From Anaeramoeba ignava BMAN (taxonomy: Eukaryota > Protista > Anaeramoebae): a stretch of 64,000 bases of DNA. The stretch lies in the NCBI GenBank assembly GCA_028826165.1, contig JAPDFW010000016.1, forward strand, positions 1 through 64,000, written 5' to 3'. A model generated the notes under the pieces. It ran no database searches, was not told the DNA's origin, and saw only the letters and a list, made by a program, of their open reading frames with translations. Of the stretch, positions 1 through 64,000 are shown piece after piece (position 1 is the stretch's first letter; each line of letters opens with the position of its first letter). Made by a program: the position numbers and the translations under genes.

Positions 1-2526
1 AATGTAGATGATTGCTGAACTGGAAATTTCATAATATTCTTCCTCCATTTAATCCTGAAGGAATAAATAATAATTCATTAAAAGTTGTTAAACAAATTTT
101 GTTGAATTGTAAGTAAATGAATATGCTTTTAATCCGCACTTGATAAATTTAATGAATTCCAATTACAAAAGAAATCCATTAATTAATGAGATACAATTTA
201 ATGAAGTAATATTCTAATTTAGCTCTTGTTGAAATAATTGAACTAGGTAATAATATAGTGTTTCACAATTTTAAAATCAACACATCTCAGGTGAATTGGA
301 AATATTCAATATTTCCTGGATATTTTCACTATTCCAATTACTTACCATTTCCACTTAAATCAAGAGTGAATTTTTGCCAATTTGTTCCATTATCAAGTGA
401 AATTGAATACCATTTTGCATTTGTTAATTTTTGAAATTAAATTCAATTTCTTCAATTTTAGAAATTGTTTCATAAATTATTGGAGAAGTTAAATTATCAG
501 TTATAATTGAAATTGATGAAATATATCCATTTTCCATTTTGAATCACATGCTGATATATTGATATTCTTGATTTGGAAATTGGGAACTGTAATCCGTTGA
601 TTTGATGATGTTGGTTGGATAATTTCCGGAATCATTTTGATAAAATTCGATTGTTAAATTATAATAAGATGGAATTGAATAAGTAATTGGTTGATTCCAA
701 TTACAAATTAATATCTAATAAAATTTGAAATTGAACATGTTAAATTTGTAACTTCTCCAAATAATGTTGAAATTGAATGATTCAACAATTTATCCTTTAT
801 CATCTCCTTCACACTCAAGTGTTCTACATCCACAAATTGAAATATTATAATCACTTCCACATTCTAAATTATTCAAAAATAATCAAATAGAATTTTCAAC
901 TGAAATGAAAGATATTAAAATCAGGTTGAGATTGAATGAAATAAGAAAAGATTATAATGATCAAGATGAGCAATTCCTTCATCAATCTGAACATTTGGAT
1001 AATTCCAAGTAACATTAATTGAATAATTTGAAGGATTTGATAATTGGAAATCTTTTAAGAATCAATTTTGATGTTAAATTAATGAAAGAAGAAGATTCAC
1101 CACATATCATTGATTCATTATCACAAGTTTTTGATTTGAATTGAACAATATTCATTTCCAGTAATATTATCATAAAAATGAAAAATTAAAATAATTGATA
1201 ATAAACATTCTCATTTTTCAAGAATTGGATAATCAGCTATCAACCAATCATATCCATAATTAATTTGATAAATCAAAGAAGGAAATTGAATTTCATCCCA
1301 ATAACAATCAAATGATGAAACAAAGATGAACAATTAACAATATTAACTTGAGGAATTAAACTAGCTTTAAACAAATGTTTGGCTTGCATCCCCCAGCTCC
1401 AATAACAGTAAAAATTCCCATAAACTGAAACAGAACATCCAAATTCTGAAAGCTGATTCACTCAAAATTTTTCTTGATTCCAAATTAACTCATTGTATCT
1501 GTAAATAAATGCTTTTTGCAGTATAAGTTCCAAATAGCAATAACATCTTCATAAATTGAAAGAGTCCATCCAAAATTTGAAGATGATTCATTCAAAAATT
1601 TGTTCTTGATTCCAAAATGATCCATTATATCTGTAAATAAATACTTGATTTGCATCATAAGTTCCAATAACAATAACATCTTCATAAATTGAAACAGAAT
1701 ATCCAAATCTTGAAGTTGATTCATTGAAAAATGTTGTTCTTGATTCCAAAAATGATCCATTATATCTGTAAACAAATGTTTGATTTGCATCATAAGTTCC
1801 AACAACAGTAACATTCTCATAAATTGAAAGAGAAAAACCCAAATTCTGAAGGTCCACTCAAGATTTGTTCTTGATTCCAAAATGTTCCATTATATCTGTA
1901 AATATATGCTTGATTTTTACCAGAAAACCCCAACAATAGTAACATTCTCATAAACTGAAACAGACTGTCCAAAATTTGAATTTGTTTCACTCCAAAATTT
2001 GGTTCTATTTCATTCCAAAATGTTCCATATATCTGTAAATATATGCTTTTTGCACCAGAAGCACCAATAACAATAACATCTTCATAAATTGAAACAGGAT
2101 ATCCAAACAATGAAGTTGATTCATTCAAAGTTTGTTCAAGTTCAAAATTTGTTCCATTATATCTGTAAAATATATGCTTTTATTTGAGAGCCCAAGCACC
2201 AATAAACAAGAACATCTTTATAAACTGAAACAGAACCTCCAAAATACATTGAACCTGAAAAATTGATCTAATAAATTCCAAATCCAAGCTTCATCTGGAG
2301 TAGAATAATATCTTGTTGTTTCTGTTAATGTTTCTATTTCTTTTTAATATTGGTGATATTGATATTAATGATGGAATTGATTTTTGATTTTGATTTTGAT
2401 TTTGATTTTGATTTTTGATTTTTGATTTTTGATTTTTGATTTTTTGATTTTGATTTTGATTTTGATTTGATTTAATTAAGAAAATATTGATAATTAAGAA
2501 AAGGAAAAGAAAAGAATTAATTTCAT
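1..2526 (-). pseudogene. FG-GAP beta-propeller/FN3-like surface protein, copy 1; many frameshifts, 3' end outside window
   Basis: Colinear and highly similar to copies 2 and 3 (ATG at 2526, MKLILFFS start, NQ microsatellite, FGxSVSIY repeats) but broken by many 1-nt indels. Pseudogene or poorly polished sequence. Confidence 0.7.
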
Positions 2527-3403
2527 TTTTGTTTTTGTTTTCTTTTTGTTTTTATTTTTTTTTTGAATAAAAATAAAAATAAAAATTAAGTAAAAATTAT
2601 TTAATCAAATTTGGAAAAATAAATTTTTATTAATTTTTGAAAGATAAAATGGGGTATTTTTAATTTTAATTTATAATTTTAATTTTAATTTTGATTTTAA
2701 TTTTGATTTTTAATTTTAATTTTAATTTTTAATTTTAATTTTAATTTTAATTTACTTTTGAAAAGATAAATGGAAAAATGAAAAATGAGAAAAAAATGAT
2801 CTTTTTTTCTTTTTGTTGTTTTGTTTTAATTTATTTAATTAAAAAAAAAAATTTTTTTCTTGTTATTTTTTTAATTTTAATCCCCTAAAACAAAAATAAT
2901 AAAAAAAAGAAAAAAAAAACAAAATTATTTTTTAAATTTAATTTGATTTAATTTCTTTTTAGAATTAATTTGATTAAATTAATTTATTTAATCAAATTAA
3001 TTATTTTATTTTTTTTATTGATTAAATTTAAATTAAAATAAATAAAAGAAATAAATAAAAAGAAAGAGATCAAATAATTTAAAATTAAAATAAAAATATT
3101 GAATTGTTTAAAATTTATAATAATTCTTTTAATTTTTTAATTTTATTTTTGATTATTTTTTTTTGATTATTAATTTCTTTTTTAATTTTGATTTTAATTT
3201 TGAATTTTTGAATTTTTGATTTTTAAATTTATTTCTTCTTTTTCTTTTTAAAATAATTTAATCAAAAAAAAAACAAAAAAGCAAAATAGAAAGTTGTTTT
3301 TTTTTTGGAAAATAGATTGTTTTGAATTTTTTGAAATTGAAAAAGAAAAAAGAAAAAAAGAAAAAAGAAAAAAGAATTTGGAAAATTAAAGTTGAAATTA
3401 GAA

Positions 3404-6173
3404 TTAAATATCTAAATTATCTTGAAGTTCTTTTTCTTCTTGTTTTTGATTTTGATTTTTAGATTGTTTTTTTCTTGTTGTTTTCTTATATAAAAGAATT
3501 CCAATAATAATTATTAAAATAGCAATAATTGGAACAAGAATTCCAACAGTTATTGCTGTTGTGTTTGAATTGTTTGAATTATCAGTTGTTTGAGTTGGTT
3601 GATAAGGAGATAATGTTGTAATTGATGTTGTTGAATTGATTCCTGAATATTCATTATTTAAACAATTTAATGTAGATGATTGTTGAACTGAAATTTCATA
3701 ATATTCTCCTCCATTTAATCCTGAAGGAATTAAATAATAATTGAATAAAGTTGTTAAACAAACTGAAATTGAATTAAAAGTAAATGAATATGCTTTTAAT
3801 CCACTTGATAAAATTAATGAATTCCAATTACAAAAAAATCCATTAATTAATGAGATACAATTTAATGAAGTAATATTTCCTAATTTAGCTCTTGTTGAAA
3901 TAATTGAACTAGGTAATCCTAAATATAGTGTTTCACAATTTAAATCAACACATCCTCGAATTGAAATATTATATTCAATATTTCCTGATATTTCACTTAT
4001 TATTCCAATTACTTCATTTCCACTTAAATCAAGAGATGTGAATTTTTGCCAATTTGTTCCATTATCAAGTGAAATTGAATAATTGTTTGCATTTGTTAAT
4101 TTTGTGAAATTAAATTCAATTTCTTCAATTTTAGAAATTGTTTCATAAATTATTGGAGAAGTTAAATTATCAGTTATAATTGAAATTGATGAAATATATC
4201 CACATTTTCCATTTGAATTACATGCTGATATATTGATTTGATATTCTTGATTTGGAAATTGAACTGTAAATTGTTGATTTGATAAAAGTTGGTTGATAAT
4301 TTCCTGAATCATTTTGATAAATTGATTGATAAGTTAAATTATAATAAAATGGAATTGAACAATTAATTGGTTGATTCCAATTACAATTAATATCAAATAA
4401 ATTTGAAATTGAACATGTTAAATTTGTAACTTCTTCAAATAATAATGAAATTGATGATTCAACAATTTCTCCTTTATCATCTCCTTCACACTTAAGTGTT
4501 CTACATCCACAAATTGAAATATTATAATCATTTTCAGATTCTAAATTATTCAAAAAATAATCAAGCGAAGAATTTTCAACTGAAATGAAAGATATTAAAT
4601 CAGGTTGAGATTGAATGAAATAAGAAAGATTATAATGATCAAGATGAGCAATTCCTTCATCAATCTGAACATTTGGATAATTCCAAGTAACATTAATTGA
4701 ATAATTTGAAGGATTTGATAATTGGAAATCTTTTACAGAATCAATTTTTGATGTTAAATTAATGAAAGAAGAAGATTCACCACATATCATTGATTCATTA
4801 TCACAAGCTTTGATTTGAATTGAATAATATTCATTTCCAGTAATATTATCATAAAATGAAGAATTAAATTGTTGATAATAAACATTCTCATTTTCAAGAA
4901 TTGGATAATCAATATCAATCCAATTATATCCATAATTAATTTGATAAATCAAAGTTGAAGGAAATTGAATTTTATCCCAATAACAATCAAATGATGAAAA
5001 CAAAGATGAACAATTAACAATATTAACTTGAGGAATTAAACTAGCTTCATAAACAAATGCTTGATTTGCCATAAAAGTTCCAATAACAGTAAAATTCCCA
5101 TAAATTGAAACAGGATATCCAAATTCTGTAGCTGAAGGTTGACTCAAATTTTTTTCTTGATTCCAAAATGATCCATTATATCTGTAAATAAATGCTTTAT
5201 TTGCACCAGAAGCACCAATAGCAATAACATCTTCATAAACTGAAACAGAATATCCAAACCTTGAAATTGAAGGTTCACTCAAAATTTGTTCTTCATTCCA
5301 AATTGATCCATTATATCTGTAAATAAATACTTGTTTTGCATCCCAAGCACCAATAACAATAACATTACCATAAATTGAAACAGAATATCCAAAATATGAA
5401 GGCCCACTCAAAGTTTGTTCAAGTTCAAAATTTGTTCCATTATATCTGTAAATAAATACTTGTTTTACATCCCAAGTACCAATAACAATAACATTACCAT
5501 AAATTGAAACAGAATATCCAAAATATGAAGATGATTCATACAAAGTTTGTTCTTCATTCCAAAATGTACCATTATATCTGTAAATATATGTTTTATTTGC
5601 AATAGTTCCAACAACAGTAACATTCTCATAAACTGAAACAGACTGTCCAAAATATGAAACTGATTCATACAAAATTTGTTCTTCATTCCAAAATGTTCCG
5701 TTATATCTGTAAATATATGCTTTAGTTACATCAGTAGATCCAATAACAATAACATCTTCATAAACTGAAACACTCAATCCAAAATATGAAGGCCCACTCA
5801 AAATTTGTTCAAGTTCAAAATTTGTTCCATTATATCTGTAAATATATGCTTTATTTGCACCATAAGCACCAATAACAAGAATATCTTTATAAACTGAAAC
5901 AGAATGTCCAAAAAATCCTGAAGCTGAAAATTGATCTAATAAATTCCAAATCCAAGCTTCATCTGGAGTAGAATAATATCTTGTTGTTTCTGTTTCTTTT
6001 AATGTTGGTATTAATGATGGAATTGATTTTTGATTTTGATTTTGATTTTGATTTTGATTTTGATTTTGATTTTGATTTTGATTTTGATTTTGATTTTGAT
6101 TTTGATTTTGATTTGATTTAATTAAGAAAATATTGATAATTAAGAAAAAGGAAAAGAAAAGAATTAATTTCAT
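3404..6173 (-). CDS. FG-GAP 7-bladed beta-propeller + FN3-like stalk + single TM surface protein, copy 2 (one frameshift near 4285)
   Basis: ORFs 4218..6173 and 3404..4312 together match copy 3. One extra A in 'gataaaagttgg' versus 'gatgaagttgg' in copy 3. Signal peptide, 7 FGxSVSxY..VIGA repeats, TM AITVGILVPIIAILIIIIGILLY. Confidence 0.8.
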
Positions 6174-7065
6174 TTTTTGTTTTGTTTTCTTTTTGTTTGC
6201 TATTTTTTTTTGAATAAAAATAAAAAATAAAAAAATTAAGTAAAAATTATTTAATCAAATTTGGAAAAATAAATTTTTATTAATTTTTTTTTTGAAAGAT
6301 AAAATGGGGTATTTTTTAATTTTAATTTATAATTTTAATTTTAATTTTAATTTTGATTTTAATTTTAATTTTAATTTTAATTTGAATTTTAATTTTAATT
6401 TTAATTTTAATTTTAATTTTAATTTTAATTAACTTACTTTTGAAAAGATAAATGGAAAAATGAAAAATGAGAAAAAAATGATCTTTTTTTCTTTTTGTTG
6501 TTTTGTTTTAATTTATTTAATTAAAAAAAAAAATTTTTTTTCTTGTTATTTTTTTAATTTTAATCCCCTAAAACAAAAATAATAAAAAAAAGAAAAAAAA
6601 AACAAAATTATTTTTTAAATTTAATTTGATTTAATTTCTTTTTAGAATTAATTTGATTAAATTAATTTATTTAATCAAATTAATTATTTTATTTTTTTTA
6701 TTGATTAAATTTAAATTAAAATAAATAAAAGAAATAAATAAAAAGAAAGAGATCAAATAATTTAAAATTAAAATAAAAATATTAAATTGTTTAAAATTTA
6801 TAATAATTCTTTTAATTTTTATTATTTTTTTTTGATTATTAATTTCTTTTTTAATTTTGATTTTAATTTTGAATTTTTGAATTTTTGATTTTTAAATTTA
6901 TTTCTTCTTTTTCTTTTTAAAATAATTTAATTAAAAAAAAACAAAAAAGCAAAATAGAAAGTTGTTTTTTTTTTGGAAAATAGATTGTTTTGAATTTTTT
7001 GAAAAGAAAAAAGAAAAAAAGAAAAAAAGAAAAAAGAATTTGGAAAATTAAAGTTGGAATTTAAA

Positions 7066-9795
7066 TTAAAGATCTAAATCAGTATGAAGCTCTTTTTCTT
7101 TGATAATTTCTTTAATAATTTGTTTTTTTCTTGTTTTCTTCTTATATAAAGTAATTCCAATAATAATTATTAAAATAGTAATAATTGGAACAAGAATTCC
7201 AACAGTTATTGCTGTTGTGTTTGAATTGTTTGAATCAGTTGTTTGAGTTGGTTGACAAGGAGATGATGTTGTAATTGATGTTGTTGAATTGATTCCTGAA
7301 TATTCATTATTTAAACAATTTAATGTAGATGATTGTTGAACTGAAATTTCATAATATTCTCCTCCATTTAATCCTGAAGGAATTAAATAATAATTCATTA
7401 AAGTTGTTAAACAAATTTTTGTTGAATTGTAAGTAAATGAATATGCTTTTAATCCACTTGATAAAATTAATGAATTCCAATTACAAACAAATCCATTAAT
7501 TAATGAAATGCAATTTAATGAAGTAATATTTCCTAATTTAGCTCTTGTTGAAATAATTGAACTAGGTAATCCTAAATATGGTGTTTCACAATTTAAATCA
7601 ATACATCCTCGAATTGAAATATTATATTCAATATTTCCTGATATTTCACTTATTATTCCAATAACTTCATTTCCACTTAAATCAAGAGATGTGAATTTTT
7701 GCCAATTTGTTCCATTATTAAGTGAAATTGAATAATTATTTGCATTTGTTAATTTTGTAAAATTAAATTCAATTTCTTCAATTTTGGAAATTGTTTCATA
7801 AATTATTGGAGCTATTGTGAAATTATCAGTTATAATTGAAATTGATGAAATATATCCACATCTTCCATTTGAATCACATGCTGATATATTGATTTGATAT
7901 TCTTGATTTGGAAATTGAACTGTAAATTGTTGATTTGATGAAGTTGGTTGATAATTTCCTGAATCATTTTGATAAATTGATTGATAAGTTAAATTATAAT
8001 AAAATGGAATTGAACAATTAATTGGTTGATTCCAATTACAATTAATATCAAATAAATTTGAAATTGAACATGTTAAATTTGTAACTTCTTCAAATAATAA
8101 TGAAATTGATGATTCAACAATTTCTCCTTTATCATCTCCTTCACACTTAAGTGTTCTACATCCACAAATTGAAATATTATAATCACTTCCACATTTTAAA
8201 TTATTCAAAAGATAATCAAGTGAAGAATTTTCAACTGGAATGAAAGATATTAAATCAGGTTGAGATTGAGTGAAATAAGAAAGATTATAATGATTAAGAT
8301 GAGCAATTCCTTCATTGATTTGAACATTTGGATAATCCCAAGTAATATTAATTGAATAATTTGAAGGATTTGATAATTGGAAATCTTTTACAGAATCAAT
8401 TTTTGATGTTAAATTAATGAAAGAAGAAGATTCACCACATATCATTGATTCATTATCACAAGCTTTGATTTGAATTGAATAATATTCATTTCCAGTAATA
8501 TTATCATAAAATGAAGAATTAAATAATTGATAATAAACATTCTCATTTTCAAGAATTGGATAATCAATATCAATCCAATCATATCCATAATTAATTTGAT
8601 AAATCAAAGTTGAAGGAAATTCAATTTTATTCCAATAACAATCAAATGATGAGAACAAAGATGAACAATTAACAATAACTTGAGAAATGAAACTAGCTTC
8701 ATAAATAAATGCTTGATTTGCATCATAAGCTCCAATAACAGTAAAATTCCCATAAACTGAAACAGAACATCCAAAAAGTGAAACTGAAGGTTGACTCAAA
8801 ATTTTTTCTTGATTCCAAATCGATTCATTGTATCTGTAAATAAATGCTTGATTTGCTCCATAAGCTCCAACAACAATAACATTCCCATAAATTGAAACAC
8901 TCCTTCCAAAAAATGAAACAGAAGATTCATTCAAAATTTGTTCTTGATTCCAAATTGATCCATTATATCTGTAAATAAATGCTTGATTTGCAGCATTAGT
9001 ACCAATAACAGTAACATCTTCATAAACTGAAACACTCCATCCAAAAGATTGAGCTGATACCTTGAAATTTTGTTCTTGATTCCAAATTGATCCATTATAT
9101 CTGTAAATAAATGCTTGATTTGAATAACAAGCTCCAATAACAATAACATTTCCATAAATTGAAACACTCCTTCCAAAATTTGAAGCTGATTCATACAAAT
9201 TTTGTTCTTGATTCCAAAATGTTCCATTATATCTGTAAATAAATGCTTGTTTTGCATAATAAGCTCCAATAACAGTAACATTCTCATAAATTGAAACACT
9301 CCTTCCAAAATATGAAGCTGATTCATACAAATTTTGTTCTTGATTCCAAAATGATCCATTATATCTGTAAATAAATGCTTGATTTGCACCATGAGCTCCA
9401 ACAACAATAACATTCTCATAAATTGAAACAGAACATCCAAAATATGTAGCTGATTCATAGAAAGTTTGTTCAAATTCAAAATTTGTTCCATTATATCTGT
9501 AAATAAATATTTGATTTGCTTCAGGAGCACCAATAACAAGAACATCTTTATAAATTGAAACAGAACCTCCAAAATATCCTGAACCTGAAAATTGATCTAA
9601 TAAATTCCAAAACCAAGCTTCATCTGGAGTAGAATAATATCTTGTTGTTTCTGTTAATGTTTCTATTTCTGTTAATATTGGTGATATTGATATTAATGAT
9701 GGAATTGATTTTTGATTTTGATTTTGATTTTGATTTGATTTAATTAAGAAAATATTAATAATTAAGAAAAAGGAAAAGAAAAGAATTAATTTCAT
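7066..9795 (-). CDS. FG-GAP 7-bladed beta-propeller + FN3-like stalk + single TM surface protein, copy 3 (intact, 909 aa)
   Basis: ATG at 9795 (MKLILFFSFFLII signal peptide, same as the paralogues). Seven ~44-aa FGxSVSIYxNVxVIGA..ANQAFIYRYNG..W repeats, Cys/Trp/Tyr-patterned FN3-like domains, many NxS/T sequons, C-terminal TM and basic tail. Confidence 0.88.
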   Translation of the reverse strand: MKLILFFSFFLIINIFLIKSNQNQNQNQKSIPSLISISPILTEIETLTETTRYYSTPDEAWFWNLLDQFSGSGYFGGSVSIYKDVLVIGAPEANQIFIYRYNGTNFEFEQTFYESATYFGCSVSIYENVIVVGAHGANQAFIYRYNGSFWNQEQNLYESASYFGRSVSIYENVTVIGAYYAKQAFIYRYNGTFWNQEQNLYESASNFGRSVSIYGNVIVIGACYSNQAFIYRYNGSIWNQEQNFKVSAQSFGWSVSVYEDVTVIGTNAANQAFIYRYNGSIWNQEQILNESSVSFFGRSVSIYGNVIVVGAYGANQAFIYRYNESIWNQEKILSQPSVSLFGCSVSVYGNFTVIGAYDANQAFIYEASFISQVIVNCSSLFSSFDCYWNKIEFPSTLIYQINYGYDWIDIDYPILENENVYYQLFNSSFYDNITGNEYYSIQIKACDNESMICGESSSFINLTSKIDSVKDFQLSNPSNYSINITWDYPNVQINEGIAHLNHYNLSYFTQSQPDLISFIPVENSSLDYLLNNLKCGSDYNISICGCRTLKCEGDDKGEIVESSISLLFEEVTNLTCSISNLFDINCNWNQPINCSIPFYYNLTYQSIYQNDSGNYQPTSSNQQFTVQFPNQEYQINISACDSNGRCGYISSISIITDNFTIAPIIYETISKIEEIEFNFTKLTNANNYSISLNNGTNWQKFTSLDLSGNEVIGIISEISGNIEYNISIRGCIDLNCETPYLGLPSSIISTRAKLGNITSLNCISLINGFVCNWNSLILSSGLKAYSFTYNSTKICLTTLMNYYLIPSGLNGGEYYEISVQQSSTLNCLNNEYSGINSTTSITTSSPCQPTQTTDSNNSNTTAITVGILVPIITILIIIIGITLYKKKTRKKQIIKEIIKEKELHTDLDL

Positions 9796-10299
9796 TTTTT
9801 GCTTTTTTTTTTTAATAAAAATAAAAATAAGTAAAATTAATAAATAAAATTTTGTATTTTTTGTGTTTTTTGTGTTACTTTTATAAAGGATGTAGAATGA
9901 AAGAAAAAAAACAAACAAAAAAAATGAGAAAAATGATCTTTTCTTAGTTTTTTAAATTAAGTAAAATTTTTTTTTTTTTGCTTTTTTTTTTAATCCATTT
10001 TTTTTAATTAATTTTTAATTTTAATTTCAGAAATGGAATTTAATTGTAATTTTAATTTTATTTTTATTGTTGTTTTTATTGTTTAAATTTTAATTATGAA
10101 TAAAAAAAAATAAAAATTAGTAATATTTTTTTTTTTTAATTAATTTTAAATAATGCCCACAAAAACAAAAAAAATAAAAAAAAAAATAAAAAAAAAAATA
10201 AAAATAAAAAATTTTTTTTTAAAATTAAAAAATTAAATTTTCATTTTTTCTTTTCAAAAAACAAAAAACAAAGAAAAAAACGAAAATAGAAAGAATAAA

Positions 10300-11704
10300 A
10301 TGCCAAATTTTAAGCATACATTACCAAATGTACATTTACACAAAGATTGGAAATCACGAGTCAAGACATGGTTTGATCAACCAGGGCGTAAAAAGCGTAG
10401 AAGAATGAGCCGATTAAAGAAGGCAGCACGAGTTGCGCCACGACCCATTAACGGACCACTTCGCCCACTTGTTCATTCACAAACAGTGCGTTATAACATG
10501 CGTGTGCGCGCAGGTCGTGGATTTACTTTCCAGGAACTTAAAGAAGCTGGAATTCATAAAAAATTCGCTAGATCTATTGGTATTTCTGTTGATCATAGAA
10601 GAATGAATCGTTCGGAACAATCTCTTCGTGAAAATGTTGAAAGATTGAAGGAATATAAAGCTAATTTGATTCTTTTCCCAAGACGCAAAGGTTTTTATTA
10701 TTTATATAAATATAAAATTCAATTTAAAATTCATTTATAAAATTAAAATTCATTTATAAAATTAAAATTCATTTATAAAATTAAAATTCATTTATAAAAT
10801 TAAAATTAAAATTAAAATTAAAATTAAAATTAAAATTAAAATTAAAATTAAAATTAAAATTCATTTCAAAATTAAAAATTAAAATTAAAATTAAAATTAA
10901 AATTAAAATTAAAATTAAAATTCAAATTAAAATTCATTTATAAAATTAAAATTAAAATTAAAATTAAAATTAAAATTAAAATTAAAATTAAAATTAAAAT
11001 TAAAATTAATATTAAAAATTAAAATTAAAATTAAAATTAAAATTAAAATTAAAATTAAAATTAAAATTAAAATTAAAATTAAAATTCATTTCAAAATTTT
11101 CACGAAAAATTAAAATTAAAATTAAAATTCATTTCAAAATTAAAATTAAAATTAAAATTAAAATTAAAATTAAAATTAAAATTAAAATTCATTTATAAAT
11201 TAAAATTAAAATTAAAATAAATATTAAAATTAAAATTAAAATTATAATTAAAATTAAAATTAAAATTCAAATTAAAATTAAAATTAAAATTCATTTATAA
11301 AATTAAAATTAAAATTTAAATTAAAATTCAAATTAATATTAAAATTCATTTATTAAATCAAAATTAAAATTAAAATTTAAATTAAAATAAAATTAAAATT
11401 AAAATTAAAATTAGGCAAATTTAAGAATGGTGATTCTAAAAAAGAAGACCTCAAACTTGCTAAACAAATTAAATACACTCCAACAACCAAAACAGAACCT
11501 GAAGTTATTGCAAGAAAAATTACAGATAGAGAAAGAAAAGCTAAAGTTTGGAAATTACAAAGAATGAATAATAGAGCTGTTAGATCTATTATTGCAAAAA
11601 AAATTGCCGCTAAACAATTAAAAAGAAAACAATACAGAATGCAAAAAAAACAAGAACAAAAACAAAAACAAGATCCAAAACAAAAGAAAACAGACAACAA
11701 TTAA
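10300..11704 (+). CDS. RPL13: 60S ribosomal protein L13 (eL13); exons 10300-10690 and 11415-11704
   Basis: [46 protein letters not shown] and [13 protein letters not shown] are eL13 signatures. The GT..TAG phase-1 intron restores [13 protein letters not shown]. Confidence 0.96.
10691..11414 (+). repeat. RPL13 intron composed of (TTAAAA)n
   Basis: Starts GT at 10691, ends TTAG at 11414; nearly pure TTAAAA hexamer with TTCATT variants. Confidence 0.9.
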
Positions 11705-11989
11705 ATAATTAAATAATTAATTAAAAAATTAATTCTTAATTCATAATTCATTCATTAATTTAGACTTCCTTTCCGTTTTTTTTTCCTCTTCTTCTTCTTT
11801 TAAAATCTTTTTAAAATTTCCAATATTAAGAAAATTTAAACAACAAAAATAATTTTCTTTTTTTTTTTTACTTTCATTCCCTCAAAAAAAGACAAATTGA
11901 TTCAAATTTTAAAATAAGGATAATAAAATTTTTAAAAAACAAATTCATTTTAAAATTCTTTTTAAAATCCTTTTCAAAATTTTAATTTT

Positions 11990-14900
11990 TCATTTTAAAT
12001 TGGAATTAAATTCATCTTCTAAAAAAGGAATTTTGGAAAAACAAAATTCTAATTCATCAAGTTCAGTTATTAAATCAATTTTATTCAACCAAATATTACT
12101 TTTTTTCTTTTTTTGTTGAGTTAATTTAATCATTCCACTTCCTTCTAATTTATCAAGAAGTTCAATAAAACTTTGTCTTGATATTGAATCAATTTTTTTC
12201 AATTTGCAAAAAGAAATATAATAATTTCTTAAAATATTAACGTTCAAATTATGTTCTACTTTTTTGGGTTTTTTTGTTTTCTTTCGATTTGAATCAAAAG
12301 GAATTTGTTCTGATTGGAAAATTAAATTTGGATTTTTTGAAAGCAGAACAATTGAAGCAAGAACAATTTTCTGTTGCAAAGGAAGTGAATCAATCAAATT
12401 GGATTTTTTTGGATCAACCAATTGATTTATCATTGCGAACATGACTTGAAAAGTGACACAATTCAATTTTTGTTTTATAGCATAATTGGCACATTCACGA
12501 CAAAGATCAAATGCCTTTCGGATATCACCAGTTGTTTTGGATATTTTTCGTGAACACAATTCAATTGCTTGAGGATGGAAAACTTCTTCATAATTTTCAA
12601 TCGGAGAAATTCTCTGTTTGATCAATAAAGAAAGTTGGTCAATTGAATAAGTTGTAAAATTCAAAGTGAGTGGATTTGCTCCTCTTTCAAACAAAATGGG
12701 CAGGAGTTTATCTGTGAATTCAAGGTTATTTGCAATTCCCAAAAGGATAAAACTTTTCGAGTTTTTTTGTGAAGCGCAATCAAATAATTGATAAAGAAGT
12801 TCTTGATGATCTCTGAATTGGGAAAGAGTATCAATTTCATCAAGAATCAAAATGGTGATTTTTCTGGGAGTTAAAGTTGTCAATTTTTGGAATTTCATCT
12901 GCAAATATCGCATTTCATCTTCAAAATCCATATTTTCATCATCAGTTGAATAGAAAATTTCTGTTTCTTCTTGTTGTAAAATGGTGTTATTTTGTAACCG
13001 AAGATCTTTGAATATTTTCTGATAAAATGATCTTGGATCCGAAATTTGCATACAATTCATTTCAACTATTTGGAGTTTCTTATCGTATTTTTTAGGGTTT
13101 TTATTTGTTTTTTGGATGAATTTTTGGATTGATTTTTGGACAGTGTATGATTTTCCAGTTCCAGGAAGTCCTGATATAAACAGACTAAGATTTTTGATTT
13201 TCTTTTTCTTGGATTTTTGGGATAAACGAATGTAACTTTTTTTGAGGAAATTTGTTATTGTTTTTTCTTCTTCTTCTCTACATAAAAGGTTTGGAACTTG
13301 AGTTGAGTTATTGAAAGATTTTTTGATTTGGATTAATTTTTGGGAGATTTTTTTGTTTGGAATTTTTTCTGTCTTTTTTTTTTTTTATTAATAAAATTAA
13401 TTTAAATATTAATATAAATATTAATATAAATATTTTGAATATTGATTTGAATTTAAATATTAATTTAAATATTAATTTAAATATTTAATTTAAATATTAA
13501 TTTAAATATTAATTTAAATATTTAATTTAAATATTAATTTAAATATTAATTTAAATATTTAATTTAAATATTAATTTAAATATTAATTTAAATATTTAAT
13601 TTAAATATTAATTTAAATATTAATTTAAATATTAATTTAAATATTTTGAATATTGATTTGAATTTAAATATTAATTTAAATATTTATTTATATATTGATT
13701 TAAATATTTGATTTATATATTAATTTAAATATTAATTTAAATGTTTGATTTTAAATATTAATTTAAATATTAATTTAAATATTAATTTAAATATTGATTT
13801 AAATATTTATTTAAATATTAATATAAATATTAATTTAAATATTAATTTAAATATTTGATTTAAATATTGATTTAAATATTGATTTTAAATATTAATTTAA
13901 ATATTGATTTTAAATATTAATTTAAATATTGATTTAAATATTTGATTTTAAATATTAATTTAAATATTAATTTGGATATTAATTTAAATATTTGATTTAA
14001 ATATTAATTTAAATATTAATTTAAATATTGATTTAAATATTAATTTAAATATTGATTTAAATATTAATTTAAATATTAATTTTAAATATTAATTTAAATA
14101 TTAATTTAAATATTAATTTAAATAATAATTTAAATAATAATTTAAATATTAATTTAAATATTAATTTAAATATTGATTTAAATATTAATTTAAATATTAA
14201 TTTGAATATTAATTTAAATATTTGATTTAAATATTGATTTAAATATTGATTTAAATATTAATTTAAATATTGATTTAAATATTGATTTAAATATTAATTT
14301 AAATATTAATTTTAAATATTAATTTAAAATATTAATTTAAATATTGATTTAAAATATTGATTTTTAAATATTGATTTAAATATTAATTTAAATATTGATT
14401 TAAATATTGATTTAAATATTAATTTAAATATTAATTTAAATATTAATTTAAATATTGATTTAAATATTAATTTAAATATTAATTTAAATATTGATTTAAA
14501 TATTAATTTAAATATTAATTTTGAATATTAATTTAAATATTTGATTTAAATATTGATTTTAAATATTGATTTAAATATTAATTTAAATATTTGATTTAAA
14601 TATTAATTTAAATATTGATTTTAAATATTGATTTAAATATTAATATAAATATTAATTTAAATATTAATTTAAATATTAATTTAAATATTGATTTAAATAT
14701 TATATATTGATTTTAAATATTAATTTAAATATTAATTTAAATATTGATTTAAATATTGATTTATATATTGATTTAAATATTAATATAAATATTAAGTATT
14801 AATTTAAATATTAATTTATATATTAATTTATATATTGATTTAAATATTGATTTAAATATTTAATTTAAATATTGATTTAAATATTAATTTAAATATTAAT

Positions 14901-15102
14901 TTAAATATTAGTTTAAATATTTAATTTAAATATTTAATTTAAATATTGATTTAAATATTAATTTAAATATTAATTTAAATATTAGATTTAAATATTTATT
15001 TAAATATTGATTTAAATATTGATTTAAATATTTGTTTAAATATTAAATTAAATATTAATTTAAATATTGATTTAAATATTGACTTAAATATTAAATTACC
15101 AT
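11990..15102 (-). CDS. CDC6: Cell division control protein 6 (Cdc6/Orc1-family AAA+ ATPase with winged helix); exons 15102-15100 (ATG) and 13372-11990
   Basis: The frame stays open upstream of the listed ORF: LLCREEEEKTITNFL..SLFISGLPGTGKS (Walker A), ILILDEIDTL (Walker B), LLGIANNLEFTDKLLP, TGDIRKAFDLCR. No in-frame ATG lies before Walker A. ATG|GTAATT at 15102-15094 joins in phase 0 to the AAG acceptor at 13373. Confidence 0.88.
13373..15099 (-). repeat. 1.7 kb CDC6 intron made of ~12-bp TTTAAATATT(A/G)A repeats
   Basis: Tandem degenerate 12/13-mers bounded by GT and AG on the minus strand. Confidence 0.85.
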
Positions 15103-15221
15103 TTTGAAATAATAATTAAAAAGAAAAAAAAAGGGAAAGAGAAAAATGAATTGAATTTTTTAACGATTTTTTTTATTTTCATTTTTTTTAATTTCATTTT
15201 TTTTTTAATTCCATTTGAAAA

Positions 15222-16742
15222 ATGTCAAAAGAATTTTCAAATATTCAAAAATTATCACAAGATTTACAAAAATTATACTTTTCAAAAGAAGAAGAAATAT
15301 ACAGTGATTTTGAAATATATTGCAAAACAAACGAAAAAACACATAAATTCAAATGCCACAAAGCAATTCTTTCATCACGAAGCCAATATTTCAAATCCTT
15401 AATGCGTTCGCGAATGAAAGAATATCAAGAAAGCAAAATCACATTTGAAGACATTTCAAAAGAAAATTTAAACACAATTATCCAATATTTTTACACTGGA
15501 AAATGTTTAATCACTTCAGAAAACGCAATTGAAATTTTGTTGTTCTCTTTAAAATATTTGATTGAGGAATTAATTGACTTTACAGTCAATTTTGTCAAGA
15601 AAAATTGCCAAGTTGAAAATGTTGTTGATATTCTTAAAATCGCTCAATCTTTAAATGTCACACAATTACTTGATTTTTGCTACCAATTTATTTGTTCTAA
15701 TTTTTCTCAAATTGTCGCTACTCCAATGTTATTTAAACTCAATAAGGATAATTTATTGCGAATACTATCAAGGGATTATGTCAATATTTCCGAATTCGAA
15801 ATTTTTCAGGCTCTCATTTCATGGGGAAATCATGCTTATCCTTATAAAAATCAAAACGAAAATTTTGTTGCAGATAAAAATCTTGAAATTCGCAATAAAT
15901 TATCCCATTTATTTTGCAAATTACGTTTTATTGATTTCACAGATGAAGAATTGGATAAAGCTTTCAAAACAGATTTAATTGATAAAGAAATTGAAAAGGA
16001 TTTTCTTCAATTCAAATCGCTTTATTCACTGAAAAAGGAAAGCCCAAATAAACTGGAAAATTTTCAAGAAGAATTGGAAAAAAAAGGGTTTTTGATCCAT
16101 AAATCACGATTTTTCTTTAAATCATCAATTTTATCGCAATCAAACCAATTCCACACTCTAAAGCAGTGGATGGAAGACGATATTTTCTTCAAATCAATGA
16201 AATTGGGGTTTCTGGCTTCAAAAGATGGATTTTCAAGTGAAACTTTCCATTCAAAATGTGATGGAAAAGGAAAAACATTAGTTTTGATTGAAACAACAAA
16301 CGGATATATTTTGGGTGGATATTCAAGCACAGGATGGAATATTCAGAAATCAAATCCAAGAAAAGATCCAAAATCTTTTTTGTTCTCATTTAAAAATTCA
16401 TTTGATACTCAACCTCTAAAATTTGACGTTATTGATCCTGATTCAGCAATTTATTCCTTTATTGATGATGGCCCGAATTGGGGCGCTCCTGATTTGAAAT
16501 TGAGACACAATATGCAAAAATTGTGGATCAATCTTGGTATTCGTTTTTCTTGTCCTTCTTTTGTTGACCAATCAAAAACTTTGGAATTTTTAGTTGGTAA
16601 TGATAATGAAAAAGTTAAAGAAATTGAGATTTTTTTTAATGATTCAGATCCTGTTTTAAATGAAAATGAAAATGAAAATGAAAATGAAAATGAAAATGAA
16701 AATGAACATGAACATGAAAATGAAAAAGATGATTTTTGGTAA
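15222..16742 (+). CDS. BTB/POZ-BACK-TLDc domain protein
   Basis: YSDFEIYC..FKCHKAILSSRSQYFKSLM (BTB); ISEFEIFQALISW (BACK); ASKDGFSSETFHSKCDGKGKTLVLIET..ILGGYS..W..DPKSFLFS (TLDc). Confidence 0.9.
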   Translation: MSKEFSNIQKLSQDLQKLYFSKEEEIYSDFEIYCKTNEKTHKFKCHKAILSSRSQYFKSLMRSRMKEYQESKITFEDISKENLNTIIQYFYTGKCLITSENAIEILLFSLKYLIEELIDFTVNFVKKNCQVENVVDILKIAQSLNVTQLLDFCYQFICSNFSQIVATPMLFKLNKDNLLRILSRDYVNISEFEIFQALISWGNHAYPYKNQNENFVADKNLEIRNKLSHLFCKLRFIDFTDEELDKAFKTDLIDKEIEKDFLQFKSLYSLKKESPNKLENFQEELEKKGFLIHKSRFFFKSSILSQSNQFHTLKQWMEDDIFFKSMKLGFLASKDGFSSETFHSKCDGKGKTLVLIETTNGYILGGYSSTGWNIQKSNPRKDPKSFLFSFKNSFDTQPLKFDVIDPDSAIYSFIDDGPNWGAPDLKLRHNMQKLWINLGIRFSCPSFVDQSKTLEFLVGNDNEKVKEIEIFFNDSDPVLNENENENENENENENEHEHENEKDDFW

Positions 16743-16888
16743 AATTTTTCTTTTTTTTTTGATTTAATTTATTCAAAATAAAATTCTAAATCAAATAAAT
16801 TTTTTTAATTTTAATTTTTATTATTCCAAATCAAATGAAAAAAAAAAAAAGGAAAAAATTTGTTTGTTGTTTCTTTTGTTTTTTTTGT

Positions 16889-17500
16889 TTAATCATCTTT
16901 TTTATTTTTATCAGATTTTGTAGATATTCCTTTTGTAAAAACAGATCTTGCAAATGATGTTGTTGTTTTCATTTTTTGGAAACTTTTTCTTTCGATTGAA
17001 TGAACTTTTCTTAATTTGTTTTTTTCAATTCTATGAGGAACAAGATTAATAGGAGAATCATTTTGAGGTTTAGTAACATTATCAGTTAAATTATCAATAA
17101 AATTTTCATTTGAATTTTCATTTAATTTTTCATTTGAATTTTCATTTGATTTTTCATTTGAATTTTCATTTGAATTTTCATTTGATTTTTCTTTTGAATT
17201 TTCTTTTGATTTTTCTTTTGAATTTTCATTTGATTTTTCCAATTCTTCTCTTACAACAATTTTTTTATATTCAACAACAAACCAAATTAATGAAGATAAA
17301 AATCCAATCGATAAAAAAAACATAATTAAATAATGTTTATTAAAATCAATTATAACTAAATATCCAAGAACAAGTATTAAAAGTCCAACAACCCCAAAAA
17401 GAAAAGTTGTTGTATTACGTGTTACACCTGGCTTAAAAAGCCAATCATATAATGATTGTTTTTGTTTTGGTTTTTTCTGTTTTATTTTTTTTTCATTCAT
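16889..17500 (-). CDS. PKR1: PKR1-like ER membrane protein (V-ATPase assembly factor) with low-complexity tail
   Basis: LYDWLFKPG..two TM helices separated by NKHY..LIWFVVE resembles the Pkr1 pattern (LWESVFEPG..NIHF..VIWFINE), recognised from memory. Confidence 0.6.
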   Translation of the reverse strand: MNEKKIKQKKPKQKQSLYDWLFKPGVTRNTTTFLFGVVGLLILVLGYLVIIDFNKHYLIMFFLSIGFLSSLIWFVVEYKKIVVREELEKSNENSKEKSKENSKEKSNENSNENSNEKSNENSNEKLNENSNENFIDNLTDNVTKPQNDSPINLVPHRIEKNKLRKVHSIERKSFQKMKTTTSFARSVFTKGISTKSDKNKKDD

Positions 17501-17577
17501 TTTTGATGTTTTGAAAAAAAATGAAAATAAAAATTAATTTTTCAATTTTTTTCATTTTTCAAAATAAATAAAAATAA

Positions 17578-20500
17578 ATGAACATTTGGAAAATTATTGA
17601 ACAAAACAATTTTCAATTATTAAAACAAATCAAAACAATTCAAGAAAAGGATTTACAAAAAAATAAAAAATTCCTTTTAAATTTTGCAATAGAAAAAAAA
17701 GTGTCAAAAGAAATTATTGAATTTTTAATTGAAAAAGGTTTAAAACCAAATTTAGTTGATGGTTCACTTAGAAACTCATTACATATCGCACTTTTAAATA
17801 ATTCTAAATTGGAAATTATTGAGTATTTGATTTCAAAAGGAATTGATATTAATTTTAAAGCAAAAAACGATCAAACAGCTTTACATTTTGCTTGTGAAAA
17901 TAATTCACTTGAGGTTATTAAATTATTAATTGAAAAAGGAATTGATATTTATGCAAAAACAAATCAAAATGAAACAGCTTTACATTTTGCTTGCAAAAAT
18001 AATTCACTTGAAATTATTAAATTATTAATTGAAAAAGGAATTGATATTTATGCAAAAACCAAAAAAAATCAAACAGCTTTACATTTTGCTTGTGAAAATA
18101 ATTCACTTGAAGTTATTAAATTATTAATTGAAAAAGGAATTGATATTTATTCAAAAACCAATGAAAATCAAACAGCTTTACATTTTGCTTGCAAAAATAA
18201 TTCAATTGAGGTTATTGAGTATTTGATTTCAAAAGGAATTGATATTTATGCAAAAACAAATCAAAATCAAACAGCTTTACATTTTGCTTGTGAAAATAAT
18301 TCACTTGAGGTTGTTAAATTATTAATTGAAAAAGGAATTGATATCAATTCAAAAACAAATGAAAATGAAACAGCTTTACATTTTGCTTGCAAAAATCAAA
18401 ATAATTCATTTGAAATTGTTAAATATTTGATTTCAAAGGGGATTTTTATTAACGAAAAGATGAAAAATAAAGTAATTCTCCATTATATTTGCAAAAAAAA
18501 TCAAAATTTAACAGTTGATGAAATTGAGTATTTCATTTCAAAAGGAATTGATATCAATTCAAAAACAAATGAAAATGAAACAATTTTGCATTTCGCTTGT
18601 AAAAATCAAAACATCTCTTATGAAATTATTAAATATTTGATTGAAAAAGGTGTTGATTTAAATGCGAAAACAGAAAATAATGAAACAGCTTTGCATTTTG
18701 CTTGCAAAAATCAAAATATTTCTTATGAAATTATTAAATTATTGATTGAAAAAGGAATTGATATCAATTCAAAAACAAATCAAAATGAAACAGCTTTGCA
18801 TTTTGCTTGTAAACAAGACAATCCATCATTGGAAATTATTCAATATTTGATTGAAAAAGGTGTTGATTTAAATGCGAAAACAGAAAATAATGAAACAGCT
18901 TTACATTTTGCTTGCAAAAATAAAAACATTTCTTATGAAATTATTAAATATTTGATTGAAAAAGGAATTGATATCAATACAAAAACATTCCAAAATGAAA
19001 CAATTTTGCATTTTGCTTGTAAAAATCAAAATATCTCTTATAAAATTATTCAATATTTGATTGAAAAAGGTGATTTAAATGCAAAAACAGAAAATAATGA
19101 AACAGCTTTACATTTTGCTTGCAAAAATAAAAATATTTCTTATGAAATTATTAAATATTTAATTGAAAAAGGAATTGATATCAATACAAAAACATTCCAA
19201 AATGAAACAGTTTTGCATTTTGCTTGTAAACAAGACAATCCATCATTGGAAATTATTCAATATTTAGTTGAAAAAGGAGCTGATTTACATATAAAAACAA
19301 AATATCACAATGAAACACTTTTGCATTTAGTTTGCCAACAAACTAATTCATCACTTGAAGTTATTAAATATTTGGTATCAAAAGGGATTTACATTAACGC
19401 AAAAATAAACTTCCAAAATGAAACAGCTTTGCATTTTGCTTGTAAACAAAAAAATCCATCTTTTGAAGTGATCCAAGTTCTAGTTGAAAAAGGGATTGAT
19501 ATTAATGCAAAAACAATTTATAACGAAACACCTTTTCATTTTATTTGTGGAAATAAGAATTCATCAATTGATATTATTTATTATCTTTTTGAAAAGGGAG
19601 CTGATATTCATGCAATCACAAAACGAAAACAAACAGCTTTGCATCTTGCTTGTGAAAATCAATCATTTGAAGTTATTCAATTTTTGATTGAAAAAGGAAT
19701 TGATGTTAATGCAAAAATTGTTTATCAAAACAAGACAGCTTTACATTTAATCTGTAAGCAAGATCACCCACCATTGAAAATTATCCAGTTTATGGTTGAA
19801 AAAGGAATTGATGTTAATACAAAAACACCTTATCAAAATGAAACAGCTTTGCATTTTGTTTGTGGACAAGAAAATCCATCATTGGAAGTTATTCAATATT
19901 TTTTGGAAAAAGGAGTTGATATAAATGCAAAAACACAAAAGAATTACACTTTTTTACATTTGATTTGCAACAAAGATAATCCATCATTTGAAACTATTCA
20001 ATATTTAATTGAAAAAGGGATTGAAATTAATGCACAAACAAATAGCAACGAAACAATTTTGCATTTGATTTGTAAACAAGATAATCCATCATTTCAAATT
20101 ATTCAATATTTAGTTGAAAAAGGAATTGATATTAATACAAAAACAGATCAAAATGAAACAGTTTTGCATTTGATTTGTAAACAAGATAATCCATCATTTG
20201 AAATTATTAAATATTTAATTGAAAAAGGAATTGATGTTAATACAAAAACAAATCAAAGTGAAACAGCTTTGCATTTTATTTGTAAAAAAGATAATCCATC
20301 ATTTAAAATTATTAAATATTTAATTGAAAAGGGAGTTGATATTAATTCAAAAGCATTCCAAAGTGAAACATTTTTACAATTGATTTGCAGAAAAGATAAT
20401 CCATCATTTAAAATTATCCAATATTTAGTTGAAAAAGGAATTGATGTTAATGCAAAAACAAATTATAGAAAGGAAACAGCTTTGCATTTAATCTGTCAAA

Positions 20501-22668
20501 AAGATAATTCATCCTTTGAAATTATTAAATATCTTATTGAAAAAGGAATTGATTTGCAAGCAAAAACAAAAAGAAAAGAAACAGCTTTGCATTTTATTTG
20601 CAAAGAAGATAATTCATCGTTTAATGGTATTGAATATTTGATTTCAAAAGGGATAGATATCAATTCAAAAACAAATGAAAATTATACACCTTTGCATTAT
20701 GCTTGTATCCATCAATCCTTTGAAACTATTAAGTATTTAATCGGAAAAGGAGCAGATGTTAATGCAAAAACAAATCGAAATGAAACAGCTTTGCATTTTA
20801 TTTGTGGAAAAAGACACGTATCATTTGAAATTACCAAATTTCTAGTTGAAAAAGGAGTTGATCTCAATGTGAAATCATCATACGAAAACGAAACAGCATT
20901 ACATTTAGTTTGTCAATCTATTGATCCTCCTTTTGAAATTATTAGATATTTGATTGAAAAAGGAAGTGATATTCACCCAATAACAGAAGAGAATGAAAAT
21001 ATTCTACATCTTATTTGTCAACAAAGCACGATATCAGTCCAAATTATTGAATATATCATTTCAAAGGGAATTGATATTCATGCAAAAACAAGTCAAAATG
21101 AAACAGCTTTACATTTTGTTTTTTGGAAAAGAAATGCACAAATTGATATTGTCAAATACTTAATTTCAAAGGGAATTGATATTAATTCAAAATCAAAGGA
21201 CCAAGAAACGTTTTTACACATTATCTGCAAACAAGATGATCCTTCTTTTGAAATGATCAAATATCTTGTTGAAAACGGAATTGATATCAATGCAAAGACA
21301 AATAAAAATGAAACAGCTTTACATTTTATTTCTGCAAAGAGAAATTCAAATTCTTTTGAAATTATCAAATATTTGGTTGAAAAAGGAATTGATGTTCATG
21401 CAAGAACTAAAGAAAACGAAACAGTTCTGCATTTTGTTTGCAAACAAGATAATCCACCAATTAGAGTTATCAAATATCTTGTTGAAAACGGAATTGATAT
21501 CAATGCAAGGACAAATAAAAATGAAACAGTATTACATTTTGCTTGCCAACAAAATTTATCATTTGAGATTATCGAATATCTAGTTGAAAAGGGGGTTGAT
21601 ATCAATTCAAAAACAAATCGAAATCAAACCGCTTTACATTTTGCTTGTATACACGAATCGTTTAAAGCGATTGATTTCCTCATTTCAAAAGGAATTGATA
21701 TGAATATAAAAACAAATGAAAATCAATCAGCTTTGAATCTTTCTTGCTACTATCAGAATCAAAGCTCAATAAAAGCATTATTGTTTCATAATGCGACTAT
21801 TTTTGATCTAAATAAGCGAGATTTCTCTTCAAAAATTGTTGAATGTTTTTCTCAAGTTTATTCCATTAACGAAGATCTCAGCAATTTATTAAAATTGAAT
21901 GAAAATTTTTTTGATTACCAAATTGAGTCAAATGATCACTTCAGATTTAATGTTCACAAACTGATTTTACTATCACGATTTGACAGTAGTGATTCATATT
22001 TCAACAAATTTGTTCAAATTTGTTCACAAAAACCAAAAGATCAAGTTGAAATTGCTTTGAATTTTCTTTATACCGGATTTACTAATTTTGAGAAACTTTC
22101 TAGAAAATTGAAAGAACAAGAAAAATTGCTTGAAAACTATATATCTTTTTTATATAATACAACGAAAAAAAACTTAGATTGGGATGAAGAAGACAAAGAA
22201 AAAGAGGAAAACATAATTGAAGAAATTTTCACAGAAGTTTTCAGAGGAATTTCCACAGAAACTTCCACAAATTTTGGATTTGTGTCTAAATGGATTGAGA
22301 ATAAAAGAGGAAGGAGAGGGATATTAAAAGATTTTGAACAATTATATCATCAAGAATCGACAAAGGATTTTACGATAATTATTGAAGAAAACGGGAAAGA
22401 AAGAGAAATCCAAGTTCATAAATTGGTATTAATAACAAGAAGTGAGTTATTTAAAGGAATGTTTTTAAATGTTCGAGATTCTTCAAATAAGGTTCATGAT
22501 TATTCAGGGAAATCATTTGAAACTTTAGATTATTTTATTTATTTTCTTTATCATGATTCATTTGAAGAAGAAACAAAACGAGTTTATCCAAAAATTATTG
22601 AAGAATTTGAATATTTAAAGGATTTTTATCAATTAAATGAAAATTCGACGATTGATTTTGGTTTTTAA
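17578..22668 (+). CDS. Large ankyrin-repeat protein (roughly 40 repeats) with C-terminal tandem BTB-like domains
   Basis: Repeated ETALHFAC..SFEIIKYLIEKGIDINAKT units; C-terminal FDYQI..FNVHKLILLSR and KDFTIII..IQVHKLVLITRSELFKGMF. Confidence 0.92.
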   Translation: MNIWKIIEQNNFQLLKQIKTIQEKDLQKNKKFLLNFAIEKKVSKEIIEFLIEKGLKPNLVDGSLRNSLHIALLNNSKLEIIEYLISKGIDINFKAKNDQTALHFACENNSLEVIKLLIEKGIDIYAKTNQNETALHFACKNNSLEIIKLLIEKGIDIYAKTKKNQTALHFACENNSLEVIKLLIEKGIDIYSKTNENQTALHFACKNNSIEVIEYLISKGIDIYAKTNQNQTALHFACENNSLEVVKLLIEKGIDINSKTNENETALHFACKNQNNSFEIVKYLISKGIFINEKMKNKVILHYICKKNQNLTVDEIEYFISKGIDINSKTNENETILHFACKNQNISYEIIKYLIEKGVDLNAKTENNETALHFACKNQNISYEIIKLLIEKGIDINSKTNQNETALHFACKQDNPSLEIIQYLIEKGVDLNAKTENNETALHFACKNKNISYEIIKYLIEKGIDINTKTFQNETILHFACKNQNISYKIIQYLIEKGDLNAKTENNETALHFACKNKNISYEIIKYLIEKGIDINTKTFQNETVLHFACKQDNPSLEIIQYLVEKGADLHIKTKYHNETLLHLVCQQTNSSLEVIKYLVSKGIYINAKINFQNETALHFACKQKNPSFEVIQVLVEKGIDINAKTIYNETPFHFICGNKNSSIDIIYYLFEKGADIHAITKRKQTALHLACENQSFEVIQFLIEKGIDVNAKIVYQNKTALHLICKQDHPPLKIIQFMVEKGIDVNTKTPYQNETALHFVCGQENPSLEVIQYFLEKGVDINAKTQKNYTFLHLICNKDNPSFETIQYLIEKGIEINAQTNSNETILHLICKQDNPSFQIIQYLVEKGIDINTKTDQNETVLHLICKQDNPSFEIIKYLIEKGIDVNTKTNQSETALHFICKKDNPSFKIIKYLIEKGVDINSKAFQSETFLQLICRKDNPSFKIIQYLVEKGIDVNAKTNYRKETALHLICQKDNSSFEIIKYLIEKGIDLQAKTKRKETALHFICKEDNSSFNGIEYLISKGIDINSKTNENYTPLHYACIHQSFETIKYLIGKGADVNAKTNRNETALHFICGKRHVSFEITKFLVEKGVDLNVKSSYENETALHLVCQSIDPPFEIIRYLIEKGSDIHPITEENENILHLICQQSTISVQIIEYIISKGIDIHAKTSQNETALHFVFWKRNAQIDIVKYLISKGIDINSKSKDQETFLHIICKQDDPSFEMIKYLVENGIDINAKTNKNETALHFISAKRNSNSFEIIKYLVEKGIDVHARTKENETVLHFVCKQDNPPIRVIKYLVENGIDINARTNKNETVLHFACQQNLSFEIIEYLVEKGVDINSKTNRNQTALHFACIHESFKAIDFLISKGIDMNIKTNENQSALNLSCYYQNQSSIKALLFHNATIFDLNKRDFSSKIVECFSQVYSINEDLSNLLKLNENFFDYQIESNDHFRFNVHKLILLSRFDSSDSYFNKFVQICSQKPKDQVEIALNFLYTGFTNFEKLSRKLKEQEKLLENYISFLYNTTKKNLDWDEEDKEKEENIIEEIFTEVFRGISTETSTNFGFVSKWIENKRGRRGILKDFEQLYHQESTKDFTIIIEENGKEREIQVHKLVLITRSELFKGMFLNVRDSSNKVHDYSGKSFETLDYFIYFLYHDSFEEETKRVYPKIIEEFEYLKDFYQLNENSTIDFGF

Positions 22669-23240
22669 TAACAATTTTGAAAACAATTTTGAAAACAATT
22701 TTGATAACAATTTTGAAAACAATTTTGATAACAAATTTATTGAATTTATTAAAGAATTTATTGAAGAATTTATTGAAGAATTTTTTAAAGAATTTATTAA
22801 AGAATTTATTAAAGAATTTATTAAAGAATTTTGGATACTTAATTTAAAATTAATTCAAAACTATTCAAAATTAATTCAAAACAATTTTAATAACAAATTT
22901 ATTAAAGAATTTATTAAAAAATTTTGGATACTTCATTTAAAATTAATTCAAAACAATTCAAAATTAATTCAAAACAATTTTAATAACAAATTTATTAAAG
23001 AATTTATTAAAGAATTTATTTATTAAAGAATTTTGGATACTTCATTTAAAATTAATTCAAAACAATTTTAATAACAAATTTATTAAAGAATTTATTAAAG
23101 AATTTTGGATACTTAATTTAAAACTAATTCAAAACTAATTCAAAAGAATTTTCTTCATTGTTAATTTAAAAATTTAATAAAAAAACAATTTTAATAACAA
23201 ATTTATTGAAGAATTTATTAAAAGAATTTATTAAAGAATT
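22669..23240. repeat. Composite 12-bp (AACAATTTTGAA / AAAGAATTTATT) and ~80-90 bp higher-order repeats downstream of the Ank-BTB gene
   Basis: Visible tandem units; the block 'ttttggatactt..aattcaaaacaattttaataacaaatttattaaag' recurs several times. Confidence 0.75.
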
Positions 23241-23534
23241 TTAGTTTATTTAAATTTTTTCTTTTTAATAAATTTTCAAATTAATTCCAAAAATGAAAAT
23301 CTCCATTGAAGGAAATGAATCAGAATTAGCATGGAAATGTAAATAATTTTTTTTCTTCATTGTTAATTTGAAAATTTATTAAAACAAACTATTTTGAATC
23401 TTATTTTCAATTCACTATTCAAATTAAAATTTTATTTTATTTTAAACAAAAATTGAACAAGTAAAAAAATTTTTTGGAATAAAGTTGATTCCAAAAATGA
23501 AAAATAAAAATAAAAATAAATTATAAATTAAAAA

Positions 23535-46556: not shown

Positions 46557-49402
46557 TTAATTCCAAAATTGGGAATTTTGATGATTTTCAAAGTTGTTAA
46601 GTTTATTAAAATTATCAAATGGCATTGTTGTTTCTTGAGGTTGAGGTTGATTAGCGAACATATAAGGAGGAGCATAATATCGATTTTGATTTGTGAATTC
46701 TTGAGGATAAAAACCGTAATATGATGGGAAATTAAACTGAGGATAAACAAACGGAGGATTTTGGAAGTTGAAAAATTGTTCGTTTGGCTGAACCGCATAA
46801 ACAAATTGAGGAGATGAATTCTGAGATGGAAATGAGGGGAAAACTTTTCTTCTCTTTGTTTCAATGTCTTCGATCGCTTCCAAAAGAAGGTTGATTTTTT
46901 CTTGTTTTATTATTGGTTGATTCACTTGCTTTTTAGATTGAACTGGCAAATCTTCTTTTCTTTTTTTGCTTTTTTTTGTTTTTCTTGGTTTTTGAGTTTG
47001 CTTTGTTTTGGTGTTTCTTTTGTAGTTGATTTGTGGCTTTTTTGGGATTGAAAGAAGAGATGTTAAAAACTTCCCTAAAGTGACATTTTCTGAGATTTCG
47101 TTAAATTTGATGATTTTTGGTGATGAAAATTCAAATGGTGGTGGATTTCTGTTGAGAGGATCATTTGGATCAGAATTTGGGAAAGTTGCCAAGTAATTTT
47201 GTTTCAATAAATTTTGGATATTCGATGTCAGTTTTGATGTCATTTCGCTTTGTTTTTTGTTTTTGATTGTTTGATTTTTAAGTCGAAGTTTAAGTTGTTC
47301 TGACATTTCGAGTAATTGAAGGATTTTTGCTCTTTTTTGTTTATGAATTTCTACAATTTTGCGAGAGAAAGAATCAACTGAAGCTAGAATTTTAGTTTGA
47401 TTTTTGCGAAGTGTTACTGCTCCTTTTCTTTTGTTTGTTTCTGTGATTAATCCAAGTCCTTTGAATACTGATAAGACTGTACAGATTCTTTGTCGAGCGA
47501 AGCCTGTGTTTTCTGAGAGTTGTTCTCTTGTTTGTGGTTCTAAATATTTTATTTAGATTTTTTTAAATATTGATTTAATATTTTATTTAATATTTTATTT
47601 AATATTTATTTAAATATTGATTTAAATATTGATTTAAATATTGATTTAAATATTGATTTAAATATTGATTTAAAATATTGATTTAAATATTGATTTAAAT
47701 ATTGATTTAAATATTTGATTTAAATATTTGATTTAAATATTTATTTAAATATTTGATTTAAATATTTGATTTAAATATTTGATTTAAATATTTGATTTAA
47801 ATATTGATTTAAATATTGATTTAAATATTTTATTTAAATATTTAATTTAAATATTTATTTAAATATTTATTTAAATATTGATTTAAATATTTGATTTAAA
47901 TATTTGATTTAAATATTGATTTAATATTGATTTAAATATTGATTTAAATATTTGATTTAAATATTTGATTTTAAATATTTGATTTAAATATTGATTTAAA
48001 TATTTATTTAAATATTAATTTAAATATTTAATTTAAATATTTATTTAAATATTTATTTAAATATTTTATTTAAATATTGTTGATTTAAATATTTTTATTT
48101 TAAATATTAATTTAAATATTTATTTAAATATTTAATTTAAATATTCATTTTAATATTAATTTAAATATTTATTTAAATATTAATTTAAATATTTATTTAA
48201 ATATTCAATTTAAATATTTATTTAAATATTAATTTAAATATTTATTTAAATATTCAATTTAAATATTGATTTAAATATTTTATTTAAAATTTATTTAAAT
48301 ATTTATTAAATATTTATTTAAATATTTATTAAATATTTATTTAATATTGATTTAAATATTAATTTAAATATTTGATTTAAATATTGATTTAAATATTTAT
48401 TTAAATATTGATTTAATATTGATTTAAAAATTATTGATTTAAATATTGATTTAAATATTGATTTAAATATTGATTTAAATATTGATTTAAATATTGATTT
48501 AATATTGATTTAAATATTTGATTTAAATATTGATTTAAATATTTGATTTAATTATTTGATTTAAATATTGATTTAAATATTTATTTAAATATTGATTTAA
48601 ATATTGATTTAAATATTTATTTAAATATTAATTTAAATATTGATTTAAATATTTGATTTAAATATTTATTTAAATATTAATTTAAATATTGATTTAAATA
48701 TTTGATTTGAATATTGATTTAAATATTTGATTTAAATATTGATTTAATTATTGATTTAAATATTGATTTAATATTGATTTAAATATTGATTTAAATATTT
48801 TATTTAATATTGATTTAAATATTGATTTAAATATTGATTTAAATATTGATTTAAAATTGATCAAAAATTAATTGAATTTTTCTTATTTATTTTTTTTTAT
48901 TAAGGTTCACTTGTTCAATATTTAAAAAAGGAAAAAAAAGGAAAAAAAATTTTTAAATACCTTTTTTAAGTTCTTTTATAATCAAGAAACAAAGCATATA
49001 AATGGTTCTAACAAGTCTATTTCTTTGCAAATGGTCAAGTAATTGAGGACTTCCAACAAAATCACTAGTTTCTAAAGGAGAACCACCTAAAAAAACATAA
49101 GACCAAAACGGATTCAAAACGAACTTTTTATGTTGAGGTTGAGATTGTGATTGTGATTGAGTTTGTGATTGAGTTTGAGTTTTTTCCGCATATTTTTGTT
49201 CAATAAATAAACCAACTCTTGTAAATAAACCAACTAATCTACTTAAATTAATCGGAAATAATTCAGTGTCTTTTTGGGGGTGTTGTTCAGTAAATGCTTT
49301 TAAAACTTCTTCTAATACGAATACTTTTGATACTTTTGGTGAGGTAAATAAAAATACTCCAAGATCATCAACAACTTGATAAAAATCTAAGCAATTTAGC
49401 AT
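46557..49402 (-). CDS. Winged-helix (loosely E2F/DP-like) putative transcription factor; exons 49402-48961 and 47539-46557
   Basis: GTATTT donor at 48960 and TTTAG acceptor at 47540 join in phase 1 to give IKELKKEPQTREQLSENTGFARQRICTVLSVFKGLGLITE (wHTH pattern), then a coiled coil and a Q/N/P/Y-rich tail. Confidence 0.7.
47540..48960 (-). repeat. 1.4 kb intron made of ~12-bp TTTAAATATTGA repeats
   Basis: Same repeat family as the CDC6 intron; bounded by GT/AG on the minus strand. Confidence 0.85.
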
Positions 49403-49994
49403 TTTGTTGTTTTAATTTTTTTTTAAAAGAATAAAAAATAATTGAAAAATTTTTGTTTTTGTTTTTGTTTTTGTTTTTGTTTTGAAATAAATTTAAGAAA
49501 ATTAAAATTAAGTTGAAAAACAATAATTGAAAAAAAAAATCAAAATGAAAATTAAAAAAAAAGCAAGAAAACTAAGTAAAAAAATGAAAGAAAAAAAAAT
49601 AAAAAAAAATTTTTTTTTAATTAAATAAATTAATTAACCAAATTAAAAAATTTAATTGTAAAAAAACCGCCAAATGTTATCTAATTTATTCCAACTCATC
49701 CTTATTTTTCAATAAAATAATTTTACTTGAGTTGGAAAAAACAAGTGGAAAGTAAATAGATCAATCTTAATTCAAATTTCCTTTTAAATTTTTTTATTTA
49801 TTTTTTTTTTATTTTCCAATTCAAACTCTTCTTTTTTTTATTTATTTTTTTTTTTTAATTAATTACTATTAAGAAAAATTTATTTTTATTTATTTTTTTT
49901 TTTTTTGATCGCTTTATTTTCAACAAACCAATTTTTTAAATAAAAAATCCAAAATCCAAAAAAAAAAAAACAAATAAAAACCAACCAACTAAAC

Positions 49995-51280
49995 AAATAA
50001 ATAAATATAAATCTAAATATAAATATAAATCTAAATATAAATCTAAATCTAAATTTAAATATAAATATAAATATAAATATAAATATAAATATAAATATAA
50101 ATATAAATATAAATATAAATATAATTATAAATATAAATATAAATATAAATATAAATATAAATATAAATATAAATATAAATATAAATATAAATATAAATAT
50201 AAATATAAATATAAATATAAATATAAATATAAATCTAAATCTAAATCTAAATATAAATCTAAATATAAATATAAATATAAATATAAATATAAATCTAAAT
50301 ATAAATATAAATATAAATCTAAATATAAATCTAAATCTAAATCTAAATATAAATATAAATATAAATCTAAATCTAAATCTAAATCTAAATCTAAATCTAA
50401 ATCTAAATCTAAATCTAAATATAAATCTAAATATAAATCTAAATCTAAATCTAAATCTAAATATAAATATAAATATAAATCTAAATATAAATATAAATAT
50501 AAATCTAAATCTAAATCTAAATCTAAATCTAAATCTAAATATAAATATAAATATAAATCTAAATATAAATATAAATATAAATCTAAATCTAAATCTAAAT
50601 ATAAATATAAATCTAAATCTAAATCTAAATCTAAATCTAAATATAAATATATATATAAATATAAATATAAATCTAAATCTAAATATAAATATAAATATAA
50701 ATATAAATATAAATATAAATCTAAATCTAAATCTAAATCTAAATCTAAATCTAAATATATATATAAATATAAATATAAATATAAATATAAATATAAATCT
50801 AAATATAAATATAAATATAAATCTAAATATAAATATAAATATAAATATAAATATAAATATAAATCTAAATCTAAATCTAAATCTAAATCTAAATCTAAAT
50901 CTAAATATATATATAAATATAAATATAAATCTAAATCTAAATATAAATCTAAATCTAAATATAAATATAAATATAAATCTAAATATAAATCTAAATATAA
51001 ATATAAATATAAATATAAATATTAATCTAAATCTAAATATAAATATAAATCTAAATATAAATATAAATATAAATATAAATATAAATATAAATATAAATAT
51101 AAATATAAATATAAATATAAATATAAATCTAAATATAAATATAAATATAAATATAAATATAAATATAAATATAAATATAAATATAAATATAAATATAAAT
51201 ATAAATATAAATATAAATATAAATCTAAATCCAAATCCAAATCTAAATCTAAATATAAATATAAATATAAATCTAAAATG
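49995..51280. repeat. (TAAATA/TAAATC)n hexamer microsatellite
   Basis: Almost indel-free two-variant hexamer array. Confidence 0.93.
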
Positions 51281-51389
51281 GAAATTCAACAGTTTAATTA
51301 TTTTTATTTTTATGGTTGTTTTTGTTTTTGTTTTTATGTTTGTTGTTTTTGTTTTTAAAAAATCAAAATGTTTTAAAAAAAATAAAAGA

Positions 51390-52052
51390 TCAAAAATAAT
51401 TATTAGTTTTTAACAAAGAATTTGTTGTTTCCTTTTGCAATTTATCATTTAAAGCCTGATTTTCAGCAAGAAGTTTTTGGATCGTTTTTTGAAAAATTTC
51501 TGTTTGTTGACGAAGTTTTTGAGCTTCTTCTTCAAGATTTTGATAAAATTGTTTCTTTCTTTCTCTTGATTTCTTTGCATTCAATCGATTACGAAGTTGT
51601 CTTCTTTTCACTTTTTCTTCAGGATTTAGATTTGCTGCTTCAGATTTAGTCATTTCTCGAAGAAGATTTTCTTCTGAATTTTGTTTTTCTAATTCGTTTT
51701 TTTCATTTGATTTTTTTTTGCTTTTTTCTGTTCTTCTTGATTTAATTCCGTTTTCGTCATTTTGTTCCACTTTTTTTTTCTTCTTTCTTTCTTTTCGATT
51801 CTGGTTTTTTTGAGTAATTTGTTTTCTTTTTTGAGACTTTTCTAAAATTTCTAATTCTTTTCTTTTTAATTCGTTTTCTTTTTGCATTAATTGTTGTTTT
51901 TCTAATTCAAGTTGAAAAGAAATTGTTTGAAATTGAGAAAGAAAATCTGAAAATGTTTGATTTTGTAAATTTTGTGAGTTTTGATTTGCAGAAAAGGCTG
52001 TAAAAGCTAAATTTGTTTCAGGAAACTGAAAACTTGATTCAAAAATAGACAT
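51390..52052 (-). CDS. bZIP transcription factor (ATF/CREB/XBP1-like basic region)
   Basis: LNPEEKVKRRQLRNRLNAKKSRERKKQFYQNLEEEAQKLRQQTEIFQKTIQKLLAENQALNDKL; likely ATG at 52052 (MSIFESS). Confidence 0.88.
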   Translation of the reverse strand: MSIFESSFQFPETNLAFTAFSANQNSQNLQNQTFSDFLSQFQTISFQLELEKQQLMQKENELKRKELEILEKSQKRKQITQKNQNRKERKKKKKVEQNDENGIKSRRTEKSKKKSNEKNELEKQNSEENLLREMTKSEAANLNPEEKVKRRQLRNRLNAKKSRERKKQFYQNLEEEAQKLRQQTEIFQKTIQKLLAENQALNDKLQKETTNSLLKTNNYF

Positions 52053-52189
52053 TTTTAAAATTGAAAAAAGATTTTTTTTTTTAAAAAGATTTTTCTTTTT
52101 AAAATGAACCAAAAAAAAAAGAATCATTCAAACGTCATTTGTTTATTTATTCTTTTATTCTTTTAATTTTTTTTTTTCCGATTATCAAG

Positions 52190-52197
52190 TGACGTCA
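52190..52197. promoter_or_regulatory. Palindromic CRE (TGACGTCA) upstream of the bZIP gene
   Basis: Exact ATF/CREB consensus about 140 bp upstream of the ATG, with a second ACGTCAT at about 52132-52138, in very GC-poor DNA. Confidence 0.55.
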
Positions 52198-52332
52198 TTT
52201 AAATTTAAATTAAAAAATCCAAATTTAAAATTTTAATTTAAATTTTATTTTTATTTTTAATTATTTTTGTTTTTAAAAAACTGATTGATTTTGAAGTAAA
52301 AAAGAAAAAGAAAAAGTAAAAAAGAAAAAAAT

Positions 52333-53178
52333 CTACATATTTTGTTTTTTCCTTAAAAATAATTGTTCAGATAAATCACGAATTTGATTCTGAAGTTGTT
52401 CATTTCGAAGTTGAAATTGTTGTTTAATTTTTTCCATTTCTTGATGATGAGTATTTTCCAAAGTATTTAAAGCTTCTTCCAAATCGGAAAGTTGATTTTG
52501 AATAAACTCAACTAAAGGTTCAACTCTTTCTTTAATCTTTTCAATTTGATAGTGTTTCAATTCTTGAATTTGAGGATTTGGTGGAGGATCTGAGTTAATC
52601 AATCTATCATCAGTTTGAATATTTTGAATATTTTGAATATTTTGAATATTTTGAGAATTTTGAATATTTTGAATAGTTTGAATATTTTGAATAGTTTGAA
52701 TATTTTTTAAATTTTGAATATTTTGAACATTTTGAACATTTTGAAAATTATTAAAATTTTGGATATTTTGAATATTTTGAATATCATTTGGATTTTGAAT
52801 ATCATTTGAATTATGGTTTTCATTTGGATTTTGAGGATCATTTAAATTTTGAGTATTTTTTAAATTATCGAAATTTTTTAAATTATCGAAATTTTCTCCA
52901 TTTTGAATACTTTCTGGATTTTTGGGAATATTCAATGAATGAATGGGTTTAGACATTTGCTGAGAAATATTATTGTTTTGTCTAGATATTTGACTATTGA
53001 TTGCTGCAGCTAAAAGAAGGAATTGTTGTGAAGCCTGAAGTAGTATTCTTGATAACTTTGGTTTATTTTCAACGTGAAAATCAAATAATCCTGAAGGATT
53101 AAAGAGATCAAATTCAGTTGAAAATTCATCATTATTTTTGATTTCGTTTCCTGGAATTTTATGTTCTCCAATATTCAT
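52333..53178 (-). CDS. Hypothetical protein with (NIQ)n low-complexity region and C-terminal coiled coil
   Basis: 281-aa ATG ORF with coding-like composition. Confidence 0.65.
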   Translation of the reverse strand: MNIGEHKIPGNEIKNNDEFSTEFDLFNPSGLFDFHVENKPKLSRILLQASQQFLLLAAAINSQISRQNNNISQQMSKPIHSLNIPKNPESIQNGENFDNLKNFDNLKNTQNLNDPQNPNENHNSNDIQNPNDIQNIQNIQNFNNFQNVQNVQNIQNLKNIQTIQNIQTIQNIQNSQNIQNIQNIQNIQTDDRLINSDPPPNPQIQELKHYQIEKIKERVEPLVEFIQNQLSDLEEALNTLENTHHQEMEKIKQQFQLRNEQLQNQIRDLSEQLFLRKKQNM

Positions 53179-53514
53179 TAAAATGATTTGCTAGTTTTTT
53201 TTTTTTTTTTAAATTGAGAAAAGTGGCAAAAATTAAAAAAAAAAGAAAAATGAATTTTTTATTTTTTATTTTTGATCTGTTTTTTTTTTATATTTTTATT
53301 TTGAAACGTGAGTTTTTGTTTTATTTAAGTAAATTTAAAAAATAAATTGTAAATTCTATTTAAAAATTTAATTCAATTCAATTTTATTTTATTTTATTTT
53401 GGGGTAAATTTTTGAATTATGAATTTTTTAATTGACAAAAAAAAAAAAAAAAAATTAAAAGGAAAAAAAAAGGAATTTTGTTTTGAATCTTTAATTATTT
53501 TAATTTGTTTTAAA

Positions 53515-55080
53515 ACAATAAATTTGTTTATAAATTTTATTATAAATTTTATTATAAATTTGTTTATAAATATGTTTATAAATTTCTTTCATTTTTTGTT
53601 TATAAATTTGTTAATAAATTTGTTTATAAATTTCCTTCATTTTGTGTTTATAAATTTGTTTATAAATTTGTTTATAAATTTGTTTATAAATTTTATTATA
53701 ATTTTGTTAATAAATTTGTTTATAAATTTGTTTATAAATTTGTTTATAAATTTGTTTATAAATTTGTTTATAAATTTGTTTATAAATTTTATTATAATTT
53801 TGTTTATAAATTTGTTTATAAATTTGTTTATAAATTTTATTATAAATTTGTTTATAAATTTGTTTATAAATTTGTTTATAAATTTCCTTCATTTTGTTTA
53901 TAAATTTGTTTATAAATTTGTTTATAAATTTGTTTATAAATTTGTTTATAAATTTGTTTATAAATTTGTTTATAAATTTGTTTATAAATTTGTTTATAAA
54001 TTTGTTTATAAATTTGTTTATAAATTTGTTTATAAATTTGTTTATAAATTTGTTTATAAATTTGTTTATAAATTTGTTTATAAATTTGTTTATAAATTTG
54101 TTTATAAATTTGTTTATAAATTTGTTTATAAATTTGTTTATAAATTTGTTTATAAATTTGTTTATAAATTTGTTTATAAATTTGTTTATAAATTTGTTTA
54201 TAAATTTGTTTATAAATTTGTTTATAAATTTGTTTATAAATTTGTTTATAAATTTGTTTATAAATTTGTTTATAAATTTGTTTCATTTTGTGTTTATAAA
54301 TTTGTTTATAAATTTGGTTATAAATTTGTTAATAAATTTCCTTCATTTTGTGTTAATAAATTTCCTTCATTTTATGTTTATAAATTTGTTTATAAATTTG
54401 TTTCATTTGTGGTTATAAATTTCCTTCATTTTATGTTTATAAATTTGTTTATAAATTTGTTTATAAATTTGTTTATAAATTTGTTAATAAATTTGTTTAT
54501 AAATTTGTTTATAAATTTGTTTATAAATTTGTTAATAAATTTGTTAATAAATTTGTTTCTAAATTTGTTTATAAATTTGTTTATAAATTTGTTTATAAAT
54601 TTGTTTCATTTTGTGTTTATAAATTTGTTTATAAATTTGTTTCTAAATTTGTTTATAAATTTGTTTATAAATTTGTTTATAAATTTGTTTCATTTTGTGT
54701 TTATAAATTTCTTTCATTTTTTGTTAATAAATTTGTTTATAAATTTCCTTCATTTTTTGTTAATAAATTTGTTAATAAATATGTTTATAAATTTGTTTAT
54801 AAATTTGTTTATAAATTTCTTATTTTTTCTTAATAAATTTCCTTCATTTTATGTTAATAAATTTGTTTATAAATTTGTTAATAAATTTCCTTCATTATAT
54901 GTTTATAAATTTGTTTATAAATTTGTTTCATTTTGTGTTTATAAATTTCTTTCATTTTATGTTTATAAATTTGTTTATAAATTTGTTTCATTTTGTGTTT
55001 ATAAATTTGTTTATAAATTTGTTTATAAATTTCTTTCATTTTTTCTTAATAAATTTGTTAATAAATGTGTTTATAAATGT
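53515..55080. repeat. 12-bp minisatellite (TTTGTTTATAAA)n
   Basis: Perfect core at about 53895-54280 with degenerate flanks; lies between divergent genes. Confidence 0.93.
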
Positions 55081-55171
55081 TTTATTTTATGTTTATTGAA
55101 AAAAAAAATGAAAAAAAAATTTTTTTTTTAAATTTTTTTTAATTTTCATTTTTTTCATTCATAAAAAAAAA

Positions 55172-58100
55172 ATGAAAAATATTCAAAAAGAAAAAATTCT
55201 AATAGAATACAAACCAAAACAAATTCCTCGATTAGCTTCAATGCTAAGAGTGTTTCTGCACAACAAAAAAGAAGAAACAAATGAAAATCAAGAAAAAAAC
55301 GAAGATGAAAAAAAAACAATTGGATTTGATTATGAAAACGAACAGACAAAAAGAACAAAAAGATTCCAACAGAAAAAAAGCATTGAAGAAACAGTGCGGT
55401 TTAAAACCAACGCAGTTGAGCTGAAATGGAGCACTTTTTCACGCGAAATCAATGAATCAGAAACTCAAGGAATTCGAAAACAATTCAATAATTTTTTGGA
55501 ATTAATTTCTAAAATAACGCAAGTAAAAACTCAGGAAGGACTGCATAAAACTGCATACCAAGTTTACCAAACGTTGGTTCGTTTGGATCTCTCAAAAAAA
55601 GAAAAACTCGAAACCCTTATAATTGGATTTGGAAATGAATGGCAGGAAAAAGTTAATTTTTTCGATTTATTTGATTTGGCTCAATTTTTAACAAATTGGA
55701 GAATAAAAGCAATCGATGATTCTAATAGAAATGGAGGCTTTGTTTCTCATTCTTTTCTTCCCAAAAAACAACCTCCGCAAAAAAGTACTTATCTTATTGA
55801 AAAACAAAGAGAACGTGATAAAAGAGAACATCAAGAATCAAAAATTAAAGAAAAAAAACAAAAGCAAGAAAAACAAAAAGAAGAACAAGATAAAATCCAA
55901 AAAAAAGAAAGAAAGGAAAAGAAAAAACAAAGGAAACTCGATAGAAAGCAAAAGAAAATAAGCAAAGAAATTGATGAGGAAAAAGAAATGGAAAATAAGA
56001 AAAGAAACAAAAACAATAAGAAATGGAATTTTAAAAAAGATCAAAATCAAAATCAAGATCAAAATCAAAATCAAAATCAAGATAATTTAACTGATACTGA
56101 AGATAATGAAAATATTAATGAAGATGATCAAAATATTAATGAGAATGATGAAAAACCAAAAGAAAAACCTAAAAAACCCAAAAAACACAAAAGAAAAATT
56201 GAGGAAGAAATACCAGAAGTAAAACCCCATTTCCATCAAGAATTTGGAATGGGATTCATTTTTTCAGACTTAAATTCCTATCTTGAAAATGTGAATCTTG
56301 AAGAAGAACGAAAAAAAATCAAAGAATTGCAAGACGAAATCAATCTTCACACTCCCAAAATCAAGGAGCTCAAATTCTCAAAAGCAATTCTTTGGCTCAA
56401 GCAGAATTTATATCAATCTTTTCCAGATAATGAGAGCAACACTGATATTATACTTTCTGTTTGCAAATTGATATGTTCAAAATCAACAAATGAACAAATT
56501 CAAAATGAAATTTTCGATCTTATTGGCGATTTTGATTTAACACAGATTATCATCCATAATAGAGCAAAATTTATTCGGGAATCGATTCATCTCGATTTAC
56601 TTCGTAATCCTTCAGTCATTTTGGATGAAAATTTTCTTGAGGATGAATTCAAATTCGTCAAATCATCCGGAATTATAAAAACAAAACAAGACCAAGAATT
56701 ACTTAAATTTGCCTCAAAATTAGAGAAAAAGGAGCAAATGACAAAAAATCAAAAGAAATCAAAACGCCAAAAATTGCAACAACAAATTGAAGAATTATAT
56801 GGGAATCAACCGCTTCAAATGGAAAGTCCAGTTATTGTTAAAAAACTTGGGAAACGAACAAAAAAACGGAAACCAAAACAAACAAAATCAGTTCGAGAAA
56901 CTGCAAAATGGGTTTCTGATCTATCTCAATATTTACAGAGTTTAGGTTATTCTCAACTTAACAAAGCCGTTACTCTTCCTAAAGGAACAATTCGTAGGAG
57001 TACTGATCAATATGATAATGTTTCTATTCCTGCTCCTAAAATTAAACCTATTCCAAAAGATCGTTTAGTTCCTATTAAAAAATTTGATAAGTGGGCTCGC
57101 CCTGCTTTTGAAGGTTTTACTCATCTTAATGTTATTCAAACAGAAGTTTTTGAAACTGCTTATAATACAAATGAGAATCTTTTAATTTGTGCACCAACTG
57201 GAGCAGGTTAATCCAAAAAATATATAAAAATATTTAAATTCAAAAAAATATTTAAATTCAAAAAAATATTTAAATTCAAAAAATATTTAAATTCAAAACA
57301 ATATTTAAATTCAAAAAATATTTAAATTCAAAAAATATTTAAATTCAAAAAAATATTTAAATTCAAAAAATATTTAAATTCAAAAAAATATTTAAATTCA
57401 AAAAAATTTATATTTATATTTATATTTATATTTATAAAATTCAAAACAATATTTAAATTTAAAAAATATTTAAATTCAAAACAATATTTAATTAAAAAAT
57501 ATTTATATTCAAAAAAATATTTAAATTCAAAAAATATTTAATTAAAAAATATTTAAATTCAAAAAAATATTTAAATTCAAAACAATATTTAATTAAAAAA
57601 TATTTAAATTTAAAAAATATTTAAATTCAAAACAATATTTAAATTCAAAACAATATTTAAATTTAAAAAATATTTAAATTCAAAAAAATTTAAATTCAAA
57701 AATATTTAAATTCAAAACAATATTTAAATTCAAAAAAATATTTAAATTCAAAACAATATTTAAATTTAAAAAAATATTTATATTTATATTTATATTTATA
57801 TTTTAAATATTTAGGAAAAAGTCTCCCTAATAACGCAATAGTTTATACTCCAAAAGGCCCAAAAAGAAATGGTGATCTAAAACCAAATGATTTTGTTTGC
57901 ACTCCTGATGGCAAAATATCCAAAATTTTACAAATATTTCCTCAAGGAATTTTAAACATATACCAAATAACTTTCCAAGATGGTGATAAAGTAGAATGCA
58001 GTGGAGATCATTTATGGTTTATAAATGATAAAGCAAAATCAACTTCGAATATTTACACAACAAAACAAATCATACAAAGACTTAAAGAAACTAACTCTCA

Positions 58101-61100
58101 AATAACAATTAATACTCCTAATCCCTTGAAATTTCAACACAAATCATGCAAAATACACCCATATTTAATGGCCATTTTATTCAACTCAAAATTGTTTTAT
58201 AATAAAAACACTTTTAAACTTTATTTTAATTACTCAAGTGGTGATCCATTTATTGACAATAAAGTTTTTCTTCATCTTCAAATCCTTATGAAATATCAAA
58301 ATTGCAAACTTCAAAAACAAACTTCAAATGATTGGATATTATCTTCTTCTTTGGAATCTATTCACCAAAATTCAAATTTTCTGAATATGATTGATTATCT
58401 TTTTGAAATTGGATTTTTAGAGAAAGAAATTAAAAATAGAAACATTCCTGATGAATATATTTTCAATACAAAAATAATAAGAAAACAATTTCTTCAAGCA
58501 ATTTTGGATCAAAATGGCAAATTCTTCAACCAAAATCAACTTGGATTTTATTCTCTTTCAAAACACTTTGCAAATCAAATTAAACCCATAATTCTATCAT
58601 TAGGAGGATTATTAAACATCACAAAAGAACCAAGAGATGAATCAGGTTTAGGAGATTTATTCAAATGTATTATTGAAGGAATTGATGCTAAAATATTACT
58701 TCATTTCAGAGAAAATTTGAATGGAAAAAATGCAAAATTCGAAAAATGCGAAAGAGTTATCAAGAAAATCAAGAAAATAAGAAAAGACGAATGCACATGT
58801 ATTCTTATCGATCATCCCGAGCATTTATATCTAACAAACAATTTTGTGGTTACACACAATACAAACATTGCATTAATGGCAATTTTGCATGAGATTAAAA
58901 ACCATTTAATAAGCCCAAATATCTTGAATATTCTGAAAACAAAGGAATTCAAAATTATATACATTGCACCAATGAAAGCGCTTGCATCAGAACAAGTCTC
59001 AAATTTTTCAAAACGTCTCGAGTATTTAAAGTTCAAAGTAAAAGAACTGACTGGAGATATGCAACTAACAAAAAAAGAAATTGAAGAAACACAAATGATT
59101 ATAACAACACCCGAAAAATGGGATGTAACAACTCGCAAAACTGGAGGAATATCAATCACAGACATTGTAACCTTGATAATTATTGATGAAATCCATCTAC
59201 TTAATGATGATAGAGGATCTGTGATTGAAAGTTTAGTTGCGAGAATCATGAGAAAAATTGAGATGTCTCAAAGAATGATCCGAATTGTTGGTCTTTCAGC
59301 AACATTACCAAATTATCAAGATGTTGCAGAATTTTTAAGAGTGAATGAAAGAGGTTTATTTCATTTTGATTATACTTACAGACCCATTCCTTTATCTCAA
59401 GATTTTTATGGATTTCGAGGTGAAAACCAATCTTATGTTACAAATCTCATGAATAAAAAGGCTTTTGAATTAATAACACAAGTTCTTCAAGACGATTTAC
59501 AAGCATTAATTTTTGTGACAAGTAGAAACGAAACAGTCAATTTAGGTTTACAATTTATGAGAATGGTAGAAAAACAAGGATTAGTAACACTTTTTCAACC
59601 AAAGAGAACAGAATCTTTTCGAATAATCCAAAAAAATGTTGAAAAATCATCAAATTCTGAATTGAAAAAATTATTTAATTTTTGTAAATAATTATTTAAA
59701 AATTATTTAATATTTATTTAATATTTATTTAATAATTATTTAAAAATTATTTAATATTTATTTAATATTTATTTAATATTTATTTAATATTTATTTAATA
59801 TTTATTTAATATTTATTTAATATTTATTTAATATTTATTTAATATTTATTTAATAATTATTTAATATTTATTTAATATTTATTTAATATTTATTTAATAA
59901 TATTTATTTAATATTTATTTAATATTTATTTAATATTTATTTAATAATTATTTATTTAATATTTATTTAATATTTATTTAATATTTAATATTTATTTAAT
60001 ATTAAATTTACATTTTTAAAGCTATCGGCATTCATCATGCAGGAATGCTTCGCTCAGATAGAAATTTAATGGAAAAACTATTTAAAAGTGGTCACATTAA
60101 GGTTTTAATATCAACAGCAACATTATCATGGGGTGTTAATCTTCCATCACATACAGTTATTATAAAAGGAACCCAAATTTATAAAGATGGTAACTTTGTA
60201 GAATATGATCAGCTCAATATTGCACAAATGTGCTTCACAGCAAATACAAAAGTATTGCTTAGTAATGGAAAATGGGAAACAATTAGTGATATTGTTAATC
60301 TTGGAATTGGTGAATCAGTTTTATCTTTTTGCAAGAAAACAGGTCAATTAGTTCCAAAAAAAATAGTGAATAGATATAAAAATGGAAAAAGAAAAGTTTG
60401 CAGTTTTGTCTTTAAAAACAAAAATGAAATTTCTTGCACAAAAGATCATAAAATACTTTCATCAATCGATTCCAAAAACGGGAAAAAATTCAAATGGATC
60501 AAAATTGGGGAATTATTAATAAAACAAAAGGAGGAGGAAGGAAAACAAACAGAATTCTCAGCAATATCATTAGCAAAAACAATGAAAAAAGCAAATTTAA
60601 CATCAACAAAAATAGAAAAAGCAAATTTAATTTCAAAAGAAAAAAAACGAATTGAATTTGTTTATGATCTTGAAATTGAAGACACACATAATTACATTGT
60701 AAACGAAAACTTGTGTCTGATTGCTCACAATTGCGGAAGAGCTGGACGTCCTCAATACGACACTTCTGGACACAGCATTATTCTAACAACCCATGACCAA
60801 ATTGATAGATATGTTAATATGGTGATTCATAAAAAGCCTATTGAGAGTCGGTTCCAAGAAAATTTGCCCGACAATCTCAACGCAGAAGTAATATTAGGCA
60901 CAGTAACAGATGTTAGAGAAGCCTCTATATGGTTGCAATACAGCTATTTAATGGTTCGAGCATTGAAAGCACCATCAAATTATGGGATCGGTTGGGAAGA
61001 AAAAGTCAACGATCCAACTCTCAGTGAATTCCGAAGAAATATCATCACACAAACAGCAAAAATCCTAACCGAAGCAAAAATAATCCGCTATGATGAAATT

Positions 61101-64000
61101 TCGGAGACTTTATCCCCAACAGATTTGGGAAGAGTTGCTAGTCATTATTATATTAAATACCAAACAATCAAAATGTTTAATGAAAAACTAAAAAGTACAA
61201 TGAATGATGACAAAGTCTTTGAAATGGTCAGTCTTTCTTCGGAATTCGAAAGACTGAAAGTAAGAGAGGAAGAGATCCCCGAATTGGAAGAGTTAGCAGA
61301 AACAACATGCCCAATCAAAGTTATTGGCGGATGCGAACAATCTTATGGGAAAGCAAATATTCTATTGCAATCTTATATTTCACGAACAAGATTGAATACA
61401 TTTTCGTTAATTTCAGATCAGAACTATGTTTCCCAAAACGCAGTAAGAATCCTTCGCGCTGCGTTTGAAATTAGTCTCAACAAAGGATGGAGTTCAACAG
61501 CTTTAAGAGTACTCACAATTTACAAAATGGTTGAAAGAAAAATATGGAACTTTCAAAATTCACTGATGCAAATTGAAGGCATTTCGCCGGGAATTATCAA
61601 AAAATTGGATCGGAATAATTTAACAATTGACAAACTAAGTGATATGGATGCTGGCGAGATTGGATATCTTTTGCGCAGTCCAGCTTTAGGTCACAGCATT
61701 AAGCAAAAAATTGAATATTTTCCAGTTATTGATATGGATATTGAAGTTCAGCCAATTACGCGTTCAGTTTTAAGACTAAAACTTAATATTCATCCTCTAT
61801 TTCAATGGAACGGAGGAATTCATGGCGATTCTCAACCCTGGTGGATTTGGGTTGAAGATTTTAATTCAGAGCATATTTATCATTCAGAGTTATTTATTTT
61901 AACTCGAAAAAATCTTAATCAAGAACATAATATCACTTTTACTATCCCTATTTTTGATCCTTTACCTCCTCAATATTATGTCCGCATTGCTTCGGATTTC
62001 TTTGTTGGTGCTGAACAAATTTTCCCTGTTTCTTTTAAGCATTTAATTCTTCCTGAACATTATATTCCTCATACAGAATTACTTAATTTGATACCTCTTC
62101 CTATTGATGCTTTAAAAAATGAAAAATATCAAAGTTTATTTTCATTTACTCATTTTAATCCAATTCAAACACAAGTATTTTTTACTTTATATCATACAAA
62201 TGTAAGTATTTTTAAAGTATTTTTAAAATATTTATTTATAAAATTTATTTAAAATATTTATTATAAAATTTATTTAAAATATTTATTTAAAATATTTATT
62301 TAATAATATTTATTTATTAATATTTATTTAAAATATTTATTTAAAATATTTATTTATAATATTTATTTAATAATATTTATTTAAAATATTTATTTAATAA
62401 TATTTATATAATATTTATTTAAAATATTTATTTATTAATATTTATTAAAATATTTATTTATTAATATTTATTTATAATATTTAATCTTGATTTAAAAAGA
62501 AAAATGTTTTATTGGGAGCTCCAACTGGTTCTGGAAAAACAATTGCAGCTGAAATTGCTATATTTAGAGTATTCAATGAATATCCAAATAAAAAAACAAT
62601 TTATATTGCACCATTAAAAGCACTTGTTAGAGAAAGAATGAAAGATTGGAAAGAAAGATTTGTTAAGAAACTTGGGAAATCAGTTGTTGAATTAACAGGA
62701 GATGTTATGCCAGATAGAATGGCTTTGAAAAAAGCTGATGTTGTTGTTTCTACTCCTGAAAAATGGGATGGTATTAGTAGAAGTTGGAAATCAAGAAGTT
62801 ATGTTAAAGATGTTGCTTTGATTGTTATTGATGAAATTCATCTTCTTGGTTCTGATCGTGGTCCTATTTTGGAAATGATTGTTTCTCGAATGAGGTAATT
62901 AGAAAATGAATTTAAAATTTAGAAATAAATTTAAAATTTAGAAATCAATTTATAATTTAAAAATAAATTTAAATTTAAAATGAATTTAAAAATCAATTTA
63001 AAATTTAGAAATAAATTTATAATTTAAAATTTAGAAATCAATTTAAAATTTAGAAATGAATTTAAAATTTAAAAATAAATTTATAATTTAAAAATCAATT
63101 TAAAATTTAAAAATGAATTTAAAAATAAATTTATAATTTAAAATTTAAAAATCAATTTAAAATTTATAATTTAAAAATCAATTTAAAATTTATAATTAAA
63201 AAATAATTAAAAATAAATTTATAATTTAAAATCACAAAGATATATCGCAAGCCAAACAAACTCAGAATCTAGATTTATAGGATTATCAACAGCGTTGGCA
63301 AATGCCGCAGATATTGCACAATGGTTAGATGTTGACAGCTCAGGAATGTTTAATTTTAGGCCATCAGTTCGACCAGTTCCATTAGAAACTCACATTCAAG
63401 GATTCTCAGGAAAACATTACTGTCCAAGAATGGATACAATGAATAAACCTGCTTATCAATCAATAAAACTTCACTCATCATCAAAACCAACCTTGATTTT
63501 TGTTTCTTCAAGAAGACAAACAAGATTAACTGCATTTGCTTTAATTTCTTTAAGTGTTGCAAATCTTACTCCAAATGAATTCCAAAGAATGACTGAGGAG
63601 GAAATGAATGTAATTTTGCCAAAAATCAGAGATAAAAATTTAAAGCATACTTTGGAATTTGGTATCGGTTTGCATCACGGAGGTTTATCTACATCTGATC
63701 GTAAAATTGTTGAAAATTTGTTTGCAAAGGAAAAAATTCAATTGTTAGTTTCAACAAGTACTCTTGCTTGGGGTATAAATTTACCAGCACATCTTGTTGT
63801 AATCAAAGGAACTGAGTTTTATGATGCAAAAACTAGAAAATATGTTGATTTCCCAATCACAGATGTGCTTCAAATGTGTGTTGATGAAAATTCACCTATT
63901 TTAATCAAATCCCAAAATGGATCTTTATTTAAAAAGGCAAAAAATTTGAATTTGGGTGATTTTGTTTGTGGAATTGATTACAATAACAAGATTAATTGTG
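55172..64000 (+). CDS. ASCC3: ASCC3/Slh1 Ski2-like tandem-cassette helicase precursor with three inteins (3' partial); exons 55172-57206, 57815-59683, 60022-62201, 62500-62894, 63240->64000
   Basis: After removing introns and inteins: [12 protein letters not shown]|[50 protein letters not shown]|[10 protein letters not shown], Sec63 region, second cassette [46 protein letters not shown]. These intact second-cassette motifs favour ASCC3/Slh1 over Brr2. Confidence 0.93.
57207..57814 (+). repeat. ASCC3 intron 1, ~18-19-bp ATATTTAAATTCAAAAA(A) repeats
   Basis: GTTAAT donor at 57207, TTTAG acceptor at 57814, phase 1 within the last Gly codon of APTGAG. Confidence 0.88.
57820..58860 (+). mobile_element. 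Intein 1 (347 aa, Ser1...His-Asn/Thr+1) in Walker A of cassette 1; class-3 W-C-T signature; degenerate LAGLIDADG endonuclease
   Basis: GK|[55 protein letters not shown] ... [24 protein letters not shown]|TNIALMAIL. Removal restores APTGAGKT. Confidence 0.93.
59684..60021 (+). repeat. ASCC3 intron 2, (TATTTATTTAA)n
   Basis: GTAAAT..AAG; the join gives [13 protein letters not shown]. Confidence 0.85.
60231..60731 (+). mobile_element. Intein 2 (167-aa class 1 mini-intein, Cys1...His-Asn/Cys+1) in motif VI of cassette 1
   Basis: AQM|[57 protein letters not shown]|[10 protein letters not shown]. Confidence 0.95.
63877..64000 (+). mobile_element. Intein 3 (N-terminal part only) in motif VI of cassette 2
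   Basis: [10 protein letters not shown]|[32 protein letters not shown]: block A and N2 pattern (C1..K.LxxGDxV) where xGRAGRP should follow; truncated by the window end. Confidence 0.85.

Follow-up and report, generated by a model that had tools for sequence, protein, structure and literature searches.

Three inteins interrupt ATPase motifs of a nuclear ASCC3/Slh1 helicase gene in Anaeramoeba ignava BMAN

Does a helicase gene with three in-frame insertions in its ATPase motifs encode a protein that is completed by protein splicing, or are the insertions removed as RNA? Helicases of the ASCC3/Slh1 type act in ribosome quality control and in alkylation repair. The question was analyzed for a window of 64,000 nucleotides, i.e., positions 1 to 64,000 of contig JAPDFW010000016.1 (C18) of A. 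ignava BMAN; contig and window coordinates are identical up to 64000. The assembly comprises 42,843,398 bases in 147 contigs (PMC11550330, Table S1). The A+T content of the window is 80%, and that of the published genome is 80.65%. In this strain, the locus is the nuclear gene for the ASCC3/Slh1 helicase, with five introns and three inteins in ATPase motifs.

Gene model

All features are listed below; slashes within motifs mark intein insertion points.

55172-57206, + strand: exon 1 (E1), open reading frame with Lys/Glu-rich N-terminus, then start of cassette 1
57207-57814, + strand: intron 1, GT...AG, phase 1, 608 nt, 94% A+T, tandem repeats
57815-59683, + strand: exon 2 (E2), contains intein 1, then cassette 1 RecA-1
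57815-57819, + strand: five exon bases, GA + AAA, which finish the Gly codon and encode the Lys of Walker A (GAGK)
57820-58860, + strand: intein 1, 347 aa, in Walker A (GK/T) of cassette 1; APTGAGK/SLPNN...VVTHN/TNIA
58861-59683, + strand: exon 2 remainder, cassette 1 RecA-1 (TNIALMAIL..., DEIH box); Pfam DEAD 6.5e-22
59684-60021, + strand: intron 2, GT...AG, phase 1, 338 nt, 99% A+T, 11-nt tandem array
60022-62201, + strand: exon 3 (E3), contains intein 2
60022-60230, + strand: exon 3 first part, cassette 1 RecA-2 to motif VI ...NIAQM; Pfam Helicase_C
60231-60731, + strand: intein 2, 167-aa mini-intein, in motif VI (QM/CGRAGRP) of cassette 1; IAQM/CFTAN...LIAHN/CGRAGRP
60732-62201, + strand: exon 3 remainder, CGRAGRP, wHTH and Sec63 of cassette 1, start of cassette 2
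62202-62499, + strand: intron 3, GTAAGT...AG, phase 0, 298 nt, 98% A+T, 13-nt tandem array
62500-62894, + strand: exon 4 (E4), cassette 2 RecA-1; Pfam DEAD 8.7e-29
62895-63239, + strand: intron 4, GT...AG, phase 2, 345 nt, 94% A+T, 19-nt tandem array
63240-65184, + strand: exon 5 (E5), contains intein 3
63240-63876, + strand: exon 5 first part, cassette 2 to motif VI ...DVLQM; Pfam Helicase_C
63877-64989, + strand: intein 3, 371 aa, in motif VI of cassette 2; VLQM/CVDEN...IVTHN/CGRAGRP
65185-65264, + strand: intron 5, starts with GT and ends with AG, past the window end
65265-66470, + strand: exon 6 (E6), last exon, second Sec63, stop at 66470

The gene starts at position 55172 and ends with the stop codon at contig position 66470, i.e., beyond the window. 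The six exons add up to 9630 nt (3209 codons plus stop), and neither a stop nor a frameshift was found across these 9.6 kb of coding sequence. Only the first 41 of the 371 residues of intein 3 are encoded within the window (63877-64000); past the window end the extein continues 3' of intein 3 (ten protein letters not shown), followed by intron 5 and the last exon. The four spliceosomal introns that had been predicted are all present in the window, but the fifth raises the total for the gene. The A+T content is 94-99% for introns 1-4 and 70% for the exons. After ...LLICAPTGA, exon 1 contributes one further base, the start of a Gly codon of Walker A; intron 1 interrupts this codon, and its 3' end lies 5 nt upstream of intein 1. 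The reading frame changes from E1 to E2, and only splicing of intron 1 resolves this shift. The Walker A motif of cassette 2 (GAPTGSGKT, exon 4) is uninterrupted. The 19-nt array of intron 4 belongs to a repeat family that is dispersed genome-wide, with more than 240 matches elsewhere.

Identity of the host protein

As expected from the original prediction, of seven extein pieces searched, six had human ASCC3 (8alz_B) as their best match, with yeast Slh1 or Brr2 as the next; for the N-terminal extein piece the Brr2 match was slightly better than that to ASCC3. Each cassette contains DEAD, Helicase_C, wHTH, and Sec63 domains (Pfam), and the exon 3 remainder matched Sec63 with 2e-90 as well as SNRNP200_wHTH. 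No Pfam family was found on the N-terminal part of the exon 1 product.

It had been proposed that splicing of the exons and removal of the inserts would restore colinearity with ASCC3, and this was indeed observed: residue numbering against 8alz_B was unbroken across every junction. The last 98 residues of exon 1 align to Brr2/ASCC3 chains, and the 8alz_B match stops at residue 107. The exon 2 remainder covers residues 110-379 (E 1e-117), and between the pieces flanking intron 1 and intein 1 only residues 108-109 are missing. The two parts of exon 3 cover residues 384-452 and 455-946 (E 4e-199), and the second part has homologues named ASCC3 with up to 51% identity. Exon 4 matches residues 948-1076, the first part of exon 5 residues 1079-1290 (E 1e-124), and the pieces downstream of intein 3 residues 1292-1354 and 1356-1581. 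Only one ASCC3-type gene was found in the genome, and the paralogues on contigs C56 and C77 are more distant. These comparisons support the assignment of the predicted protein as the ASCC3/Slh1 orthologue.

The three inserts are inteins

The three in-frame inserts with intein termini are present where they had been placed, i.e., at Walker A and motif VI of cassette 1 and at motif VI of cassette 2. All three have, in addition to these termini, Hint or homing-endonuclease signatures. At least three inteins had been predicted; the number three was verified, but the lower bound can be dropped, and the gene carries exactly three.

That the inserts are unusual introns, removed from the RNA and never translated, is extremely improbable. 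They are stop-free in-frame reading frames of 347, 167, and 371 codons, for which the chance at 73% A+T is 5e-14, 4e-7, and 6e-15, respectively. Their A+T content of 73% is like that of exons, in contrast to the 94-99% of the measured introns, and they start with AGT, TGC, and TGT (inteins 1, 2, and 3) and not with GT. They also show Hint and LAGLIDADG signatures in which catalytic residues are conserved. Every terminal nucleophile, block B His, and His-Asn end has been kept, as has the non-ancestral +1 Cys. This Cys was found in none of 80 homologues without inteins; these have QIF, QML, or QMM instead. Furthermore, the published protein model includes the inserts, and one of them was spliced as protein (PMC10710043). 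One sequencing run of unstated kind contained 0.82 of the words, equal to the exonic share, but a DNA run contained 0.83.

In the proposed search with intein profiles, intein 2 exceeded the cut-off of Pfam Intein_splicing (3.8e-14, 53 bits), and the matches of inteins 1 and 3 stayed below the curated cut-off. Intein 1 reached 3.8e-5 with Intein_splicing; intein 3 reached 1.2e-8 with Intein_splicing, 1.4e-6 with Hom_end, and 1e-5 with LAGLIDADG_3, and missed the cut-off by 0.5 bit.

Intein 1

Intein 1 is a member of a very large P-loop-targeting family with the Trp/Cys/Thr (WCT) triplet of class 3 inteins. Its key residues are Ser1, block B S61-x-x-H64-x-W66, block F C327, T345-H346-N347, and +1 Thr, and H64, W66, C327, T345, H346, and N347 were invariant among 48 sequences. 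More than 10,000 relatives were found, mostly of the form GK/A...THN/(T or S). At least nine paralogous loci exist in the genome, all with GK/(S or A)...THN/T, and at four of nine P-loop intein loci an intron lies 0-36 nt upstream of the intein. The predicted structure had a pLDDT of 92.7, and its best folds were the TliVMA intein, PI-SceI, and PI-PfuI (TM 0.6-0.7 on query). Based on the class 3 definition and mechanism (PMC2807308), Cys327 would most likely attack the N-terminal junction, and the N-extein would then be passed to Thr+1, while Ser1 would keep a class 1 start possible.

Inteins 2 and 3

Inteins 2 and 3 belong to the standard class 1. Each begins with Cys1, has a His in block B (within TxxH in intein 2 and within MxxH in intein 3), ends with His-Asn, and is followed by Cys+1. 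The key residues of intein 2 are Cys1, T70-K-D-H73, VYDLEIE, H166-N167, and +1 Cys, and it has no endonuclease domain. Those of intein 3 are Cys1, H70, T369-H370-N371, and +1 Cys; its block B position 7 is Met and not Thr. The sole relatives of both in the genome reside in one POLQ/HELQ-like helicase on contig C137, which has two directly abutting inteins, KQM/C...AHN/C...THN/CGRAGR: the first is related to intein 2, the second to intein 3.

Proposed expression and fate of the elements

Removal of the five AT-rich spliceosomal introns from the pre-mRNA would leave an mRNA for a precursor of 3209 aa. After translation, the three inteins would excise themselves. Cassette 1 would thereby regain its Walker A (GAGK-T) and motif VI (QM-CGRAGRP), and cassette 2 its motif VI, and the product would be a tandem Ski2-like helicase of 2324 aa. 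Splicing of one of the three has been published (PMC10710043), and this limited coverage would be compatible with the view that at least one intein no longer splices and that the helicase is dead, a pseudogene, or has a single active cassette. The Met at block B position 7 and the Pfam score at the cut-off for intein 3, and the unusual combination of Ser1 and WCT in intein 1, also point in this direction. However, such a loss is quite improbable in view of the retained splicing residues, the long coding sequence free of stops and frameshifts, the presence of a sole ASCC3 orthologue, and the well-conserved extein (E down to 4e-199 against human ASCC3).

The inteins might, by analogy, also be a conditional post-translational switch, as the original prediction had considered, and not mere parasites; such a switch would sense the environment, e.g., redox state or metals. 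Mycobacteria are documented to splice P-loop class 3 DnaB inteins conditionally, the published in vitro assay compared reactions with and without TCEP and with Zn2+ according to the Figure 1 legend (PMC10710043), and the host is an anaerobe. Nevertheless, a switch is unlikely: the sequence contains nothing that relates to regulation, the eight insertion sites shared with A. flamelloides do not include ASC1S3 (PMC10710043), and the presence of about 100 inteins in many unrelated proteins of the genome is better explained by selfish spread. The idea of a switch draws its support from analogy. On the preferred reading, the three inteins are selfish passengers, apparently no longer mobile. Intein 2 lacks an endonuclease domain; in inteins 1 and 3 the LAGLIDADG fold persists, but catalytic acidic residues are gone.

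Relation to the published gene

That the sites may already be catalogued if the host is Anaeramoeba had been noted. This proved correct, as the host is A. ignava BMAN and Gallot-Lavallee et al. (PNAS 2023, PMC10710043) predicted three inteins in its ASC1S3 (ASCC3) g14419.t1, one of which, called 'singleton', was spliced in vitro; the singleton would fit intein 2. The same authors described cluster 1 inteins as occupying P-loop sites and as class 3-like, and ASC1S3 inteins b and c as related to two adjacent POLQ inteins (Fig. 6A). This pattern, i.e., a P-loop family and intein pairs common to ASCC3 and a POLQ-like helicase, was reproduced in this genome.

Based on the identity of the assembly and the matching description, the locus is almost certainly the published gene model g14419.t1. 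A second, unreported three-intein helicase gene might be considered, but this is highly improbable: the assembly has the same size and contig number as the published one, the genome has only one ASCC3-type gene, and the intein relationships agree with Fig. 6A of PMC10710043. The two share strain assembly, host protein, and intein number, as well as one P-loop intein and two others, one per cassette, with relatives side by side in POLQ; nothing substantive differs, and they are taken as the same object.

Taken together, it is very probable that the locus is the single ASCC3/Slh1 orthologue, that its three inteins would excise themselves after loss of five introns, and that it is g14419.t1. The three-intein ASCC3 gene is real and striking, and it has been known since 2023. 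The present analysis adds to PMC10710043 the precise coordinates, a model of introns and exons, the colinearity with human ASCC3 at the level of residues, the loss of endonuclease catalytic residues in inteins 1 and 3, and the finding that an intron lies 5 nt upstream of intein 1.

Comparison with known systems

Like human ASCC3 (8alz_B) and yeast Slh1 (7zpq), the A. ignava protein has tandem Ski2-like cassettes, each with RecA-1, RecA-2, wHTH, and Sec63, and its exteins align continuously with residues 28-1581 of 8alz_B. The orthologues are without inteins and have F, L, or M in place of the +1 Cys. The N-terminal region of the A. ignava protein is a low-complexity stretch rich in Lys, Glu, and Asn.

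Intein 1 was compared with the class 3 (WCT) P-loop inteins of mycobacteriophage Bethlehem DnaB and M. smegmatis DnaBi1 (PMC2807308; PDB 6bs8). It shares with them the insertion after GK of Walker A, the invariant Trp (B:12), Cys (F:4), and Thr (G:5), the His-Asn end, and Thr+1, and its full-length sequence relatives number in the thousands. It differs in its first residue, Ser, where Ala is usual (Ala is found in 98 of 134 top relatives), in its host, a nuclear gene of a eukaryote that also carries an intron in this motif, and in its degenerate endonuclease motifs. The top structural matches of the intein 1 model, PI-SceI (the yeast VMA1 intein), the TliVMA intein, and PI-PfuI, are active bifunctional intein-LAGLIDADG homing enzymes with acidic catalytic residues, whereas the LAGLIDADG-fold domain of intein 1 has Ser and Asn at these positions. 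Also the LAGLIDADG endonuclease domain of intein 3, the second motif of which aligns to PI-PfuI, has a Lys at the catalytic position of this motif, where the active enzymes have acidic residues.

Structure of the ASCC3 gene and its product

A single long gene was recognized on the forward strand, and the ORF list and the three-frame translations placed its conserved helicase segments in different frames. Near-pure A+T stretches lie between the segments, and three long in-frame inserts lie within them. Contig C18 is 80.8 kb long, the window comprises its first 64 kb, and the gene was followed into the next 10 kb. The boundaries of exons, introns and inteins were set from the sequence, total lengths were obtained by arithmetic on the coordinates, and the exons and extein pieces were each searched separately. 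For the analysis of colinearity each piece was searched against solved structures, and the positions were read on the human ASCC3 chain 8alz_B.

Exons, introns and inteins of the ASCC3 gene and matching residues of 8alz_B. A slash marks the insertion site.
55172-57206, +, exon E1; its tail matches up to residue 107
57207-57814, +, intron 1, GT...AG; within the Walker A codons, ends 5 nt upstream of intein 1
57815-59683, +, exon E2; split Gly codon and Lys codon before intein 1 match G108 and K109, piece after intein 1 matches 110-379
57820-58860, +, intein 1, 347 aa; APTGAGK before, TNIA after, splits Walker A (GK/T) of cassette 1
59684-60021, +, intron 2, GT...AG
60022-62201, +, exon E3; first part matches 384-452, then Met at 453; after intein 2, Cys at 454, then 455-946
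60231-60731, +, intein 2, 167 aa; between IAQM and CGRAGRP, motif VI of cassette 1
62202-62499, +, intron 3, GT...AG
62500-62894, +, exon E4; matches 948-1076
62895-63239, +, intron 4, GT...AG
63240-65184, +, exon E5, runs past the window end; first part matches 1079-1290; after intein 3, Cys at 1291, then 1292-1354
63877-64989, +, intein 3, 371 aa; between VLQM and CGRAGRP, motif VI of cassette 2
65185-65264, +, intron 5, GT...AG, beyond the window
65265-66470, +, exon E6, beyond the window; matches 1356-1581

The exons add up to 9630 nt, which is divisible by three and corresponds to a precursor of 3209 aa. All five introns have GT...AG ends, and their removal restores both the frame and the colinearity with orthologues, the match to 8alz_B being continuous across the junctions 379/384, 946/948, 1076/1079 and 1354/1356. 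The four introns within the window have an A+T content of 94-99%, compared with 70% in the exons and 80.0% in the window as a whole. The original prediction had counted four spliceosomal introns, which is correct for the window, but the full gene has five, the last of which lies past the window end. The introns are predicted to be removed from the mRNA, and the inteins to be retained in it. The word share of run X4 was 0.82, a value compatible with the removal of the introns, but such word shares do not separate RNA from DNA.

The identification of the host as an ASCC3/Slh1 helicase was supported. Pfam domains revealed two cassettes, each composed of DEAD, Helicase_C, wHTH and Sec63, and six of the seven pieces had 8alz_B as their top PDB hit, with Slh1 and Brr2 ranking behind it. 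The pieces that flank the inteins abut on 8alz_B at 107/(108-109)/110, 453/454 and 1290/1291, i.e., at every intein junction, and an uninterrupted ASCC3 is restored once the three inserts and the five introns are taken out. With the 490-aa extein piece as query, database homologues named ASCC3 reached 51% identity, and no entry with a higher identity was among the homologues returned by the protein-database search. The A. ignava protein itself was absent from the relatives listed in the representative-sequence search. The A. ignava BMAN assembly contains a single ASCC3-type gene, and a separate, more distant paralogue is present on contig C56.

The four introns within the window are made of short-period tandem arrays. 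A+T-only arrays were found in introns as well as in spacers, with periods of 11, 13, 19, 12 and 6 nt.

A+T tandem arrays.
50001-51277, intergenic
53518-55078, intergenic
59671-60003, intron 2
62222-62483, intron 3
62903-63231, intron 4

The repeat-unit family of intron 4 has more than 240 matches with 73-85% identity, spread over many contigs of the assembly, and the 12-nt array yields spurious ORFs of several hundred codons. Neighbouring genes are located at 4221-9918 (-), 11993-13060 (-), 15222-16739 (+), 17578-22665 (+), 30744-32396 (+) and 34154-35662 (+). The neighbour set comprises two FG-GAP repeat proteins, a Cdc6/ORC-like C-terminal part, a BTB-BACK-TLDc protein, a 1696-aa ankyrin-repeat/BTB protein, Utp14 and a GT4 glycosyltransferase. 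A Pfam match was not found for three ORFs of 725-827 aa (36468-38948, 41510-43684 and 43922-46255).

The three inserts are inteins

An alternative explanation would be that the inserts are further introns. This was ruled out because their stop-free frames are highly improbable at 73% A+T (chance of 5e-14 for intein 1, 4e-7 for intein 2 and 6e-15 for intein 3), because they start with AGT, TGC and TGT, respectively, and because their composition is exon-like. Prokaryotic or viral contamination was also ruled out, as the inserts are flanked by eukaryotic exons, the contig is 80.8 kb long and the introns are of the GT-AG type. All three are in-frame insertions, the removal of which restores the host motif and the colinearity with intein-free orthologues. 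In addition, each has an N-terminal Cys or Ser, a block B His, a C-terminal His-Asn and a Cys, Ser or Thr at position +1. These residues are S1, H64, H346-N347 and T+1 in intein 1, C1, T70-x-x-H73 (TKDH, block B), H166-N167 and C+1 in intein 2, and C1, H70 (with Met instead of Thr at B:7), a THN end with H370-N371 and C+1 in intein 3. The sites and termini were as originally claimed, in Walker A and motif VI of cassette 1 and in motif VI of cassette 2. A fourth intein was not seen in the N-terminal region, in Walker A of cassette 2 or in the last exon.

An intein splicing domain was recognized by profile or fold. With the profile PF14890 the scores were 53.2 bits for intein 2, 35.3 bits for intein 3 and 24 bits for intein 1, the first of which lies above the cut-off of 35.8 bits and the other two below it. 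In intein 3, Hom_end and LAGLIDADG_3 were matched above the Pfam cut-offs. Intein 1 was counted as an intein despite its low Pfam score because of its relatives and its modelled fold, which are described below. In 80 intein-free homologues the residues before GRAGR are QIF, QML or QMM, and never Cys; the +1 Cys of inteins 2 and 3 is not ancestral.

Intein 1 and the question of class 3 membership

An exhaustive HMMER search with intein 1 retrieved 10,514 relatives, 6,269 of them with E<=1e-10, and the matches mostly spanned the full length of intein 1. Among the best 134 relatives with both ends mapped, the intein follows GK in 112 and begins with Ala in 98, the THN end is present in all, and Thr or Ser is the next residue in 131. 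An alignment of 48 sequences contained nine invariant positions, among them H64, W66, C327, T345, H346 and N347. The AlphaFold model that was built on this alignment had a pLDDT of 92.7. Its top structural matches were the TliVMA intein, PI-SceI and PI-PfuI, solved inteins were matched at E 3e-15, and the splicing-domain part matched class 3 DnaB inteins.

Class 3 inteins are defined by the WCT triplet, i.e., Trp B:12, Cys F:4 and Thr G:5, and ATPase P-loops are the site of most of them (PMC2807308). The triplet is present in intein 1 as W66, C327 and T345, and the insertion site GAGK/.../T in the ASCC3 gene is an ATPase P-loop with Thr at +1. The N-terminal residue is not the non-nucleophilic residue of class 3 inteins, but Ser1, which is also found in the SL-type A. 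ignava paralogues. Ser1 or Cys1 occurs in 3 of 37 WCT inteins, the class of which was left undecided (PMC2807308). Judged by its N-terminal residue, intein 1 would not be a strict member of class 3, because a class 1 reaction could in principle begin at Ser1.

After removal of the introns, neither cassette would have a complete ATPase site until three protein-splicing reactions have taken place. For the inteins other than the published one, splicing is predicted. Inteins 2 and 3 would follow the standard route, i.e., an N-S acyl shift at Cys1, transfer of the N-extein to Cys+1, cyclisation of Asn and an S-N shift. Intein 1 would most likely use the class 3 route, in which the Lys-Ser1 bond is attacked by Cys327 and the N-extein is then handed to Thr+1.

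Relatives in the genome and the published record

Paralogues of intein 1 were found at nine or more loci of the assembly, all in GK/.../T P-loops. They interrupt dyneins, kinesins, DEAH helicases, a Rad51-like gene and an SNF2-like gene. The sole relatives of inteins 2 and 3 in the assembly, which contains dozens of Hint matches, are two directly abutting inteins in a POLQ/HELQ-like helicase (C137:676259-679001; stretches L023, L024 and L026). This helicase reads KQM/CFTYS...IIAHN/CIHEE...IATHN/CGRAGRVG, without any extein residue between the two inteins.

Two side observations concern these relatives. In the first C137 intein the reading frame changes near position 2400 of L023, due to a frameshift, a short intron or an assembly error of the long reads; PMC10710043 mentions the adjacent POLQ inteins, and its main text is silent on the frame change. 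The DEAH-helicase P-loop intein locus occurs a second time, at C68:374472-375423 (L019), with the flanks IVVGQTGSGK/.../TTQLTQ. This copy matches intein 1 in its N- and C-terminal parts, but a straight in-frame read has 13 stops; either the copy is a duplicate in decay, or a frame change or intron interrupts it in mid-interval.

It had been anticipated that the sites may already be catalogued, and PMC10710043 (PNAS 2023) indeed lists an ASC1S3 protein of BMAN with three inteins. According to the same paper, A. ignava BMAN has 103 inteins, all inteins of "Cluster 1" reside in P-loops and are class 3-like, the closest relatives of the ASC1S3 inteins b and c (one per cassette) are two adjoining POLQ inteins, and one ASC1S3 intein, a singleton, was spliced in vitro from a GFP construct. 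The published genome has 42,843,398 bases, 147 contigs and 19.35% GC (PMC11550330, Supplementary Table S1), i.e., 80.65% A+T compared with 80.0% in the window. The locus was taken as the published gene because the assembly and the intein relationships agree with the paper; as the assembly statistics are identical and the description matches, it is almost certainly g14419.t1. The singleton that splices is probably intein 2. Thus, the three-intein ASCC3 gene is already known, one of its inteins has been experimentally validated, and the published intein pattern was reproduced independently in the assembly.

It is exceptional for a eukaryote that a single essential nuclear helicase carries three inteins in its catalytic motifs. 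The ASCC3 locus exemplifies that, within one genome, inteins can colonise unrelated ATPases at their P-loops and at motif VI. This point is already in print for the same gene, so that the present results are a confirmation rather than a discovery, and a precise map of the locus at residue level is of use. Two leads are absent from the main text of PMC10710043: introns that hug P-loop inteins on their upstream side, and dead endonuclease sites in inteins 1 and 3.

Introns beside P-loop inteins

At four of nine P-loop intein loci an intron ends 0-36 nt upstream of the first intein codon.

Introns directly upstream of P-loop inteins.
C71:~847400 (L034), SNF2-like gene, 0 nt; GLGK/intron/AQPLDA, exactly at the N-extein/intein junction
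Window 57207-57814, ASCC3 gene, 5 nt
C126:~400660 (L015), Rad51-like gene, 24 nt
C92:~277630 (L016), dynein (C92/C35), 36 nt

Four of nine exceeds the expectation for genes with about two introns each; the loci are few, and the range of distances was chosen once the data had been seen. It is unlikely that the WCT-type inteins in A. ignava P-loops are accompanied by a spliceosomal intron just upstream more often than by chance. If they were, the adjacency could point to a mechanistic connection: introns might arise when breaks made by the homing endonuclease are repaired, or selection might favour introns that split the homing site and thereby fix the element where it is. PMC10710043 discusses introns at empty intein sites of paralogues, and the presence of intron and intein together at occupied sites may be new.

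Homing endonuclease domains

In an active LAGLIDADG endonuclease there are two motifs with a catalytic Asp or Glu at the end of each, and this arrangement was not found in the ASCC3 inteins. In intein 1 the motifs are ILFNSK and ILDQNG, compared with LLGDG and MDTDG of the family, which are kept in most prokaryote/phage-type relatives. The catalytic Asp of both motifs was lost in all six aligned A. ignava P-loop inteins, i.e., intein 1 (57820-58860) and those of L011, L013, L015, L016 and L018, and the P-loop intein family looks immobilised in this genome. Because inteins 1 and 3 have lost catalytic acids and intein 2 is without an endonuclease domain, all three ASCC3 inteins look immobile today. 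The LAGLIDADG fold was retained in inteins 1 and 3. The difference from a known system is seen in motif 2 of intein 3, which is the Lys-bearing IIDSKG, whereas PI-PfuI has FDAEG at this position.

Follow-up and report, generated by a model that had tools for sequence, protein, structure and literature searches.

A class 3-signature intein with a serine at residue 1 in the P-loop of an ASCC3-type helicase gene of Anaeramoeba ignava

In the stretch of 64,000 nucleotides analysed here (the window), the forward strand carries a gene for an ASCC3/Slh1-type helicase that is interrupted by an intron and an intein lying almost side by side. Its first exon (55172–57206), delimited from the open reading frame and the sequence, encodes the N-extein and ends with ICAPTGA and the first base of the last glycine codon of GAG; the low-complexity N-terminal part of the exon gave no match in the Pfam search. 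A phase-1 GT–AG intron of 608 nt (57207–57814; GT at 57207–57208, AG at 57813–57814) was predicted from the sequence and has a G+C content of about 5.6% and A+T repeats of about 20 nt, in a genome with about 80% A+T (80.65% for BMAN). Removal of the intron brings GAGK back into frame. Its end is separated from the start of the intein by 5 nt, the last of the N-extein (57815–57819), of which "ga" completes the glycine codon and "aaa" encodes the Walker A lysine, residue −1. Downstream of the intein, the C-extein exon (58861–59688) encodes the DEAD/RecA1 domain (Pfam DEAD, 6.6e-22) and begins with Thr+1, the Walker A threonine. Searching the exons one by one rather than as the joined spliced protein, we found the solved relatives of the C-extein to rank in the order ASCC3 (8alz_B, E = 9.8e-118), SLH1 and Brr2, and both Pfam and the solved-structure matches indicate that the helicase motifs 3' of the intein are intact. 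The insertion site is the Walker A motif GAGKTN of the first helicase cassette, between its lysine and threonine, so the preliminary description was right to place the intein in the P-loop of a eukaryotic nuclear gene. Within the 64-kb window, the ASCC3 gene carries three inteins, two of which share the motif VI site, one per cassette. Prokaryotic contamination was ruled out because the ASCC3 host gene has introns.

The P-loop intein is complete and occupies 57820–58860 of the forward strand, 347 amino acids from Ser1 to Asn347, as delimited by the translation, database relatives, alignments and an AlphaFold2 model. The translation of 57817–58890 opens with the lysine and SLPNNAIVY, passes through ECSGDHLWF and leaves the intein into TNIALM with zero stops; this is exactly the extent proposed in the preliminary description, and the strings ECSGDHLW, ECTCILID and VVTHN that it quoted are all present. 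The N-terminal half of the HINT domain (approximately residues 1–104; 57820–58131) was assigned from the secondary structure of the model and alignment to gp41-1, Msm DnaB-1 and Mch DnaB-1, and contains block A (SLPNN) and block B (ECSGDHLW), the latter with Ser61 at B:7, His64 at B:10 (58009–58011) and Trp66 at B:12 (58015–58017). The serine at B:7 makes the motif SxxH instead of TxxH, and the threonine is absent from block B as had been noted. The C-terminal half (approximately residues 310–347; 58747–58860), assigned from alignments, contains Cys325, Cys327 (F:4; 58798–58800) and His335 in block F and Thr345 (G:5), His346 and Asn347 in block G (58852–58860), followed by Thr+1. The earlier assignment of a cysteine to F:4 holds for the second of the two cysteines in ECTC, since Cys327 pairs with Cys118 of Msm DnaB-1 in the HMMER alignment and does not vary in any of the 85 aligned relatives; His64, Trp66, Thr345, His346 and Asn347 are likewise the same in all 85. 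A boundary shift making Ser1 the Ser/Thr of the P-loop was rejected because the junction of Asn347 with the threonine gives back the canonical GAGKTN.

The match to Pfam Intein_splicing (PF14890) was below threshold (24 bits, cut-off 35.8). The AlphaFold2 model of the intein has a mean pLDDT of 94.1 and shows an intein with a LAGLIDADG fold, for which Foldseek retrieved inteins bearing homing endonucleases as well as the class 3 DnaB-1 mini-inteins at an rmsd of about 2 Å. The segment has the four blocks (A, B, F and G), ends in His–Asn, is followed by a nucleophile at +1, has a predicted HINT fold and lies in frame within a conserved motif of its host; on these grounds of sequence and predicted structure it is confirmed as a real intein, far beyond what chance would give.

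A search yielded 10,514 database relatives, the top ones at E = 5e-65, and we analysed the best 150 proteins, which together hold 183 inteins. W-C-T inteins, with the combination of tryptophan, cysteine and threonine that marks class 3, were present in all 150 of these proteins: HxW was found in 182 of the 183 inteins, the block F cysteine in all 183, a THN ending in 179, and threonine or serine at +1 in 178, and the insertion follows a lysine in 143. The ASCC3 intein has the same signature, as originally recognized: Trp66, two residues past His64, aligns at B:12 with Trp67 of Msm DnaB-1, Cys327 takes position F:4, and Thr345 takes G:5 with a threonine at +1. Residue 1 departs from the original definition in the 2010 class 3 paper, which takes in a non-nucleophilic residue at this position, whereas here it is serine; the same paper counted those W-C-T inteins that begin with Ser1 or Cys1 among its open cases, and later class 3 publications describe the N-terminal nucleophile as "not required". 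A phylogeny, computed as a quick LG+G4 tree without a class 1 outgroup, places the intein and its eukaryotic relatives inside the class 3 group, nested among W-C-T inteins of prokaryotes and phages, and the proposed phage or bacterial type is borne out. The assignment to class 3 is based on signature and descent rather than on a demonstrated mechanism.

A point against the class 3 reading is that, among solved structures, gp41-1, a class 1 intein, scores best by sequence, with E = 4.8e-7 compared with 2.5e-4 for Msm DnaB-1. This cyanophage-like mini-intein (6qaz) is the best solved match over blocks A–B and shares the THN end, but it has Cys1, phenylalanine at B:12 and aspartate at F:4; W-C-T grafted onto gp41-1 did not result in class 3 splicing (PMC7664689). 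The mycobacterial DnaB-1 (DnaBi1) mini-inteins (Msm, Mle and Mch; 6bs8, 6rix) are also inserted in Walker A between GK and S/T, have a +1 hydroxyl residue shared by the P-loop and splicing, and have the PEHLYL block F and THN end in common with the ASCC3 intein. Cys327, His64 and Trp66 pair in the HMMER alignment with Cys118, His65 and Trp67 of Msm DnaB-1 (6bs8), the documented F:4, B:10 and B:12 residues (PMC5222942), and the His/Trp/Cys/Thr set 65/67/118/137 of Msm DnaB-1 is equivalent to 64/66/327/345 here. The mycobacterial inteins reside in bacterial hosts and have Ala1, aspartate at B:7 and no endonuclease domain, whereas the ASCC3 intein combines Ser1 with serine at B:7, has a LAGLIDADG domain in degenerate form and carries an additional cysteine, Cys325, two residues before F:4. 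The closest database relatives, with 29–37% identity over the full length, are the class 3 prototype in DnaB of mycobacteriophage Bethlehem and the class 3 inteins in the P-loops of phage and bacterial PhoH, terminase and AAA proteins, which share W-C-T, Thr/Ser+1 and a LAGLIDADG insert; they have Pro1 or Ala1 in AQPLD and intact GDG and DxDG, whereas the eukaryotic copies have SLxN and dead motifs.

The endonuclease domain (approximately residues 105–309; 58132–58746), identified from alignment columns and Foldseek, has a LAGLIDADG-type homing-endonuclease fold, and its Foldseek matches include PI-SceI, TliVMA and I-DmoI. Active LAGLIDADG motifs each end in an acidic residue, which is not the case here: motif 1 reads LFNSK in place of LLGDG of the relatives and motif 2 reads LDQNG in place of LMDTDG, and Pfam LAGLIDADG had no match above cut-off in the intein. 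In the alignment, the catalytic acids of both motifs are missing from this intein and from all the other copies in the genome. With both acids lost, the copies are predicted to be fixed passengers now, unable to home with an endonuclease of their own. The degenerate endonuclease, the low Pfam score and the fact that other copies of the intein in the genome (C103 and part of C113) are broken by stops could also suggest an intein that has decayed and lost splicing, in which case cassette 1 of this ASCC3 would be inactive. We find this hardly credible given the open frame of 347 codons, the preservation of all splicing residues including His335 and His346–Asn347, the intact helicase motifs downstream and the confident AlphaFold2 model.

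The genome contains at least 12 P-loop inteins related to the ASCC3 copy, their other hosts being kinesins, dynein, DEAH helicases and SNF2 proteins. All of the 12 or more copies are inserted between the lysine and threonine of GxGKT, and 11 of 12 start with Ser-Leu. The Ser1 copies of this genome and its sister genome form one clade with an SH-aLRT support of 100 inside the W-C-T inteins of prokaryotes and phages. The nearest sequences to the ASCC3 intein are the paralogs in its own genome, with identities up to 41%, and copies within the eukaryotic clade are 28–48% identical to each other. The GC3 of the intein (18.7%) is close to that of the host exons (19.2–19.6%). These comparisons show the intein to descend from bacterial and phage P-loop inteins, one lineage of which entered this eukaryote and came to occupy the P-loops of unrelated ATPases (kinesins, dynein, DEAH helicases and ASCC3). 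Judged by their sequences, the copies of the eukaryotic clade are old, combining 28–48% identity with a host-like composition. The closest non-eukaryotic relatives reside in the P-loops of PhoH and AAA ATPases typical of phages and bacteria, as would be expected if a phage or bacterial P-loop intein had recently been transferred, independently, straight into the ASCC3 gene. Such an event appears very unlikely when the nearest sequences are paralogs of the same genome, the clade support is 100, GC and GC3 are the same as in the host exons, and the endonuclease has lost its catalytic residues as in every paralog. Of the lateral acquisition proposed in the preliminary description, the ultimate origin stands, but a separate entry into the ASCC3 gene does not agree with the fully supported Ser1 clade and the host-like composition.

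Taken together, the best explanation, which we regard as likely, is a class 3 intein in the ASCC3 P-loop that belongs to a single spread lineage and is predicted to be splicing-competent, with Cys327 acting first. The precursor would be unable to bind ATP properly before the intein has removed itself. Cys327 at F:4 would most likely attack the peptide bond between Lys(−1) and Ser1, giving a branched thioester at block F; the N-extein would then be transferred to Thr+1, and cyclization of Asn347 would release the intein and regain the Walker A GAGKT. Ser1 would probably be a tolerated or auxiliary residue and not an obligate nucleophile. Residue 1 is alanine in 120 of the 183 inteins from the best 150 of the 10,514 relatives, and the tree requires at least 13 changes in the nucleophile state of this position; because of this, Ser1 is probably labile or derived, and the earlier wording that it had been "retained" probably has the direction wrong. 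Nor is the combination of Ser1 and W-C-T unusual by sequence, as 21 of the 183 closest inteins (about 11%) have serine or cysteine at residue 1, all but one of these with W-C-T.

The conservation of the N-terminal residues nevertheless raises another reading, that the eukaryotic clade, while keeping a class 3 scaffold, has switched to class 1-like splicing initiated by Ser1 or employs the two routes side by side, with Cys327 as the coordinating F:4 residue or a second nucleophile. All nine distinct sequences of the eukaryotic clade have Ser1, Leu2 and Ser61 (B:7), although they are only 28–48% identical and no more than 30 of 347 columns are invariant among them, and this set of residues would make a class 1-like N–O acyl shift chemically possible. 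Block A, moreover, has been changed in the alignment from AQPLD to SL(R/P)N(S/N). If the reading were true, the Ser1 clade would be a natural hybrid, with a class 1-like N-terminal set (Ser1–Leu2 and SxxH) on a class 3 scaffold, and would document the reversal of an intein's mechanistic class following transfer into a eukaryote. On the other hand, Trp66, Cys327 and Thr345 are just as invariant in the nine sequences, at least 13 changes of residue 1 within the class 3 clade are what one expects of a non-essential position, and the class 3 literature requires no N-terminal nucleophile. Among prokaryotic relatives, serine or cysteine at residue 1 goes with serine or threonine at B:7 (13 of 17, compared with 53 of 162 for the others; Fisher P = 8e-4), but with phylogenetically independent pairs the association was no longer significant (3 against 1). 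We therefore consider a switch to Ser1 unlikely and prefer initiation by Cys327.

Class 3 inteins were for a long time believed to occur only in bacteria and phages. Their presence in the P-loops of unrelated ATPases encoded by nuclear genes shows that an intein is able to pass from one gene to another that is not homologous to it, a point made in 2023 by Gallot-Lavallee et al. (PNAS; PMC10710043). Their paper describes Anaeramoeba "cluster 1" class 3 P-loop inteins, which are found in non-homologous nuclear proteins, branch together and have phage relatives, so the surprise initially expressed at a class 3 intein in a eukaryote is no longer warranted. The present intein resembles cluster 1 in its nuclear Anaeramoeba gene, its P-loop insertion and its clustering with other P-loop copies, and the paper lists A. 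ignava ASC1S3 g14419.t1 with three predicted inteins; this window likewise has three inteins in the ASCC3 gene, with two of them at the motif VI site of its two cassettes, in agreement with the Fig. 6A legend of the paper. The intein thus belongs to an already published family, and these matching features make it a candidate for one of the copies reported there. The description of the cluster 1 N-terminal residues as "atypical" in that paper fits poorly with the Ser1 of 11 of 12 copies here, and its main text does not mention that the endonuclease has lost its catalytic acids.

Our analysis adds that Ser1, Leu2 and the B:7 serine show no variation anywhere in the eukaryotic clade, that the endonuclease acids are lost in every copy, and that the base composition of the ASCC3 copy is fully host-like. 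Together, these three features make the eukaryotic clade a natural collection well suited to the question of whether a residue 1 nucleophile matters in a W-C-T intein. Multiple inteins were also observed in dynein of A. ignava BMAN.

The G+C content of the window is about 20%, and an open reading frame running from 55172 on its forward strand ends in ...ICAPTGAG, followed by a stop codon. There the DNA has the borders (GT at 57207–57208, AG at 57813–57814) of a forward-strand intron of 608 nt (57207–57814), made of A+T tandem repeats of about 20 nt and containing 5.6% G+C. These values agree with published BMAN figures of 80.65% A+T overall and 91.9% A+T in introns (PMC11550330). Removal of the intron joins the "g" at 57206 with the "ga" at 57815–57816 into a Gly codon, after which come AAA (Lys) and AGT (Ser, 57820), the latter opening 347 codons without a stop that end in VVTHN (57820–58860, forward strand). 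Once these codons are excised, APTGAGK/TNIALM, a canonical Walker A motif, appears at the insertion site (slash). We searched the exons separately, one by one: the exon downstream of the intein encodes a DEAD/RecA1 domain (Pfam, 6.6e-22) and, among solved structures, comes closest to human ASCC3 (8alz_B, E 9.8e-118), with yeast SLH1 and Brr2 ranking lower. The intron stops just 5 nt 5' of the intein, so that the Walker A codons are broken by both. Gallot-Lavallee et al. 2023 (PMC10710043) propose that introns close to an insertion site block homing, whereas at the ASCC3 P-loop intron and intein coexist. Upstream of the gene, a 570-aa "ORF" of FINL and KFVY repeats (53419–55131, forward strand) was rejected as a gene, being merely A+T-rich tandem repeats in translation.

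The Pfam Intein_splicing model matched the 347-aa insert weakly (24 bits, under the 35.8 cut-off), and an exhaustive HMMER search gave 10,514 relatives at E ≤ 0.001 (top E 5e-65). Locating the intein limits in the best 150 of the 10,514 proteins yielded 183 inteins: block B HxW was found in 182 and the block F Cys in all 183, while 179 ended in THN, 178 were followed by Thr or Ser, and 143 were preceded by Lys, mostly as GxGK. These inteins are carried by PhoH, AAA ATPases and proteins like them, and their LAGLIDADG domains are still recognisable. In an 85-sequence alignment, H64, W66, G262, C327, T345, H346 and N347 were the sole invariant columns. Among solved structures, HMMER aligned the class 3 intein Msm DnaB-1 (6bs8) with the insert, pairing residues 324–347 of the insert with PVRCVEVDNPEHLYLAGPGMVPTHN, Cys327 with Cys118, and His64/Trp66 with His65/Trp67. 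Since positions F:4, B:10 and B:12 have been assigned to these residues in Msm DnaB-1 (PMC5222942), the Trp-Cys-Thr (W-C-T) triplet read by the preliminary description is correctly placed, F:4 being the second Cys of ECTC. AlphaFold2 run on the alignment gave a confident model (mean pLDDT 94.1, pTM 0.92), for which the first Foldseek matches were the endonuclease-bearing inteins TliVMA, PI-SceI and PI-PfuI, followed by I-DmoI over the insert and gp41-1 and class 3 DnaB-1 inteins over the splicing domain, with rmsd of about 2 Å.

The block F pair Cys325-Thr-Cys327 (58792–58800) is invariant across the eukaryote clade, the class 3 P-loop copies starting with Ser-Leu, and its first Cys is shared by just 29 of the 75 relatives from prokaryotes and phages; Cys60 of block B is conserved too. 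In Msm DnaB-1, a regulatory disulfide joins the F:4 Cys to another Cys, and by analogy a redox switch is conceivable in the ASCC3 intein.

The ASCC3 intein, which splits the Walker A motif, has every residue known to be required for class 3 splicing, and these residues are conserved. By the published class 3 pathway (PMC2807308, PMC5222942, PMC6195587), Cys327 would attack the Lys(-1)-Ser1 amide with the aid of His64, Thr345 and Trp66, giving a branched thioester at block F; the N-extein would pass to Thr+1, Asn347 would cyclise with help from His346 and His335, and an O–N shift would restore GAGKT. We regard this Cys327-first route as probable. A route dependent on Ser1, or a dual one, appears unlikely, although S1, L2, S61 (B:7), D63 and C325 are among the 30 of 347 columns invariant in the eukaryote clade: H64, W66, C327 and T345–N347 are likewise among them, making both routes chemically possible. 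A Fisher test associates Ser or Cys at residue 1 with Ser or Thr at B:7 (p 8e-4), but the association fails on independent pairs (3 vs 1). Of the 183 inteins from the best 150 proteins, 120 have Ala at residue 1, 19 Pro, 12 Ser and 9 Cys, and along the tree this position gains or loses a nucleophile at least 13 times, which argues against Ser1 being necessary and against the earlier view of it as "retained".

A six-frame search of the 42.8-Mb assembly that contains the window gave 27 matching pieces, corresponding to at least 12 related inteins, all between GxGK and T in ATPases of different kinds. Besides the ASCC3 copy they comprise two in kinesins (FAYGATGAGK/TYTM), three in DEAH helicases (GSGK/TTQ), one in a GTGK/TQL protein, one in an SNF2 protein (.../TIQTISLL; locus L021, 1501–2619, minus strand; contig C71, 846336–847454), and those of dynein AAA1 (GPAGTGK/TETVK) and AAA3 (GPPGSGK/TMT), each in two or three near-identical copies spread over contigs C35, C92 and C113. 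Eleven of the at least 12 start with SL(R/P)N; the SNF2 copy starts with AQPLD (Ala1), like the majority in bacteria and phages. The dynein heavy-chain regions carrying both inteins (C35, 457582–461547; C92, 277671–281648; C113, 179638–183611) are identical or near-identical in protein sequence and may have arisen by recent duplication or represent uncollapsed haplotigs.

A quick LG+G4 tree of 87 inteins, whose support values are to be read with caution, grouped the Ser1 copies in a single clade (SH-aLRT 100), nested among W-C-T inteins of prokaryotes and phages and including one kinesin intein of another NCBI assembly (GCA_027625915.1). Pairwise identity within the clade is 28–48%, and the composition of the ASCC3 intein (G+C 26.8%, GC3 18.7%) can be taken as equal to that of its flanking exons (29.3%, GC3 19.2–19.6%). 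Together these features draw a picture of one old entry, after which the inteins spread to non-homologous P-loops and have long resided there; they do not fit a fresh transfer into ASCC3. Of the initial interpretation, the signature of class 3 and the lateral ancestry stand, while the stand-alone acquisition by ASCC3 gives way, as does the "retained" Ser1. The SNF2 copy, a class 3 intein of bacterial type, did not group with the Ser1 clade but had a long branch elsewhere in the tree, and it may be a separate acquisition at the insertion site already described for bacterial Snf2 inteins.

The LAGLIDADG motifs of the relatives read ..LLGDG and ..LMD(T/S)DG, against ..ILFNSK and ..ILDQNG in the ASCC3 intein. 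By alignment columns, the catalytic acid is missing from both motifs in every copy of this genome (loci L002, L005, L006, L007, L009, L013, L015 and L021), and four share an Asp-to-Asn change in motif 2. Pfam LAGLIDADG models gave no match to these copies or one below the cut-off; the endonuclease-domain fold is still confidently predicted by AlphaFold2. We infer that the copies cannot now home by themselves, and if the acid loss predates the P-loop spread, a trans-acting endonuclease or another mechanism would be needed.

The class 3 P-loop intein family is already known: Gallot-Lavallee et al. 2023 (PMC10710043) count 103 inteins in BMAN and describe a cluster 1 whose members "appear to be Class 3", all lie in P-loops of unrelated proteins, branch together and have phage links. 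The authors call the N-terminal residues of cluster 1 "atypical", whereas here Ser1 occurs in 11 of at least 12 copies; what remains of interest is that Ser1 and SxxH are fixed and that the endonucleases are dead without exception. They also give ASC1S3 (g14419.t1) three predicted inteins, with related ones at the equivalent site of its two helicase cassettes. The window likewise has three ASCC3 inteins, two of them at motif VI of both cassettes, and a match of its inteins to the published BMAN set is strongly inferred. The cassette 1 motif VI copy is a 167-aa mini-intein (60231–60731, forward strand; NIAQM/CFTANT...LIAHN/CGRAGRP) with Cys1 and Cys+1, an absent endonuclease domain and a Pfam Intein_splicing score of 48.9 bits; the third intein (ITDVLQM/CVDENS...), at the equivalent cassette 2 site, occupies 63877–64000 on the forward strand and extends past the window end. 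The cassette 2 P-loop (62512–62898, forward strand) is without an intein despite having the same GxGK/T target as cassette 1.

Decayed or interrupted P-loop copies lie at C103 385–1282 (L023/L026), C113 182675–183611 (L014/L024) and C68 374472–375423 (L010/L022). Stop codons are present in the C103 copy and in the N-terminal part of the C113 dynein AAA1 copy, and the C68 DEAH-helicase copy is split into two reading frames by a frameshift or small intron inside the endonuclease domain.
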